Positions 1 to 64,000 are shown, counted from the stretch's first letter. The stretch is 64,000 bases of DNA from Dehalococcoidia bacterium (GCA_003142375.1 PLME01000005.1:114582-178581), one strand, 5' to 3'. Notes: generated by a model from the letters alone, not told the origin. Numbers and translations are program-made.

Positions 1-409
1 GCGCTGTCGGGATAGTATGCTGGGTGATAAAGTCTACCCAGGAGCCTTCGGCCCGCTGACCGCCCATCAACCTTGACATGGCGACTGCATGGAAGGAATA
101 TGTTGTGCCAGAAGTTAGCCCGGAGAGGCCAATACTGAAGCTGCCCGGCCCGCTCATCGTTTGCCGTGATGTGGACTGCCCGTCCGATGTCTCGAAAAAT
201 ACCTCGACCGTGCTGTAAGGTCCAATCGATCCCAGGTAGCCGTTCAATACCGCCGAAGATTCGGTAACGCTGGTGGCGCCGGATGTGGAAACCGCGATGC
301 TCTCTTCTCCTATAGGTCCGGGCATAGGTTCAACCTGGGCAAAGACGGGCGCGCCCGTCAGGGCAAGAAGGATTAAAGCGCAAAACGCAGCAGACAACCT
401 GTACAACAT
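1..409 (-). CDS. partial secreted protein (N-terminus only; the gene runs off the window start)
   Basis: Minus-strand ATG at about 407-409 with GGAGG 7 nt upstream (revcomp of 411-420). The frame is open with no stop down to position 2. The N-terminus MLYRLSAAFCALILLALTGAPVFA is a classic signal peptide. It is absent from the ORF track only because no stop lies inside the window. Confidence 0.5.
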   Translation of the reverse strand, partial: MLYRLSAAFCALILLALTGAPVFAQVEPMPGPIGEESIAVSTSGATSVTESSAVLNGYLGSIGPYSTVEVFFETSDGQSTSRQTMSGPGSFSIGLSGLTSGTTYSFHAVAMSRLMGGQRAEGSWVDFITQHTIPTA

Positions 410-717
410 ATTGTCCTCCACAAGCATTAATATTGGACCTTAAACCCGGCCCGGTTACATGGCAGCTCAACCGGGTCAAGTTATGATACTATTGTGCCTT
501 GAACCAGATTTTATTTCAATGGGTTTCCCTACATTCGCAATCCATCATACCGTAGAGCGGCTTTTGAGTGTCAATCACCTTTTAGTACCATGACCGGTTC
601 AAGCAGGCTGCCATCGAAAATTGTACTTGGTTTTGAAGCGGTGCTAAAATTTGTCGCAATGCGTTCATTGGCGCCGTTTATACGATCCCCATATAAATAA
701 CAGTGAAGGAATCCCGT

Positions 718-1563
718 ATGAAAATATTTATTTCGCATAGCAGATTTATATCCCTTTTTGGGCTTTTATTGATTGTTCTCCTGCTGGTTATCTCTGTAAC
801 CGGCTGTCAATCATCGGCACCGCAGGGTTATAAAGGCGATCCGGAGGCCGTCCAGTTGAATGAGCTCGGGATCAAGTTCTATAACGGGGGGTTTTACGAT
901 AAGGCGTCCCTGAATTTCGGCAAGGCTATGAAGATCGACCCCGGCAACCCGGCGATCTGGTTCAATAACGGCCAGGCCCTGGATGCGATGAAAAAATACG
1001 ATGAGGCCATTGACTCTTATAACCAGGCCATCAAGCTGGACCCCAATTTCGCCGATGCCTATGCCAACAGGGCTCTTTCCTACTATGACAAGGAAGAATA
1101 CGACCAGGCGCTGGACAGCATCAATAAAGCCATAAATATAAACGGCAATGTGGCAAGGTACTGGAATACCAAGGGGCTTATTTTGTTCGTGCAGAACAAA
1201 TTCAATGAGTCGATTGACAGCTATCAGAAAGACGTTTCGATAGACCCGGGCAATGCGGATGCCTGGACGATGCTGGCCAATGCCCAGATAAGCGCCAAGA
1301 AATATGATAATGCCATAGCTTCCTGCGATAAAGCCCTTTCCATTGATCAGGCCAATGCTCAGGCCTGGGGCTACAGGGCCGGGGCGCTTTATGAGCTGAG
1401 AAGGTATGATGAAGCCCTGATAGCATTCGATAAGGGGCTGGCCATACAGCCGAATAACCCGGCCCTCTGGTACAGCAAAGGTGTCACGCTGGAAACTTTG
1501 AAACGCAACACTGAAGCTCAAAAATGCTACGATAAGGCGAGGTCGCTGGGCTACCAGTTCTAA
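718..1563 (+). CDS. TPR-repeat lipoprotein
   Basis: Track ORF 703..1563 starts at GTG. An in-frame ATG at 718 is preceded by GAAGGA. Signal peptide plus lipobox (VTGC). Tandem TPR-like units (A..Y..AI.LDP.). Confidence 0.75.
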   Translation: MKIFISHSRFISLFGLLLIVLLLVISVTGCQSSAPQGYKGDPEAVQLNELGIKFYNGGFYDKASLNFGKAMKIDPGNPAIWFNNGQALDAMKKYDEAIDSYNQAIKLDPNFADAYANRALSYYDKEEYDQALDSINKAININGNVARYWNTKGLILFVQNKFNESIDSYQKDVSIDPGNADAWTMLANAQISAKKYDNAIASCDKALSIDQANAQAWGYRAGALYELRRYDEALIAFDKGLAIQPNNPALWYSKGVTLETLKRNTEAQKCYDKARSLGYQF

Positions 1564-1682
1564 TTTTACACATGTCTCTTTCACTACCATTTTTTCTACC
1601 TGTCGTGTTACCCTATTAATGGAGGTTCTATGAGAACCGGCGATGCCGCGGGGCAGCGTCCCGGTGCTGGAAAAATGTGCTT

Positions 1683-2258
1683 ATGGATACACCTGAACTT
1701 CACGTAACTGAAGAGAACGGCCGAAGAAAGCTGGATATCGATATCAGGGATATGGGTGTGGATGACATACCCGCGGTCTTTCACCTGGGCGAGCAGGTCT
1801 TTACAGCCGATAAAACTCCCACTCTTTATCGTACCTGGGATGAATTCGAAGTCGTTTCCATGTTCAACGCCGATACCGATTACTGCCTCGTGGCTGAGCT
1901 CGAGGACCAGATCATCGGCTTCACCCTGGGCAATGTGGTGGAAAAAAAGAAATCAGCCTGGAAGTACGGCTATGTCGTGTGGCTGGTGGTATCCCCCGAG
2001 TTTCAGAGAATCGGCGTCGCCAGCAGGCTTTTCAATAAGCTAACCGATAAAATGGTTGAAGATGGGGTGCGCATGTTTCTGGTAGATACGGAGGCGGACA
2101 ACCTGCCCGCACTTCAATTCTTCCGTTCCAGAGGCTTCGGCAATCCCCAGCAGCATATTTACATGACCTATAACCCGGCTACCATTGAGCAGCAAAAGGA
2201 AAAGAAGCGTGGTTCGAGAGGCAAGAAAAATGGGAACGACCACAGGCGCAACAGCTGA
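1683..2258 (+). CDS. GNAT family N-acetyltransferase
   Basis: Track ORF 1677..2258 (GTG); first ATG at 1683. Acetyl-CoA-binding motif A (QRIGVASRLF) and the beta-strand pattern typical of GNAT. Confidence 0.7.
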   Translation: MDTPELHVTEENGRRKLDIDIRDMGVDDIPAVFHLGEQVFTADKTPTLYRTWDEFEVVSMFNADTDYCLVAELEDQIIGFTLGNVVEKKKSAWKYGYVVWLVVSPEFQRIGVASRLFNKLTDKMVEDGVRMFLVDTEADNLPALQFFRSRGFGNPQQHIYMTYNPATIEQQKEKKRGSRGKKNGNDHRRNS

Positions 2259-3345
2259 AGTACAGCCGGAAAGGCTGAAAAAGCTCCTCAAGGATATGGT
2301 GGATATCTACAGCCCCTCCGGCAAGGAGGAGGAGATACTCCAGTTCAGCGAGGACTATCTCAAGGCGGCCGGCCTCAAAGTTAAACGGCAGACTGTGGAT
2401 GAGAACCGCTATAACATCGTGGTATTGCCCCCCAAGACCGATGAGGTCGATCTTTGCTTCGTGGGCCATCTGGATACCGTGACGGCCCATGACCTGGACG
2501 ATTTCGGCTTTTATGAGGAGGAAGAGAAGGTCTTCGGCCTGGGCAGCTCGGATATGAAAGCCGGCTGTGCGGCCATGATCGAGGCCTTTGCTGTTCTTGC
2601 CCAGAAGATGAGCCGTTTTCCCTCCGTAGGGCTGGCGTTGGTAGTGGGTGAAGAGGAGGAGAGCGACGGCGCCAAGACCCTGGTGCGTGAATACCGCTTC
2701 CCCTGGGCGGTTGTCGCCGAGCCTACCAATATGGTTCCCTGCCTGGGCCACTATGGCTACCTTGAGGTGCTGCTGCGCACGCGTGGCAAGAAAGCGCATT
2801 CCTCCATGCCCGAGTTGGGCCAGAACGCCATCGAGAGCATGCTCAAACTGCTGCTGGATGTGACGGGGTATGCCACCTCTGTATCCAGCGGGCTGGTTTA
2901 CAATATACGTCAACTTTCGGGCTTCCCAGGCGGCTTCGTGGTGCCGGATACCTGCGAAGCCTGGCTGGATTTGCACTTGCCTCCCGATTCCCGCATGGAT
3001 GTGCTTAAAGCGGAGCTGGAGGAGCTGGTGGAGAATGCAGGCCGGGAGATAAAAGCACTGGACGCCTACATACGCTTCGAAAATACACAGTCGGGGTACC
3101 GTATATCTCAGGAGAGGCCGCTGGTACGCAAGCTGCGTGAGGTATGCAAGGCCATGAAAATTGCCTGGGAGACACAGGACTTCCGCAGCCATTCGGATGG
3201 CAATGTGCTGTGGGGAGCGGGCGTCGACCCTATAATACTGGGACCCGGACGGCTGGAGACGGCGCACACGCCGGAGGAGTCGGTCAACTTCAACCAGGTG
3301 GTGCAGGCGGCGCAGCTATACCTCAATTTTGCCCTGGCGTTGTAA
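2230..3345 (+). CDS. M20 family metallopeptidase / deacylase (ArgE/DapE-like)
   Basis: Motifs GHLDTV, SSDMKAG and EEEESDGAK (metal ligands of M20 peptidases). The internal ATG at 2230 avoids overlap with the upstream gene. Confidence 0.75.
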   Translation: MGTTTGATAEVQPERLKKLLKDMVDIYSPSGKEEEILQFSEDYLKAAGLKVKRQTVDENRYNIVVLPPKTDEVDLCFVGHLDTVTAHDLDDFGFYEEEEKVFGLGSSDMKAGCAAMIEAFAVLAQKMSRFPSVGLALVVGEEEESDGAKTLVREYRFPWAVVAEPTNMVPCLGHYGYLEVLLRTRGKKAHSSMPELGQNAIESMLKLLLDVTGYATSVSSGLVYNIRQLSGFPGGFVVPDTCEAWLDLHLPPDSRMDVLKAELEELVENAGREIKALDAYIRFENTQSGYRISQERPLVRKLREVCKAMKIAWETQDFRSHSDGNVLWGAGVDPIILGPGRLETAHTPEESVNFNQVVQAAQLYLNFALAL

Positions 3346-3450
3346 TGTGTATTATGTGTGTCCTGTTTGCGGTTATACGGTGGGGAAAAATGTGCCCGAC
3401 CTGTGCCCGGTCTGCGCCACCAAGGGCAAGCTGTTCAAGAAAATAGACTA
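3346..3450 (+). CDS. rubredoxin-like Cys4 zinc-ribbon mini-protein (34 aa)
   Basis: Hand translation from GTG 3346 gives VYYVCPVCGYTVGKNVPDLCPVCGATKGKLFKKID*. It has two CPVCG knuckles, as in rubredoxin/rubrerythrin C-terminal domains. It starts on the codon right after, and in the same frame as, the TAA stop of the M20 gene. It is shorter than the ORF-track cutoff. Confidence 0.4.
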
Positions 3451-3520
3451 AGCTCCCCCCCAACTATCCCATGAAACCACGTGAGCCATTGACATGGACT
3501 GATACGATGGTACAATATGT

Positions 3521-3724
3521 ATGTTGGGAGGCAGAAGAGGTTTGCCCGGGAATAAGAAAGCTAGAAATAAACGCCTTTCTTGTTTGTTATATCTTTTAGC
3601 AGCTTCAGCATTAGGTGTGGCAGGGCCAATATTTCTGACTTTACCCTATGAGCAGAAATGGTTTGCTGTTATTCCAATTATATTGTTCATAGTTTTTATA
3701 TTCTTTGCTCCTGAATATGATTGA
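3521..3724 (+). CDS. small hypothetical membrane protein (basic N-terminus, two TM helices)
   Basis: ORF-track entry in an AT-rich intergenic island. The N-region is basic and followed by two hydrophobic helices. No recognisable RBS. Confidence 0.25.
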   Translation: MLGGRRGLPGNKKARNKRLSCLLYLLAASALGVAGPIFLTLPYEQKWFAVIPIILFIVFIFFAPEYD

Positions 3725-3823
3725 GCCAGATAGGGTGAGGCACGTGGCTTGAAGGGATACTTACCTTAAAAAATTGTAATTTGTTTTGTATTTAGGTTTG
3801 GGGTTTAGAATTTCCCGCAGGGG

Positions 3824-4717
3824 TTAGACCTTCTCGTCGCTCATGATATCCAGGTAGATATCTTCCAGGGCGGACTGTGTGATAGCCAGGTCAACCAGCG
3901 CCCAGTCGTTATCCGATATCTTGCGCAACAGGTTGGCCATCTCCTCTATATTGGAGGTCTTGACGCTGTAGTTGCCGTCCTTGCGGGGATAGTCGAGGTT
4001 GAATTCCGATTTGAAAACTATCTCGAACTCGCGACGCCCCAGACTCTTGCGAAGGTTATCCATTGTATCGAATACCATCAGCTTGCCGCGTTTTAAGATG
4101 GCTATGCGGTTGCAGATATACTCGACGTGGAATAGGTTATGGGCGCTGAGGATGATGGTCTTGCCCTCCTGGGGCAGCCTTTTCAGGTAGTCGATGATAA
4201 AGAAGGATGTCAGGGGATCCAGGCCCGTGTTAGGCTCGTCCAGTATCAGAAGCTCGGGATCGTGTATCAAGGTTCGGGCTATGGATACTTTGCGTTTCAT
4301 GCCCTTGGACATCTCGCCAATCAGCTTTTTGCCCGCCTCCAGCTTCAGCGAATCAAGTAGCGCCTCGCCTCGCTCGGAGGCCTTTTTGCGGGGCATGCCG
4401 TAGATATCGGCGAAGAAACCCAGGTATTCCTGGGCGGTCATGTTTTCGTAGAGAGGGTTTTCCTCCGGCAGGTAGCCCAGGTACTTCTTGATTTTAAGCC
4501 CGTTTTTCTGGATATCCTGTCCCATCACAGTCAGGGAGCCGCTCGTGGGGGCGATCAGCCCCACCATCATCTTGAGGGTAGTGGTCTTGCCAGCGCCGTT
4601 GTGCCCGATGATACCTACGATCTCACCGCGGTTAACGGCCAGATCGAGCTCATCTACAGCGGCGAAGCTGCCGTAGTATTTGGAGATTTTATCCAGTTTG
4701 ACGATCGTTTCTCGCAT
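3824..4717 (-). CDS. ABC transporter ATP-binding protein
   Basis: Walker A GHNGAGKTT, signature MSKGMKRKVSIA and Walker B LILDEPNTGLD. The track ORF runs to 4750 from TTG; the ATG (MRETIVKL...) is at 4717. Confidence 0.85.
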   Translation of the reverse strand: MRETIVKLDKISKYYGSFAAVDELDLAVNRGEIVGIIGHNGAGKTTTLKMMVGLIAPTSGSLTVMGQDIQKNGLKIKKYLGYLPEENPLYENMTAQEYLGFFADIYGMPRKKASERGEALLDSLKLEAGKKLIGEMSKGMKRKVSIARTLIHDPELLILDEPNTGLDPLTSFFIIDYLKRLPQEGKTIILSAHNLFHVEYICNRIAILKRGKLMVFDTMDNLRKSLGRREFEIVFKSEFNLDYPRKDGNYSVKTSNIEEMANLLRKISDNDWALVDLAITQSALEDIYLDIMSDEKV

Positions 4718-4749
4718 TATCTTACCGGTCGAGTATAGAATATCAGGCA

Positions 4750-6564
4750 ATGCGCAATGTTCTGATTATAGCAGGTCGGGAGATAATGCGCCTGCGGGCC
4801 CGCTTCGGCGGCAAGATGATCACGGCTGTGCTTATACTGGCAGCTTGTGCAGCAGGCGTCTCATTCATGGTTTTCCAACAGGGTATGGTACTGGCCAAGG
4901 ACTTCTATATAATAGGGGTTTCCCCCAATGCGCCGATATTGGACGATCAGCGCTTCCACATCGTGCAGGTTCCCATCGCTGACAGCGCCCAGGTGCTTAA
5001 GGATAAGCGAATAGACGTTTACCTGACCGGCGCGTCGCTTTACTATCGTAATGATGACCGCTCGCAGTATGCTGCGGGTGCCATGAAGACTTACCTGGGA
5101 AAGCGTGAAATTGCCCTGCTGGCCCAAAATTACCCGCTCAACCAGGCCTTCCCTTTGAGGGTGGAGATCAACTACCTTAAAGCGCCTGCCACGGATATCG
5201 GCTCGGCTTCGCCATTGACGCTGGCCGACATCCTGAGCAAGGCCGCCAAGGAGAAGGCGGCCGCTTCTCCGCCGACCGGAGGCGACATCACGGAAGGCGC
5301 CGGCTCCCAGCCCTTGCCGCCCGGGGAAGCCATTCCCAACGAGACCGATGAGATGGTCCGCCAGCAGCTCCAGGGGCTGCAGAGCGCCAAGCTGATACCT
5401 GAGTTCAAGGCCGAGTTTGCCGGCCAGGGGGAGGTAATAGTACCCTCACTGATGAGCCCGCCCATCCCGCTGGCCCAGGTGATGCTGGCCTTTGCCTATA
5501 TATTGCCTATCTTCTTCATCAGCATCTTTTTCACCAGCGGCTTTTTGGAAGAGAAGCTGGATCGCAAGCTCAATATCCTGCTCTCCGCTCCCATAAGCCC
5601 ATTTCAGATCATTATCGGCAAGATGCTGCCCTATATAGGCTACTCGCTGCTTATCGTGATCCTTATTACACTGGTGCTGCACGGCAACCTGCTGCTGGCA
5701 CTGGCCATCTTTTTCCCTGTCATACTCTTCATCTTCGCCATCTATTTAGGAGTAGCCCTACAGTACCGCACCTTCAAGGACCAGACCTTCTTCTCGCTGG
5801 TGGCGGTGACGGGCATCACCGGCTACCTGGTTTTCCCGGCCATGTTCGTAGGAATCAACGATTTGAGCTACGTATCCCCGCTCACCCTGGCGGTGCAGAT
5901 GTACCGCGGTGTGGATATTACCCCGTACCAGTACATGCTCTCCACGGTGCCCATGCTGCTCATCTTCGTGCTGGCTGTAACGGTGGGCAGTCGTGTCTTC
6001 AATGAGGAATACTTGCTCAGCTTCCGGCCGCTGCATGTCAAGATACGCGATGCCATCTATTACGCCATGAACAAGAGCCATTTGGCGATATCAACCGCTA
6101 TCTTCTCACTACTCTTCATCCCGGTGGTCTTCATGGTGGAAATGGGCGTCATCACCATATCCTTCAACCTGCCTAAGGCGCTGGCCCTGGGCTTCAGCCT
6201 CTTCATCTGCGTGATCATCGAGGAAATCGCCAAATCTCTGACGGTGGTGGTAACCATCGAGCACAGGCTGGTTAAACGCTGGTTCCAGGTGCTCGTCCTG
6301 GCGCTGGTCTCGGCCGCCTTCTTCTTCATAGGCGAAAAGCTTCTATTGTTTATGTCGCTCAAGGTCATCTCCGAATCGCTTTTCACCACTGCCGTATTCG
6401 CCGGCAATATGCTGTGGATACCGCTGCTGGTGCATATGGGCTGCACTTCGGCCGTCTGCCTGATAACCTGGAAAACGGGCCTCAAGGGCTACCCGCTGGC
6501 GGTGCTGGTCGGCTCCCTTCTGCACGGCCTGTATAACCTGTCGCTGATAGGGGTGTTCAAATGA
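4750..6564 (+). CDS. ABC-2-type permease-like polytopic membrane protein with C-terminal CPBP-like domain
   Basis: N-terminal TM helix, a Pro/Gly-rich extracytoplasmic linker, then six TM helices typical of ABC-2 permeases. The last ~170 aa carry EEIAKS and HGLYN, which resemble CPBP motifs 1 and 3. Confidence 0.55.
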   Translation: MRNVLIIAGREIMRLRARFGGKMITAVLILAACAAGVSFMVFQQGMVLAKDFYIIGVSPNAPILDDQRFHIVQVPIADSAQVLKDKRIDVYLTGASLYYRNDDRSQYAAGAMKTYLGKREIALLAQNYPLNQAFPLRVEINYLKAPATDIGSASPLTLADILSKAAKEKAAASPPTGGDITEGAGSQPLPPGEAIPNETDEMVRQQLQGLQSAKLIPEFKAEFAGQGEVIVPSLMSPPIPLAQVMLAFAYILPIFFISIFFTSGFLEEKLDRKLNILLSAPISPFQIIIGKMLPYIGYSLLIVILITLVLHGNLLLALAIFFPVILFIFAIYLGVALQYRTFKDQTFFSLVAVTGITGYLVFPAMFVGINDLSYVSPLTLAVQMYRGVDITPYQYMLSTVPMLLIFVLAVTVGSRVFNEEYLLSFRPLHVKIRDAIYYAMNKSHLAISTAIFSLLFIPVVFMVEMGVITISFNLPKALALGFSLFICVIIEEIAKSLTVVVTIEHRLVKRWFQVLVLALVSAAFFFIGEKLLLFMSLKVISESLFTTAVFAGNMLWIPLLVHMGCTSAVCLITWKTGLKGYPLAVLVGSLLHGLYNLSLIGVFK

Positions 6565-7595
6565 GGGGCTTTATGGCCATGGTCTGGCGCGAGATGAAGG
6601 CGCTGCGCAAGGAAAAGACCATCATGTTCGCCATCCTCATTCAGCTTTTCATAGCCTCCTTCTCGTCGGTCATACTGCTGGGCATCATGGTCTATTATGA
6701 CCCCGGTTCCATAAGTCAGAACTCGCAGGTCGGACTTGACGTGGGCGTGATCGGTAATCATAACAGCATGTTAATTAAGTACCTGGTGGACCGCAATTAC
6801 CGTGTGCGGATTTACGACGATGCTTCACGTGCAGAGGCATCCTTTAAGGCCGGTAGGCTGGACGCCATAGTAATCCTGCCCGATTCGGATAAAGGCGTGG
6901 TGAATATGAAGCTGGTGCTGCCGGACATGGATGCCCAGGCCACGCTGGCGCTGATGCTGCTTAAGGATCCCATGGAGCGCTATGAAAACTACCTTCGCGA
7001 TCAGGAGGGGGTTACGCTCAGGTATCACGATGTCCAGGGTAAGCCCTTCACTACCTACGAGTTTCTGTATACGCTCATCATTCCCATTTTGATGTTCTTC
7101 CCGGCCTTCATTGCAGGCAGTATGGTGATCGACTCAATCTCGGAGGAGGTGGAAAACAAGACCCTGGATACACTGCTTTCGGCGCCCGTATCCATCAACT
7201 ATATCACCGGCGCCAAGATCATAGCCTCGGTGGTGGTGGGCGCCTTTCAATGCATACTCTGGATTGTGCTGCTGGGCTTCAACGGCTTCAGCATCCAGAA
7301 TGCCGGTTGGATATTGTTGCTGTCGATCATGATCACGGGCATAATTGCCATCCTGGCGCTGCTGGTGGCGCTGGTCTTCCGCGACCGGGAGAGGTCGCAG
7401 TTCATTTACTCACTGGTGATACTGGTGCTCTTCGCACTAACCTATTTCATCAGCCCCTCGCCCTTTGCCCTGGTGGCCCGCCTGGCCACGGCAGACCCCT
7501 ATGTGGGTGCAACCCAACTGATAATTTATTTTGTCATGCTGGCCGTTCTGGTTGCAGCTACTCCCTTCGTCACCAGAAAATTGATGAGCAACTGA
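6561..7595 (+). CDS. ABC-2 family transporter permease
   Basis: ATGA overlap with the upstream gene. N-terminus MVWREMKALRKEKTIMFAILIQLF is characteristic of ABC-2 permeases. Six TM helices. Confidence 0.7.
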   Translation: MRGFMAMVWREMKALRKEKTIMFAILIQLFIASFSSVILLGIMVYYDPGSISQNSQVGLDVGVIGNHNSMLIKYLVDRNYRVRIYDDASRAEASFKAGRLDAIVILPDSDKGVVNMKLVLPDMDAQATLALMLLKDPMERYENYLRDQEGVTLRYHDVQGKPFTTYEFLYTLIIPILMFFPAFIAGSMVIDSISEEVENKTLDTLLSAPVSINYITGAKIIASVVVGAFQCILWIVLLGFNGFSIQNAGWILLLSIMITGIIAILALLVALVFRDRERSQFIYSLVILVLFALTYFISPSPFALVARLATADPYVGATQLIIYFVMLAVLVAATPFVTRKLMSN

Positions 7596-7751
7596 TAAAA
7601 TTCCAAATTTGATTGGAATTTGAATTTTGACAGTTGCAATTATCACCTCGAAAACCCGTATTGACAACCATCACTCATTGGTCTAAAGTACGCAAAAAGA
7701 TACCCTGTATCCCGCAATGGCGGAGCGTGGCTGAAGGAGACGTGAAGAAAA

Positions 7752-9245
7752 ATGTCCCCCATTTTATCCAAGACCAGCTTCCTGTACGGCCTGCAGTGCC
7801 ATAAGTACCTTTGGACGCAGTTGCATGACCAGAAAAGCATCCCGCGGGCCGATGCCGCCATGCAGTTCATCTTCGACCAGGGTCATGAGGTCGGCGATCT
7901 GGCCAGGAAGCTCTTCCCCGACGGCATCAATGTCCCGACGGATGACTTTGCCGCCAACACACGGATCACGCGGGAAAATTTAGGCGGGGACAAACCGCTT
8001 TTCGAGCCCGGTATCTCAGCGGGGAATCTCTATTGCCGTGTGGACATACTCAACCCCGCCGGCGACGGCGCCTGGGACATCATCGAGGTCAAGAGTGTCA
8101 CCAGCGTAAAGGACGTCAATATCTGGGATGTAGCCTTTCAGAGGCAGTGCTGTGAGAACGCCGGCCTAAAAATCCGCAATTGCAAAGTAGCCTATATCAA
8201 CACGCGTTACGTAAGGCACGGCGAGATAGACCCGCACCAGCTTTTTATCATCGAGGATATCACCGGCAGGGTCAACGAATACGGCGATACTTTAAAAGAT
8301 AAAACAGACGAGATACTGGATGTTATGGGCAGGACGCAGTGCCCGGAAGTGGGTATTGGGCCGCACTGCAACGCTCCTTACGAATGTCCGCTGCAGGGGG
8401 CATGCTGGGCTTTCCTGCCGGAGCACAGTATCTTCGACCTTTACTGGGGCGGCAAAAAGCGCTACGAGCTGTTTGAAAGCGGGGTCGTCAATATCCTCGA
8501 TATACCCGAGGACTGCGGGCTGAACGGCAAGCAGCAGATACAGGTCAGATGTGTTGCCAGCGGCGAGCCGCACGTGGACAGGGAGGGCATCCGCAGCTTC
8601 CTCAATTCTCTGGAATATCCGGTATACTATCTTGATTTCGAGACCTTCAGCACGGCCATTCCGCTTTTCGACGGCACGCGTCCCTATCAGCAGATACCCT
8701 TTCAGTTTTCCCTGCATGTGGCAGAGAAAAGGGAAGGGGAAGTAAAGCACTATGGCTACCTGGCCGAAGGCAGGGGCGACCCCCGACCGCGACTGGTGGA
8801 GGCGCTAAGAAAAGAGTTGGGAGATAAGGGCAGCATCGTGGCTTACTATGCCCCTTTTGAGAAGCAGGTGCTGTCGGAGCTGGCCGACGCCTTCCCTTCT
8901 TGCAGGGAGTGGGTTGATGGGTTACAGGGCCGGATTCTCGATCTGCTCAAGCCCTTCAGCAGCTTCTATTACTATCATCCGGAACAGAGGGGCAGCGCCT
9001 CGCTTAAAAAGGTGTTGCCGGCACTGACCGGGATCAGCTACGATGACCTGGATATCAACGACGGTAAGTTAGCTGGGGTGGCTTTCATGGCGGCAACCTA
9101 TAGCAGCGATGATGAACAGGAACGGTTGAAGATCAGGCATGGCCTGGAGGAATACTGCGGGCAGGATACCGGTGGAATGGTGGAGATCATCAAAAAGCTC
9201 GATGACATGACGGGCAAGGAATATCAGAACCCGTTGCCGCTATAG
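7752..9245 (+). CDS. DUF2779-type nuclease (Cas4/RecB-like PD-(D/E)XK N-domain plus DEDD-like exonuclease C-domain)
   Basis: N-terminal ...D..IIEVKS motif with a four-Cys cluster (QCPEVGIGPHCNAPYECPLQGAC). C-terminal YYLDFETF, YYAPFEKQ and YCGQD resemble DEDD exonuclease motifs I-III. Confidence 0.6.
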   Translation: MSPILSKTSFLYGLQCHKYLWTQLHDQKSIPRADAAMQFIFDQGHEVGDLARKLFPDGINVPTDDFAANTRITRENLGGDKPLFEPGISAGNLYCRVDILNPAGDGAWDIIEVKSVTSVKDVNIWDVAFQRQCCENAGLKIRNCKVAYINTRYVRHGEIDPHQLFIIEDITGRVNEYGDTLKDKTDEILDVMGRTQCPEVGIGPHCNAPYECPLQGACWAFLPEHSIFDLYWGGKKRYELFESGVVNILDIPEDCGLNGKQQIQVRCVASGEPHVDREGIRSFLNSLEYPVYYLDFETFSTAIPLFDGTRPYQQIPFQFSLHVAEKREGEVKHYGYLAEGRGDPRPRLVEALRKELGDKGSIVAYYAPFEKQVLSELADAFPSCREWVDGLQGRILDLLKPFSSFYYYHPEQRGSASLKKVLPALTGISYDDLDINDGKLAGVAFMAATYSSDDEQERLKIRHGLEEYCGQDTGGMVEIIKKLDDMTGKEYQNPLPL

Positions 9246-9794
9246 AGTGGTCAGCTCGTCGATGGACATCTCCTTCACATCATCGTGCAGCATCAGAAAC
9301 AAGTCGAGAGTATAGTCGGCATCTTTGTTGGGGTCGTGCATCAATAGCGGGCCGAAATCGGGCGACTGGGCCAGTACCGGGCGGTAAGCGTTCACCAGCT
9401 TCTCCATGGCTTTCAGGTCGCCGCTCTCCTGGAAAATGCGCATATAGTACATACCTATGTAATAAAAGGGCGGGAACACATTGGGGTTGATTTTCACAGC
9501 CCGGTTGAAGATTTCAAAGGACTCTTGAATCCTGCCCAGGTTATACAGGCAGATGCCCTTATTGGTAAGGGCCATCACGTTATCGGGCTCCTTTTCCAGT
9601 GCTTTATTGAAACATCCGGTAGCCTCGGCATCCTCTTCCAGCTTAAAATGGCACAGGCCTTTCTTGAAGATATCATCGAAGGTCAACTCATCGCCGTGCC
9701 GGGCAGCAAGCTCGACACATTGCTCCATAGATTTGAGGTATTCATCTTCCTCGAAATAGTCATCTCTAAGCTTGCGCAGGTCGTCGATTTTCAC
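9240..9794 (-). CDS. TPR-repeat protein
   Basis: Helical repeat pattern (..A...N.A.....G......A). Convergent 6-nt overlap with the upstream gene. Confidence 0.6.
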   Translation of the reverse strand: MKIDDLRKLRDDYFEEDEYLKSMEQCVELAARHGDELTFDDIFKKGLCHFKLEEDAEATGCFNKALEKEPDNVMALTNKGICLYNLGRIQESFEIFNRAVKINPNVFPPFYYIGMYYMRIFQESGDLKAMEKLVNAYRPVLAQSPDFGPLLMHDPNKDADYTLDLFLMLHDDVKEMSIDELTTL

Positions 9795-9873
9795 AATTTA
9801 CTCCTTAAAACGACTATAATAAACGATAACATAACAGGCGGAGGCCTCCAAATATGAGTTTGCAGTAATTTCC

Positions 9874-10605
9874 ATGATGGAAGTGATACAGGGCGTTTAT
9901 AAGATCAGCGGCATCTGGGACCAGGCCGACCTGGGAGCCAATGTATACCTGCTGGGATTGGGGGGAGGGTTTACTCTGGTTGACACCGGGTATCGCACCA
10001 AGTACAGGCAAATATTGAAAAGGATTTATCGCCTGGGTTTTGCCCCTACCAGGATCCGCCACATCATCATTACGCACCATCATCCCGACCATACCGGCGG
10101 GCTGGCCGCCCTTAAAGAGCTAACCGGGGCGAAGGCCGTCGCCCATAAATTGGACGCTCCCTATATTGACGGCAGGCTGCCCCAGGCTGGACCCTCGCGG
10201 CCGGGATGGCTGAAGAGCGGGTCGGGCCTTTTCAGTGGTATGCTGGCCACACCGCCGGCCAATATTGAGATCGAGGTTGAGGACGGAGACGATCTGCCGG
10301 TGGCGGGCGGCATTAAGATAATTCATACACCCGGACATACTCCAGGCAGCATCTGTCTTTACCTGAAGCAGGAAGGTCTGGTATTTACCGGGGACCTGCT
10401 GGCCAGGCGACTGGGTGTCAAGCTGCCCTCGATGGTATTCACCGCCGATATACCGCAGGAGATCTCCTCCATTCGGAAGCTGGCGGAGCTGGACTTCGAG
10501 ACAGCCTGCTTCGGGCACGGTTTTCCGCTCAGGAAGGATGCCGGCAAAAAAGTGGCAGAGTTTGCCAGCAAATTACTGCTCCTTCGGGGAAACACCAAGC
10601 CCTAA
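9874..10605 (+). CDS. MBL-fold metallo-hydrolase
   Basis: HHHPDHTGG motif (HxHxDH), downstream H and D ligands (IIHTPGHTPG, FTGD). Confidence 0.8.
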   Translation: MMEVIQGVYKISGIWDQADLGANVYLLGLGGGFTLVDTGYRTKYRQILKRIYRLGFAPTRIRHIIITHHHPDHTGGLAALKELTGAKAVAHKLDAPYIDGRLPQAGPSRPGWLKSGSGLFSGMLATPPANIEIEVEDGDDLPVAGGIKIIHTPGHTPGSICLYLKQEGLVFTGDLLARRLGVKLPSMVFTADIPQEISSIRKLAELDFETACFGHGFPLRKDAGKKVAEFASKLLLLRGNTKP

Positions 10606-10781
10606 ATACCAAATTCCAACAAACCGAAATAAACAGGTCATTGCGAAGCCCCGATCCAATTGGGGCTGTGGCAATCCTTTGATCGAAGAAATTATGACAG
10701 CCTTTATGCTATGAGATTGCTTCGTCACCCCAATGCTACCGGGGGTTCCTCGCAATGACGTTTGATCTTAGAGTTTGGAAT

Positions 10782-11768
10782 TCATTGCTCTACCGAATTC
10801 CTGAGTGCCATGAGGTTAATATGCGGGACGGTAATGGGGTAGGTGCAGCCGGGAGTTAGTATGAGCCGCCGGCCATCCATCTGATTTATAGCATCTTGAG
10901 ACTGCTTCTTTATATTCTCCGTGCTTTCCGTAAGCAGCGTTTTAAATTGTTCGATGCCGCCCATTAGAGCGCCCTTAAATAGTTTGCTTGCTTCCGCCAG
11001 GCCGGGCCGGGCTGTGCGGTCATGCCAGTTCATGGCCTGAACCGGGTAATTCGCCAGCTCTTTGAAGAGGGGGTTTTTGCCGTGCAGGTGCATCACGTTG
11101 AACCAGCCCGCGGTAGCGGCCTCCAATACTTTCTGGTCTCCCGGGCGACCGAAGCGCAAATACTCGTCCACGCTCATAACATCGTAGCTTGCCGCCCGGG
11201 CCGACAGGAAAATACCGTCGCAACCCTCATCCATCACGGCGCGTACAAAACGTGAGCAGGTCTCGGTCAGCGCCTTTATGCCGCGCTCAACACGCTCCGG
11301 CTCCCGCCTTAAATGCACCAGGCAGGTCTCATCGCCGGCCAGGTAAAAGGCGGCATTGATGGGGTTGAAGATAGTGAAGATGACCGGCGTGTCTTCGTCT
11401 TTTTTGTCAATGATGATACGCAGCGCCTGCAGCATGCGGCCGTAAGTGCCTTTGTTTATGTCCAGAGGCTCGATGCGGTCCCAGTGCTCTATCTTTTTAA
11501 TGGCGTATTCCAGGTAATCGCGATCGCCCATTGGGCTACCGCGCCAGGCGTGCTTGACTCCGTAATCGTCCACACAGAAGGTTGAGGCCACCGGCACCTT
11601 GATAAAATCAAGATCGTAGAGCTTCTGAAAGGTCAGTGTCGCCTCTGCCAGCGTCTCAGGCTGCTGGTCTTCCTCCGGCCAGTGCCTCCAGAAGCCGACC
11701 GGAACTCGGTCAACCTCCTTTCCTGCCAGGGCTGCTTTAATCCTCTCTTTTTTCGTCATTCGCATCAT
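10782..11768 (-). CDS. uroporphyrinogen decarboxylase (URO-D) family protein, MtaA/CmuA-like methyltransferase
   Basis: N-terminus MTKKERIKAALAGKEVDRVPV is typical of the URO-D / methylcobamide methyltransferase family. TIM-barrel length (~328 aa). Confidence 0.6.
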   Translation of the reverse strand: MMRMTKKERIKAALAGKEVDRVPVGFWRHWPEEDQQPETLAEATLTFQKLYDLDFIKVPVASTFCVDDYGVKHAWRGSPMGDRDYLEYAIKKIEHWDRIEPLDINKGTYGRMLQALRIIIDKKDEDTPVIFTIFNPINAAFYLAGDETCLVHLRREPERVERGIKALTETCSRFVRAVMDEGCDGIFLSARAASYDVMSVDEYLRFGRPGDQKVLEAATAGWFNVMHLHGKNPLFKELANYPVQAMNWHDRTARPGLAEASKLFKGALMGGIEQFKTLLTESTENIKKQSQDAINQMDGRRLILTPGCTYPITVPHINLMALRNSVEQ

Positions 11769-11805
11769 GGTAATAATTCCCTTAACCCTTGAGTTTTGAA
11801 TTAAT

Positions 11806-12552
11806 TCAGGGTATTCTCTTTTTTATCTTTGCCCACGATCCGGTGATCAAAAAACTCTCATCCATGTTATTGACCATACTCTCGAATTTCTTCATCGGCA
11901 CGGCAAATGACAGCTCATATTTATCCACGAAGGGCCTGGCAGAGATATCGAACATACCGATAACCGGCTTGGGGCGGCGCGATTCGCACTGCATCAGGGG
12001 ATGGTGCACGATTGACGAGCATCCCGAACCGAAGGGCGAGATGACGCCGTTGGGCTCGGCCTCATCGAAGCTGGCCAGCGTAAAGAGGCCCGCCAGCACG
12101 TCGGGTTTGGCAAAGAAAACGGCCACCAGCGGGGTGTCGGACTCTTCCAGCAAATCCCAGCGTTTAAAGACGATATAACGGCCCGGCGCCTTAAACGGCT
12201 GCTGCTGCGCCATGATCTCCTTGACCATCTCAGGTGACTTCTTGTAACGCTCGCCTTCGAGCTTTCCCGGTATCCCGCAGGATAGGAAATACTCGAAGTT
12301 GGGCATGATCTTGGTGGCGAAACCCACATATCTTTTCCCGCCGAAGCAGCCTATCGATTCCACACCGAAGGCCATGGGATTTCCTTTGCGGGCTTTCAGC
12401 AGGGCAGCGATGATGCACCTGTTCACTGAGCCGGGCTTGACCAGGTCGGCACGGCCTTCCTCATCGGTGTAATAAAAGGTCAACGGCAGCTCGGCATTAT
12501 TGAAATATTTTTTCCAGAGACCCGTAAACCGCTCTATATCCGTTTTATTCAT
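11806..12552 (-). CDS. DUF169 family protein
   Basis: Track ORF 11806..12603. Likely start MNKTDIERF at 12552 with GGAGG 8 nt upstream. Size and N-terminal pattern fit DUF169 (COG2043). Confidence 0.45.
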   Translation of the reverse strand: MNKTDIERFTGLWKKYFNNAELPLTFYYTDEEGRADLVKPGSVNRCIIAALLKARKGNPMAFGVESIGCFGGKRYVGFATKIMPNFEYFLSCGIPGKLEGERYKKSPEMVKEIMAQQQPFKAPGRYIVFKRWDLLEESDTPLVAVFFAKPDVLAGLFTLASFDEAEPNGVISPFGSGCSSIVHHPLMQCESRRPKPVIGMFDISARPFVDKYELSFAVPMKKFESMVNNMDESFLITGSWAKIKKRIP

Positions 12553-12676
12553 GACCACTGCCTCCATGGAATGATTATGCTTCTTTTTCCTGTTAGAGCA
12601 CAAAACTCGAATTATTTACTTAATTATCAGCGTAGTTGGCTGGTATGGCTTTCCCGGTTAATTATGCTTCCCCAAA

Positions 12677-13831
12677 TTATTGTCTCGGCCCTAGTTCGGT
12701 GTGGACCTTCTTGAGCCATTCGGCAATGGGGATTTTCTGGGGGCAGGCTTCCTCGCATTCGCCGCATTCGATGCATTTATCGGCCCGCTGGTCCGGTTTC
12801 ATGGCCACCGGGCTGTTATAGTAAAAGCGTGCCGCCCTGAGGTCACCGTACATGATGCCGTTGTTGTAAAATTGGAAGATACGCGGGATATCCACCCCGC
12901 TGCTGCAGGGCTGGCAATACCCGCAATTGGTGCAGGGAATGGGGCTGAGACCCTGGAAAGCCCCTTTGACACGATCGATTAGCACCAGTTCATCCTTTGT
13001 CAGAGAGCCATGACCGCTGTGGTTGGCCGTAGTAAGGTTCTGCTCCACCTGCTCCATAGTGCTCATGCCGCTGAGGGCCAGTGATACTTCCGGATGTTCC
13101 CAGACCCAGAGCAAGGCCCACTCGGCCTGCGAGCGCTGATGTACTGCCCCTTTCAATATTTGGGCTACAGATGCCGGAGGCTGTTTGGCCAGGCCCCCGC
13201 CCCTCAAGGGCTCCATGACCACCACTGCCAGGCCCTTGCCGGCGGCGTACTTGAGCCCCTTCTGGCCGGCCTGGAATTCGGTATCCATATAGTTGTACTG
13301 GATCTGGCAGAAGGTCCAGTTGTCATAGCCGTCTACGATCTCTTTGAAGAGGTCGAACTCGTCGTGGAATGAGAAGCCCAGCCGGCCGATGCGGCCGCCT
13401 GACATGGCTTTTTCGGCCCATTGAAACACTTTGAGGTCACGTAAATTGGGCCAGTAGTCTTTATTCAGGCCGTGCAGCAGATAAAAGTCAATAGTATCGG
13501 TCTGCAGGCGCTTTAGCTGCTCATCGAAATAGCGGTCGAAATCGGCTGCCGACCTTATGGCCCAGGAGGGCATCTTGGTGGCAAGCTTCACTTTCTGCCG
13601 GTAGCCATCGCTTAGCGCCTTGCCGACCACCACCTCGCTGCGCCCTGCGTGGTATGGGTAGGCGGTGTCTATGTAATTGACCCCTTTATCGATGGAGTGG
13701 CGGATCATTCTGACCGCTTCAGCCTCATCGATGTCGGCCGGATCAGGTGTATTTTGGGGGAGTCGCATGGCGCCGAAGCCGAGGGCCGAGGACTGCCAGG
13801 TCATTTTTTTGCCGAAGGGACGGTACTTCAT
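12677..13831 (-). CDS. aldo/keto reductase fused to a 2x[4Fe-4S] ferredoxin domain
   Basis: N-terminal AKR TIM-barrel signature (FGAMRLP, IDTAYPYHAG). C-terminal CTNCGYCQPC ... CIECGECEEACP. Confidence 0.8.
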   Translation of the reverse strand: MKYRPFGKKMTWQSSALGFGAMRLPQNTPDPADIDEAEAVRMIRHSIDKGVNYIDTAYPYHAGRSEVVVGKALSDGYRQKVKLATKMPSWAIRSAADFDRYFDEQLKRLQTDTIDFYLLHGLNKDYWPNLRDLKVFQWAEKAMSGGRIGRLGFSFHDEFDLFKEIVDGYDNWTFCQIQYNYMDTEFQAGQKGLKYAAGKGLAVVVMEPLRGGGLAKQPPASVAQILKGAVHQRSQAEWALLWVWEHPEVSLALSGMSTMEQVEQNLTTANHSGHGSLTKDELVLIDRVKGAFQGLSPIPCTNCGYCQPCSSGVDIPRIFQFYNNGIMYGDLRAARFYYNSPVAMKPDQRADKCIECGECEEACPQKIPIAEWLKKVHTELGPRQ

Positions 13832-13965
13832 ATAGCGTTAATATTACTACGTGGGAGGATTTAATTGCTAGAAATTCCAAATTCCAAAATACAAACACCA
13901 ATTCTTGTTGTTGCCGGTGGCTAGGGGGAATAGAATTAGAGACAGAAATCAGAAAGCGGAAAGAT

Positions 13966-14667
13966 ATGGCAAGCGAGAGACAAAAGATAACGGCGGGCAA
14001 AATGGTTTATACGGCGGTGTGGATATTGATCTGGCCGGTGGCGCTGCTATGGTTGTCGGGGGATTGGCTGTGGCTGGAGGGCTGGATATTTGATGTTTGG
14101 TTCCTGGCACTGTGCTTCACAGCCATAATCAGTCTTTATATCAAGGACCCGGCGCTGCTGGCGGAAAGGTACAAACAGCCGGGAGAAGCCGGACAGAAAG
14201 GCTGGGACCGCTATGTTGTTTACGGGCTGTTGCTGGGGTTTATTGCCTGGGCAGTGATCATGCCGCTCGATGCCAGAAGATGCGAATGGAGCGCCGGCTT
14301 CCCCATCTGGATGAAGGTCGTGGGTGTAGTGGGAATGGTGCTATCCTCAATACTTTTCTACAGGGCGCTGATGGACAACACCTTCGCCTCGCCTCTGGTG
14401 AGGATACAGGCGGAGCGCAAGCAGCAGGTGATTTCCAGCGGGGCTTACGGCCTGGTAAGGCACCCCCTGTACCTGGCAGGGATATTGATGTTCCTGGGGG
14501 CGCCGCTGCTGCTGGGTTCCCTGTACGGCCTGCTGATCGGTGTATTGATGTTTTTTCTGCTAGCGGCCCGGATAGTGGGGGAAGAGAAGATGCTGGTCAA
14601 TGACCTGGAGGGTTATGCCGATTACAGGAAGAAAGTGAAATACCGGCTAATCCCTTTCATCTGGTAG
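13966..14667 (+). CDS. isoprenylcysteine carboxyl methyltransferase (ICMT) / phospholipid methyltransferase family membrane protein
   Basis: C-terminal LVRHPLYLAGILMFLGAPLLLGS motif of the ICMT/PEMT family. Multi-TM. The track ORF starts at 13747, but that part overlaps the divergent AKR gene; first plausible ATG is at 13966. Confidence 0.7.
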   Translation: MASERQKITAGKMVYTAVWILIWPVALLWLSGDWLWLEGWIFDVWFLALCFTAIISLYIKDPALLAERYKQPGEAGQKGWDRYVVYGLLLGFIAWAVIMPLDARRCEWSAGFPIWMKVVGVVGMVLSSILFYRALMDNTFASPLVRIQAERKQQVISSGAYGLVRHPLYLAGILMFLGAPLLLGSLYGLLIGVLMFFLLAARIVGEEKMLVNDLEGYADYRKKVKYRLIPFIW

Positions 14668-14672
14668 ACCGC

Positions 14673-15428
14673 TTATATTCGCGCATTAATTATGCGCAGA
14701 ACGACCTCGGCAAAGCCCTCGCCCGCACCGTGTTCGCTGATATACCTGGCGGACTTGCGGAGCGTCTTTTTATCGATTTCAGGCAGGTCCGGGTTGGGAA
14801 TAAGAACACTTTGTGTGAACAGTTTGAAAAGGGAAAGGTCGGTCATGGAATCGCCCACCACCAGCACCTCGTCCGGCCTGATCTTCGGCCCGTCCATCAG
14901 CTCCAGAAGCCTTTTCAGCGTGGTCCCCTTTTCAATGCCCTTCTGCATGAGGTGCAGTATATAGGTGGAGTCCAGCAACTGGACGTCCCCGACGCATTTT
15001 CTAAGATCTTTCATATCTACGCCGTCGGCACGGCAGACGATGTCGATCAGCCTCTCGGTGTTGTCTTCCCTCTCAGTAATGCGGCCCGCATACTTGGCCT
15101 TGAGTCTCGCCAGGGCCTCGACGGCAGGCTGGCGTGAATAGCCTAAATCTACTAAACCGCTTTTGTAAGTTATCCTGGCGACCGCGCCGTTTTCGGCTAT
15201 CAGGGGCCCGCCGATATCCAGGCTGCGAGCCATGGCTACCAACATTGGGTCGGTGCGGCCGGAGACCAATCCCACCGTAATACCATGCTCTTTTAAATTC
15301 TGCATGGCATTGGCGACAGCAGGGCTGAGCTCATCGCCTCCGTTGTTGAGCGTGCCGTCAACGTCGGTCATGATGAGCTTTATACTAAGGGCTGTTTTAC
15401 GTGTGATCCTGGTATAAGGTTGAATCAT
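14673..15428 (-). CDS. HAD-IIB (Cof-type) phosphatase
   Basis: Motif I IMTDVDGTL, motif IV VVGDSMTD, IIB cap region. The true start may be the internal Met of ...KLIMTDVDG. Confidence 0.7.
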   Translation of the reverse strand: MIQPYTRITRKTALSIKLIMTDVDGTLNNGGDELSPAVANAMQNLKEHGITVGLVSGRTDPMLVAMARSLDIGGPLIAENGAVARITYKSGLVDLGYSRQPAVEALARLKAKYAGRITEREDNTERLIDIVCRADGVDMKDLRKCVGDVQLLDSTYILHLMQKGIEKGTTLKRLLELMDGPKIRPDEVLVVGDSMTDLSLFKLFTQSVLIPNPDLPEIDKKTLRKSARYISEHGAGEGFAEVVLRIINARI

Positions 15429-15481
15429 CCGGGTAAGTTTAACAAATTCTTAGGTTTTGAGGTTTAGCTCCGTGGTGCGGT

Positions 15482-18400
15482 TCAGGCCCTGGCCTTGTCG
15501 CCGCTCAGCTTGTAGCTGTTGCGGCCGTGCTCCTTGGTATAGTACATGGCGGCATCCGCCGCTTTGAGCAGGTCTTCGATATTGGAACCGTCCCGGGGAA
15601 AAACGGCTATGCCGATGCTGGTTGTCACCAGGAGCTCTTGCCCGTCGACTACAAACGGCTCTTGAAAAGCCGAGTGAATTTTCTGTGCCGTTTTAAGGAC
15701 ATCTTTGACATTGGTATACTCCGGTATCAGCACTACGAACTCGTCGCCGCCCAGCCTGGCCACCGTATCGCTCTTACGAACCATGGCAGATAAGCGGTCG
15801 GCCGTGGCTTTGAGGAGTTCGTCGCCGGCGGCGTGGCCCAGGGTGTCATTGATAGTTTTGAAGTTGTCCAGGTCGAGTTCCATGACAGCCAGTTTTCTAT
15901 TGTTCCGCTGGGCCTGAGCGCAGGCAATGCCGAAGCGGTCATACAATAGCGACCTGTTGGGCAGGCCGGTAAGGGCATCGTGCATGGCCATAACGGCCAG
16001 CTTATTTTGCAGCTCCATGCGCTCGCTTATGTCCCGGCTCAGGCAGCGGAAGCCGATAACCTTCCCGCTGGCATCCTTTTGCGGCGATACCGAAATCTCA
16101 CCGAAGCCTGTCATGCCGTCCTTGCGGATGAACTTAAAAACCAGCCCTCTTTGAGGCTCGCCGGTTAATACGACCTGAGTAAATCGCTCATGCATCTCTT
16201 CACGGTTCTCGACTGCGATATTGAGCCGTGAGTCCGTGCCGATTAGTTCTTCTTTTGAATAGCGCAACTCCTTGCACAGCATACGGTTTACAAAGGTAAA
16301 GTTGTTTGCCAGGTCCATCTCAAAGTAGGAATCATTCATCTCTTCCAGTATGGTGCGGAACCTCTTCTCCGAGTCTTCTACTATTTTCTGCAACCGTTTG
16401 ACTTCAGTGACGTCGACCAGGGTGGTCCTGCTCATAAGGAAATTGCCGGCCTCATCCTTGATAGCCGTGGCGTTTACCAGGGTGGGGAAAATGGTGCCGT
16501 CTTTGCGTATCAGGTCAAACTCCAGGTCCTTGACCCATCCGCGCTCTTTGAAAATAGGGAAATTTCTCCGGAAAACTTCCTTGCTCTCAGCCGTGAGGAA
16601 ATCAGTGAACTTTTTCTTGCCGATAACCTCGTCCTGCTCATATCCCAGCCAGGCGAGCTCAGTGTCGTTGACCCGCACATAGGTGCCGTCTTTATCCAGC
16701 GAGTGGTATCCCGCTGGCGCGTTATTATAGAGGTCCTCGATTCTCTCGGCAGCCTTTTGCCGCTCCTCCTCGATCTTTCTATGCTCGGTGATGTCGCGGA
16801 CGATACCGATGACTGCTACAACTTTACCGTTGATATCTTTCATGGGGCTAAGGCTGGTGCTATTCCACATATTTTTGTCACCAAAAGCCAGAATCTCCTC
16901 AATTTTTATATTTATTCCAGTTTCGAATACTTTCTGGATATTAGCTGATGTACTGGCAGCAATTTGTTTTGGGAATATTTCAGTAAGTGACTTGCCGACC
17001 ATATCTTCCGGCTTTTTATGGAAAAAGCCGGCTGCGAAGCTGTTCATGGACAAGATTTTCATTTCACTATCGATCACAAATATTTGGTCAACTGCGGCTT
17101 CAATAACCGCTCTATATTTTGCTTCGCTTTCTTTCAGCTTCTCCTCCGCCTGCTTGCGCTCGGTGATGTCTTTAACGATATGCACCGTGCCTTCGAGCCC
17201 GCCATTATCATTAAATATCGGTGAGCAGGATACTTCCATATAAATCCCCAGACGCGGCTCGAACACCTCTTCGCTTACGCCCGATTTACATTTAATCGCC
17301 TGATCATGAGGGCAATTCGGAATAGGGCCGGAAGACATGTGAACAATCTCGTAACAATGCCTGCCGATAAGCTCCTCCGGCCGCACCTGGAAAGCGTCGG
17401 CATAGGCTTGGTTCACCCGGATGAGCTTGAAATCCTTATCCTGGATGGAGATCAGGTCGGAAATGGCGTCAAAGGTGGTTTGCCACTGCTCGGACTTCCT
17501 TTTGGCGATATCTGCCGTCTCTTTGGCAGCCGTGATGTCCTGTAAGGTTCCTCCTACCCTGGTTATCAGGCCTTTTTCACTGTAAGCCTTGCCGACGGTG
17601 CGTATCCAGCGGCGGTTGCCTTTGGCCGTAATAAAGGGCAGCTCCAGGTCGAACGGCTCGCCGAAGATGACGGCGTGCTGTACGGCCTCAGTTATGACCG
17701 GCACTGCTTCGGCAGCATAAAATTTAATCGCGTCATCCACGGTAATACGGTGCCCCGGTTCCAACTCATAAATGCGGTATATCTCCTCGGTCCAGGTCAG
17801 CAAGCGAGTTTTAACATCGAATTCCCAGCCGCCTACGCTGGCCATTTTGCCGGTCTCGTTTAAAAGGTCCAGGGCGTAGGACCCCTCTTCTCTTGCTTTG
17901 AACTCGCTGCGCCTGAAAGAGTAGAGGCGGCTGGACGCATAGATGCCGATTATGTTGGCCAGGAGCAGCGCCGCTACCGAGGCATATATAGCTGCCCCCA
18001 TGGCTGCATGGTGCAAGAGGAAGAGGTTAAGCCACTCGGCCAGCATGAACAGCATTCCGCCCATAGTCCTGAACATCAACCTCATAGGCATGCCCAGGTA
18101 AATTATCAAGATTAATACGACATCGATGGGGATATTCCCGATGTAGCTGGAAGGCCTGGTCAGGTTGATGGCGCACACCATCAGGGCGCTTAAAATAAGC
18201 CAGGCAAATAGATTCCAGTCGAATTTAACCGGGCTGCGGTTATTCCTGAGGAAAAGGATCAGACCGATGTTATAGACCAGGTATAGGCTGCGCAGTCCCA
18301 TCAGATAGTAGAAGGTCGGAGTAAGACCGAAGAGAGCGTAGTCATTATAGGCGAAGGCCACCAGCAGTATAGTGAGAATGACCATGGAGACAGAGGCTGC

Positions 18401-18493
18401 CCTTGCATCTTCCTTAAGGTAGTGCAGCCTGTACTCCCTTTCCATGCCTTCCGGCAAATATCCGTCAAGCCATGGCAGGTTCAACCATCGCAT
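15482..18493 (-). CDS. membrane sensor diguanylate cyclase (polytopic N-domain, multiple PAS, GGDEF)
   Basis: About 7 N-terminal TM helices, at least four PAS/PAC modules and a C-terminal GGDEF domain with intact RLGGDEF. Confidence 0.85.
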   Translation of the reverse strand: MRWLNLPWLDGYLPEGMEREYRLHYLKEDARAASVSMVILTILLVAFAYNDYALFGLTPTFYYLMGLRSLYLVYNIGLILFLRNNRSPVKFDWNLFAWLILSALMVCAINLTRPSSYIGNIPIDVVLILIIYLGMPMRLMFRTMGGMLFMLAEWLNLFLLHHAAMGAAIYASVAALLLANIIGIYASSRLYSFRRSEFKAREEGSYALDLLNETGKMASVGGWEFDVKTRLLTWTEEIYRIYELEPGHRITVDDAIKFYAAEAVPVITEAVQHAVIFGEPFDLELPFITAKGNRRWIRTVGKAYSEKGLITRVGGTLQDITAAKETADIAKRKSEQWQTTFDAISDLISIQDKDFKLIRVNQAYADAFQVRPEELIGRHCYEIVHMSSGPIPNCPHDQAIKCKSGVSEEVFEPRLGIYMEVSCSPIFNDNGGLEGTVHIVKDITERKQAEEKLKESEAKYRAVIEAAVDQIFVIDSEMKILSMNSFAAGFFHKKPEDMVGKSLTEIFPKQIAASTSANIQKVFETGINIKIEEILAFGDKNMWNSTSLSPMKDINGKVVAVIGIVRDITEHRKIEEERQKAAERIEDLYNNAPAGYHSLDKDGTYVRVNDTELAWLGYEQDEVIGKKKFTDFLTAESKEVFRRNFPIFKERGWVKDLEFDLIRKDGTIFPTLVNATAIKDEAGNFLMSRTTLVDVTEVKRLQKIVEDSEKRFRTILEEMNDSYFEMDLANNFTFVNRMLCKELRYSKEELIGTDSRLNIAVENREEMHERFTQVVLTGEPQRGLVFKFIRKDGMTGFGEISVSPQKDASGKVIGFRCLSRDISERMELQNKLAVMAMHDALTGLPNRSLLYDRFGIACAQAQRNNRKLAVMELDLDNFKTINDTLGHAAGDELLKATADRLSAMVRKSDTVARLGGDEFVVLIPEYTNVKDVLKTAQKIHSAFQEPFVVDGQELLVTTSIGIAVFPRDGSNIEDLLKAADAAMYYTKEHGRNSYKLSGDKARA

Positions 18494-18513
18494 TTACAGG
18501 AATTTCCCCTGAC

Positions 18514-20640
18514 TTATTCTAATTTAAACCTGCCTTCCTTGAAAAGCTTCAGGCAGATATCTACTACATCCGGGTCATAAAGTTTGCCCCTGCCTGCCGA
18601 TATCTCGGCCAGCGCCTTTTCGGGTCCCATCGCCGGCCGGTAGGGACGGTTTGATGCCATGGCTTCAACCACGTCCGCCACAGCCAGGATCCTGGCCTCA
18701 ATAGAAATGTCCTGGCCGCATAGCCCGGATGGGTAGCCGGAACCGTCCAGCCTTTCATGATGCTGTAGCACGGTCTGCGCAACCGCGCAGGGGAAATCCA
18801 TGCCCTTTATGATATCGTAGCCTCCCTGGGGGTGGGTCTTTATTATTTCAAACTCCAGCCTGTCCAGCTTGCCGGGCTTGCTGAGGATATCCGAAGGCAC
18901 ATAGATCTTGCCTATATCGTGAATGGTGGCAGCCATCTTGAGGCGCTCAATTTGATCGTCGGTTAGTCTCATTTCCGATGCTATGGCAGCGGAAAGTTCA
19001 GCCACTTTCTTTTGGTGGCCGGATGTATAGGGGTCCCTCATTTCCACCATCTTGGCCAGGGTATTGATGGCGTCGTTCAGAGTCTTTTTCAGAGCGGCAT
19101 AGCTTATCTGCAGTTTTTCTTCGGATTGCTTGCGTTCAGTGATGTTGTCGAACAGGGCCACAAAGTATCCCTTTTCCGTGCTGTAAACAGAGATGGAGAG
19201 CCAGATGCCCAGCGACCTTAAAAAAATCTCGCATTTTTCGGGTCTGCCGGATAGGGATACTCTCCCCAATATTTCGAAAAGCTCGGGGTCTGATTCCCGT
19301 ACGCCCGGGATGACCTCGGTCACCCTTTTACCTGCCACGTCCTTGACGCCGGTCAACCGCCCATGGGCATCGTTAACCAGGATGTAGACAAAGTCCTGCG
19401 GGCGGTCATCATCGAAAATCATCTGGCAGTAGGCCACGCCATTGAGCATATTCTCGAATAACGAACGGTAACGCCCTTCGCTTTCCTGGATTTTTTCCTC
19501 ATCCAGACGGTGCTCGGTGATATCGGTAGCAAAAGTCAGAGTGGCGGGACTGTTCTCCCAGATTATGCCGGCTGAGCTGATACGTACCCATCTGATCTTG
19601 CCCTGACGATCAATCAAACGGATACTGTAGGTTGCATCGAACTCCTCGCCCGACAGTCGTTTTAAATGCCGCTCGATGACCATAGCTCTGTCTTCAGGGT
19701 GGACGAAGTCCATAAAGTATTTTGGCTCCCTCTCATCGAGCCGGTAATCTGCCATGGCAAAGGCCCTGGGGTTGGCAAACACGACCTTGCCGTTCTGGAC
19801 AACAAAGATGCCTTCAGCGGCATTATCCACCAGGGTGCGGTATCTATCCTCGCTCTTGCGCAGGGCTTCTTCGGCCGCTTTGCGGCCGGTGATATCTATA
19901 TGCTGGATTACGGCGTTCGTGACCTTTCCATTCCGGTTGATAATGGGAAAAATCGTCACATCCAGGAATACTGAGGCCTGCCTTTCAAGGGTGAGATCTT
20001 GCAGCAACGATGTGTCATATTTGAGCTCAAACCTGGCGACCTCCCCCTTACTAAATACGTTTTCCGCCAGGGGCATAAAACCCTGACTGTCAACCAGGTT
20101 ATCCTTGAAGATATTGTATTTCCCGACGACGTCCTTTTCTGTGATATTTAATAATTTGCAGCAGGACTCGTTTATTCGAATAAGCGTGCCTTTGTCATCG
20201 GAGATCCACATGGGGGTGGGGCTTTGCTCGATCATGCTGTTAAGGAAAGCGCTGCTGATCCTGAGCTCTTCCTGCGTTTTTACCAGATCGGTAACCTCAT
20301 GGAAGAATTCCAGCTTGGAGATGCTGCCGTCCGGGTTCCTGAGAGGGGTATCGAACAGGTCGTAAGTCCTGCCTGTCCTGGGGTTAGACCACCGCCAGCT
20401 CACAGATTTGCCCTCGAATACCTCCTTATTCACGCACCAGGGGCATACCTGTTTGCGGCCGTGGAAATACTTGTAGCATTTCTGATTGCCGGGCGCTCCG
20501 AATTCCCGTGCGATTACAGGATTGACATATTCAATATCGCAATTGCGGTTTACTATATAGGCGCCATCGCTCATGGCGTTGAGGATGTCCTTCAAATAGT
20601 CCAGTGAGTCCTTCGTAATACCTTTCGTTGTCTTCTGCAT
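18514..20640 (-). CDS. multi-PAS HD-GYP c-di-GMP phosphodiesterase
   Basis: C-terminal HDIGK ... HHERLDGSGYP (HD-GYP). Several PAS modules. N-terminal Cys motif CYKYFHGRKQVCPWC. Confidence 0.8.
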   Translation of the reverse strand: MQKTTKGITKDSLDYLKDILNAMSDGAYIVNRNCDIEYVNPVIAREFGAPGNQKCYKYFHGRKQVCPWCVNKEVFEGKSVSWRWSNPRTGRTYDLFDTPLRNPDGSISKLEFFHEVTDLVKTQEELRISSAFLNSMIEQSPTPMWISDDKGTLIRINESCCKLLNITEKDVVGKYNIFKDNLVDSQGFMPLAENVFSKGEVARFELKYDTSLLQDLTLERQASVFLDVTIFPIINRNGKVTNAVIQHIDITGRKAAEEALRKSEDRYRTLVDNAAEGIFVVQNGKVVFANPRAFAMADYRLDEREPKYFMDFVHPEDRAMVIERHLKRLSGEEFDATYSIRLIDRQGKIRWVRISSAGIIWENSPATLTFATDITEHRLDEEKIQESEGRYRSLFENMLNGVAYCQMIFDDDRPQDFVYILVNDAHGRLTGVKDVAGKRVTEVIPGVRESDPELFEILGRVSLSGRPEKCEIFLRSLGIWLSISVYSTEKGYFVALFDNITERKQSEEKLQISYAALKKTLNDAINTLAKMVEMRDPYTSGHQKKVAELSAAIASEMRLTDDQIERLKMAATIHDIGKIYVPSDILSKPGKLDRLEFEIIKTHPQGGYDIIKGMDFPCAVAQTVLQHHERLDGSGYPSGLCGQDISIEARILAVADVVEAMASNRPYRPAMGPEKALAEISAGRGKLYDPDVVDICLKLFKEGRFKLE

Positions 20641-20729
20641 ATTTCACTCTTTCTCTATCCGGCATGAAATCAGCAGTGCCAAAATCTTTCAGTTTGCCAA
20701 TCATCCCGCCATATTTCTTTTTAAAAAAT

Positions 20730-20765
20730 AAAAAACCGGCCATTTGCAAATGGTCGGTTTCAAAT
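20730..20765 (-). terminator. putative rho-independent terminator downstream of the ADC-family gene
   Basis: On the minus strand the segment reads GAAACCGACCATTTGCAAATGGCCGGTTT followed by TTTTTATTTTTT. Confidence 0.4.
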
Positions 20766-20928
20766 TTAGCTATTCTTTATAGATGACTAAATCACAGCAT
20801 TCCCGTATGCACGGCTATTTGTAAATGATTTGTTTTAACATTCACTAATCCTTAATGCTAGTTATATTGACATAAAATGTCAAATACGCATGAACGTTAC
20901 GCACGATGAGGCGCTTGCCAGTCGTGAA

Positions 20929-21738
20929 CTAGGTGGAGCGGGTCAAGAAGTATGGGGCATCCCATTTTAAAAACGCATAGGGCGCGAAGGCGATGGGATC
21001 CAGCTCCGCCACAACATCGCCCTTCAACATGGTATTATCGCCCACTGCGTACGCTGCGCCGAGAATCCTGACGACCTCAACCTCTGCCCACGGGTCGTAG
21101 TCGGAATGCCCTAGCTCCACCTCTGCTACACCGAGCTCCGCCACCTTGGGACGCAGTACTACCCTTTCCCTGATGAGGCGCGGATTATAGTCGAAGCCGC
21201 TGCCATCCGAAGCAAAGAAATGCTTTACGTTGTAGGACACGGTCCCCTCTTCGGAAGATGAGTTAAGAACAATATCCACAAATTCACTGGTATTGGGCGT
21301 GCCGGTGAGTTTAACGCGGAGTTTGAAAAAGCACAGGCCGTGCCTTTCCAGGCTCCCTTCCATGGTGCTGCCGTTTCTTTTTAGCTGTATATTGGCCATC
21401 TTCTTGGGATATCCGAACACTTCCCGGCCGCCGGCCATGGCCAGGTCGCCGGTTACCGGCATGGCCAGGCAGTAATTGCCTTCGACGCCATCGTAAATAG
21501 CCCTCAGGAACAGGGCTCCCTCATAGTAAGGAGGTCCGAAGCTGGTTTTGGGATAGTAGGCTACAAAGGCCGTGGCGATGGGTTTGGGGGCGGGCGCCAG
21601 GGGAGCGGGCAACAGGCGTTTAACGATTTCCGGCTTAGTCTCCCACATTACCGTCAACATCTCAGCATCATAGAATTCGGATGTCTGACGTGCTTCAACC
21701 AGTTTAGCCAGGTCTTCCCAGCTTTGTACAAAACCCAT
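20929..21738 (-). CDS. acetoacetate decarboxylase (ADC) family protein
   Basis: YCLAMPVTGDLAMAGGREVFGYPKKMANIQL aligns with the ADC catalytic-core region (...GRE...YPKK). AAGGAG RBS. Confidence 0.6.
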   Translation of the reverse strand: MGFVQSWEDLAKLVEARQTSEFYDAEMLTVMWETKPEIVKRLLPAPLAPAPKPIATAFVAYYPKTSFGPPYYEGALFLRAIYDGVEGNYCLAMPVTGDLAMAGGREVFGYPKKMANIQLKRNGSTMEGSLERHGLCFFKLRVKLTGTPNTSEFVDIVLNSSSEEGTVSYNVKHFFASDGSGFDYNPRLIRERVVLRPKVAELGVAEVELGHSDYDPWAEVEVVRILGAAYAVGDNTMLKGDVVAELDPIAFAPYAFLKWDAPYFLTRST

Positions 21739-21963
21739 GATGATTCTCCTTTTTATCGTTGATTGCTGTGCGTCTCAGTTCGCGCCGGCCTGTACACCAG
21801 TCATACACTGTAATGACAGTATATAGTCTCCAGCATTGGTAGAGTCAAGCCTTTGCATGGTTATCAGAGCGACCCGGCAGCCACTGCTGCCAGGAAGTCC
21901 AGCGCATGGTAATCTCAAGGTCTTTGACGCGTCCCTAGCTGGCAATTGATCCGGTCTGAAAAA

Positions 21964-22037
21964 CGCGCCTGGAGGGATTCGAACCCACGACCCCCGGTTC
22001 CGAAGACCGATGCTCTGGTCCGCTGAGCTACAGGCGC
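21964..22037 (-). tRNA. tRNA-Arg (anticodon TCG)
   Basis: The minus-strand sequence GCGCCTGTAGCTCAGCGGAC...GGGTTCGAATCCCTCCAGGCGCG folds as a cloverleaf. 7-bp acceptor stem GCGCCTG/CAGGCGC, T-arm GGTTCGAATCC, anticodon loop CTTCGGA. Confidence 0.75.
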
Positions 22038-22367
22038 ATGACGAAAAATGAAGCTAAAATCGGCAATTTAAAAGTAGACATAACGGCACCAACGCCATTT
22101 TTGCTAATAATTTGCTAATAACGTTTTTCAAATGCCTTCATTTTCAGTCGAAGTATACTGGTTGCCAAAAGCATCGTCAAAGCGTTTAGCTGCTGCTTCT
22201 TGCATGCCAGTGGCTACATGGCGCCCTAACATTTCCTTTTGTCCTGGCAGGTGTTAAAATTAAATAGGAATTGTGATTAACGAAAGATCCCAAATAGATA
22301 TCCCGATAGACGTACACTTCAAATGCCCTTGTCAGCATAAAGCCGCAACGCGTAGGGGGTAGATACA

Positions 22368-22982
22368 ATGGCAATCGAAAGTGATGCTTCACAAAAGATG
22401 CTCAGCAGCCTCGTGCAAGTAGTAAACAGCATGGTCAACCTCCACGATCCCACCGCTGCCGGACACCAGTGCGACGTAGCCCTTCTCGCCAGGGCCATAG
22501 CCGAGGAAATGAGTAATGACCGGAAAGTGGTGGACTGCGTGTTTCTCGCTGGTCAGATACATGATATTGGCAAGATTGCCATACCATCCGAGATCCTCGC
22601 CTTCCCCGGCAAGCTTGACGATATTCAGCAGATGGTGGTAATGTGCCATCCCGAGGTCGGTTATGAGATTTTGAAGCCTATTGACTTCCCCTGGCCCGTT
22701 GCAGATGCCGTCCACCAGCACCACGAGCGGCTTAATGGGTCCGGTTATCCTTATGGCCTTACTGGAGATCAGATGAGTGTGGAATCAAAGATCCTCGCCG
22801 TAGCCGATGTCGTCCAGGCCATGCTCACAAATCGCTCTTACCACCCACCATTGGGGATAGAGAATGTCGTGCACGAACTGGAAGAGCACAAGGGAATTCT
22901 GTATGATGCCGAAGTGGTGGATTGCTACAAACGTATTTCAACCCGTAACGGTACCGGGTTAACTCGGTGCGGGAAGAGCTGA
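22368..22982 (+). CDS. stand-alone HD-GYP domain protein
   Basis: HDIGK ... HQHHERLNGSGYPYGL. RBS TAGGGGGTAG. Confidence 0.8.
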   Translation: MAIESDASQKMLSSLVQVVNSMVNLHDPTAAGHQCDVALLARAIAEEMSNDRKVVDCVFLAGQIHDIGKIAIPSEILAFPGKLDDIQQMVVMCHPEVGYEILKPIDFPWPVADAVHQHHERLNGSGYPYGLTGDQMSVESKILAVADVVQAMLTNRSYHPPLGIENVVHELEEHKGILYDAEVVDCYKRISTRNGTGLTRCGKS

Positions 22983-22990
22983 CCGCACAA

Positions 22991-23905
22991 CTAGCGTTCC
23001 AGGATATACTCGTCACCCGCTGAAGCTATAGAAATATTCTTCTTAGCCTGCTTAATGATGACCGGGTCTTGTGTCAGTTCCAGCACCTTCTTAAAATCGG
23101 CTATAGCCAGGTCATTCGTCTTCGAAAGGATATAGAGTATACCCCTGTTCATGTAAGCTTCCGGCATTTTGGGGTCCAGCTCTATTGCCTTGTTGAGGTC
23201 TGCCAGGGCCGCATCGTATTTGTCCATTTCATACAGAGCCCATCCCCTGTTGTTATAGGCAAAGGCCAGCTTCGAGTCAATCGCCAGTGCCCTGTTCAGG
23301 TCGGTAAGCGCCTGGTTCCAATCTCGCATCTTATCCAGGGCCCAGCCCCGGTTGCTGTAGGCATCCGCCAAAGTGGGGTCAAGTTCGACGGCGCGGTTCA
23401 GGGATACGATAGCTGCATCATAGGACTGGTCCAGGATTAAGGTCCTGCCCTGGTTATTATAAGCCTTGGCCAGGTTCTTGTACGCCGTGGAAGAGTTAAA
23501 GCCCAGTTGCAGCGCCATGTTCAGGTCTTCGATCGACTTATCGTAATCGCCGGTGCCGTCATAGGCCCAGCCCCGGTTATTGTAAGCCTCGGCCAGCTTG
23601 GGATCCAGCTGGATGGCCTTGTTCAAGTCATCGATGGCTCCGGTGAAATCCTTCTTATCGATGCGCGTTAGCGCCCGGTTGTTGTAGGCTGTGGCCAGCT
23701 TCTTATTGGCTTCCGGCATATCCGCCTTAAGATCAATGGCCTTCTGGTATTCGGCAATGGCGGTATCCCAGTTGCTTTGCTTGGCATTTGAGTCCCCCAG
23801 CCACATATGATCAGCAGACGAACCCGCGGCACATGCACAAATGGATAAAAGAAATACAGCTAGGAGCACGCTAAACCCAATGCGCATATTACACCTCTTT
23901 CTCAT
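22991..23905 (-). CDS. TPR-repeat lipoprotein
   Basis: Signal peptide with lipobox-like LSICAC. At least six TPR units with the AYNNRG / AYxNRG consensus. Confidence 0.7.
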   Translation of the reverse strand: MRKRCNMRIGFSVLLAVFLLSICACAAGSSADHMWLGDSNAKQSNWDTAIAEYQKAIDLKADMPEANKKLATAYNNRALTRIDKKDFTGAIDDLNKAIQLDPKLAEAYNNRGWAYDGTGDYDKSIEDLNMALQLGFNSSTAYKNLAKAYNNQGRTLILDQSYDAAIVSLNRAVELDPTLADAYSNRGWALDKMRDWNQALTDLNRALAIDSKLAFAYNNRGWALYEMDKYDAALADLNKAIELDPKMPEAYMNRGILYILSKTNDLAIADFKKVLELTQDPVIIKQAKKNISIASAGDEYILER

Positions 23906-24035
23906 ACAAGATTACCCATGCTGCTGACCGGATATATAAGCCTCTTGACCTGCCCTATCTTCCAGAAATAAACGGGGATTCTCGCCAGCATTGAATTCAA
24001 TCGAATAAACTGCCCGCCTGCGCGGGCGAGGAACC

Positions 24036-24248
24036 CTATTCATATACCGATTGCGTTACGTTAGCTTGGGTTGTGGGCACCAGTTCCCCGAACGAGCCGC
24101 CCACAAAAGAATACCCATGCGTGCTCTGGGTCGTGATGTTAAAACCGTAAATAGGTGTAACGGACAGCACCACCGAGAATATAATCAACGCCAGGACGAC
24201 GGCCAGTATCGTCTTGGACTGCCACTTCTTAAAATCTATTCCTGCCAA
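24036..24248 (-). CDS. small membrane-anchored protein (70 aa)
   Basis: ORF-track entry. One N-terminal TM helix after a basic segment. No recognised family. Confidence 0.3.
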   Translation of the reverse strand: MAGIDFKKWQSKTILAVVLALIIFSVVLSVTPIYGFNITTQSTHGYSFVGGSFGELVPTTQANVTQSVYE

Positions 24249-24415
24249 CTTTGCACCTCCGATTTGCCCTTCCAGCGCTGTGACACACTCTTTCTATCTA
24301 TTATAGTCTACTACGATTATAACAACCAGCATAATACCTGTCAATATGTTAACACAGCTATGTCCACGAAATAGCTGCAAGTATTTCTCCACGACCATTC
24401 CATAAGGGCAATTCC

Positions 24416-25258
24416 CTATTCTACCGCGTCAACATAGATATATAGAGGTTCCTTGAAATAAGGTTTTCCCTCGCCGCCTTTATATAGATAAAAATTAATT
24501 TTTTGGGCAGCACCCGCTTTTGCCAGGACAAAATCCACTTTTCCTTCCCACTTTGCTCCATCAGCAAGCGCCCAAGTCGACGTATCGCTAACCACATTTT
24601 CATCTGTGACTGCTCTGATCGAGTAGGCTGTCGTCTGGCTTTCATGGTTTATCACTACTGCCGTGATGGTTACATTGTCACCGGCCTTAATCTGCGTGGG
24701 ATAGTTCTCGGCCTGGCCTTCAGCGTTAAGGATATAGAATTCAGTCGGCGCCGGTTTCTCCGGCAGGGCAACTTCAAAATAGATTAGACTGCCCGCTATG
24801 CCAAATACCGCCAGCAATGCAGCAACCCACACAACCTTCTTTGCCCGCGGCATCCCCTGCCACCCTTCCCAGTGGGGTACCATTGATATGTAGAGGCGCA
24901 TTTCCACCGGCAGCACCAGTTCCCTGATGAATCCGATGATGGCGGCAATCAGTGTAAATGCCGCAACAGACAACAGTATTGGCATCAGCTTAATGCCCCA
25001 GGGTGTGAAATTCAGAAATAAGCCGATGATCGGCACGGCCGCAATGCTCACGCCGAAACTTAAGGCGATGCGCTCGACCATTCCTATATCAACCTGTTTT
25101 GGAAATAAAGCAGATAGCACAGCATACCCGGGGAAGAAGAGCAGGCACAGGAAACTCACGATAATGCGCACCGGGCCGGAGGTGAACAGGGCCAGGGGGA
25201 TTAGCGCTACCGTCAAAATGACTATTGCTGCCAGTATTACGCGGTTGTAGAATCTCAT
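24416..25258 (-). CDS. polytopic membrane protein with beta-rich extracytoplasmic C-domain (DUF1616-like); paralog of 29244..30140
   Basis: Four N-terminal TM helices, then EFYILNAEGQAENYPTQIKAGDNVTITAVVINHE. The second copy at 29244 shares this block (EFYVLGNEGKAENYPRDVKLG...VNHE). The DUF1616 family assignment is tentative. Confidence 0.5.
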   Translation of the reverse strand: MRFYNRVILAAIVILTVALIPLALFTSGPVRIIVSFLCLLFFPGYAVLSALFPKQVDIGMVERIALSFGVSIAAVPIIGLFLNFTPWGIKLMPILLSVAAFTLIAAIIGFIRELVLPVEMRLYISMVPHWEGWQGMPRAKKVVWVAALLAVFGIAGSLIYFEVALPEKPAPTEFYILNAEGQAENYPTQIKAGDNVTITAVVINHESQTTAYSIRAVTDENVVSDTSTWALADGAKWEGKVDFVLAKAGAAQKINFYLYKGGEGKPYFKEPLYIYVDAVE

Positions 25259-25824
25259 TTTACTATTGTAAATACGCCGGTTGTCCCGTTGATATCGACG
25301 GTATAGCTTCCCGGGTCTATTAGCACTACTTTAAAATTCAGATGCATTATGGTATTCGGCAATATGCTTACTTGCCGTATGTTGAACACTTGGCCGTTAA
25401 TCTTTAGTATGACTTGATGCCCGATCTGGCTGCTGTCCAGGTTGGTACCGCTGAACCAGATGTTCACCATCTCTCCCGGTCGTGCCGTCAGCGGCTCGAT
25501 CCTCACATCGCTTATTTTTAAGGGAGTTACCGCTTTTTCTGTGACCGAAACCGGTGTTTTGCCTGCTGATTTTTCTTCGGCGGGTTGAACATCAGGTATC
25601 TTGGCTGGGCTCGGATCCTCCACAGCTACGGCCATGATATCCGCCGGGCTCAACTGGTCTTCAGGCGGTTCCCTATCATTACTATTCCGGATCAGCACGT
25701 ACCCGGCAAACGCCAATGCCGCGATAACAACAATTATGCTGACCGCTGTCAGCGTGGTCTGGGCCCCGGCTTCCATGGCCCCGCACGCTGGCAGCAGCAT
25801 GCTGCATTGATAGAAAAGCGCCAT
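25255..25824 (-). CDS. signal-anchored extracytoplasmic protein (Pro-rich linker plus beta-domain)
   Basis: N-terminal TM anchor, Pro/Glu-rich linker, C-terminal beta-strand-rich domain. ATGA-type overlap with the downstream DUF1616-like gene. Confidence 0.5.
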   Translation of the reverse strand: MALFYQCSMLLPACGAMEAGAQTTLTAVSIIVVIAALAFAGYVLIRNSNDREPPEDQLSPADIMAVAVEDPSPAKIPDVQPAEEKSAGKTPVSVTEKAVTPLKISDVRIEPLTARPGEMVNIWFSGTNLDSSQIGHQVILKINGQVFNIRQVSILPNTIMHLNFKVVLIDPGSYTVDINGTTGVFTIVK

Positions 25825-25959
25825 CTAGCTACCAAAACCTCCCATAAATTTTTACCAGAATATTGCTATTTAGTTATTATTAGTTACTTTAACTTACTTG
25901 ACAAGGAATATCATATATTATAGTCTTAACTTGCAATATTAGGTTGAAGGGATAGGTAT

Positions 25960-26199
25960 ATGGTAACGACGGTAACTATCAGCACAATCACGATCATCGC
26001 CGCCTCCAGTATAGTGGTAGGCATTGGTATATTCGCCACTGTATTGCTAATCGGCTTTCTCTCAACACGGGAATTACTCCACGCTGACGGCGGGGTTAAG
26101 CAGAAGCTGTTGGCTAAGTCGCTACTGGTTGGTATTATCCCGCTATTGATTGGTTTTCTTATCATTGTTGCTCTCAAAGTCGCCGAGATACTAGCTTAG
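25960..26199 (+). CDS. small hydrophobic membrane peptide (79 aa)
   Basis: Track ORF with two or three clear TM helices (ITIIAASSIVVGIGIFATVLLIGFL ... LLVGIIPLLIGFLIIVAL). GGGA-containing RBS. Its 3' end overlaps the CPBP gene. The competing minus-strand ORF 25926..26177 looks like its shadow. Confidence 0.3.
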   Translation: MVTTVTISTITIIAASSIVVGIGIFATVLLIGFLSTRELLHADGGVKQKLLAKSLLVGIIPLLIGFLIIVALKVAEILA

Positions 26200-26985
26200 A
26201 ATAAACGGCGCTATTAAGAATAAAACGACATTGGCAGTGCCGTGTGAAAGGATCGCTCCCAGCAGCGATCCTGTTCTTTTTACCATAGCAGCGAAAAACA
26301 AAGCCACAAAGAATACGAAAACGACGTCGCCCCACGAGTAGAAGCCCAGGTGCAGGACCGCGAAAATCAGGCTGACAAAGATAATCCCCTGCCGTCCCAT
26401 TGCCTTTTCAGACAGCTTCTGCAGGATGCCGCGGAAAATCAGCTCCTCTATCATGCCCGTTGTGATTATTAGCACCAGCGCTGGCAGCCAGATGCTCTGC
26501 AGCGAGAACGTATTTATTAACGGACTCGTACCGATAATAAGATACTCTACTAATCCTAATGCGGCGCCGCTGATAATGCCCCCGATGATCTGCAACGGCC
26601 AGTAGCGTAGGGTGAGGCCGACCTGGGCGGGCTTAAGGCCTGTCACCAGCATTACAACTATGGCAGCCGCTAACAAAGGAGTATAAATTATGGGAAACCT
26701 GAAGACCAGCGAGAGTTGTCCCAGGGGTAAAGCGATGCTCATGATACGTACCAGGGGCACCAGGCTCAGCGCCAATACCAGGTTTCTTTTCCCCGGATCC
26801 GATATGAAAACGGACTGAACGATAAATGCTGTGAGAATTAAACTATAGCCGATCACGCCGGCCAGCGGGTAAAGATAAACTGTCAATACCTCTGCCGCAG
26901 TAATGGCAACCAGGTATATCCAGAAAGGCCATGCTATAGCTTTAGATGAAGTCGATTCTATGGCTTTCACTTCACATTGATCCAT
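26191..26985 (-). CDS. CPBP family intramembrane metalloprotease (CAAX protease / Abi)
   Basis: All three CPBP motifs: EELIFRG (EExxxR), FAVLH (FxxxH) and HGTAN (HxxxN). 6-8 TM helices. Confidence 0.75.
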   Translation of the reverse strand: MDQCEVKAIESTSSKAIAWPFWIYLVAITAAEVLTVYLYPLAGVIGYSLILTAFIVQSVFISDPGKRNLVLALSLVPLVRIMSIALPLGQLSLVFRFPIIYTPLLAAAIVVMLVTGLKPAQVGLTLRYWPLQIIGGIISGAALGLVEYLIIGTSPLINTFSLQSIWLPALVLIITTGMIEELIFRGILQKLSEKAMGRQGIIFVSLIFAVLHLGFYSWGDVVFVFFVALFFAAMVKRTGSLLGAILSHGTANVVLFLIAPFILS

Positions 26986-27200
26986 AAACGAAGCGATAGA
27001 TAGGGGGTAACCTGCCCGGTTTTGTAACGGTTAAAATCTTGTTCAGCAAATTTGATTTTCCTTTGTCATAGAATTAGCGAATATCATAGCAAAATAGAAC
27101 TGAAAAATATAGAAGGACGTGTAGATTTATGCATCGGCATTAATTGATACTATCAACTGCCGGTTGCCCGTGATAGAATTATCTGCAATTCACACACAGG

Positions 27201-29138
27201 GTGGCGGGCTATATGTATAGGGTATTCGGCCTCTTACTGATATTGGCGCTGGCCTTCTATCTGGCCTTCATCCCCCATATCGGCTATGCCTATCCGCTTC
27301 ATGGGGACGAGTGGATGCATATGACCTATGCTGAAACCATTGCCGGGACCGGCTCCATTACCTTTCCCGACCCCTTTACGGGCTTGACCGACATTAAATT
27401 GGGAGGCAACCTCTGGGTGGGCTATCATATCCTCTGGTCCATCTTCCAGCAGGTCAGCGGCATAGACTGGATAATTCTTTTCAGGTACTTTCCCTCCATC
27501 ATATTCATGCTTACCGTCCTGGCTGTCTATATCTTAGCCGCCAGGCAGGGCTACGGGTTGGAAGCTGCCTTCTTTACCTGCCTCATACCCACTACAGGCG
27601 GTCTGCTCGGCCCCGCCTTCATGGTTCCCATGGCTCTGGCCATGCTCTTCATACCGCTGTCGCTATTTCTCGCCTTCAATATAAAGAAGTGGCCTTCCTA
27701 CCCGCTGATATTTCTCTTTACCGGTTTCCTTTTGATATCCCACGCTACAACTGCCATCGCCCTCTGTATCATTCTGGCTCCCTATATCCTGTTAAATATC
27801 AAGGGGAATATCCGCCACGCAGCGGGAGTGTTGGCCGCCCTTGTTCTGCCCTTTGCCCTGTCATTGCCCTGGACTTTCCAGATAGCGGTTCAGACCGCCC
27901 GGCAATTGTTAGTACCGCAGTATTTCTCCCCTTTCATTGAGCTGCCTGACCTATTATTAGAGTATGGCTTATTGCCTATCGCCTTCAGCTTCATCGGTAC
28001 CGTCATATTAGTAATGAAGGGCGGCAAGAAAAACCTTGGTTTGGTGTCCGGGCTGGCTTTATTGCTCATCATAATGCTCGTATTTATCAGGTTCCATTAC
28101 GGTTTGTCCACGGTATATGAGCGTGGCCTGACAGCCATGCTGTTGATTTTAAGCATCCTTGCCGGCGCGGGATTATTCCGGCTGAGAAAGCTTAAGCTGC
28201 CCGCCAATTTTCTGGACAGACATAAATCCATTCTTCTCAGAAATAGCACTAATATAAGCTGTGTGTCTCTGGTTGTATTAATCCTCGCCGTTGCTATCCC
28301 AACCCGCCTCAATGCTGTCTTTTACCATATGATTGACGACGAAGACTACCGGGCATTTACCTGGATTAACGATCATGTTGGAACGGACTACAGTTCAGCA
28401 CTGGTAGATCCGTGGAAAGCCACGGCTTTCTCTGCCATCACCGGTAAAAAAGTCCTTCATAGGATATGGCCCAAGCAGGACCCGATTGACGATAGGATTT
28501 ACAGTTACCTGAAGGGTGGATGTCAGGACCCGGTTTTTCTGAGGGACAACAAGGTGTCCTTTATCTATAACCTGTTGCCATGCGATAATCGCGATTTGAT
28601 TGAAGTAAGTGACCGGGTATTTGTAACAAATCCAAATATATATGTTACTTTTGCAGCAAATGATCAGTTACAGAATGCCGGCTTCGAGGCCGTTTACGGA
28701 AATCCGCCTGCACACTGGGGGAAATGGTCACAGAATTGCAAACCCACTTTCCTGTATCCCGAACCGGGCCGGATCGGAGGGTCATCTGTCGCTATACAAA
28801 TGATGGAACTTGAACCATTTACGCCGTGGCCGCAAGCGATATGGCTTCAGAACATCCCGGTTCAGTCCGGTAAATCCTATACAGTTGGGGGCTGGATTAA
28901 AAGTGAAAATATTGAGGGAAAAGGCGGTGCAATGATTGTGCCTCAATGGAAAGGACCGGGGAATAAATGGATTAGTCAAACCGCGTTTATGCCATATCTG
29001 AAAGGGGCAACTGGCTGGACTTATTACCAGGGTAATGTCACCGCTCCGCCGGGAGCAACTATCTGCACAGTATGTTGCTTTATGGCTGGCTGTTCAGGTA
29101 CAGCCTGGTATGACGATATCTCATTCAAAGAGAAATAA
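27201..29138 (+). CDS. GT-C-like polytopic membrane glycosyltransferase with C-terminal carbohydrate-binding-like beta-sandwich domain
   Basis: About 11 TM helices with an acidic motif in the first extracytoplasmic loop (LHGDEWMH). The ~300-aa soluble C-domain ends with a CBM4/9-like segment (GGWIKSENIEGKGGAMIVPQW ... TAWYDDISF). No WWDYG motif, so it is not an AglB/PglB-type oligosaccharyltransferase. Confidence 0.4.
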   Translation: MAGYMYRVFGLLLILALAFYLAFIPHIGYAYPLHGDEWMHMTYAETIAGTGSITFPDPFTGLTDIKLGGNLWVGYHILWSIFQQVSGIDWIILFRYFPSIIFMLTVLAVYILAARQGYGLEAAFFTCLIPTTGGLLGPAFMVPMALAMLFIPLSLFLAFNIKKWPSYPLIFLFTGFLLISHATTAIALCIILAPYILLNIKGNIRHAAGVLAALVLPFALSLPWTFQIAVQTARQLLVPQYFSPFIELPDLLLEYGLLPIAFSFIGTVILVMKGGKKNLGLVSGLALLLIIMLVFIRFHYGLSTVYERGLTAMLLILSILAGAGLFRLRKLKLPANFLDRHKSILLRNSTNISCVSLVVLILAVAIPTRLNAVFYHMIDDEDYRAFTWINDHVGTDYSSALVDPWKATAFSAITGKKVLHRIWPKQDPIDDRIYSYLKGGCQDPVFLRDNKVSFIYNLLPCDNRDLIEVSDRVFVTNPNIYVTFAANDQLQNAGFEAVYGNPPAHWGKWSQNCKPTFLYPEPGRIGGSSVAIQMMELEPFTPWPQAIWLQNIPVQSGKSYTVGGWIKSENIEGKGGAMIVPQWKGPGNKWISQTAFMPYLKGATGWTYYQGNVTAPPGATICTVCCFMAGCSGTAWYDDISFKEK

Positions 29139-29243
29139 ATTAAAGAAGATCATTTTGGGAGGATACATCGGGATGACAACGTAAGTATATCTTTAGATTG
29201 TCATTAGATTTAAGGTATACTTTATAGGTAATTCAATGATTTC

Positions 29244-30140
29244 TTGAGGGGCTATTTTTTGAATTCACGGTTCAATATCGATCTGGCTCTGGTCTTGATC
29301 TTATCATTTATTCTAATTTTAATAATTCTTTTTATCCCGATTGATGCAATCAGGATCATTCTAGGGCTGCCGTTCATACTGTTTTTTCCGGGCTATACAC
29401 TGGTCGCCGCATTATTTCCCGGAAAATCCGGCTTACAGAGCGTAGAAAGGCTGGCACTGAGCATCGGTTTAAGTCTGGCTATAATGCCGCTTATCGGCCT
29501 GATCCTTAACTGCACGCCATGGGGTATAAGGCTCCACCCCATACTAATTTCCCTTACCGTCTTTATCATGGCGATGTGCACAATTGCTTTTTTACGGCGA
29601 AACCGTTTATCCGATGATGATAAATACGACTTCGGCTCTATGCTAACCATCCGCAAAGCCGGAGCAAAAGAAGTTCCTGCCACAGACGGCATGCCCTCCC
29701 TTAAAAAGAAAAAATGGATGGATAGACTGCTTAATATTGTACTGGCACTGGCCGCCGTTGTCTGTATTTGCACCATTGTTTATGCGATCGTAACACCGAA
29801 AACAGGCGAGAAATTTTCCGAGTTCTATGTACTGGGAAACGAAGGCAAGGCGGAGAATTATCCGCGTGATGTTAAACTGGGGTCTCCAATATTGCTTACT
29901 ATAGGTATTGTGAACCATGAACAGGCGGAAACTGTGTATACCGGTAAAGTGACTATTGACGGGGTCAATAATATTGCCTTACCCACGATAACGCTGGCTC
30001 CAGAGCAAAACCAGGAGCAGGTTATTTCGTTCACCCCCACCAAAGTGGGCCAGAGTCAGAAAGTGGAGTTTTTACTATTTAAGAATGCGGAGACAGAACC
30101 GTATTTAACGCTTCATATCTGGGTGAATGTGAGAAAGTAG
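29244..30140 (+). CDS. DUF1616-like polytopic membrane protein (paralog of 24416..25258)
   Basis: TTG start. N-terminus MRGYFLNSRF parallels MRFYNRVIL of the paralog. Shared FFPGY, GL.LNFTPWGI and EFY.L..EG.AENYP blocks. Confidence 0.5.
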   Translation: MRGYFLNSRFNIDLALVLILSFILILIILFIPIDAIRIILGLPFILFFPGYTLVAALFPGKSGLQSVERLALSIGLSLAIMPLIGLILNCTPWGIRLHPILISLTVFIMAMCTIAFLRRNRLSDDDKYDFGSMLTIRKAGAKEVPATDGMPSLKKKKWMDRLLNIVLALAAVVCICTIVYAIVTPKTGEKFSEFYVLGNEGKAENYPRDVKLGSPILLTIGIVNHEQAETVYTGKVTIDGVNNIALPTITLAPEQNQEQVISFTPTKVGQSQKVEFLLFKNAETEPYLTLHIWVNVRK

Positions 30141-30219
30141 AACTAGATACGTACCTAATTTTGTTTGACATCAATAGTAATCAACTGGCATGTGCCGGTA
30201 ATAGGGTAGCGGTTTAAAG

Positions 30220-31509
30220 ATGAACAGTCCGGGAGGTATCAATTTAATAGCGTATCTCCGCGATCCCTTAAGAAACAATGCTCTCTTTTTTATGGCTGCC
30301 AATGCCAGCAATAATCTGATAGGATTTTTCTTCTGGACGTTGGCAGCAAGATTATATACCGTTGAAGATATCGGCAAAGCAACAGCATTAATCTCAGCCG
30401 CTAATTTATTAATTCTCTTCGCGGGCCTGGGCATGGGCATTGGAGTTATTCGCTTTCTATCGGAAGAAAAAAATAAAACCGCCTTAATTAATACTGCCTT
30501 CACAATATCCGAAGTCACTGCACTGATATTATCCTTAATTTTTATCCTGGGCATTGGGGTATGGTCACCAGCTTTAGCTTTTATTTATGATAATTATCTG
30601 CTTATAGCGCTGTTCATCATATTTGCCGTATTTAGTGTTATCCAATCATTACTGTCATTTACCTTTGTTGCCTTTGGTGCCGCTAGATATTCATTTTATC
30701 AGAGCCTGATCGTAGGTATAAAAGTGATCATCCTGATTTTCCTTATACATCTGGGGATAACGGGCGTTTTTGCTTCGTTCGCATTAGGACCTATAATCGC
30801 TGTTATCGTAACTTATATCATTTTTCTGCCGGCAGTATATCCGGGATATAAATTCATCCCTTCTTTTAACGGAACAATTCTCGATACTATAGTGCATTTT
30901 TCCTTGGGTAATTACTTCGGTGAGTGTTTTAAATCATTAACAGGCGTACTTGTGCCGCTCATTATTATTAATCTGCTGGGCGCTGAAACAAACGCCTATT
31001 TTTACGTAGCCTGGATGATTTCTGGGATCTTCTTCATGGTTTCCTATTCCATCAATTATTCATTGATAGCGGCCACAGCGCCTCATCCTGAAGAGCTCCG
31101 CAAGCAAATTGTTAAGGCGTTGAAATTTGCTTTACTGATTCTGATACCGGCAATCATAGTCGTCTATTTTGCAGGCGGATTTATCCTGTCATTATTCGGA
31201 AAAGAATATGCACAGGGAGGGCTGGACCTCTTACACATACTGATTGTTTCCAGCATACCGGTGGCTGTGAATGAAATTTACGTCGCCGTTTACCGCATTA
31301 GAAAGCAGATAAAACCAATTATTCTAATATATGGCTTTATAGCGCTATTTTCTATTGGTGCAGGATATATACTTCTTAAAATACTGGGATTAACAGGAAT
31401 TGGTATAGCCTGGCTGTCAGCTCATTGCATTATGATGATGATCCTTTTTGGAATTAATCTAAAATATATTCGGTCAACTACTAATGTGAGTAATCCCCCC
31501 AATAAGTAA
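30220..31509 (+). CDS. MOP-superfamily polysaccharide flippase (Wzx-like)
   Basis: 429 aa with about 12-14 TM helices. N-terminal pattern of 'polysaccharide biosynthesis protein' flippases. Low-GC gene. Confidence 0.6.
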   Translation: MNSPGGINLIAYLRDPLRNNALFFMAANASNNLIGFFFWTLAARLYTVEDIGKATALISAANLLILFAGLGMGIGVIRFLSEEKNKTALINTAFTISEVTALILSLIFILGIGVWSPALAFIYDNYLLIALFIIFAVFSVIQSLLSFTFVAFGAARYSFYQSLIVGIKVIILIFLIHLGITGVFASFALGPIIAVIVTYIIFLPAVYPGYKFIPSFNGTILDTIVHFSLGNYFGECFKSLTGVLVPLIIINLLGAETNAYFYVAWMISGIFFMVSYSINYSLIAATAPHPEELRKQIVKALKFALLILIPAIIVVYFAGGFILSLFGKEYAQGGLDLLHILIVSSIPVAVNEIYVAVYRIRKQIKPIILIYGFIALFSIGAGYILLKILGLTGIGIAWLSAHCIMMMILFGINLKYIRSTTNVSNPPNK

Positions 31510-31604
31510 AAGTAATGGTCTTTATCCCAATCTTGATAAATGGACCAATAATCCTCATATCACCTACTAAAAGCCTCCCCTTTTCTTACCAACCGTAGTG
31601 CTAG

Positions 31605-31694
31605 TTTTGCAGATCATCTTATCGTATTGGGCCGCGCGGTGGCCGCTTTTCCCGGGATGACGTGCTCATCTTCCTCAGCGATACTCTAAAATAG
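31605..31694 (+). pseudogene. 3' remnant of an excisionase-family HTH gene (paralogous to 43117..43326)
   Basis: Hand translation gives ...SYRIGPRGGRFSRDDVLIFLSDTLK*. The intact copy reads SYRIGPRGDRRFSKDDVLIFLSHTQ. There is an in-frame stop upstream and no start. Confidence 0.55.
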
Positions 31695-31736
31695 CCCGAA
31701 GTCAAAATTTGATCTATACGCCTTGTTAATACAAAA

Positions 31737-31770
31737 CTCCGCCAGGGCTTGGCAGGCTTCGCTGGCGGAG
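31737..31770. repeat. inverted repeat CTCCGCCAG-N16-CTGGCGGAG, copy 1 (leader element)
   Basis: Perfect 9-bp arms with a 16-nt loop GGCTTGGCAGGCTTCG, followed by GGGAGAAAACCCGTG. Near-identical to copies at 32007..32040 and 43351..43384. Confidence 0.55.
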
Positions 31771-31857
31771 TCTGGCACAGGGAGAAAACCCGTGCTTGTC
31801 GGCTATTCTAACAAAGCTTCAGTGACAACTCAATCAATATCGTTCATATCTCATCAA

Positions 31858-31920
31858 TTCATAGTACTTTTGTACTAGTCAGCTAATAGTACTTTGTGAC
31901 CAGTAGTACTTTTAGACCAT
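31858..31920. promoter_or_regulatory. cluster of AGTACT-centred iterons upstream of the beta-helix gene
   Basis: TAGTACTTTTGTACTAG ... TAGTACTTTGTG ... TAGTACTTTTAG. Three TAGTACTTT units 22-25 bp apart, the first palindromic. No credible ORF here. Confidence 0.35.
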
Positions 31921-32006
31921 AGAAAAGGGACTAATGGGCTATTATCTTTAGCTTCAACGCAGCGTATATTGATTACAGTCCGATAAATACAGGGCGAATA
32001 ACGAAA

Positions 32007-32040
32007 CTCCGCCAGGGCTTGGCAGGCTTCGCTGACGGAG
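32007..32040. repeat. inverted repeat CTCCGCCAG-N16-CTGACGGAG, copy 2, immediately 5' of the 32062 start codon
   Basis: Same element with one arm mismatch. Followed by GGGGAGAAGAACC-ATG (RBS plus start of the beta-helix gene). Confidence 0.55.
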
Positions 32041-32061
32041 TTTAGCACGGGGAGAAGAACC

Positions 32062-33300
32062 ATGCTACGTTTACATGGAATTATCCGGCGTCAGACCGCT
32101 GCACGCAAACAGCTGCACGTTATTAATAAGTCCCTGCTATTCTGTTTTCTTTTAATGGCTTGCTTGAGTACTATTTGCAGTGTAGCATTGCCACCCGTCG
32201 CTCTTGCATCTAATATAGATGGCAAATTTTATTTGCCTGAAAATCTATTCTCAGATACCGCAACATATTTCATAGCAGCCTCAGATGCTACAGCAACAGA
32301 AAAGGCACAGGCTGATGTTGTATGTGATGGAAAGGCAGACCAGGTTGAAATTAATGCAGCTATTATAGCAGGACACAATCATATCGTACTATCAAGTGGT
32401 ACTTTTGCAATTGGTGCACAGATTGTTTTGGCAAGTAACATATGGCTTCAAGGGCAAGGTGCTGGAACTATTATAAAAATTGGTGGCGATTATTCTGGCA
32501 TAAAAGTCATAGGTTGTACATACTTTACTCTATCTGATTTTGAAGTAGATGGAGATAATAAAAACACGGGTCTTGGAAGTCATTCTATTTATATCCGTAC
32601 GGGATGTTCTCATTTCACAGTTAGAGATTTACGAGTAGTAAACTCCCATTCCTTTTCACTTATGTTTGACGATGATTGTAGTTATGGCGTAGTTGATAAT
32701 ATTTATTGTTTAAGTTCCAATGAAGCATATCACGATGGAGTACATCTTAATGGTTGTAGCAATATGACAGTAAGTAATATTTATGGTTCAACTGGTGATG
32801 ACTTATTGTGTATTGGGTCCAAAACAGTAGCCACCTCTCATATAACAGCAACAAATATTTCAGGAGTTTCTGGTATGGCGCATCTATGCAGAATATATAT
32901 TGCAGAGCATGCTTCTGCAGGGGCGGCTGTATCAGATATTACTGTTAGCAACATATCCGGCACTGCTAAGAGATTATTGATTATTAACAGCGACACCAAC
33001 GGAACTATCAGTAGAGTTTCTGTTAATAATATTAGTGGGGTTGGAACTGCTAATGGAATCCGTGCTGATACGACCGCTGGCGGGACTATTTCCGACATTA
33101 ATATTGATGGTTTTAGTGTTAGTGGCTCCAGTACCTATGGAGTATTTATTAATGGCGTAACCAGGGGGGCATTGACAAATGGCTCAATTCTAAATTGCTC
33201 TGACCATTCTCTACTTCTAAGAGCCAATACAGCCTTCAAATGCGATAACATCAATATTAAAACAGAGGTTGCAAGCCGGTCAGGTGTGGCGGTAGATTGA
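32062..33300 (+). CDS. secreted right-handed parallel beta-helix protein (pectate-lyase superfamily)
   Basis: Signal anchor. Repeated beta-helix rungs (IVLSSGTFAIGAQIVL, IYIRTGCSHFTVRDLRV, VSNIYGSTGDD, VSNISGTA..., VNNISGVG...) typical of the pectate_lyase_3 / tailspike-like fold. Confidence 0.6.
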   Translation: MLRLHGIIRRQTAARKQLHVINKSLLFCFLLMACLSTICSVALPPVALASNIDGKFYLPENLFSDTATYFIAASDATATEKAQADVVCDGKADQVEINAAIIAGHNHIVLSSGTFAIGAQIVLASNIWLQGQGAGTIIKIGGDYSGIKVIGCTYFTLSDFEVDGDNKNTGLGSHSIYIRTGCSHFTVRDLRVVNSHSFSLMFDDDCSYGVVDNIYCLSSNEAYHDGVHLNGCSNMTVSNIYGSTGDDLLCIGSKTVATSHITATNISGVSGMAHLCRIYIAEHASAGAAVSDITVSNISGTAKRLLIINSDTNGTISRVSVNNISGVGTANGIRADTTAGGTISDINIDGFSVSGSSTYGVFINGVTRGALTNGSILNCSDHSLLLRANTAFKCDNINIKTEVASRSGVAVD

Positions 33301-33331
33301 CCCCACCCCCGTAATTTAATCAATAATAACT

Positions 33332-35083
33332 TCATTTATTCTCTAAATAATACAATTTTTCATGATTGTTATCATATATATTGGCAAATGAAATTTGATT
33401 ATCAATATTTAATATTAGAGAACTATTTGGGATGTTGGACAACCCGCCCCATTTAATATATAACTTATATTCTGTATTCAATTGAGATAACGCAATATAG
33501 TTGCAAATAGCATAATCCATGTTTTCCGTTCTCAAATTATCAATATCTTTGGGTGATTGAGATTTGAATAATTCTTCTATCTGATTTCCCCACAATCCCA
33601 TTCTATTGCCAAAAGCAGTAATGCTTTCAGTCATCTGAGTATCGGCTAAATAACCAGTATTATTATTTGTTTTATCATTTATCCACATAGAAAAAGTTTT
33701 TAAAGAAATCGGTGTTTCTTCTGGAATTAATCCTTTGGTATATATTTGTGGTGCAAAAGCAGTTAGTGGTCCTAATATTAATGTGATAATACAAAACCCC
33801 ATTATGATTGTTTTACTATACTTAAACCGATAAGTATAGAAACTATGCATGATCATAAATGCAGCGGATATTGATAAGGGAAAAACTAAGTAATCAATGA
33901 TTCGAAAACCTTCTACTGAAATCCCACCAGGCCCACCAAGTGGAACAATAAACGCCACCCCAATCAATAAAAAAATAAAAAATGACCAGATTGTCGTAAT
34001 TTGCATTAGTCTATTGTCTTCCATTTTGTAAAATTTATGCTTTACACTTTTTAAAATTGAATACATAATGCCTGAGATTCCCAATAACGCAATAGAAAAA
34101 TATTGTATTAAACGTCCAATGGCTAAATAGGATGGGAAAAATGTTTCACTGGCATGAGAAGGCCAGGATAATTTAGAAATAAACCCATTTTCCATAACAT
34201 TCTTTAATTGAACAATAAAGGCCTTTATATTATGTGCAATAAATCCCGGAACAGTTATGTATATCCACCATGAAACCAGTGACACTGACCATAGAATTAT
34301 TGTTGTTACAGGGATTTTTGTCTTTGTTTTGTTTAGATAATCAAATAGGACAATAATTATAATCGTAAACAAAAATACTACCGAATCTAATTGATGAGAA
34401 ACAATTGATAGCACTATTGAAATGAATAGGATAATTGTCATAGAAATGCTGTTTGTATTTATTCTCTTAAATATAATAAATAAAGCCATAAAAAAGCCTA
34501 AACGAGATAATTCTTGTACTATTACATGTGTTCTATTTAGTATTGACACCACTATAAGTGCATAAAATAGTAAAGATAATAATGAAATATTACTTTTATT
34601 TGTAATTGTTAAGACAAATAAATATAGGAATAATGATACCATTATGCCAATAGTAACGGTCAGCAAATAATATTCTACAGGCATGTTGAAAGGCATAATA
34701 ATATATACGAACGCCAATAAAATATGAGCTCCCGGCCACGATGAAAACACCTGGTGAGGTATTAAAGGTAAATCCTTTGCGATATAACCATTTTCAATTA
34801 TATAATCTGCATATAAAACATGATGATAGTTAAATCCCCATGGTAAGTTAGTGAGCAATAATGGCAAAATCGAAGGAATGATGATTACTATTAGGCAGCT
34901 TATTAAGTTAGTGGATTTATTAGTATCATGAAAAATATTAAACACTAAAATGGAGAGTGCCGCACCATAAAAAATGAAAAAAATTAATGAAAATAGGGGA
35001 TTATAGTTAATTAATAAAAGTGCCGTAATAGCACATAAAATATTAATATAAAATATTTTGTAAAAATATTTAGGATTATTCAT
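33332..35083 (-). CDS. strongly AT-rich polytopic membrane protein, putative glycan polymerase / GT-C-like
   Basis: 583 aa with about 14 TM helices and a soluble ~150-aa C-terminus. No recognisable motifs. Its composition stands out from the surrounding genes. Confidence 0.4.
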   Translation of the reverse strand: MNNPKYFYKIFYINILCAITALLLINYNPLFSLIFFIFYGAALSILVFNIFHDTNKSTNLISCLIVIIIPSILPLLLTNLPWGFNYHHVLYADYIIENGYIAKDLPLIPHQVFSSWPGAHILLAFVYIIMPFNMPVEYYLLTVTIGIMVSLFLYLFVLTITNKSNISLLSLLFYALIVVSILNRTHVIVQELSRLGFFMALFIIFKRINTNSISMTIILFISIVLSIVSHQLDSVVFLFTIIIIVLFDYLNKTKTKIPVTTIILWSVSLVSWWIYITVPGFIAHNIKAFIVQLKNVMENGFISKLSWPSHASETFFPSYLAIGRLIQYFSIALLGISGIMYSILKSVKHKFYKMEDNRLMQITTIWSFFIFLLIGVAFIVPLGGPGGISVEGFRIIDYLVFPLSISAAFMIMHSFYTYRFKYSKTIIMGFCIITLILGPLTAFAPQIYTKGLIPEETPISLKTFSMWINDKTNNNTGYLADTQMTESITAFGNRMGLWGNQIEELFKSQSPKDIDNLRTENMDYAICNYIALSQLNTEYKLYIKWGGLSNIPNSSLILNIDNQISFANIYDNNHEKLYYLENK

Positions 35084-35213
35084 GTACTATACTATGACCT
35101 GGTTATCATTATGAGGAACATAGGCAAAAACCAAAGTTTCATATCAGCTATCTTACCACCATCTCGTAAATATTCTCTACCTTTTTTGCCATGTTTTCCC
35201 GTGAATACTTGAG

Positions 35214-36740
35214 CTAATGTTCTGGATTAAAAATGCTCTTCCCATCGAATAGAAAGTCGCCGTGTACGTTAAGCAGGTCAAGTACGGTTGGGGCGATGTC
35301 CATTAATGTTATATTAAATTGGGAGAAATTTTCTGAACCCGGATAGGATATTAGAAATACCGGGGAATCTGAGCGGTGCGATCCCGGATGTATTTCATGC
35401 GTTCCGGATTTTCCCATGATTGGGCAGTGTATGGACCATCCTATTCCATATCCCTCCTGCAACTCAAAAACAATGTCAGGGTACCGATTAATGAACTCGC
35501 CCTGATACAGCTCTTCGCGTCGGCAGATCCACTTCATTATATTGATACCAGAAGTTGGCTCCCTAATTATGGAAAGCCTGTCAATAATTGCGCTCCGCAG
35601 CTCTTCGTAGCTATTCCTCTTTTTGGCATCACCGCTTATTTCAATGCCCCCGTACGAGTAAGCTTTTATGCCGGAAAGGTCGGAAACACAGGCTATAGTC
35701 TTATCCCAGTCAACCCCTGATGGTGCGGCATAGATTTTCCTGGCCCAGGGGAATAACCTAAGTAATCGGGCAGCTATTACCTCAACACCATGCACAGAGA
35801 TAAGACGGTCAGCCGCTCTTTTGGCCATCTCAGTGAATCTACTTAAATTGCTCTGATGGTTTTGTCCGCCTTTAGATACCAGATATCCTTCTTTCCTAAG
35901 GATCTCATTAATGTTGACAAGGTTGACAGGGCGCATACCGTGTCCGTGGTCACTGAAAATAATTACCGTTGATCCAGAATTAACGGCGGACAGAAGCTCT
36001 CCTATCTTTTTGTCATAAAGGACGTAAAAGTCTTTTATCACATCTTTAAAAGGAGTACCTGCCACATGTGTGGGATCTTTATCATCATGGTGGGACCAGA
36101 AGCAGTGTTGAATAGAATCAAGAACCGAGGAGTACATAAAGAACAGGTCCCAGTCATCCTTTCTCAGCATCTCAATCCCAAATGAGAATTCGTTAGAGAG
36201 AAGATTCTTGCATTTAGCAATAATCTTATATAGTGCGGATGCTTTTAGCGATGAAATCTCTTGGATCATGTTCAATCCGCTTAAGTCCTTATCTTTGCCA
36301 ATTTGCGATGGGTATGCCGCCGGTGCACAATTTGCGCCGAGGTGGCGCATGGATCTGGATACCATCACTCCGTTGACAGGCCAGGGGGGGTAGACTGCCA
36401 GAGGAAAAAGTACACATACTTTCTTTTGATGCTGGCTGAGGTAATCCCAGAAACAAGTGCCCTGGAGTCTTCCCCGAATGGAATTTTCCGAATCATCAAG
36501 GGCTGTGACAAAGCTCTTATTATCCAGCGGACTTCTAAAATATACAATGCCTGTAGACGCAGGGCTTTTTCCTGTATAAATGGATGCCCATGCCACGGGT
36601 GAATCAGGTGGGAAAACTGATTGCATGTGTATTTTAGGTGCATTTTTCATAAGTTCTCTTAGATTCGGGAGTTCGCTTTCGAACTTTGACAGAAGGATGG
36701 AATCAAGGGCGTCAATGCCAATCATTACGACTTTGTTCAC
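35214..36740 (-). CDS. alkaline-phosphatase-superfamily protein (type I phosphodiesterase / nucleotide pyrophosphatase-like)
   Basis: N-terminus VVMIGIDALD (metal-binding Asp pair) and later HG.. / DHGHGM segments fit the AlkP-core fold. GTG start abuts the upstream stop. Confidence 0.5.
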   Translation of the reverse strand: MNKVVMIGIDALDSILLSKFESELPNLRELMKNAPKIHMQSVFPPDSPVAWASIYTGKSPASTGIVYFRSPLDNKSFVTALDDSENSIRGRLQGTCFWDYLSQHQKKVCVLFPLAVYPPWPVNGVMVSRSMRHLGANCAPAAYPSQIGKDKDLSGLNMIQEISSLKASALYKIIAKCKNLLSNEFSFGIEMLRKDDWDLFFMYSSVLDSIQHCFWSHHDDKDPTHVAGTPFKDVIKDFYVLYDKKIGELLSAVNSGSTVIIFSDHGHGMRPVNLVNINEILRKEGYLVSKGGQNHQSNLSRFTEMAKRAADRLISVHGVEVIAARLLRLFPWARKIYAAPSGVDWDKTIACVSDLSGIKAYSYGGIEISGDAKKRNSYEELRSAIIDRLSIIREPTSGINIMKWICRREELYQGEFINRYPDIVFELQEGYGIGWSIHCPIMGKSGTHEIHPGSHRSDSPVFLISYPGSENFSQFNITLMDIAPTVLDLLNVHGDFLFDGKSIFNPEH

Positions 36741-37418
36741 TTATGAAATCTCCCTTACGGCGCTCCAAATAGTTGACTGCAAGGCAGGCAGCGTATTGGT
36801 ACCGTCAATTATGGTAAAACCGTATTGCTTTGCCAAACTTAGATATAACTCTCTCCGTTCGCTTAGGTGAGTTATAGAAGGTATGTCGTCCTTGCGTTTT
36901 ATAGCCACCTCCTCCGGTGCATCTATAAGTAACACCAAAGATGGTTTAGGGAGCAACCGCTCAAAAGCCCTGAGCATGTAGCTCATTTTTCTCTCTGTGT
37001 AGGAAAGAACAACCGCCAAATCAATAAGTACATCGTAAACGTAACGGTCACTCACGACGCTCGCTCCCCGCATCATTGGGATGCGAACATTCAACAGAAG
37101 TTGGATAGCATAATCGAGACAAAAAATAGATTCGTACACGGTTCTCATTAATGGATTACGCAGCACCTTTCTTAGCGTCGTGGAATAACGCATGTAGGTT
37201 CCCGGCGTTGGCTCATGACGGGGGATGAATAATGCCTTCCCTACCCAGAAAAATGGCTTAAGTATCATTGGTTCAAGCCCGCTCCATACATACTTCGTCT
37301 TAATGCCATGCTCATTCATATTTTCAACCAGTTTTTTGGAAAGCGTCGATTTACCGGTTCCATCCATTCCAACAAGGCATACCAGAATTCCCTTCTGTCT
37401 GCTGTTTGTTACCATCAT
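36741..37418 (-). CDS. P-loop kinase-like protein (thymidylate-kinase-like fold)
   Basis: Walker A VCLVGMDGTGKST near the N-terminus. About 225 aa. Substrate unknown. Confidence 0.4.
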   Translation of the reverse strand: MMVTNSRQKGILVCLVGMDGTGKSTLSKKLVENMNEHGIKTKYVWSGLEPMILKPFFWVGKALFIPRHEPTPGTYMRYSTTLRKVLRNPLMRTVYESIFCLDYAIQLLLNVRIPMMRGASVVSDRYVYDVLIDLAVVLSYTERKMSYMLRAFERLLPKPSLVLLIDAPEEVAIKRKDDIPSITHLSERRELYLSLAKQYGFTIIDGTNTLPALQSTIWSAVREIS

Positions 37419-38404
37419 TTCCTTAATAATTCACTATATACATGGTTCAGCTCGACGGCGATGTTTTTCCATGAATACGGCAATACTTTTTCTCGAGTTT
37501 TAATCTGCGTTCCGGCTTTCACCTTCGCCAGCAGGCCGATGAAATCCTCTCCATTCTCGGCGTACCAGAGACCATTTCCTTCGGGGAATATTCGCGGAAG
37601 TGCCCCATATCGGGTGCACAGGACAGTCAAATTGCACGACATAGCTTCCATAACTGAAAGTGGCGTCTCAATGCTGCCCAGCTTGTCGATGGTGGGAAAA
37701 ACATAGCAGTCGGCCAGGGCATAAAGCTCCTCAATGTTTTCAAAGTATTTCCTCCAGACAAGACACCCGCCAGCAACCAGCTTCTGATGCACTTCGTTTT
37801 CCTCACCGCTTGTTACACCGCCGACTATTATGGTTTGGACATCAGGGTCTCGATTTAAGTCATTGAGTATCGTCACATTTCTATTCATTTTGATATGGCC
37901 AATACACAGGACAATGAACTTCTGCCCGGGTAGATCATATTTATTTCTTAATGCTTGCTTTTTATCACCCGTCACAGGGGTAAACTTTTCGATATCAACA
38001 CCGGGGGGCAGGAATTTGACCCGGCAGCCGTAATTCACGAACAGCCTCTCTGATTCATAAGATTGAGTCAACACCATGTCAGGCTTGAAAAGCGGTATTA
38101 GCCTCCTTGATAAACTGGAAAATATCGGTTGTGTAGTAGATGCTACAGTCCTGGCACCGGTGAAAAACCTGACCATCTTTAATAGGGCTAGGCTTTTGAT
38201 GGTTGGCCCGGGTATAACATGGATGATGTCAGGATGAAATCTTCTTATCCCTTGCCAGAAGTCCGATAGCGGTAAAACAGACGGGGAGATCTTCAGGTGC
38301 AGGACATCATGTTGTTCGGCCAATTGGCGACAGAGGTGAAAAGCGATGTTGCCCATCCCTTCGTCAAGGCGATCACTGTAGGGGCTCAGCAAACAAATCC
38401 TCAT
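37415..38404 (-). CDS. GT-B fold glycosyltransferase (GT4-like)
   Basis: N-terminal Rossmann half-domain and C-terminal GGV.SGEENE-like donor-binding region. Overlaps the neighbouring gene by 4 nt. Confidence 0.5.
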   Translation of the reverse strand: MRICLLSPYSDRLDEGMGNIAFHLCRQLAEQHDVLHLKISPSVLPLSDFWQGIRRFHPDIIHVIPGPTIKSLALLKMVRFFTGARTVASTTQPIFSSLSRRLIPLFKPDMVLTQSYESERLFVNYGCRVKFLPPGVDIEKFTPVTGDKKQALRNKYDLPGQKFIVLCIGHIKMNRNVTILNDLNRDPDVQTIIVGGVTSGEENEVHQKLVAGGCLVWRKYFENIEELYALADCYVFPTIDKLGSIETPLSVMEAMSCNLTVLCTRYGALPRIFPEGNGLWYAENGEDFIGLLAKVKAGTQIKTREKVLPYSWKNIAVELNHVYSELLRK

Positions 38405-38409
38405 ATCAG

Positions 38410-39594
38410 TTATCTCAGCGCCATCTCGTAAATCTTCTCAACTTTTTTTGCGATGTTTTCCCATGAATAATCCCTGATACTGGCCCTGGCATTCTCACCC
38501 ATTTCCTGTCTTAAAGCAGCATCAGATAGAAGTCGGTTTATGGTCTCTGCCAGGGAGTCTATATCCCCCAGTTTGGCTACCAGGCCATTGTATCCATCTT
38601 TTATGAAGGCCCGGAATGTTTCCAGGGAGCTGACTACGATGGGCAATCCTGCGGCGGCCGCTTCCAAGAGAACTATGCCGAACGACTCTGTCCTTCCGGT
38701 AGAGGGAAGGGCGAATATATCTGCAGCACCATAATAAGATGCCGTTGTATCGTAGGGTACCGCTCCCACGAGCTTTATTGCGTGGTTTACACGAAGGTCA
38801 TTGGCAAGGCGTTCTAAATCTCCCCGCAGCGGGCCATCGCCGACAAACACCAGTCTGGCATCGGGGTTTTTTTCAATAATCGTGGGCATGGCTTTTATGA
38901 GAAGGTCAGGGCTTTTATAGTTGATCAATGCGCCAACGAACAAGATTATTTTTTCGTCCTTGTGCAACGATAGTTTATTTCTACATTCTTCTTTTGAATA
39001 ATGCATCCTATATTCATCGGCGTTTATACCCGGGGGGATAGCGATGATCTTCTCCCGGTATTTGGGTAGAAAACGAGATATAGGGATATAGTGAACGGAG
39101 TTACAGGTGATAACCCTGGCCCTGGATAGAATCGTGGGCACAATGAACCTGTCCAATAGGCTTAGTCCTGCTTTGCGTATCAAATTTCCATAACTAGGAT
39201 TTGCGTCACCGTGATAGGTGACAACGAGGGGTTTTCTTTTCATCTGGGTATAGAATAGGCTGGCAAGCTCAGCGGGCGGCAGGGCGTAGTGCAGGTGAAC
39301 TATATCTACATCTTGCTGCAGTGATCTAGGGAACATGCCAAAGGAGAAGAACGCTTTATCTATCTTAAGATTTATCCCATAGCGATATACTTTGATGCCG
39401 TCCTCTTCTGAGAAATGGTTTTTGGAATCTACGGAAGTAGTAAAAACAACTATATCATGTCCCAGTTTTGCCATCTGGTGGGCCAGGTGATACGCCCATA
39501 CCTCCGCTCCCCCAACCGGATAACAGCGATATACTTCTGGATCCGTAAATGATTCCGGGTACGGGAAAGGAGTAATAAAATACCCTATTTTCAA
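38410..39594 (-). CDS. glycosyltransferase family 4
   Basis: E-x7-E motif (ESFGIVLLEAAAAGLPIV). GT4 architecture. TTG start overlapping the upstream TGA. Confidence 0.8.
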   Translation of the reverse strand: MKIGYFITPFPYPESFTDPEVYRCYPVGGAEVWAYHLAHQMAKLGHDIVVFTTSVDSKNHFSEEDGIKVYRYGINLKIDKAFFSFGMFPRSLQQDVDIVHLHYALPPAELASLFYTQMKRKPLVVTYHGDANPSYGNLIRKAGLSLLDRFIVPTILSRARVITCNSVHYIPISRFLPKYREKIIAIPPGINADEYRMHYSKEECRNKLSLHKDEKIILFVGALINYKSPDLLIKAMPTIIEKNPDARLVFVGDGPLRGDLERLANDLRVNHAIKLVGAVPYDTTASYYGAADIFALPSTGRTESFGIVLLEAAAAGLPIVVSSLETFRAFIKDGYNGLVAKLGDIDSLAETINRLLSDAALRQEMGENARASIRDYSWENIAKKVEKIYEMALR

Positions 39595-40709
39595 TGAAGG
39601 AGTTCCCCGTATAGGTGCATTACTTTCTGCGCAATCCGCTCCCAGCTATATTGTTCGGCATTCTTCCTAGCCGCCTGGCTCATCTTTTCACGCAAACTGC
39701 TATCAGTCAAAATGGTATTTATAGCATCAGCCAGCATGACTGAGTCCCTGGGCTTAAAACTAATCCCGCATTCATCAGTAACAAGTTCTCTGAGCCAGGG
39801 GAAATCTGAGAAGATTACAGGAGTACCGCAGGCCATCGCCTCTAGAGCAGAAATACCAAAATTCTCACCTCTCGTTATAGGCGGTAGAACATATGTATCG
39901 CTAATTTTATATAATTGTGGTAACTCTTCATGTGGTATTAAACCCAGGAACCTGATATTGGTTATATTTTGTTCCTCTATTATTCTTTTCAGATGCTGTT
40001 CTTCCTGACCTTTACCAGCGATCACCAGGGTACCGGCTTTGACATATTTCATGGCTCTGATTAGGTACTCTAAACCTTTGTATTTAACAAATCTGCCTGC
40101 GAAGAAGACAATGTTCTCCGCCGGCAACTGATATTTCTCTCTGATATGGCCTTCTTCTACTGATGGATTGAAACGTTCCAGGTCAACACCATTCGGTACC
40201 ACTTCAATCTTACTCAGGTAATGTTTCAGCACCGGGGAGGTTTCCGCATACGATATGCTGGTTGCCGTTACTATGCTTGCACTGGATACCGCAAAGGGGT
40301 TTATAAAACGATTATAGACGGCAGCAAATAAACTCCCTATAGCAGACTCAGCGTTGCCATCAAACTGGTAATCAAAGACGCATGGTTTATTGTTGCGCGC
40401 GGCGTACATTATAGCTATATCAGATACTCCGGGAAGAGTTCCATGGGCATGAACGATGTCGGGATTCACAGATGCAAGACATCGATAATATGCCGGCATG
40501 ATAGGTACCTTGAAAATTGTAAAAAGGGAACGGGTTCTTATCTCCTCAATCCCATCGCTTATATCCCTGCAGGGACTGCCCGGTGGTCTGGATACAACTA
40601 CACTAACTTTATGCCCCGCACGTATAGATTCATTGGCAAGATACCTTATATAACGTTCGATGCCACCTTCAGTAAGGGAGAAATCCTTGAAACAATGGCA
40701 GATGTGCAT
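39591..40709 (-). CDS. glycosyltransferase family 4
   Basis: ENFGISALEAMACGTPVI (E-x7-E), with KYKG and GKG motifs. Confidence 0.8.
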   Translation of the reverse strand: MHICHCFKDFSLTEGGIERYIRYLANESIRAGHKVSVVVSRPPGSPCRDISDGIEEIRTRSLFTIFKVPIMPAYYRCLASVNPDIVHAHGTLPGVSDIAIMYAARNNKPCVFDYQFDGNAESAIGSLFAAVYNRFINPFAVSSASIVTATSISYAETSPVLKHYLSKIEVVPNGVDLERFNPSVEEGHIREKYQLPAENIVFFAGRFVKYKGLEYLIRAMKYVKAGTLVIAGKGQEEQHLKRIIEEQNITNIRFLGLIPHEELPQLYKISDTYVLPPITRGENFGISALEAMACGTPVIFSDFPWLRELVTDECGISFKPRDSVMLADAINTILTDSSLREKMSQAARKNAEQYSWERIAQKVMHLYGELLH

Positions 40710-40764
40710 TAGTTTTTCCCCTAGTCTAGGTTAATACTTGATGGCTCTGAAATTGACGATATAT

Positions 40765-41550
40765 TCAAGCCTTCACATTTCTGGCACTTAGTGCTGATAA
40801 ACTCTTGATTAAAAAGTCAACCATTAAAAATGGTATTCCCAGCGTGCAGTAAAAAAGCAAAGGCCTATATTTTCTTGTTGCATTCATGATGACCTGTAGA
40901 AATTTATATCCATCTTTTATACTGCTTAATTTGCTATTACCCGCGCGCCTGGCATAGTCAATCGGGATTTCGGCATAAGTGTACCCTACGAAAAGTGCGA
41001 TAACGCTCATTGCCGGCGTGAAATTCAAGCCATTTGGCAAGCCATTCAACCATGGCACCAGTGCTATATTGAAGATCCTCAATCCACTGGCGCTGTCAGT
41101 TATTTTTTTCCGTGTATATAACGATATGAGCAGGACAAATAATTTATTTCCGACTCGGCGTATGATTGGCATGCCAACATTGTGTCCTAAAAAGCGTGAA
41201 CCAACAACGATGTCATAATTACCTGTTTTACACAAATTATAGAGCTCTGGGATTTTCTCAGGTGGATAAGTTCCATCAGCATCGAGGAACGCAATATATT
41301 TAATCATGCGTTCAGGAGTTGCTTCTTGGGAGAACCCTACTTTAAGGGCACCTGCATAATTTAGATTAATTGGATTGTCAATTACCCGAGCACCACAATC
41401 TCTGGCTATCTGTGCTGTTTTATCTATGCTGCAGTCATTGACAATTATCAGTTCAGCTTCCGGGCAAACCTTATGAACGCGATCGATGACATCTTTTATT
41501 CCCGCCTCTTCATTATATGCGGGTATTACAATCCTGAGATCCTGCATCAC
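40765..41550 (-). CDS. GT2 family glycosyltransferase (polyprenyl-phosphate sugar synthase, Dpm1/ArnC-like)
   Basis: IVIPAYNEE ... VNDCSIDKT ... FLDADGT (DxD). 261 aa with a C-terminal TM helix pair, as in DPM1/ArnC-type enzymes. Confidence 0.7.
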   Translation of the reverse strand: MMQDLRIVIPAYNEEAGIKDVIDRVHKVCPEAELIIVNDCSIDKTAQIARDCGARVIDNPINLNYAGALKVGFSQEATPERMIKYIAFLDADGTYPPEKIPELYNLCKTGNYDIVVGSRFLGHNVGMPIIRRVGNKLFVLLISLYTRKKITDSASGLRIFNIALVPWLNGLPNGLNFTPAMSVIALFVGYTYAEIPIDYARRAGNSKLSSIKDGYKFLQVIMNATRKYRPLLFYCTLGIPFLMVDFLIKSLSALSARNVKA

Positions 41551-41576
41551 GCATTATACAAATATATTAGGTTGTA

Positions 41577-42836
41577 TTACCAGCAGATGCCTTCGTATAT
41601 TCGGGCTTCTCTGGCTTTAAGGACCCGCCTGCCATCTATGACTATCTTGCCCCGGTAATCCAGGTTATTGAACTCATCCCACTCAGTTAATATCATTACG
41701 GCATCAGCGTTTAGTACTTCATCAGCCGTGGCATATTTTACTGAGTCGGGGAATACTTTCCGAAAATTGGGCATTGCCTGGGGGTCATACGCGGTAACTT
41801 TGGCTCCCTCTTCTTGCAGGGCATGTATTATTTCGATGGCCTTCGATTTCCTGATGTCATCGGTATCCGCTTTAAAGGCTAATCCCAGAATGCCAATAGT
41901 CGCGCCTTTCAATACCGGTATATGCTTTTTAAGTAGGGTCAACATTCTCACAGGTTGATTAATGTTAAGCCTCTGGACCTCTTCCAGGATTCCTGCACGG
42001 TAATTAGCATCCTTTGCACTTGATATTAATGCCGATAAATCCTTGGGCAGGCAGAATCCACCGAAGCCTATACCGGCATTCAGGTAGTCTTTACCAATGC
42101 GGGCGTCAAGGCCCATCCCTTTAGCCACCTCATAAACATCCATCCCCATGCTCTTGCATATATTGCCTATTTCATTAATAAAGGAAACCCGGGTTGCCAG
42201 GTAGGCGTTGGATGCCTGCTTTATCATCTCAGCGGTGCTGAAGTCAGTCCTCATAATAGGAGCGTTGTAATCTTTATAGACATCGGCGAGCATGTCGCCC
42301 CATTTATTTTCTTTCTCGCCGATGACAATCCGGCTGGGTTTCATAAAATCCTCGACCGCAGTTCCTTCCCGTAAAAACTCCGGGTTTACACATATCCCCA
42401 CGTGTTCATTATGGTTTAAAACCGGTACGATAACTTTCTCAGTAGTGCCGGGGACAACGGTACTTCTTACCACCACAAGGTGATCTCCTATCTTTTCTTT
42501 CAGCACTGCTCTCAATTGCTTAGCAGGCTCTTCCAGGAAAAAGAGATCGATTGAGCCATCCGCTTTTGGCGGCGTACCGCCGCAGAGAAAGGTAATATCC
42601 GTGTCTAAAGCCTGCCTGTGGTCCGCTGTAGCAATTAAGTTAACCTCTTTTAATGCACAGCTCAGCCCCTCTTCAAAGATGGGGCAGGTACCTTCGTTTA
42701 TTTTCCGTACTTTCTCCGGATCGATATCGATCCCTATAACTTTGTGGCCTTTCAGCGCAAAGCCAACTGCAGTGGTTAGGCCCACAACACCCAATCCGAT
42801 TACGCTGATTGTCTTTTTGCCATTAGTCCTGGTCAT
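41577..42836 (-). CDS. nucleotide-sugar dehydrogenase (UDP-glucose 6-dehydrogenase family)
   Basis: N-terminal NAD fold ISVIGLGVVGLTTAVGFA. Catalytic-Cys motif GFGGFCLPKD. 419 aa. Confidence 0.8.
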   Translation of the reverse strand: MTRTNGKKTISVIGLGVVGLTTAVGFALKGHKVIGIDIDPEKVRKINEGTCPIFEEGLSCALKEVNLIATADHRQALDTDITFLCGGTPPKADGSIDLFFLEEPAKQLRAVLKEKIGDHLVVVRSTVVPGTTEKVIVPVLNHNEHVGICVNPEFLREGTAVEDFMKPSRIVIGEKENKWGDMLADVYKDYNAPIMRTDFSTAEMIKQASNAYLATRVSFINEIGNICKSMGMDVYEVAKGMGLDARIGKDYLNAGIGFGGFCLPKDLSALISSAKDANYRAGILEEVQRLNINQPVRMLTLLKKHIPVLKGATIGILGLAFKADTDDIRKSKAIEIIHALQEEGAKVTAYDPQAMPNFRKVFPDSVKYATADEVLNADAVMILTEWDEFNNLDYRGKIVIDGRRVLKAREARIYEGICW

Positions 42837-43116
42837 CTGTTACCCCCAATGATTTTTAAGTGATATATATCTGTGTACTATTTATAAGCCCGACGCATTC
42901 AGAATCTAAGGCTTTTAATACTACATGCCCCTGCCTGCCCTGTCAACTGCATTTTCATAACTAAACATCACTTTTCAAACAAGTAACATAGGACTAATTG
43001 GCTATTCAATCAGTACTATTGGGTGATTCACATTGTAGCTAGAGTGATATAAAGTAATCATATAGCATTATTAAGTGCAATTTGATGATTTAAAGGATGA
43101 TTAAAGAGGTAACAAG

Positions 43117-43326
43117 ATGAAAAATAATGGGAATACTAAATTAATGTTTACAACACGTGAACTGGCCAAATTCCTGAATGTCCACATTAATACCGTAAGG
43201 AGATGGAGCGATCAGGGGATAATAAAGTCTTACCGTATTGGGCCGCGCGGTGACCGACGCTTTTCCAAGGATGACGTGCTTATCTTCCTTAGCCATACTC
43301 AAGACCAATCCGGAGTCAAAGTTTGA
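43117..43326 (+). CDS. excisionase-family (MerR-like) HTH DNA-binding protein
   Basis: LMFTTRELAKFLNVHINTVRRWSDQGIIKSYRIGPRGDRRFSKDDV matches the 'HTH, excisionase family' consensus. AAAGAGG RBS. Confidence 0.7.
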   Translation: MKNNGNTKLMFTTRELAKFLNVHINTVRRWSDQGIIKSYRIGPRGDRRFSKDDVLIFLSHTQDQSGVKV

Positions 43327-43350
43327 TCTATAAGTCTCGATAATATAAAA

Positions 43351-43384
43351 CTCCGCCATGGCTTGGCAGGCTTCGCTGGCGGAG
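43351..43384. repeat. inverted repeat CTCCGCCAT-N16-CTGGCGGAG, copy 3, directly 3' of the excisionase-family gene
   Basis: About 125 bp (43330..43470) align with 31715..31850, including the loop, GGGAGAAAACCCGTG and ATTCTAACAAAGCTTCA. Confidence 0.55.
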
Positions 43385-43518
43385 TCTGGCACAGGGAGAA
43401 AACCCGTGCTTGCCGTCTTATTCTAACAAAGCTTCATTGCCAACTCAATCAATATCAATCAGATTTACTACTGAACGAGGGATTGAGCGAGATATGCACA
43501 ATGGCATTTTACTTTGGG

Positions 43519-44634
43519 CTATTTAATGAGACGTTTCCCCATTAATTCTTGTTGTGCCTCCTGGGTTTTATCCATGGCTGGCTTGTCTTGTCCCCATTCA
43601 ATGAGTTCCCGCATGCCGTCTTCTAATTGAACTCTGGGAGCAAATCCCAGCCTCTGTTTTATTTTCGTGATATCCGCATAACAATGCCTAATGTCGCCAG
43701 TCCGGTATTTGCCAACTACAACCGGCTTAATATTCTTATTGCAGAGCTTTATCAGAACTTCGGCGATTCGGCTGACTGAAACACTCCGGCCGGCAGCAAC
43801 ATTGAAGGTTTCGTAATCAGCCTCTTTCTTGTTCAGGGCCAGTAGATTTGCCTGCACAATATCATGTACCGAAGTGAAATCCCTGAGTTGCCGGCCGTCC
43901 TCATATAGTAACGGTGGCTTATTATTTTTGATAAGTGACAGGAAAATGGCCGCTACTCCCGTATAAGGATTGGACATAGATTGCCGAGTCCCGTAGGTGC
44001 AAAAGAATCGCAGGGCAACTGTAGGAATCTTATAGGTTTTGCCAATAGTCAGGCACATTTCCTCAACATCGCGTTTACCTATTGCGTAAATGCTGGTAGG
44101 TGATAATGGCCTGCTTTCAGCCGTTGGAATGGGTTCAACTTTTTTTCCGCAATCAGGGCACTTCATTTCCCAATCCCTGGCTAGAAGTTGTTTCTCACTC
44201 CTCGGCTCCGGGTACACTACTCCACATGCAGCACAGCTATATGAGCCTTCACCATAGATTGTATTGGAGGATGCGACCACAAGCTTTTCTACATCATATT
44301 TGCCGCTTGCCAAAACTTCCAGGAGTTTAGCAGTGGCGAAGGTGTTGACATCAGTGTACTTTTCTATCTGGTACATCGATTGTGCGACACCCACCATGGC
44401 AGCAAAGTGAAAAATGACATCGATATTTTTAAGCGCCTTTTTCAGCGCTGGCTTACTCCTCACATCCGCGTTAATGAACTCGGCATCTTTATTGAGATAG
44501 TCAGGCACTTTATCATGCACTTGAGGCTCCAGGTTGTCGATAATCCTGACTTTATGGCCCTCATTTATTAAAGCATCAACCAGATGGCTGCCTATAAAAC
44601 CGGCTCCCCCGGTAACTAAAATCCGTTTTGGCAT
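43519..44634 (-). CDS. NAD-dependent NDP-sugar epimerase/dehydratase (extended SDR) with inserted Cys4 zinc ribbon
   Basis: TGGAGFIGSH Rossmann motif and YAIGK (YxxxK). About 45-aa insertion CAACGVVYPEP...CPDCGKK. Confidence 0.75.
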   Translation of the reverse strand: MPKRILVTGGAGFIGSHLVDALINEGHKVRIIDNLEPQVHDKVPDYLNKDAEFINADVRSKPALKKALKNIDVIFHFAAMVGVAQSMYQIEKYTDVNTFATAKLLEVLASGKYDVEKLVVASSNTIYGEGSYSCAACGVVYPEPRSEKQLLARDWEMKCPDCGKKVEPIPTAESRPLSPTSIYAIGKRDVEEMCLTIGKTYKIPTVALRFFCTYGTRQSMSNPYTGVAAIFLSLIKNNKPPLLYEDGRQLRDFTSVHDIVQANLLALNKKEADYETFNVAAGRSVSVSRIAEVLIKLCNKNIKPVVVGKYRTGDIRHCYADITKIKQRLGFAPRVQLEDGMRELIEWGQDKPAMDKTQEAQQELMGKRLIK

Positions 44635-44647
44635 ATCCCTTTTCCCA

Positions 44648-45595
44648 TTATCGATTATTCAAGGTGCTTTTGAACCAGTTCACTGTTTTAGTTAAACCTT
44701 CTTTTAAATCAACCTTTGGAACCCATCCTAAAATAGTCTGTGCCCTGCCGATATCCGGTCTCCGCCGTTTGGGATCATCCCCGGGCAGAGGTTGGAATAT
44801 TATTTTATTGGATGTACCTGTGATATCTTTGATGACCTGCCCCAGCTCCAGCATATTTTTTTCATTTGGGTTGCCGAGATTTATCGGATCACTGTAATTG
44901 GCGTTCATCAGCCTGTAAATGCCGTCGATCAGGTCAGAAACATAGCAGAAGCTGCGCGTCTGTTTGCCGTCGCCAAAGATAGTCATCGGCTGGCCCGTCA
45001 AAGCCTGGGTAATCAGGTTGGGAACTACCCGGCCGTCCTCGTTTTTCATCCTGGGCCCATAGGTATTGAATATCCTGACGATGCATGTATCCACACCCAG
45101 TTTACGGTGGAAAGCCATGGTAAGCGCTTCGGCAAACCTCTTGGACTCATCATACATCGAACGGGGACCTACAGGGTTTACATTGCCCCAGTATTCCTCT
45201 TTCTGCGGGTTCTGCAGTGGATCGCCGTAGACCTCGGATGTAGACGCCATCATAAATTTGGCCCTTTTCCGGTGTGCCAGTTCCAGCGCATTCAAGGTAC
45301 CCAGAGAGCCAACTTTTAAGGTTTCAATGGGCAGTCTGGCATAGTCGACCGGGCTGGCCAGGCTGGCGAAATGCAATACGAAATCAACTTTGCCACGGAT
45401 TTTTAGGTTTTCGCTGACGTCAGTCTGTATGAATTTGAATAATTTATTGTTTGACAGGTGTTCGATGTTGGCAAGCCGGCCGGTGATAAGGTTGTCCACG
45501 CAGACAACCCTATAGCTATGTTCAAGTAAGAAATCGCAGAGATGGGAACCAAGGAACCCTGCGCCGCCGGTGATGACTACAATCTGTCGCTCCAT
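44648..45595 (-). CDS. UDP-glucuronate decarboxylase (UDP-xylose synthase)
   Basis: [16 protein letters not shown]...[18 protein letters not shown] closely follows the UXS consensus. YxxxK is present. The track ORF extends to 45715, but the ATG of [11 protein letters not shown] is at 45595. Confidence 0.75.
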
Positions 45596-45638
45596 TCCAG
45601 CCCTCCGGTTTTGCATTATTCTCTCATATACTAATAGT

Positions 45639-47000
45639 CTATTGCCAAACGCCCCTGTTGAGGTCCAGCGTGACATTATTGTCTGGCGGCGGCAGGTCTT
45701 TCCATAGGCTGTCAACCAGGTCCTTCCTGAGCTCGACGCCTATCCATGCCATCGGGCTCAGTCCGTTTTCCTGTATGGCCGGCTGTCCGGCTGGCAGTTT
45801 TTCGTCCCCGGCCATATGGGCTACAACAGCGCGGGCCACCTGTGCGGCCAGCTTCTGCGCCTCGGCGCCGTCCACACCGTATGAAGCAATCATACTCGCG
45901 GCTGTCGCCGCCACGCCATTCTCCAGCTGTGCCTCGGCATATCCTTGTAAATCGCTCGGGTGGGATGCTATAGATTGTATGTGCGCCGTGCGTATGGCGG
46001 CTTTTTGTGCCCCGTCGATATTTATCACCCGGTAGGGGCAGGGAAAGGTGATTAGCGAGCCGGTTTCCACATCGAAGAGGAATTTACTTGTATCCGGCCA
46101 GGCTCTCTCCGTGATGTCCTGCGCATGGAAGTGCCCGGTGAATACCAGGCGTACATTATATGCGGCCAATAATCTGGATACCGCCTGATAATTTTCTATT
46201 ACGTATTCCGGGAAGTTCCTGGCCTGCCCATCGAAATGCTCGGTCACCGGATGATGCTCCATGGCGATCACAGCTTTGCCGGCCCTGGCCGCCTTGGCCA
46301 GCACCTCCTCTATCCATCCCAGCGTCTGCGGGCTGAACCTGCCTGCCGTGACCGTTTCCTCTTCCCCTACCTTGCCTTGGTAACGGCATGAGTCCAGGGC
46401 CAGCAGCCAGAGCCCTTCCTGGGGCTCGGCCACGTAGCTGAGCGAGGCAGAGTCCCGGTAAAGGGCATCTTTATACCCGAAGTCACCGTAAATCTGCGCA
46501 AATTCTTCAGCCGTGATATTGCGGATGCGCAGCGCAATATCGCCCGCATATCTGACGGCATTGGCGTTGTCGATATCATGGTTGCCGGGTACGACGTAAA
46601 CCTTTTTACCGCTTGCTTGCAACTGCTCCAAATACTGCACAACAAGCTCGTGGGAGGAGCGGTCGCCATGATCGGTCAGATCGCCGGGCACTAGTACGAA
46701 GCTGACATTTTCACTATTTATCTGCCCGACTGCCGTCTGCAATATCTCGGCGCTTTCTTTGATCAGCTTATAGTCCCCCGCAACGTAATTCTCAAAGGCC
46801 TTGCCGTCCGTGCCAAGATCAGGATTGTAGGTATGCAGATCAGTCATTACTGCGAAATTTACCTGGGGATAGGCAGGAGGCTTATCCAGAAGTGCCTTTA
46901 GGGTGGGATCCGTCTCATGACTTAACGGCTGCTGCGCGATGCAGCCAATATCAACCAGCATCAGAAGGACAATAAGGGCCAGGTAAACTATTCTCGTCAT
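45639..47000 (-). CDS. secreted calcineurin-like metallophosphoesterase
   Basis: Signal peptide (lipobox-like DIGC). Motifs [19 protein letters not shown]. Confidence 0.7.
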
Positions 47001-47251
47001 TTACACAGGGTGATACGTATTTATTATGCTAAAAGTAAGAATTTAAATATTATAAGGCCTGGCAGGTTGGAAGTCATATATTAACCAAGTTGACATTTGT
47101 GATAAAATTATGAGAGTATTAAGTAATTTGATGGTCGTATTGACAAATGATGTGGTCGGAATCTGTAGGAATATTGCCGATATGACCGCCTTCTATATTG
47201 ACATTCAGATTGTAGCGTTTGTTCCTCATACTTCCCCGTACAGGAGGCATC

Positions 47252-50200
47252 ATGCGGATTAAATTCCCGGCTATTATAAGAGTGATCGCCAGTATGCTGG
47301 CGGTTGCCGCATTTATCATCCCTGCTCACATGGCTTTACCTGCAGATGTATCCGCTGACCCGGGCATCATGAGGTGGGATACGGTCATTACCCCGGGGTA
47401 TATGGAGAATAAGTGGGATATCGACAATCTGCATGGCGTAGGCGCCAACACCGGCCAGGGAAGCGAGATCCTCGACATAGCTGCCGGCAAAGACGGCAAA
47501 ACTGTGGTCGCTATCGTCAGGATGTGGTTTCCGCAGACCGATGGTCAGGTAGCTTCCCCTTCCCCGACCGGATTATATAAAAACATTATACTTATATCTA
47601 CTAATGGTGGCATAACCTTTTCAGACTCTCAATATCGATTTCAATTCCCCACTCCTGCAACAGCTCCCAATTTCTTCCAGGTTGAGATTGCCTCTGATAA
47701 TCCCAGGGTTGTGGTGCTGACCTCCTCGACCTACGGAGGAACTGGCGGCCCCAAAATGGTCTGGGAAACAGGTTGGGTGAGAGGCGATAGTCCCTGGACC
47801 ACCATCTTTAATGGCACCGGCCTGGAAGCTAGTGAAACCATCAGATGTGTGGATGTCTCCGCCGATTACGGAGGCTTTCGCGATATAGCTTTTGGTACCG
47901 TCAACGGCACCAGCGGCGGACGCTGGGCCACCATATCGACCAGGCCATTTGGCTCCATCCAGGTTCAGCTCAATGCCAATGGCACACCGGCCGTCGCCTT
48001 CGGCAGCCCCCCATTGCCCACTACCTCCGGCATCGACTACCACGCCGTTAAATTTTCACCAACTTACAATGGCGATGGTTCCGTGGCTCTGGTTTATGCC
48101 GATACCAGTGCTACCTACTATAATGTGGCTTTTCGTGACCTCAACCAGAACACCACTTTGAGCTATGCTTTCGGCTCGACCGGCATTGAGGTTAAGGACC
48201 CTGCTTCCGCCCCGGGCAGCTCGCCGAGCTGGTCGCAGCTGAACAAGACGGATTTGGAACTCCCCTCCGACTTCTCGGGCCAGTCCTCCTCGTTGCGCAG
48301 GGCCTATATAAGTCTGGATGCAAGCGGCAGCAAGAGCCCTACTTCACAGGATGGAATTTACAGGATCGACGATTCGACAACTTATGTTTTGATGGATACA
48401 TCTGCGACACCCGATAAGGCCATATACAACATCGCCTATTATGGCACTTACGCCTCGGGCAAGCTGCTGGCCGGCGAGCGCATGGGCCAGCCATGTACCG
48501 CTACCGTCCCCACCTGGTTCACGGATTCCCCGACTACCTGTCCCATCCCCTGCTGGTACCCTGCCCTCAAGTCCACCACCGGCGCCGGCAACCAGGGAAC
48601 ATGCAGCACCGGCTCCAAGAACGGCGTCGGCGCGGCCGTAGTCCACTGGAATGGTGACGGCTCGCTGGGCCTGGTAGCCACCGGCTCACTTCCCGATAAT
48701 GTAGTCCCAGGCCTTACCGGTTTCACCACCGGCAAAGGAATTGAGATACCCGGCACTCCGTATGTTGTAGTAGGGGGGAAAGGCAATTGGTGGGAGCTTC
48801 AGTTAACAGACCCCAAGGATAATGATGAATCGGCCTTCGCCATCTCCCGCAATAACGGCGAGACCTGGAACCAGTTGGCCATAATCGATACCACCATCGA
48901 CTGGTTTAACGATGTGGCCGTCGCCCCAGATTGCTCCACCATTTACCTGGCCTCCGCCAATGAGAACGTAGGCATAGGCTGCAACGAGTTCGATAGCGTA
49001 TGGCGCGCCACCCTTAATCCCAACGTCGCAGCGCCTCTTCCCGTGATCCCGCCGCTGGGCACCTACTGGGAGCGCGTATTGGCCCGTACGACTTCAGGCA
49101 ACTGCCTCGTCCCGCAGTCTGAACTTCCTATCCTGCGCGTGGTAGAATCCTGCACCGACAAGAAAGACGGTGAGATCGTAGGCTGGGCCGCACAGAACGC
49201 CAAAGCCACAGCCGCAGCCAATTCCGGCGGCGTGATGGCCTGGTCGCCCGACTTCGGCGACTACTGGGCCACCGTCACCCCCAGGTATCCCGTGCAGGAC
49301 TTCGTTTTTGAAACCAGCACCACGATGTACGTAGTCAGCGCAGACGGCGTTGTCCAGAGGCTGCCCTACACCGGCACCTCCTGGTCCACCAACCTGCCCA
49401 ACTATGACACCGAGCTGCTCTTCGCTCACACCATCGCAGCCGTTCCTGATGGTAAGGTCCTGGTCGGCGGCGCCAAACATTCACCTTATCCCGGCGCATA
49501 CTCGCTTGACAAGGCCGTCACCCTCAACGTAATGGCCGATCCTATACCCAACCATGGCAACGAACACATGATCTTTGACGTCGACTTCGCCAACAACCAG
49601 TTCTTCTACATGGCCGATGATGCTGCTGCAGCAACCGGCCTGGGCACCGTCTACCGCAACACCGTACCGTCACTCGGCAGGTGGGTAGACAACGACATGA
49701 TGAGCGCTGCCAACGGCAACGGCTATGTCTTCGCCCTTGAACCGCAACTCTGGTGGTCGGCAACCGGCATCAATAATCCTCCTCACATCATCGGCCAGTA
49801 CGGTATCGTGCAGGCATTCACGGGCGATCCTCAGCCTGCTCTTTACGTGGCCCATGACAACCTGACCCTTTACAACAGCAACGGTTATGCAGACAGCGCA
49901 GTTTGCCGCACACTCAGACCTCGCGATGGCATGCCCAAACCGGGCATCGCATGGGCTTGTCTCGATGTGTTCGCACCGCTGACTCAGAAAGGCGTGCTGT
50001 TCACACTCGAGCCGACCTCGCTCAAAGCCTGCGGCTGCTGCTCCCTTGACACCAACACCACCCTTTACGCCATCGACAACGAGTCAGGTGGACGCTGGAA
50101 TGGGCACTGGAGTTTTGATGGCGTCAATTACTTTGATCCTAACGTCTACGGCAAACTGGGCTATACTCCGATAGTTAACCAGGGCATGCTCTGGGCATAC

Positions 50201-51052
50201 ACCGACTGCCTGGCCAAGAAAGGCCCGGCACTCAAGAGCCCGGCTGACCAGTTCTTAGTCGGCGCTGACCCGGTCACCGGCCGCAACTCACAGATCGACC
50301 TCTCATGGGAACAGCTCTGTCTGACAGTCTGGTATCAACTCCAGATAGCCAAAGATAAGGACTTTACCCTGAGGGTCAACCCCTCGGTCAACTGGGGCAA
50401 CGGCTCCACCGGCGTCATCTCCTCAGTGACAGGCTCGTTGCTGATGAAGATGGACTCCACCAACAACACCAGCCCGGCTGCCTGGATTCCTCCTGGATCA
50501 TTGCCTGAAGCAGGCGCGATCTACTACTGGAGGATTCGCTCGGCTAAATCCGCTACCAGCCAGATTGCCAACAGCCCGTGGTCCGAGGTTCGCAGCTTCA
50601 CCGTCAAAGCAGGCTTCCAGACCATTAGCCCCTACTATGGCGTACAGCTGCTCAGCCCGGCCAACAGCGGCATCGGCATAGCGACCAAACCGACCCAGTT
50701 CTCCTGGAGCCCCTGGCAAAATGCCACCAAGTACGAGTTCGACCTGGCTAAGGATTCCGAGTTCAAGCAGATGGTTACCACCGCCAATACCACTACCACA
50801 GCTTACCAATACCCGAATGCCCTGGACTACAATGCCGTCTATTTCTGGCGTGTAAAGGCCCTCGAGGTCAACGGCCAGAACATCCCGAGTGATTGGTCGG
50901 CCACCTTCAGCTTTACGACAGAAAAGGTCCCGGTCATACCTCCGCCCCCCACCGAGCCTGCTATTCCCCTTTGGGTCTGGGTCGTTATGGCGCTGGGTAG
51001 CATTCTCGCCGTCGCCGCTCTCTTCTTGATCATGAGAACCAGACGCATTTAA
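47252..51052 (+). CDS. giant BNR/Asp-box-repeat cell-surface protein with C-terminal TM anchor
   Basis: Track ORF from TTG 47219. ATG at 47252 has AGGAGG 6 nt upstream. Signal peptide. Several S-x-[DN]-x-G-x-T-[WF] Asp-box-like repeats (STNGGITFS, SRNNGETWNQ). C-terminal Fn3-like modules (YYWRIRS, YFWRVKA). Terminal PPPPTEP-TM-RTRRI. Confidence 0.7.
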   Translation: MRIKFPAIIRVIASMLAVAAFIIPAHMALPADVSADPGIMRWDTVITPGYMENKWDIDNLHGVGANTGQGSEILDIAAGKDGKTVVAIVRMWFPQTDGQVASPSPTGLYKNIILISTNGGITFSDSQYRFQFPTPATAPNFFQVEIASDNPRVVVLTSSTYGGTGGPKMVWETGWVRGDSPWTTIFNGTGLEASETIRCVDVSADYGGFRDIAFGTVNGTSGGRWATISTRPFGSIQVQLNANGTPAVAFGSPPLPTTSGIDYHAVKFSPTYNGDGSVALVYADTSATYYNVAFRDLNQNTTLSYAFGSTGIEVKDPASAPGSSPSWSQLNKTDLELPSDFSGQSSSLRRAYISLDASGSKSPTSQDGIYRIDDSTTYVLMDTSATPDKAIYNIAYYGTYASGKLLAGERMGQPCTATVPTWFTDSPTTCPIPCWYPALKSTTGAGNQGTCSTGSKNGVGAAVVHWNGDGSLGLVATGSLPDNVVPGLTGFTTGKGIEIPGTPYVVVGGKGNWWELQLTDPKDNDESAFAISRNNGETWNQLAIIDTTIDWFNDVAVAPDCSTIYLASANENVGIGCNEFDSVWRATLNPNVAAPLPVIPPLGTYWERVLARTTSGNCLVPQSELPILRVVESCTDKKDGEIVGWAAQNAKATAAANSGGVMAWSPDFGDYWATVTPRYPVQDFVFETSTTMYVVSADGVVQRLPYTGTSWSTNLPNYDTELLFAHTIAAVPDGKVLVGGAKHSPYPGAYSLDKAVTLNVMADPIPNHGNEHMIFDVDFANNQFFYMADDAAAATGLGTVYRNTVPSLGRWVDNDMMSAANGNGYVFALEPQLWWSATGINNPPHIIGQYGIVQAFTGDPQPALYVAHDNLTLYNSNGYADSAVCRTLRPRDGMPKPGIAWACLDVFAPLTQKGVLFTLEPTSLKACGCCSLDTNTTLYAIDNESGGRWNGHWSFDGVNYFDPNVYGKLGYTPIVNQGMLWAYTDCLAKKGPALKSPADQFLVGADPVTGRNSQIDLSWEQLCLTVWYQLQIAKDKDFTLRVNPSVNWGNGSTGVISSVTGSLLMKMDSTNNTSPAAWIPPGSLPEAGAIYYWRIRSAKSATSQIANSPWSEVRSFTVKAGFQTISPYYGVQLLSPANSGIGIATKPTQFSWSPWQNATKYEFDLAKDSEFKQMVTTANTTTTAYQYPNALDYNAVYFWRVKALEVNGQNIPSDWSATFSFTTEKVPVIPPPPTEPAIPLWVWVVMALGSILAVAALFLIMRTRRI

Positions 51053-51353
51053 TTTGTTTTGGATTAGGTTTTGTTTTAGGTTTGTTTTGAAACCGGTTCG
51101 TTATTGATTCTTTTTTAAATAGGCTTTGTATTGGGCTTATTTTAAAAACCGATTCGTTTTTGATTCGTTTTTGATTCGTTTTAAATAGGCGTCGTAGCTG
51201 ATTTGTGCTGAAATAGATTTGTTTTAGGTTTGTTTTGAAACTGGTTCGTTTTTGATTCGTTTTAAATAGGCGTCGTAGCTGATTTATGCTGAAATAGATT
51301 TGTTTTAGGTTTGTTTTTTAGATACAAGTCATAGCTGATTTGTTTCTCGAAAT
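51053..51353. repeat. degenerate tandem repeats (about 3.5 units of 65-98 bp) in the 3' UTR of the giant protein gene
   Basis: The unit GATTTGTTTTAGGTTTGTTTTGAAACTGGTTCGTTTTTGATTCGTTTTAAATAGGCGTCGTAGCTGATTTGTGCTGAAATA recurs head-to-tail. It contains internal GATTCGTTTTT x3 sub-repeats. AT-rich and non-coding. Confidence 0.6.
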
Positions 51354-51388
51354 AAAAAAGGGGCGGGCCTCAGGCCCGCCCCTTTCTA
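51354..51388. terminator. bidirectional rho-independent terminator
   Basis: AAAAAA-GGGGCGGGCC-tca-GGCCCGCCCC-TTTCT. A perfect 10-bp GC stem. There is a T-tract on the plus strand and a longer one (TTTTTTATTT) when read on the minus strand. Confidence 0.6.
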
Positions 51389-51612
51389 TATGTCCTGGTT
51401 ATAGTGAATTACCGTCATTTATACTATAGATCGAATGGAAGCGCCGTAGTCTTCCAATCTATAATTGAGAATATGTAGAAATCATGGCGGCAATGCGGCG
51501 ACAGGGATGTTACGGGAGGTCAAGTTAACTCTTGGTTGGGAACAATACTTATACAGGCTATTAAGTCATGGTAAAATGGCTGTATTTCGCATTGTTGATA
51601 CAGACAAGTATG

Positions 51613-51846
51613 CTAATGATACGCTTCGTCATATTGTTTCTTAGCTTTAGCAAGTTCAACTTGGGCATCAAACCATTCTTTGGCTAGTCTATCTGTTTCC
51701 TGTGTTTCAATGGTATCTATCGGTTGTACTGGTGACCCAATATATCGTCTAGCCTCCATCTCTTCATATTTCTTGATTATCACCTCCCATCTTCTATAGC
51801 ACTCGTAGAAATTATTAGTTGCATATTCTTTTGATAACTTCTCCAT
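51613..51846 (-). CDS. hypothetical small protein (77 aa, charged/helical)
   Basis: Track ORF in the AT-rich segment at the island edge. No family recognised. Confidence 0.3.
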   Translation of the reverse strand: MEKLSKEYATNNFYECYRRWEVIIKKYEEMEARRYIGSPVQPIDTIETQETDRLAKEWFDAQVELAKAKKQYDEAYH

Positions 51847-52119
51847 TATGCCCGAAGACCTCCCAAACGATGATTTTAATAATTATACCAGCCTAGTCAA
51901 TCGTTTTAATGAAGCATACGTGTGTCGAAGGAATGGATCAATGATATCAATTAATAGAAAGCACAGGTGCGCAGAGAGTGAAAAGCCAAAGATCAGCAGC
52001 TAACATTACCTTGGAAAAACACACTGTGAAACAGCCAGCAGGCACGATGACGCTGTTTAATTTATACTTTTGGAGCATAAATATTATCCTTTAGGGCCTT
52101 CAATACCCCGAGAATTAAT

Positions 52120-52317
52120 GTGATACTGAATGAAATGGTAGGAGGTCTTTATATGGAGATAGAACACGCCGTGCACGTGAGCGAGTTACAAGCCATATTA
52201 GCTTGCGATCAGAGTGATGGATATCTTAAGAAATTGGCTAAAGACCGGCTTGAGTCAATTGAGCAGCAAGCCCAATCAGTAGCTAACCTAAAAAAGGTCC
52301 CTGCTCTGATAGCCTGA
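52120..52317 (+). CDS. hypothetical small protein (65 aa)
   Basis: Track ORF, AT-rich. No family recognised. Confidence 0.25.
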   Translation: MILNEMVGGLYMEIEHAVHVSELQAILACDQSDGYLKKLAKDRLESIEQQAQSVANLKKVPALIA

Positions 52318-52505
52318 CTTATTTCATTTCGGTTAGAGGCCCGCAGCAGATATGCATAATTCTGCAGCCTGCCTATTTTATTTACCAAATATTACAACAA
52401 ATAGCTGTTATATTGCCCATGATACCACCCGACCAGGCAAAAGCTTATATCAGGCTCTTAGAGGGCGTTTTGCACTATCCTAGCACTATCCTTAGATATT
52501 GAAGA

Positions 52506-52525
52506 CGCTGAGCTACAGGCGCATG
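52506..52525 (-). repeat. tRNA-Arg 5' fragment (20-bp exact direct repeat of 22021..22040); candidate att core
   Basis: CGCTGAGCTACAGGCGCATG is identical at both sites. It equals 3 nt of 5' flank plus nucleotides 1-17 of the tRNA-Arg gene. The flanking bases differ on both sides. Confidence 0.7.
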
Positions 52526-52557
52526 CAAACAAAACTGGTCGGGGAGAGGGAAAAAGG

Positions 52558-52635
52558 TGGGGTGAGTGGAGGGATTCGAACCCTCGATATCCAGGGCCAC
52601 AACCTGGCGCCTTAGGCCTCTGGGCCACACTCACC
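52558..52635 (-). tRNA. tRNA-His (anticodon GTG) with encoded G-1 and 3' CCA
   Basis: Minus-strand sequence G-GTGAGTG...CCAGG-TTGTGGC-CCTGG...GGGTTCGAATCCCTC-CACTCAC-C-CCA. The extra 5' G pairs with discriminator C73, a hallmark of tRNA-His. Anticodon loop TTGTGGC. Confidence 0.8.
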
Positions 52636-52728
52636 ATCCGATTACGGGTTGAAATTATACCACAGTTCCGCTCCCGTCCCTTACTACCGGCCCCTTATGC
52701 CTCTCCCTTATTTGCGATGAAAGATGGC

Positions 52729-53955
52729 CTACCTCACCAGCATATTGCCGCCCACGATAGAGAGGGCGTCGTTTGTCCCATCTTCTATAAGCCCTGCTCG
52801 GGCGTCACGGAATAATTTCTCTATGGGGAGCTCCTTGCTCAAGCCCAGCCCGCCGAAAATCTGCACGGCCTCGGTTGCTACCTTGTAAGCGGCGTTAGTG
52901 CAATAAACCTTGGTTGCGATGCCATGCTGCGGGGAAGGCGGGAATGTCTTGGTGTTATATACCATCACGCTACGGGAAAAAGCGCGGCAGGTCTCAACCG
53001 TGGAAAACATATCAAAGAGCCTGGCCTGAATCCAGGCGTGCTCACACAGCCTCCTGCCGCCCTGGACCCTGTCTTTGGTATATTGCACGGCCAGGTCGTA
53101 ACAGGCCTGCGCCAGGCCCGTGAAGAAGGCGCCCATGCCCATATTAGCGTGTGCCAGTGTAAACTCGCCGATAAGCTCATAGGCCGTCTGGTCCATGATC
53201 ATCTGGTCACCCGGACATACAACGTTATCGAAGAATATCTCGCCCTGCGGCAGCTCCCGCTGTCCCAGCTTGTCCAGTGGTTTGCCGCGGCTTACGCCCG
53301 GCTGATTGAGGTCAAGCATGCAGCTTCCTCCACCCGCCATGCCCATCTCCGGGACAAGGTTGACCGAGAGCATGATATTGGTGGCGACCGGCCCGTTGGA
53401 GACCCAGGCAGCTTTCTGGCCGTTGATTATCCAGTCCGAACCTTTTTTCACCGCTTTACACTGCTGCGTGATATTTTTATTATGATAAATATCGGTGCCC
53501 ATCATCAGGTTATCGGACCCGTGGTCGGGCTCGGTAGCTCCCCAGCAGCTCATTATGCTGGCGTCTTTGCAGTTAACGAAAGGGGTGTAAAACTTATCCA
53601 TTAATTTGGGGTTGCCCACCGTCTGGGCAACCGTGGCGCAGAAAAAGCTGACGCCAAGGGCGACGGCAAAGCCCACGCTTCCGTAGGCCAGCTCCTCCCA
53701 AAGGATATGAAGGGCCACCGGGTCCTGTGCCAGGCTGCCGGGATGTCCCAGCAGTGTGGCCGTATGATATCCGTTCTCATACATTTTGGCCATCGTCTGC
53801 CAGTAGAGGGAGCCCTTCTCAACTACCTTGTCGGGCGGCATCTTATCCAGCGCTAAAGCGGCCGGGCGCAGGATCTCAACTGCGAACTTATGCGCTTCAG
53901 CCTTAAGCTGGCGTTGCTGCTCAGTAAGGTTCACGTCTAAATCAAGATATGCCAT
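52729..53955 (-). CDS. acyl-CoA dehydrogenase family protein
   Basis: 408 aa with ACAD N-terminal helical, middle beta-barrel and C-terminal helical domains (GATEPDHGSD-like segment; C-terminal ...QIFGGLG...). Confidence 0.75.
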   Translation of the reverse strand: MAYLDLDVNLTEQQRQLKAEAHKFAVEILRPAALALDKMPPDKVVEKGSLYWQTMAKMYENGYHTATLLGHPGSLAQDPVALHILWEELAYGSVGFAVALGVSFFCATVAQTVGNPKLMDKFYTPFVNCKDASIMSCWGATEPDHGSDNLMMGTDIYHNKNITQQCKAVKKGSDWIINGQKAAWVSNGPVATNIMLSVNLVPEMGMAGGGSCMLDLNQPGVSRGKPLDKLGQRELPQGEIFFDNVVCPGDQMIMDQTAYELIGEFTLAHANMGMGAFFTGLAQACYDLAVQYTKDRVQGGRRLCEHAWIQARLFDMFSTVETCRAFSRSVMVYNTKTFPPSPQHGIATKVYCTNAAYKVATEAVQIFGGLGLSKELPIEKLFRDARAGLIEDGTNDALSIVGGNMLVR

Positions 53956-53976
53956 TTCAAGCTCCTTCAGTAGAAA

Positions 53977-54801
53977 TTATTTATTTACAGGGTATGGCAG
54001 CGGCAGAGTCTTCCATTGCGCAACAGGCTCACCTTTGTTCAGGCGTGAACGAAATGAGTCGGTTGTCTGAATGACGAATGGCTGAGTGTTATCCAGCCCC
54101 AGGTCCCTGAGGTTATCGGTCATCCTGTGTTTGGCCGGGCCTACCTTTATCTCGGCAGGCTTGTTCAAGTATGTTTTATATTTGACATCAACGTTCACCA
54201 CGGTTTTCAGAATCCAATCGTTCAAATTGGAATAAGTGACCAGGTCGAACCCGCGCGCCTTCATACTCCTTCCCTTTGAAAGGTCAGCTTTGACTGACAC
54301 TATAGGTTCCCCGGTAGCCGGGTCCAGGGCCCCGAACTCGAAGCCGGTTTCGCTGAATTTAAATGGGAGACTGGTGACGAACTTGGGATAGCCCCATATT
54401 TCGCGGCCTCCGGCACGCGCAATATCGGTAGTTACGGGAAGCTCCAGCACATAAGCGCTGATGCCTCCGCTTATCAGGGGAATGCCGAAAATCGTCATCA
54501 GACGCCACGTCTTATTTTTGGAGGATTGCGGCTGTGCCGTGATAGCCAGTCCCAGCTCCTCATAGGATGAAACACTGGTCCGGCGGTAATTGTAGAAGAC
54601 CAAGCTCACGATGGTTTTACCGTTTGAGAACCTGATAGGCTCCAACCCTGTACCCTCCAGCTTGGGCAGGGCCTTTTCATAATCCACCCAAAAATTTAGC
54701 TGTCGTACAGAGACGTCGAAGTATAGGATGGGCAATTCAAGTTCGCCTTGCGAGGTATTGGCGATCGTTTTGGGGACATCGAAGAAATCTTTACCGGCCA
54801 T
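53977..54801 (-). CDS. acetoacetate decarboxylase (ADC) family protein (paralog of 20929..21738)
   Basis: LELPVTTDIARAGGREIWGYPKFV aligns with the ADC ...GRE..YPK core, as in the paralog. Confidence 0.6.
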   Translation of the reverse strand: MAGKDFFDVPKTIANTSQGELELPILYFDVSVRQLNFWVDYEKALPKLEGTGLEPIRFSNGKTIVSLVFYNYRRTSVSSYEELGLAITAQPQSSKNKTWRLMTIFGIPLISGGISAYVLELPVTTDIARAGGREIWGYPKFVTSLPFKFSETGFEFGALDPATGEPIVSVKADLSKGRSMKARGFDLVTYSNLNDWILKTVVNVDVKYKTYLNKPAEIKVGPAKHRMTDNLRDLGLDNTQPFVIQTTDSFRSRLNKGEPVAQWKTLPLPYPVNK

Positions 54802-54903
54802 GGCCTCTTCCTCCCATAATTGCGAATATTTTTCAACAGTTTATCAGGCAAAACGGTTTAAGGAAAGAGTGTGTATTGACTGGAGGGTTTACCAGTCTGC
54901 CCT

Positions 54904-57900
54904 TCAATGCAGCCTTCTTTGATAGAGTATGACCTGTACCGAGAGGCCGAATAGGATAACCAGGATTAAGGCTATTAATAATCCGTTGGTCGAGTTGTCG
55001 TCCGTCTGAATTAGCCTGGATGGAAGAGCCGGGCCGCCGGCCGTTGTGAAGGAGAAGACCGGGCTGGGTTCCCCGGGCAGAGGTTCCAGCGGTGTTACCT
55101 GCCAGAAATAAGCTGTCCTGTAGCTCAGTCCCCAGTTCAGGTTATAAGCTGTCCCTTTGACTTTTTCATCGATAATGGGTTTATCCAGGCCCGGGTCTGC
55201 AGCCAAAACAAAGCGGTAGGTCGTGGTATTTTGCATAGGGGTCCATGAAAAGCTGGTGGGGTAAACAGGTGCATCACGGGCCCCAGCTTCGGGCTTCAGA
55301 GGCTGAAGGCCGGGATAGTCTGTTGATCTCACCGGATAGCCCGGACGTACGTTGAAACTCACGCCGTAAGACCAGCGGCTGCGTATGACCTGTCCGGTGA
55401 CGGCGCGCCTGACGCGTATATGCCAGTAGTAGCTGCTACCTGCTTCGGGAAGTGCACCGTCAGGTATGTAATATGACGGGTAAAGCAAATCATCCGGCAT
55501 GTAAAAAGGACTGGTGGAGGGCGTGGCCGTATCTACCACCAGATCGAACCAGCTATCCTTGCCGATCTCGACCTCATAGGCGTCCGCCAGCGATAATTGT
55601 TCCCATTTAAGGTCGACCTGCCCGTTGCGGCCTGTAACGGGATCGCAATACACAAAACTGCCCGGCTTGGGCGCGATAAGCCAGGGAGAATGGTTGGCCA
55701 ACGTATCGTTGAAAGCCCAGAGCCGGCCTACTCCATTATAAGGGTCATAATCGTGGGAATCGATAGCCCATATGGTCTCGTCGGCGCATACCAGCGCATC
55801 AGGCTCCATCTCGAAAAGGACGCCTGCGGGTAAGCCGGTTGCCAGGGAGTCCCAGGATACGTTGTTGTTGGGGATGGCAGTACGGGAGTAAAGCGTCCTG
55901 TCGACCCCTGCTCTGGCCGGATTATAGGCGGCATAGAGAGTGCCCCGGCCCGCAACACACAAGCCATAGTAGCTGTTATCAGGTGGACTCATATCGTCCC
56001 ACCGCTCGTTAATATCGATAGCCCAGCGGTAAAGGCCTCCGGCATCGTCGGCAAGGTAAATAAAATTGTTGTTTGTGAACTGATCGTCGAAGGCGACATG
56101 CTTGTTGCCATAGCTGTAAGCGGGTTCGCTAATCTGTATCCAGTTGTCTCCGCCATCCAGGGAATAGGCGGCCGGGCATTGCTGACCAACGCTCGCGCCA
56201 ACCAGAACCTTGTTTTGCTGCGCTTCTATCGTGTGAGCAGAATTGAGGCCGGTGTCGGTGGGAAAGTCCCAGCGCCAGCCTTTAGTACTGTATTTTCCAT
56301 GCCGGACCAGCCCGTTCGATTTTAGTACAAACAATACATCGCCGCCAGGTGCGGCCATATCCTGCAATGCGATATCCGGGTGGCAGTCCTGCCATGTCTG
56401 CCCACTATCACGAGACTGTAGCAGGTTAGTCGTTAGCTGGGCGCCTAGAAAAACTACTGCTCCCTTCCGATCGTCGGGTGGCAGCTTGAGCAGGGGCAGC
56501 GGGCAGTCAGTACACAATATTCTCTGCCAGGAGTCCCCTATGGGGTCCGTGCGACTGCGCCAGATGCTGTCCAGGCCGCTGCCATTCACCGAAGAAATAT
56601 ATGCGGTTTTACCGTCCGCGGCTACTGCCAGTGCCTTGAAGCGGTTTATTATGGTATCTATAAGGCCAAGCTGGTTCCACGACGTACCGTCGTCTTTGCT
56701 CTCAGAAAAGGCCGATTCATCCAACGGTGAGGCATTCCAGGATGAATCGTTGGGGTTTGACCATTTAAGCGGCGTATCCCGGTTGCCCGACCCCGTGCCG
56801 CAAATTGCAGCCGAACCATCCTTTGTCCAGGCTACCCTGATATTGGCAAAGCCGGTGCCATATCCTCCTGTGGGAGCTTTCAAGGGTCTGACCCAGGTTG
56901 AGCATAGCCCGAACGGATCAGAGGTGAAAAAGATATCGGACATTGCGGTTAGCGGATCAGCAAGCACGCCTCCGGCCAGCAATTTACCGGACAGTGTGCT
57001 TCCGCTATATGCAATTGAGCTCAACCTCGGCTTGCTTCCATTACCCGGCGCCCGGAGTCGGGTTACTATGGTGTCGTTGAGACGGTAAACATCGTCCAGG
57101 GGTTGGGAAGTCCCCATGGATGTACCGTTAGAATCGTAAGCTGCGAAGATGATACGCCTGGGCGGGACGTTGCCGTCGAAGTCGGAGGGCAGGGATATAC
57201 AGCCGGTAATGATCTTGCTTTCGCCGCTGCCGTTGCCCCCGGACTGATCGGTAGTACATAGTTCGACAGGCCATCCTATATCCCGATTCCAAACGCTGGT
57301 GCTGGCTGCGAAATCGCGGTAGCCGAGATTTATATAAGTCCGCTGTAGGGTGCTGGACATGATTACCAGTGTGGAATCGGCAGTATAAGAGGGCGAGGCC
57401 ATCAGCGAGATGACATCGCCGCCCGTATATCCCTGCGCCTTCCACCCTCCCATAGCCGGATAACTGAGTATATATATTTCACCCTGGGCCAGCCCATCAG
57501 ACGGATTGCGGCTGCCGACGATAATATCGTGTACATTGTTTCCGCGGCACGTATATAGTGCCGATATGATGATACTGCCGATTTGCTCTCCCGGGCTGTA
57601 AAGCCAGGGGATATGGCCGCTATAAAACCAATTTACTCCTCCATCTGAGGAGATATAGACCTCCCTGCGGTGCGTGCCGCCGCTGTCCATGCAGACGGCA
57701 GCTATGAAGTCGGGGTCATCCGGGGAGACTGCGATGAGGGCCACGGGAAAAACCGGAGGGGGTGACGCCTGCGCCAGCCACAGGTTAGGCTTCATGCTCC
57801 AGGATACTCCACCATCGGGGCTTCTCCATATCCCTGCTTTGACAATTAATCCGGCATCGGCATCAGGTATATCGATGGCATACACCGTTTTACCGTCGTT

Positions 57901-58131
57901 AGCAACTGCCAAATCGCTGATCTCACAGGGAGTTATGACATCGTTGCGCTGTGGATAGCTGCCAGGTGTATCGATAGTGCCCCATTTCAGAACACAGGTC
58001 GAAGGGGTATCGGCAGAAACCGGAGAGATAACAAAGGATGGAGAAATAACCGTTATAGCCGTAAACAGGCTAACAGCACACAACAGGGTTTTGCATATTA
58101 TCTTTGCTGGCTGATAACTGGTTCTATCCAA
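54904..58131 (-). CDS. giant BNR/Asp-box-repeat cell-surface protein with C-terminal TM anchor (paralog of 47252..51052)
   Basis: TTG start with GAGGGA RBS. Signal peptide. Asp-boxes SPDGGVSWS, SSDGGVNWF, SKDDGTSWNQ, RDSGQTWQD, SLDGGDNWIQ. C-terminal YYWHIRV / YFWQVTP modules. Terminal TM plus RRLH. Confidence 0.7.
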   Translation of the reverse strand: MDRTSYQPAKIICKTLLCAVSLFTAITVISPSFVISPVSADTPSTCVLKWGTIDTPGSYPQRNDVITPCEISDLAVANDGKTVYAIDIPDADAGLIVKAGIWRSPDGGVSWSMKPNLWLAQASPPPVFPVALIAVSPDDPDFIAAVCMDSGGTHRREVYISSDGGVNWFYSGHIPWLYSPGEQIGSIIISALYTCRGNNVHDIIVGSRNPSDGLAQGEIYILSYPAMGGWKAQGYTGGDVISLMASPSYTADSTLVIMSSTLQRTYINLGYRDFAASTSVWNRDIGWPVELCTTDQSGGNGSGESKIITGCISLPSDFDGNVPPRRIIFAAYDSNGTSMGTSQPLDDVYRLNDTIVTRLRAPGNGSKPRLSSIAYSGSTLSGKLLAGGVLADPLTAMSDIFFTSDPFGLCSTWVRPLKAPTGGYGTGFANIRVAWTKDGSAAICGTGSGNRDTPLKWSNPNDSSWNASPLDESAFSESKDDGTSWNQLGLIDTIINRFKALAVAADGKTAYISSVNGSGLDSIWRSRTDPIGDSWQRILCTDCPLPLLKLPPDDRKGAVVFLGAQLTTNLLQSRDSGQTWQDCHPDIALQDMAAPGGDVLFVLKSNGLVRHGKYSTKGWRWDFPTDTGLNSAHTIEAQQNKVLVGASVGQQCPAAYSLDGGDNWIQISEPAYSYGNKHVAFDDQFTNNNFIYLADDAGGLYRWAIDINERWDDMSPPDNSYYGLCVAGRGTLYAAYNPARAGVDRTLYSRTAIPNNNVSWDSLATGLPAGVLFEMEPDALVCADETIWAIDSHDYDPYNGVGRLWAFNDTLANHSPWLIAPKPGSFVYCDPVTGRNGQVDLKWEQLSLADAYEVEIGKDSWFDLVVDTATPSTSPFYMPDDLLYPSYYIPDGALPEAGSSYYWHIRVRRAVTGQVIRSRWSYGVSFNVRPGYPVRSTDYPGLQPLKPEAGARDAPVYPTSFSWTPMQNTTTYRFVLAADPGLDKPIIDEKVKGTAYNLNWGLSYRTAYFWQVTPLEPLPGEPSPVFSFTTAGGPALPSRLIQTDDNSTNGLLIALILVILFGLSVQVILYQRRLH

Positions 58132-59678
58132 GCCGCACTTCCCTCAGGCAGAGGACCACCGGATTCCACGCGTAAGATAACTAGAACTTTTTGGCCTGCC
58201 AGCCCGGACAGATCAACCGTGTAAGTCGCAAGCTGGCCGCCCGAATTTACGGTCAGGGGGGGGAAGTAGTTTATTACACCTCCCTGTGAGGTGCCAAGTA
58301 TAAATTTGACGCTTGCCGCTGCCGGCGCGTCCACCGTCAGCCCCACATTGGCGCTGAATTTACATCCATGGGGGACTGTGAACGGACGCAGTTCTGCCGG
58401 GCTGCCCATAGGCACCCCGAATGCACCCTGTATCCAACTGCCGGTGGAATTTGGGGGTGTCATCAAAAGCGCACTCGGGTAGCTGAGACTGCTTTTTATC
58501 TGGGCTGTGGATATCTGTGCCCACCCTTCCGCGCCGCTGGCATACATGGGCCAGCTAAGCGAACCAGCGCTGCTCTGCCATTGAGCGTTACCCGAATATT
58601 GCACGAGGTTAATATTCATGAGTGGCCCGAAATTGTGTTCATAGCAGTTATTGGTGTAATCGGCCTCGGGACAGGAACCGTCACCGTTAGCGCATATCCG
58701 GATGTTGGTAGCCCCGCTGGTTGCCGAATTGGAGGATGAACCCAGCAAGGACGGGAAACGAGGCGAGAAGTGATACGTCAGGAACGCCTTGGCTTTCTCA
58801 TCGCCGGGTGCAAGCGGCTCGACATAGCTCTTGGATTCCAGTGTGTCGTCTCTGTAAAGGTATGTCTCCGTGGCGCATGATGTCAGATTGCCTATGTTCT
58901 TAATGCGGTAGGAAAGGACATTGCCGCTGCTCCAGAAATCGATTACAACCAGGTCTGCTTTATTATTGACAGGCTGTTTTACTGCGATCGAAATCTGATT
59001 GGAGGCGCTTCCTCGCTTGTTGACCGCCCAAAGAGTATAGGTTGTATCTGCTGTCGGGGCTATATCTATGCTGCCTTCGGGATCAACTGTTCCCGGCAAA
59101 GGTTCTATGCTTATCCGACCGGTCTCCGCCACACTCCAGCTCAATTTAGATGTCTCACCGGAAACTATTTGTTGTGGCACAGCGGAGAAATGGTTGATAT
59201 AGGGGAGTGAACCTGACGAGTCTCTCTTTATGAAGAAAGGAATTGATGTTTGTTGTCCGCCTACTATTGAGAGATCGAGCCGGTATTGGCCGCTGCTGAA
59301 TCCCTGTGCGGGGGCGTTAAGCTTGAATCCCAAGTAACCATCCTGGCCTTGTGTCTTATTATCAGTGTAGATGATCCTATTTAGTTCCTCCTGCGATTCA
59401 CTTTTTTCATAAACCCAGTTGGCCTGAACGGCAGTATCTGCATGGGCGCCGGACAGCCTGATTGAGCAGCAGACCTGCGGGCTGTCGATATAGAAGAAAT
59501 CGGTACTGTCCTTTGGACGGTAGTCCGCCTCAAGGCCGGTAGCTATCACAGGGTCGTTCAAGCGGGGGCCGAAAAACGGCAAGTTTGAGCAGGAAGTAAA
59601 AAAAAGCGAAGCCGATATTGCAGCAGAGATCAGGATATTACCGGACTTCAGGTACAAATTCATGGCGCAATGACCCAT
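58098..59678 (-). CDS. lipoprotein with CARDB-like domain
   Basis: Signal peptide with lipobox-like FFTSC. Central ADLVVIDFWSSGNVLSYRIKNIGN resembles CARDB (DLVV...V.N.G). Its 3' end overlaps the start region of the next gene. Confidence 0.5.
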   Translation of the reverse strand: MGHCAMNLYLKSGNILISAAISASLFFTSCSNLPFFGPRLNDPVIATGLEADYRPKDSTDFFYIDSPQVCCSIRLSGAHADTAVQANWVYEKSESQEELNRIIYTDNKTQGQDGYLGFKLNAPAQGFSSGQYRLDLSIVGGQQTSIPFFIKRDSSGSLPYINHFSAVPQQIVSGETSKLSWSVAETGRISIEPLPGTVDPEGSIDIAPTADTTYTLWAVNKRGSASNQISIAVKQPVNNKADLVVIDFWSSGNVLSYRIKNIGNLTSCATETYLYRDDTLESKSYVEPLAPGDEKAKAFLTYHFSPRFPSLLGSSSNSATSGATNIRICANGDGSCPEADYTNNCYEHNFGPLMNINLVQYSGNAQWQSSAGSLSWPMYASGAEGWAQISTAQIKSSLSYPSALLMTPPNSTGSWIQGAFGVPMGSPAELRPFTVPHGCKFSANVGLTVDAPAAASVKFILGTSQGGVINYFPPLTVNSGGQLATYTVDLSGLAGQKVLVILRVESGGPLPEGSAAWIEPVISQQR

Positions 59679-59864
59679 AATAGGTTTTCGATGTATGTGG
59701 TGTCAAGGTTGATAATTGTAAATCGCAATTTACTTTTAGATATGGACCTGCATATAATGAAATTGGTGGAGGGAGTGTTCAGGCTCAGGAGTCCGGGGGA
59801 AATTGATCGAAACGGTCTATCCTGATTTTTCACGTCCATCTTCGGGTGAAATACACTAAACGGC

Positions 59865-60140
59865 TTACCGTCGGCCTCTCTTAAATTTCCTGAAATAGGA
59901 CCGGGTCATATAGGAGATCCATGTCCAGTGCGTTAGGACGTGGGTGCTGAAGAAAATCAGCAGCCCGATAGCCAGCCACTGATGTATTTGTATCCATGTA
60001 TGGCGATCGTAAAGAACTGTTTTTCCTGCCTCGCTGCCTTCAGGCAGGGTAAACCACAGTATAAATCCGGATACAACGAGCAATAATAAAATCAAGCCCT
60101 CTATGATATCGAGTACGTAATGCAGGCTGGCTTTTTTCAC
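59865..60140 (-). CDS. small two-TM membrane protein
   Basis: 91 aa with two hydrophobic helices and His/Trp-rich loops (HTWIQIHQW, HVLTHWTW). Confidence 0.4.
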   Translation of the reverse strand: MKKASLHYVLDIIEGLILLLLVVSGFILWFTLPEGSEAGKTVLYDRHTWIQIHQWLAIGLLIFFSTHVLTHWTWISYMTRSYFRKFKRGRR

Positions 60141-60334
60141 TGGAATCTCGCTGGCCGTTAAATTTTTTACCTGTTTTTTACAATGAGTTAATGCGGATAT
60201 TACAGTCGGTAATTATACTGGTTAGTTTACGGAAAGATAAAGCTGGGAAGCGGCGGCTAATTTTTCAACAGTTAATATGGGGTTTTATGAACCGGCCGCA
60301 CTTTTGAACTATAATCTGGAGAAGGTATTAGAAG

Positions 60335-61036
60335 TTGACCACCATACTGGTAGTAGACGATGAGCCTAATATACAGGAACTGGTCCGCCTTTATCTTGAA
60401 AAAGATGGTTTAAAGGTGGAGCTGGCGGGGAGCGGTGAGGAGGCCCTGGATAAATTGAAGTCTTCCAACCCGGCGCTGGTGATACTGGATATTATGCTTC
60501 CCGATATGGACGGGTTCGAGGCATGCAGGCAGATACGCAAAACCAATGACATTCCGGTTTTAATGCTCACGGCTAGAAAAGATGATATCGATAAGATACT
60601 GGGGTTGGAGTTGGGTGCAGATGACTACCTGACCAAGCCCTTCAACCCGAGGGAGTTGGTCGCTAGGGTCAGGGCCGTATTGCGGCGCTACAGTTCAGGC
60701 CAGAAAGCCGGCAAGCCCATCGAGGTTGGCAACCTGCGCATAGATATGGCCCGGCGTGAAGTGGAGATCGATGGCAAGCCGGTAAAGCTGCGCACTAAAG
60801 AGTTCGAGCTGCTGACTGCGCTGGCGCAGAATTTCGGCATCGTCCTGACACGGGAGAGGCTGCTGGAGATGATCTGGGATACCGATTACTATGGGGAAAC
60901 ACGCACGGTGGATATACATATCAACCACGTAAGGGACAAGATAGAGGGGGCCAATGTAGCCATAGAGACGGTTCGCAGCGTCGGCTACAAACTGGTCAGG
61001 GCGACGCTGGAAGCGGATGCCGGCATGTCTCATTAA
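60335..61036 (+). CDS. OmpR-family response regulator
   Basis: Receiver domain (VDDEP ... LDIMLPDMDGF ... K) plus C-terminal winged-helix (RLL..IWD...RTVDIHI..VR.KI). Confidence 0.85.
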   Translation: MTTILVVDDEPNIQELVRLYLEKDGLKVELAGSGEEALDKLKSSNPALVILDIMLPDMDGFEACRQIRKTNDIPVLMLTARKDDIDKILGLELGADDYLTKPFNPRELVARVRAVLRRYSSGQKAGKPIEVGNLRIDMARREVEIDGKPVKLRTKEFELLTALAQNFGIVLTRERLLEMIWDTDYYGETRTVDIHINHVRDKIEGANVAIETVRSVGYKLVRATLEADAGMSH

Positions 61037-61069
61037 AATGGAGTTTATTTCTATTAAACTGGAGGCAAT

Positions 61070-62515
61070 ATGGGGCTTCGCAGCCGCCTGATCCTGTCGT
61101 TCATAGCAGTCATCGTTTTATGCCTGGTAACCGTTGCCATCACGCTGACCGCACAGTCGGGCGATGTGCTGGGCCGGGTAGCGGCAGCACGCCTCACTGA
61201 CCTATCTGCGCCCTTATATATTCAGGCCAGGAACTTTCTGAGGAGTCAGGATACTCTCGACCGGGGATGGCCCAACATTGAAGAGCAGGCCGCAGCCACG
61301 GGCGTACGTATCTTCCTGTGCGATAGTGATGGCAACATCGTTAGGGCAACCATCAATTCCGAAAATATAACCTCGCTGCCTCAGTCAATCTTCGCCAGAA
61401 GGTTCGGTCCGGCAGGGCGAATCCTGCGAGGCAGCTTTGAAGGCCAGGACGGTAAAGCCTATATTTACGCCGCCTATTCCCTGGCAAATATCGCCAAATT
61501 CAAGGATAGCAATATCGATTGGCTAGTGATCGCAGCACCGCCCTCAGCCACGTCAACGGTCGCGTCGGAATTGCTCAGGTCTTTCCTGCTGGCTGGCCTG
61601 GTTGCCTTGATAGTCTCAATCATCATAGCAGTGTTATTGGCAAGGTCGGTATACCAGCCCATCGGCCGGGTCAAGAAGGCATCGGCCGAGATGGCCCAGG
61701 GCAAATACGACCAGGAGGTGCCTGTAGAAGGGCCACGCGAGGTGCGTGAGCTTGCGCTAAGCTTTAACGAGATGTCCAAGCAGGTGAAAAACTCGGAGCA
61801 GACCTTGAAAGATTTCGTGGCCGATGTATCTCATGAGCTGCGTACCCCTCTGACCTCCATCTCGGGTTTTGCACAGGCTATCCGCGATGGGACGGCGCAG
61901 GACAAGGAATCGGTGGATAAATCGGCGGGAATCATCGAGGAAGAGTCCAAGCGCATGATCAGGCTGGTGAACAACCTACTCGAGCTTTCCAAGCTGGAAT
62001 CGGGCCAACTGGAGATGAAAAAGGAGCATGTAGACCTGGAGGAGATTATCCAGCAATGCCGGGAAATCTTCGCCATGCGTGCTGAAGAAAAAAGTATTTT
62101 TCTAGTGACCGACCTCGAACCTCTGCCGCAGGTAATGGGGGATATCGACCGTCTGGAGCAGGTATTTAACAATCTGCTGGACAACGCTATTAAACACACA
62201 CCCGCCGGCGGCACCGTTACTATACGCGGACGTCATAGTAATTCCGAGACGGTTGAAATATCTGTAATCGATACTGGGCCTGGCATAGCTAAGGAGAAGC
62301 TGTCGCATGTGTTCGAGAGGTTCTCACACGAAGAGGAACCGGGTGGGCGCCCGGGCACCGGGTTGGGCCTGGCCATATCGCGCCGGATCGTTTTATCCCA
62401 TGGTGGGGATATCAGAGTAACTAGCGAGCCGGGGAAAGGCGCTGAACTGACAGTTCGGCTGCCGGCTATGGACGGCACGGACGGCAAAACGCTGGTGGGA
62501 AAAGCGAAAGCGTGA
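61070..62515 (+). CDS. sensor histidine kinase
   Basis: Two TM helices, HAMP, H-box ADVSHELRTPLTSI, and N/G1/G2 boxes (LLDNAIKHT, DTGPGI, GTGLGLAIS). Confidence 0.85.
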   Translation: MGLRSRLILSFIAVIVLCLVTVAITLTAQSGDVLGRVAAARLTDLSAPLYIQARNFLRSQDTLDRGWPNIEEQAAATGVRIFLCDSDGNIVRATINSENITSLPQSIFARRFGPAGRILRGSFEGQDGKAYIYAAYSLANIAKFKDSNIDWLVIAAPPSATSTVASELLRSFLLAGLVALIVSIIIAVLLARSVYQPIGRVKKASAEMAQGKYDQEVPVEGPREVRELALSFNEMSKQVKNSEQTLKDFVADVSHELRTPLTSISGFAQAIRDGTAQDKESVDKSAGIIEEESKRMIRLVNNLLELSKLESGQLEMKKEHVDLEEIIQQCREIFAMRAEEKSIFLVTDLEPLPQVMGDIDRLEQVFNNLLDNAIKHTPAGGTVTIRGRHSNSETVEISVIDTGPGIAKEKLSHVFERFSHEEEPGGRPGTGLGLAISRRIVLSHGGDIRVTSEPGKGAELTVRLPAMDGTDGKTLVGKAKA

Positions 62516-62517
62516 AG

Positions 62518-63180
62518 TTACTTGACGAACAATTTGTAGCTGGGGCAGACCTCTGCCAGGATGCACTTCCTGCATAGTGGGTGCTGTGCCTTGCAGGTCC
62601 TCCTGCCGTGTTCAATCAGCAAAACGTGATAACGATATATATTTTCTGCCGCGACAAGTTTTTCCATCGCCGGGTGGGCATCATCCACAGATAATTTGCT
62701 GCCTATCAATCCCAGCCTCCTCGCTACCCTGAAGACGTGGGTATCCACGGGAAAGGCCGGCATACCCACTGAAAAAAGCAAAACACAACTTGCAGTCTTC
62801 ATACCCACACCCGGCAAATTAAGCAGCCAATGACGCGCCGCATCAACGTCCATTTTTTTCAGGAATTGAAGGTCGAAGCCGGTTGTTTGTTTCTTAAGAG
62901 CCATAAGGGCATTTTTGATATATCTGGCTTTAACCTCGGCCAGGCCTCCACTGCGGATGGCGTCGGCTATCTGCCCCGTGCCGGCATCAGCCACACGATG
63001 CCACGCTCCGAGCTCATCCATTAAAGATTTAAAGGCGCGGCGGGAGTTGATATCGGAGGTATTCTGCGACAGGATGGTCTGGACCAGTTCACCAACCGGG
63101 TCAAGCCGCCGCTTCCATTTGCGGTCGCCGTAGGCGCCGATCAAACGGCTCAGGATGAGCTCAACATCCGGTTTAGGCAT
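62518..63180 (-). CDS. nth: endonuclease III family DNA glycosylase (HhH-GPD, 4Fe-4S)
   Basis: HhH motif LLNLPGVGMKTASCVL, catalytic region with VDTHVFRV, and a C-terminal C-X6-C-X2-C-X5-C cluster (CKAQHPLCRKCILAEVC). Confidence 0.8.
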   Translation of the reverse strand: MPKPDVELILSRLIGAYGDRKWKRRLDPVGELVQTILSQNTSDINSRRAFKSLMDELGAWHRVADAGTGQIADAIRSGGLAEVKARYIKNALMALKKQTTGFDLQFLKKMDVDAARHWLLNLPGVGMKTASCVLLFSVGMPAFPVDTHVFRVARRLGLIGSKLSVDDAHPAMEKLVAAENIYRYHVLLIEHGRRTCKAQHPLCRKCILAEVCPSYKLFVK

Positions 63181-63183
63181 CGG

Positions 63184-64000
63184 TTAAGCGCACAATCTCC
63201 GGATAATGTCTGTATAAACCTCGATCCCTTTTATCAAGCTGTCAATCGAGAGTTTCTCGTCGATTCCATGGATAGACTTCATATCGTCCGGCGGCACCTC
63301 GACAGGGCACAGGCCGTAAGCCAGCATATTTTTCTCCCTGAAGAAGCGTGAGTCTGTAGTGCCTGTCATCAGGTAGGGGGCCACAACGGCGCCCGGGTAA
63401 TGGTCTAGCAGTGCCTTTTCAATCAAGTTGTAGCTTTCTGTATACATATCCGAGGCATTGCCTTCGTTGCCAAGAACGGTCTCGACCTGTATTTCATCAT
63501 CGGCCAGCTGAGTTTTTATGAAATGCAGCCATTTCTGTAAATCCTGGCCGGGCAGCAGGCGTGTATCAATGAGCGCCTCGGCGCTGGATGGTATAACGTT
63601 CACCCTGTCGCCCGATTTCAACATGTTAAGGCTGATAGTATTGCGCAGCATGGCGCTTATCTGGGGCATTGATAGCAGCCCATTGTCAGCCAGGAGCTTA
63701 AGCAAGGTGTCCTCCCTGCCGTCATCCGCATATGGCTTCAGCAGGTCCCATGACCGCGCCAGTTTTTTAAAATATTCGGCTGCAATAGGTGTCAGCTTGA
63801 GGGGCACTTCATAGTTGAGAAGACGGTTCACCGCCCTGGTCATTTTTTCCAGGCAGTTCTGACTGTGAGGTGTTGATCCGTGGCCCGTCATACCTTTCCT
63901 ACTGAGCTTCAGCCAGCAGGGGCCTTTTTCGCCCGGCGAGATCATAGCTACCAGGCTGTTGCTGCTAATGTCTTTTACCAGGTAACCACCCTCGTTCAAT
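63184..64000 (-). CDS. M20 family peptidase, C-terminal portion (the gene continues beyond the window end)
   Basis: The track ORF reaches the last bases of the window with a non-ATG start. The sequence matches the dimerisation/lid and C-terminal catalytic half of M20 enzymes (GHGSTPH, PGAVVAPYLMTGTTD). Confidence 0.55.
   Translation of the reverse strand, partial: LNEGGYLVKDISSNSLVAMISPGEKGPCWLKLSRKGMTGHGSTPHSQNCLEKMTRAVNRLLNYEVPLKLTPIAAEYFKKLARSWDLLKPYADDGREDTLLKLLADNGLLSMPQISAMLRNTISLNMLKSGDRVNVIPSSAEALIDTRLLPGQDLQKWLHFIKTQLADDEIQVETVLGNEGNASDMYTESYNLIEKALLDHYPGAVVAPYLMTGTTDSRFFREKNMLAYGLCPVEVPPDDMKSIHGIDEKLSIDSLIKGIEVYTDIIRRLCA

Follow-up and report, generated by a model that had tools for sequence, protein, structure and literature searches.

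Sediments, aquifers and peat harbor abundant Dehalococcoidia, a class that includes the key organohalide respirers. The cultured representatives lack a peptidoglycan sacculus, and the wall is an S-layer-like protein coat, whose component has been described in a single genus, as a "putative" protein only. DET1407 of Dehalococcoides mccartyi has been described as an abundant, membrane-associated, putative S-layer protein, with reference to its high abundance and to a surface lattice (PMC5102406, PMC6646388, bioRxiv 10.1101/2024.05.28.596244), and a lattice-modelling study gives the S-layer protein of this species a beta-propeller fold (bioRxiv 10.1101/2024.05.28.596244). The S-layer role of DET1407 is itself only putative: the arguments for it are the protein's abundance, its association with the membrane and modelling, and we found neither genetics nor an in situ structure in the literature. 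In archaea, S-layer proteins are anchored by transmembrane (TM) helices or by lipidation (bioRxiv 10.1101/2024.05.28.596244). Two further groups of proteins offer partial parallels to the proteins described here: the substrates of sorting enzymes (LPXTG/sortase, PEP-CTERM/exosortase, PGF-CTERM/archaeosortase and GlyGly-CTERM/rhombosortase), whose extreme C-terminus is likewise made up of a short motif, a hydrophobic helix and a cluster of basic residues, and the GH74 xyloglucanases/OXG-RCBH (PDB codes 2ebs, 1sqj and 6p2m), which consist of two tandem beta-propellers with Asp-boxes.

The window analyzed here is a 64,000-nucleotide stretch of a Dehalococcoidia genome (GCA_003142375.1, PLME01000005.1:114582-178581), and two of its genes, A and B, are the subject of this analysis. 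Gene A (47252 to 51052 including the stop codon, plus strand) encodes 1266 aa from an ATG, with an alternative TTG at 47219; gene B (54904 to 58131 including the stop codon, minus strand) encodes 1075 aa from a TTG, although its exact start codon is uncertain and it overlaps the upstream gene. Each product has a 100% identical counterpart in the database (P0001 for A and P0121 for B). A sequence-only reading of the window had taken the two for divergent paralogues exported to the cell surface, and both parts of this claim hold: the proteins align from end to end, beyond regions of low complexity (29% identity over 1257 columns, BLASTP E 1e-106), collinearly from the signal peptide to the C-terminus, and hydropathy reveals exactly two hydrophobic segments in each, the N-terminal one corresponding to a signal peptide and the other lying at the C-terminus. 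The N-terminal blocks VSADPGIMRWDTVITPG and VSADTPSTCVLKWGTIDTPG, the motifs YYWRIRS and YFWRVKA versus YYWHIRV and YFWQVTP, and the endings RTRRI and RRLH that it had listed are all present in the proteins.

What this reading had overlooked is a known relative, DET1407. Recovering its sequence was indirect: a synthetic query joining nine published S-layer peptides returned nothing in a protein homology search, back-translated VAYGTTTGTETTATT had zero matches in the genome contigs, and back-translated YFGNQWNQ had two unrelated ones there, none from Dehalococcoides; metagenome contigs then yielded an ORF of 1001 aa (L003:2277-5279, minus strand), which was the source of the DET1407 sequence used here. 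We regard this ORF as encoding a DET1407-type protein because all three published DET1407/Q3Z6N3 peptides lie inside it. In hhalign comparisons, the A-family profile aligned full-length with the DET1407-type protein (98.8%, E 1.3e-16, 942 columns), and the B-family profile aligned with it and its variant (98.6%, E 1.4e-15, 843 columns), with all five Asp-boxes of B in register with Asp-boxes of the Dehalococcoides protein. The best-conserved part between A and DET1407 is the module of Ig-like domain and TM helix (33.6% identity, E 3.5e-17). Overall, A and B are no more than about 20% identical to DET1407, and so their function may have diverged.

The three proteins share the order of their parts, namely, signal peptide, Asp-box propellers, Fn3/Ig-like domains, linker and TM helix, and all are acidic, with an ectodomain pI of about 4.8-4.9 in A and B. 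A, B and both Dehalococcoides proteins each have exactly two hydrophobic segments, corresponding to an N-terminal signal peptide and one basic-tailed TM helix at the C-terminus. A further shares the tail motif with DET1407 (IPLWVW... and IPAYIW..., respectively) together with an RTRR-type ending, whereas in B the conserved tail is swapped for a generic TM helix. Differences are also seen in size and composition: A is about 265 aa longer than DET1407, with insertions, degenerate Asp-boxes and 12 family-invariant cysteines, which include a CGCC at residues 927-930 (50030-50041); there are 5 cysteines altogether in the Dehalococcoides protein that was recovered. In contrast to Dehalococcoides, the source genome has at least two paralogues, and their gene context differs from that of the Dehalococcoides gene, which adjoins rho.

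Taking these findings together, we propose that A and B are anciently diverged paralogues in a Dehalococcoidia cell-surface family of which DET1407 is the studied member, and that they are probably membrane-tethered proteins of the S-layer type. They are previously unannotated additions to a known, poorly studied family, to which hundreds of unannotated "hypothetical" proteins of 1000-1400 aa from Dehalococcoidia metagenome-assembled genomes (MAGs) can now be assigned; genomes commonly keep a pair of paralogues that diverged deeply and differ in their membrane anchor. Annotators thereby gain a name for such genes, and structural biologists gain confident models with which to test lattice formation.

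The signal peptide of A comprises residues 1-35 (47252-47356, plus strand), with a basic n-region, a hydrophobic core and a predicted VSA/D cleavage-type site, and that of B residues 1-40 (58012-58131, minus strand), likewise with a VSA/D site. They are followed by the propeller regions at 47357-50221 in A (approximate bounds; AlphaFold model, Foldseek and motifs) and 55702-58011 in B (AlphaFold model, Foldseek and Asp-boxes). The AlphaFold models (A, pLDDT 84.1 and pTM 0.82; B, pLDDT 82.1 and pTM 0.75) show predicted multi-propeller ectodomains most like two-propeller proteins, then two Ig/Fn3-like domains, a linker and a TM helix. Foldseek matches of A include Sevenless/ROS1, SorCS2, BT4673 and GH74; the top matches of B are the two-propeller proteins GH74 OXG-RCBH, BT4663 and Aip1, together with ROS1 and SorCS2. 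At the sequence level, Pfam and NCBIfam scans of the two proteins returned zero models at threshold, and a search of PDB sequences with B alone or with the family profiles found no relative with a solved structure. The Pfam Sortilin-Vps10 model, which describes a 10-bladed propeller, reached 24.9 bits where 33 are needed, and its match is confined to residues 155-191 of B, which constitute one Asp-box. Of the BNR and Fn3 assignments that the sequence-only reading had made, the Ig/Fn3-like modules find support in the models, but the Pfam BNR, Sortilin and Fn3 families all score below gathering on both proteins. Similarly, the multiple Asp-boxes claimed for both are a feature of B, which has five strict S-x-D-x-G-x-x-W copies (residues 104, 161, 478, 573 and 657), but not of A, which has a single strict copy (residue 665) and two degenerate ones (residues 116 and 532).

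The two Ig/Fn3-like domains of A (50294-50920, plus strand; residues ~1015-1118 and ~1140-1223, with the YYWRIRS and YFWRVKA motifs) are recognizable from the beta-sandwich strands in the model, and Ig_Rha78A_N matches weakly at residues 1139-1224. Those of B (55036-55680, minus strand; residues ~818-930 and ~940-1032, with YYWHIRV and YFWQVTP) are delimited by the model and by the alignment with A. The C-terminal segment of A (50921-51049, plus strand) comprises a Pro-rich linker (VPVIPPPPTEPAIP), a P-x-[WYF]-x-W motif in the form IPLWVW, a TM helix at residues ~1240-1261 and the RTRRI tail, as delimited by hydropathy and a tail profile; that of B (54907-55035, minus strand) has a linker with the sequon-containing stretch DDNSTNG, a TM helix at residues 1047-1069 and a QRRLH tail, without P-x-[WYF]-x-W, and its model has a C-terminal helix spanning residues 1047-1074. 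Hydropathy and the models thus agree with the earlier description, in which both proteins end in a TM helix and a basic tail, while the Pro-rich linker ascribed to both is real in A, but that of B (GGPALPSRLIQTDDNSTNG) is not really Pro-rich.

The most likely function of A and B is that of S-layer-type cell-envelope proteins anchored in the membrane like archaeal S-layer proteins. Both would leave the cell via the Sec pathway, with the signal peptide cut after VSA, so as to place outside the cytoplasmic membrane an acidic ectodomain in which Asp-box beta-propellers precede two Ig/Fn3-like domains. The linker and the single C-terminal helix, with its basic tail in the cytoplasm as predicted by the positive-inside rule, would then serve as a direct membrane tether in a type I topology; the propellers might constitute an outer canopy or lattice, with the Ig domains and linker as its stalk. 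Of these steps, we infer the cleavage site, the topology and lattice formation, as well as any division of labor between A and B, be it as co-assembling proteins or as alternative coats. A direct tether fits this lineage, as protein takes the place of peptidoglycan in the wall of its cultured members. The predicted Sec-exported ectodomain and the C-terminal hydrophobic segment with a basic tail are shared with the membrane-anchored S-layer proteins of archaea, as is, for cultured Dehalococcoidia, the lack of a peptidoglycan sacculus; however, there is no sequence relationship to these, archaeosortase signals such as PGF-CTERM are absent from A and B, and the archaeal ectodomains are mainly of Ig-like domains rather than propellers. 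In a set of tandem A-type paralogues (L015), nucleotide identity rises from 69% at the 5' end to 96% at the 3' end, as expected of an exposed, variable tip on a conserved stalk.

Alternatively, the C-terminus of A could be a true sorting signal, in which case a dedicated archaeosortase-, exosortase- or rhombosortase-like enzyme, as yet unknown, would recognize and cleave the tail, leaving the mature protein joined to a lipid or another constituent of the envelope. Its tripartite layout is that of a sorting signal, and a profile of the tail (P-x-[WYF]-x-W, TM helix and [KR]-T-R-R) matches A at 56 bits and the Dehalococcoides proteins at 38 bits; it further matches the A orthologues and 1025 cluster representatives, without exception at the very C-terminal end. 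The P and the W are invariant across 50 diverse tails, and superfamily-wide the tail is far better kept than the ectodomains (about 20-30% identical), although the cluster representatives were picked by the tail, so that its uniformity among them is partly circular. A few carriers even have other ectodomains, with beta-helix/NosD domains in P0300 and P0347 and short Ig-like-only proteins as further cases. Known sorting signals mark many unrelated proteins per genome, whereas nearly all carriers of this tail are members of the propeller-plus-Ig superfamily or fragments thereof. Moreover, B and its entire clade manage without the motif: the profile has no match in B, and we conclude that B has lost the conserved tail. 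Within the A family, as selected by whole-protein similarity, the tail averages 52% identity, which does not exceed the values for the propellers (55%) and the Ig domains (64%), and we accordingly toned down a reading of the tail as "exceptionally conserved"; the corresponding mean identity in the B family, chosen in the same way, is 35%.

The search for a cognate enzyme and for a known signature points in the same direction. Among the scanned genes of the window there is no sortase, exosortase or archaeosortase, nor is one consistently found near the orthologues; the protease-type neighbors, namely, a signal peptidase (L014), a rhomboid (L017) and a CPBP protease 20 kb away in the window, are not conserved. 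LPXTG, PEP and PGF motifs are absent from the C-termini of A and B, and NCBIfam scans of the isolated tails, including the known CTERM models, were empty for both at E <= 10, in line with the earlier statement that they match no known sorting family. Weighing these points, we consider a true sorting signal rather unlikely. Just as tentatively, one might view the tail and the preceding Ig-like domain as a lineage-specific sorting or assembly module of Dehalococcoidia, for which a processing enzyme or lattice-organizing helix-helix contacts are the candidate partner and beside which the B clade would provide a second, independent anchor in the same cell. With the conserved anchor motif now defined, its fate, whether retained or processed, is accessible by mass spectrometry in cultured Dehalococcoides.

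A still less probable alternative to S-layer-type proteins is that A and B are membrane-tethered extracellular glycoside hydrolases or glycan binders of a sialidase-like or GH74-like kind rather than structural proteins of the wall. Some homologues are annotated at source as "sialidase family protein" or "exo-alpha-sialidase," Asp-boxes are typical of sialidase- and GH74-type enzymes, and Foldseek matches GH74 enzymes at E values of 1e-14 to 1e-11; in addition, the NCBIfam F510_1955 glycosylhydrolase family has a sub-threshold match at residues 475-617 of B (E 2e-13, 50 bits where the cut-off is 175). However, Pfam BNR (14 bits against 27) and BNR_2 (13.8 against 31.4) stay far under threshold, the FRIP motif ([FYW]R[IVL]P) is absent from both proteins, and the profile search of PDB sequences recovered neither GH74 enzymes nor sialidases. 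The Foldseek TM-scores are just 0.2-0.35, and non-enzymes such as Aip1, sortilin-type receptors and sensor domains match equally well. Even for the GH74 enzymes, which are among the best matches, the resemblance is one of fold only (E about 1e-14, TM 0.24-0.35), with no sequence homology to PDB sequences detectable, and these enzymes lack the Ig-domain stalk and the TM anchor of A and B. The Dehalococcoides homologue is among the most abundant proteins of the cell, which suits a structural role.

As to how the S-layer-type genes A and B came to lie side by side, each has hundreds of orthologues of its own (45-86% identity), and these separate large families imply that the split between A and B long predates the locus. 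The named homologues all come from Dehalococcoidia or Chloroflexi MAGs, and in several of these the two paralogues occupy separate places, as seen from the locus tags (ABSF74_03080/09440, ACYDHZ_04615/03745 and NT082_05855/05660). The closest A orthologue with long flanks (L014, 81% identity) retains the glycan genes upstream, whereas B and a tRNA are both missing on its downstream side, and collinearity with it ends near 51318. B orthologues are found in the order CARDB protein, B, (ADC, ACAD), tRNA-His, then unrelated variable DNA, and collinearity with one such locus (L018) ends at 52506, roughly 50 bp beyond the 3' terminus of tRNA-His. Between these end-points lies an A+T-rich spacer of ~1.2 kb with small ORFs only (51320-52505), unique to the source genome, which links the A segment to the tRNA-His segment. 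Conserved synteny ends at the tRNA-His(gtg) itself (52558-52634, minus strand), a hotspot for variable DNA; the same tRNA also follows the B orthologues in L018 and L020, where the DNA beyond differs. ORF and tRNA positions confirm that A ends the interval from tRNA-Arg(tcg) to tRNA-His and that B lies outside it, but the old inverted duplication across a tRNA-His integration site that had been proposed from this convergence, tying both genes to the history of an island, is highly improbable, given the separate orthologue families and loci, the absence of A-tRNA-His-B adjacency from the nearest relatives, the breakpoints flanking the spacer, an att-like search of the window in which the tRNA 3' end matched only the tRNA itself, and an interval free of integrases. 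The most satisfactory account of the present adjacency is that the tRNA-His hotspot underwent rearrangement or insertion, rather than that the genes were duplicated where they lie. The ADC-family genes beside both tRNAs were also considered as recent duplicates, which their 33% identity over 86 aa rules out.

The adjacent glycosylation genes had been suggested to act on both proteins. Outside the source genome, the closest relative alone keeps the linkage of the glycan cluster to A. No oligosaccharyltransferase family was recognized, and two polytopic membrane proteins of the cluster have no Pfam, NCBIfam or PDB match. Sequons show no enrichment in A (13 observed, 11.1 +/- 3.0 expected) and a mild one in B (12 observed, 7.0 +/- 2.3 expected).

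Several smaller features frame the two genes. A possible sigma-70-like promoter (TTTACA-16-TATTAT; 47000-47027, plus strand; consensus match only) precedes the start of A by about 225 nt. The literature mentions a riboswitch upstream of the Dehalococcoides gene; an Rfam scan of the 5' leader of A found neither a riboswitch nor any other RNA. The 3' untranslated region of A contains an 81-bp tandem repeat (51164-51317, plus strand; 1.9 copies, 98% matches), partly kept downstream of the orthologue in L014, and is followed by a likely terminator (51357-51385, plus strand), a 13-bp G+C-rich hairpin and, after it, UUUCU, with a fold energy of -27.7 kcal/mol (z-score -4.28). On the other side, B is preceded by a gene for a CARDB-domain protein (58098-59678, minus strand; 526 aa, Pfam CARDB E 1.8e-8) with a possible lipoprotein signal (...FFTSC); the last 34 nt of this gene are shared with the start of B. 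This pair is conserved, being found also in L018, L019 and L020, and immediately upstream of it lies the best sigma-70-like promoter match of the region (TTGACA-18-TATTAT, 11/12; 59677-59706, minus strand), again as a consensus match only.

Genes A (47252-51052, +; 1266 aa from an ATG) and B (54904-58131, -; 1075 aa from a TTG), which lie on either side of tRNA-His(gtg) (52558-52634, -), are confirmed as ORFs at the positions assigned by the sequence-only reading. An in-frame TTG 33 nt upstream of the ATG of A would lengthen the protein by 11 residues; P0001, a database protein identical to A, begins at the ATG. A collinear BLASTP alignment of the two proteins (29% identity, E 1e-106) starts at the signal peptide and runs through the last Ig-like domain; they are hence true paralogues, as that reading had proposed, and all the motifs that it quoted are present. 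Its multiple Asp-boxes hold for B, which has five canonical copies, but not for A, with one strict and two degenerate copies; the linker is really Pro-rich only in A. Neither protein is matched by any Pfam or NCBIfam model at the curated threshold.

Homology, architecture and topology signals are plainly observed in both proteins: a signal peptide is followed by Asp-box propellers, two Ig/Fn3-like domains, a linker, a TM helix and a basic tail, with exactly two hydrophobic segments in each protein, one per end, and an acidic pI (4.8-4.9). AlphaFold2 models built from 65-sequence alignments are confident and all-beta (A, residues 35-1230: pLDDT 84.1, pTM 0.82; B: pLDDT 82.1, pTM 0.75), with a long terminal helix predicted at residues 1047-1074 of B. 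In Foldseek searches of the PDB, both models matched multi-propeller ectodomains, among them GH74 OXG-RCBH, the BT4663 and BT4673 sensor domains of Bacteroides, SorCS2, Aip1 and Sevenless/ROS1, at E values of 1e-14 to 1e-11; the TM-scores are low (0.2-0.35), as is expected for multi-domain queries. The best fold-search matches of B have two 7-bladed propellers each, a blade number read from these matches. The 50 best Foldseek matches listed per model include no solved S-layer protein, and sequence searches of the PDB detected no relative of A or B. A further feature of the A family is a set of 12 cysteines that never vary, with a C-G-C-C cluster (A residues 927-930, window 50030-50041) and PCTATVPTWFTDSPTTCPIPCW among them; B and the Dehalococcoides protein discussed below lack these cysteines. 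In an anaerobe's extracellular protein they suggest disulfide bonds or bound metal.

Each of A and B belongs to its own large family, with 44% to 100% identity among the matches listed, and all the named matches among these come from Dehalococcoidia or Chloroflexi MAGs, as “hypothetical protein,” “sialidase family protein” or similar. DET1407, the putative S-layer protein of Dehalococcoides mccartyi, ranks with the cell's most abundant proteins (PMC6646388; PMC5102406), and the S-layer fold of this organism is listed as a beta-propeller in a lattice-modelling preprint (bioRxiv 10.1101/2024.05.28.596244). We recovered its sequence from a metagenome with the back-translated peptide YFGNQWNQ: an ORF at 2277-5279 of locus L003 (-, 1001 aa) includes each of the three DET1407 peptides published for strain 195, and locus L006 encodes a variant that is 75% identical. 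Neither the collection of species-representative genomes nor the protein word index gave a match to the D. mccartyi S-layer peptides, but metagenomes do have Dehalococcoides-type genes; the gene seems to be missing from, or masked in, the former two resources. In profile-profile comparisons, the DET1407-type protein was matched at full length by both the A family (98.8% probability, E 1.3e-16, 942 aligned columns) and the B family (98.6%, E 1.4e-15, 843 columns). Each of the five Asp-boxes of B lines up with one in the Dehalococcoides protein, and the region of A most similar to it is the C-terminal Ig-plus-TM module (33.6% identity, E 3.5e-17). A and B are new, unannotated members, representing two paralogous subfamilies, of an already known and poorly characterized Dehalococcoidia family of beta-propeller S-layer-type proteins. 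The gain in annotation for A- and B-type genes is real; the kind of system has already been described.

Cultured Dehalococcoidia have a proteinaceous wall and no peptidoglycan. As the studied member of the family is, moreover, an abundant putative S-layer protein, A and B are best read as envelope proteins of the S-layer type. Both would be exported by Sec, with the signal peptide being cut off after VSA and the ectodomain coming to sit outside the membrane; the C-terminal helix would act as a type I tether with the basic tail in the cytoplasm, the propellers forming a canopy on a stalk of Ig domains and linker. In this they would be functionally like those archaeal S-layer proteins that are anchored in the membrane. 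We infer that they form a lattice, A and B either co-assembling or serving as alternative coats. In one relative (L015/L016), tandem A-type paralogues (5480-9502 and 10001-14062) share 69-78% nucleotide identity at their 5′ ends and 96% in the final 880 nt. This gradient may reflect either gene conversion or selection for diversity at the exposed end, and is consistent with a conserved stalk bearing an exposed tip that diversifies. These tandem genes adjoin phage-like genes (portal, capsid) and an IS1595 transposase.

The C-termini of A and B match no known sorting domain and have no LPXTG, PEP or PGF motif, in agreement with the earlier view that they bear no known signature tripeptide. The tails still show a non-random pattern: at the helix's outer edge, a P-x-[WYF]-x-W motif keeps its P and W in every one of 50 diverse A-family sequences, and the ending is [KR]-T-R-R. 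Within the comparison set of loci, a 40-residue profile of this tail matches the A-type proteins and both Dehalococcoides proteins, and not B; among 1.84 billion cluster representatives it recovers, at E <= 0.001, 1025 proteins, each matched at the very C-terminal end. All but seven of the 127 listed matches of at least 100 aa belong to the propeller-plus-Ig superfamily, as homologues or as C-terminal fragments; a few carriers join the Ig-plus-tail module to another ectodomain (beta-helix/NosD in P0300 and P0347), and a few have Ig-like domains only. One possibility is that the tail acts as a processing signal. In the superfamily, tails are very similar although the ectodomains are only about 20-30% identical, among representatives that were themselves selected by the tail. 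In families selected by whole-protein similarity, the mean pairwise identity of the tail is not unusual: 52% in A (propellers 55%, Ig domains 64%) and 35% in B (propellers 60%, Ig domains 61%). On this account we consider a processing signal, for which these data offer no support, unlikely, and read the P-x-[WYF]-x-W motif, TM helix and [KR]-T-R-R end as the ancestral anchor module of the family, which the clade of B has lost. The conserved anchor motif is a loose end that can be tested. In the subclade of B, D-N-[STAI]-T-N-[GA]-L-L (window 54994-55035; B residues ~1040-1046), which contains an N-x-T sequon, directly precedes the membrane helix; the other subclade has Y-x-Q-L-L-Q-W-L-Q in its place, and the B family thus has two distinct pre-helix motifs.

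The sequence-only reading had explained the inverted placement of A and B as an old inverted duplication spanning an integration site at tRNA-His. Synteny points elsewhere. B-type relatives share the gene order SecA ... M20 peptidase, HhH-GPD, DUF4405, CARDB protein, B, (acetoacetate decarboxylase, acyl-CoA dehydrogenase), tRNA-His, beyond which their DNA is unrelated and variable (e.g., restriction-modification genes, an HTH_17 gene); collinearity with a B-type relative stops at window 52506, about 50 bp beyond the 3′ end of tRNA-His. Collinearity with the closest A-type relative (81% identity) stops near 51318, past which its DNA differs and holds neither tRNA nor B. Exactly between both breakpoints lies an A+T-rich segment of about 1.2 kb (51320-52505), unique to this genome and with small ORFs only (e.g., 51613-51846, -, 77 aa; 52120-52317, +, 65 aa), which may be the remnant of an element integrated at tRNA-His. 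Three other MAGs carry both paralogues at separate places, as judged from locus tags; no integrase was found among the genes scanned between tRNA-Arg(tcg) (21963-22038, -) and tRNA-His, and no repeat of the tRNA-His 3′ end in the window. Taken together, these findings reject the duplication, and A and B are adjacent through local juxtaposition in a variable region linked to a tRNA. In another relative, only 7 kb, with other genes, separate tRNA-His from tRNA-Arg(tcg). Acetoacetate-decarboxylase-family genes lie just outside both bounding tRNAs (20929-21738, -; 53977-54801, -); at 33% identity over 86 aa they are distantly related and hence not a recent duplication. The sole membrane protease of the window, an Rce1-like CPBP intramembrane protease (26191-26985, -), is encoded within the interval, about 20 kb from A.

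Upstream of A lies a glycan-biosynthesis cluster with three GT4/GT1-family genes, one GT2, a UDP-glucose dehydrogenase, two epimerase/dehydratase genes and a metallophosphoesterase. Its products could plausibly decorate envelope proteins. Its synteny with A is shallow, being conserved only in the closest relative (81% identity); no oligosaccharyltransferase family was detected, and sequons are not enriched in A and only mildly enriched in B. A 645-aa membrane protein (27201-29138, +), with nine predicted TM helices followed by a ~265-aa soluble domain, is a candidate GT-C-type glycosyltransferase or oligosaccharyltransferase; apart from a weak CBM_4_9 match (E 0.0016), it is unmatched in Pfam, NCBIfam and PDB. 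Its gene is flanked by genes for membrane proteins of the mainly archaeal DUF1616 family (24416-25258, -; 29244-30140, +). The cluster core (30000-36000) has a low G+C content (0.36-0.40 versus about 0.50-0.55 elsewhere). It encodes a flippase of the MatE/Polysacc_synt type, a GH28-like protein and a protein of 583 aa that has 11 TM helices, matches no family and may be a polymerase or ligase; this pattern resembles that of horizontally exchanged O-antigen-type loci.

Between the stop codon of A and its likely terminator hairpin (51357-51385) are shorter T-rich repeats (51056-51182) and an 81-bp tandem repeat (51164-51317; 1.9 copies, 98% matches). As similar sequence follows the A orthologue of the closest relative (L014, 14051-14329), this region travels with A. 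On the other side, a gene for a 526-aa CARDB-domain protein (58098-59678, -), with a candidate lipoprotein signal (...LFFTSC), shares 34 nt with the start of B, and its pairing with the B orthologue is conserved in three relatives (L018, L019 and L020); just upstream of it lies the region's best promoter-like site (59706-59677). It is possible that this protein is an accessory envelope protein co-produced with B.
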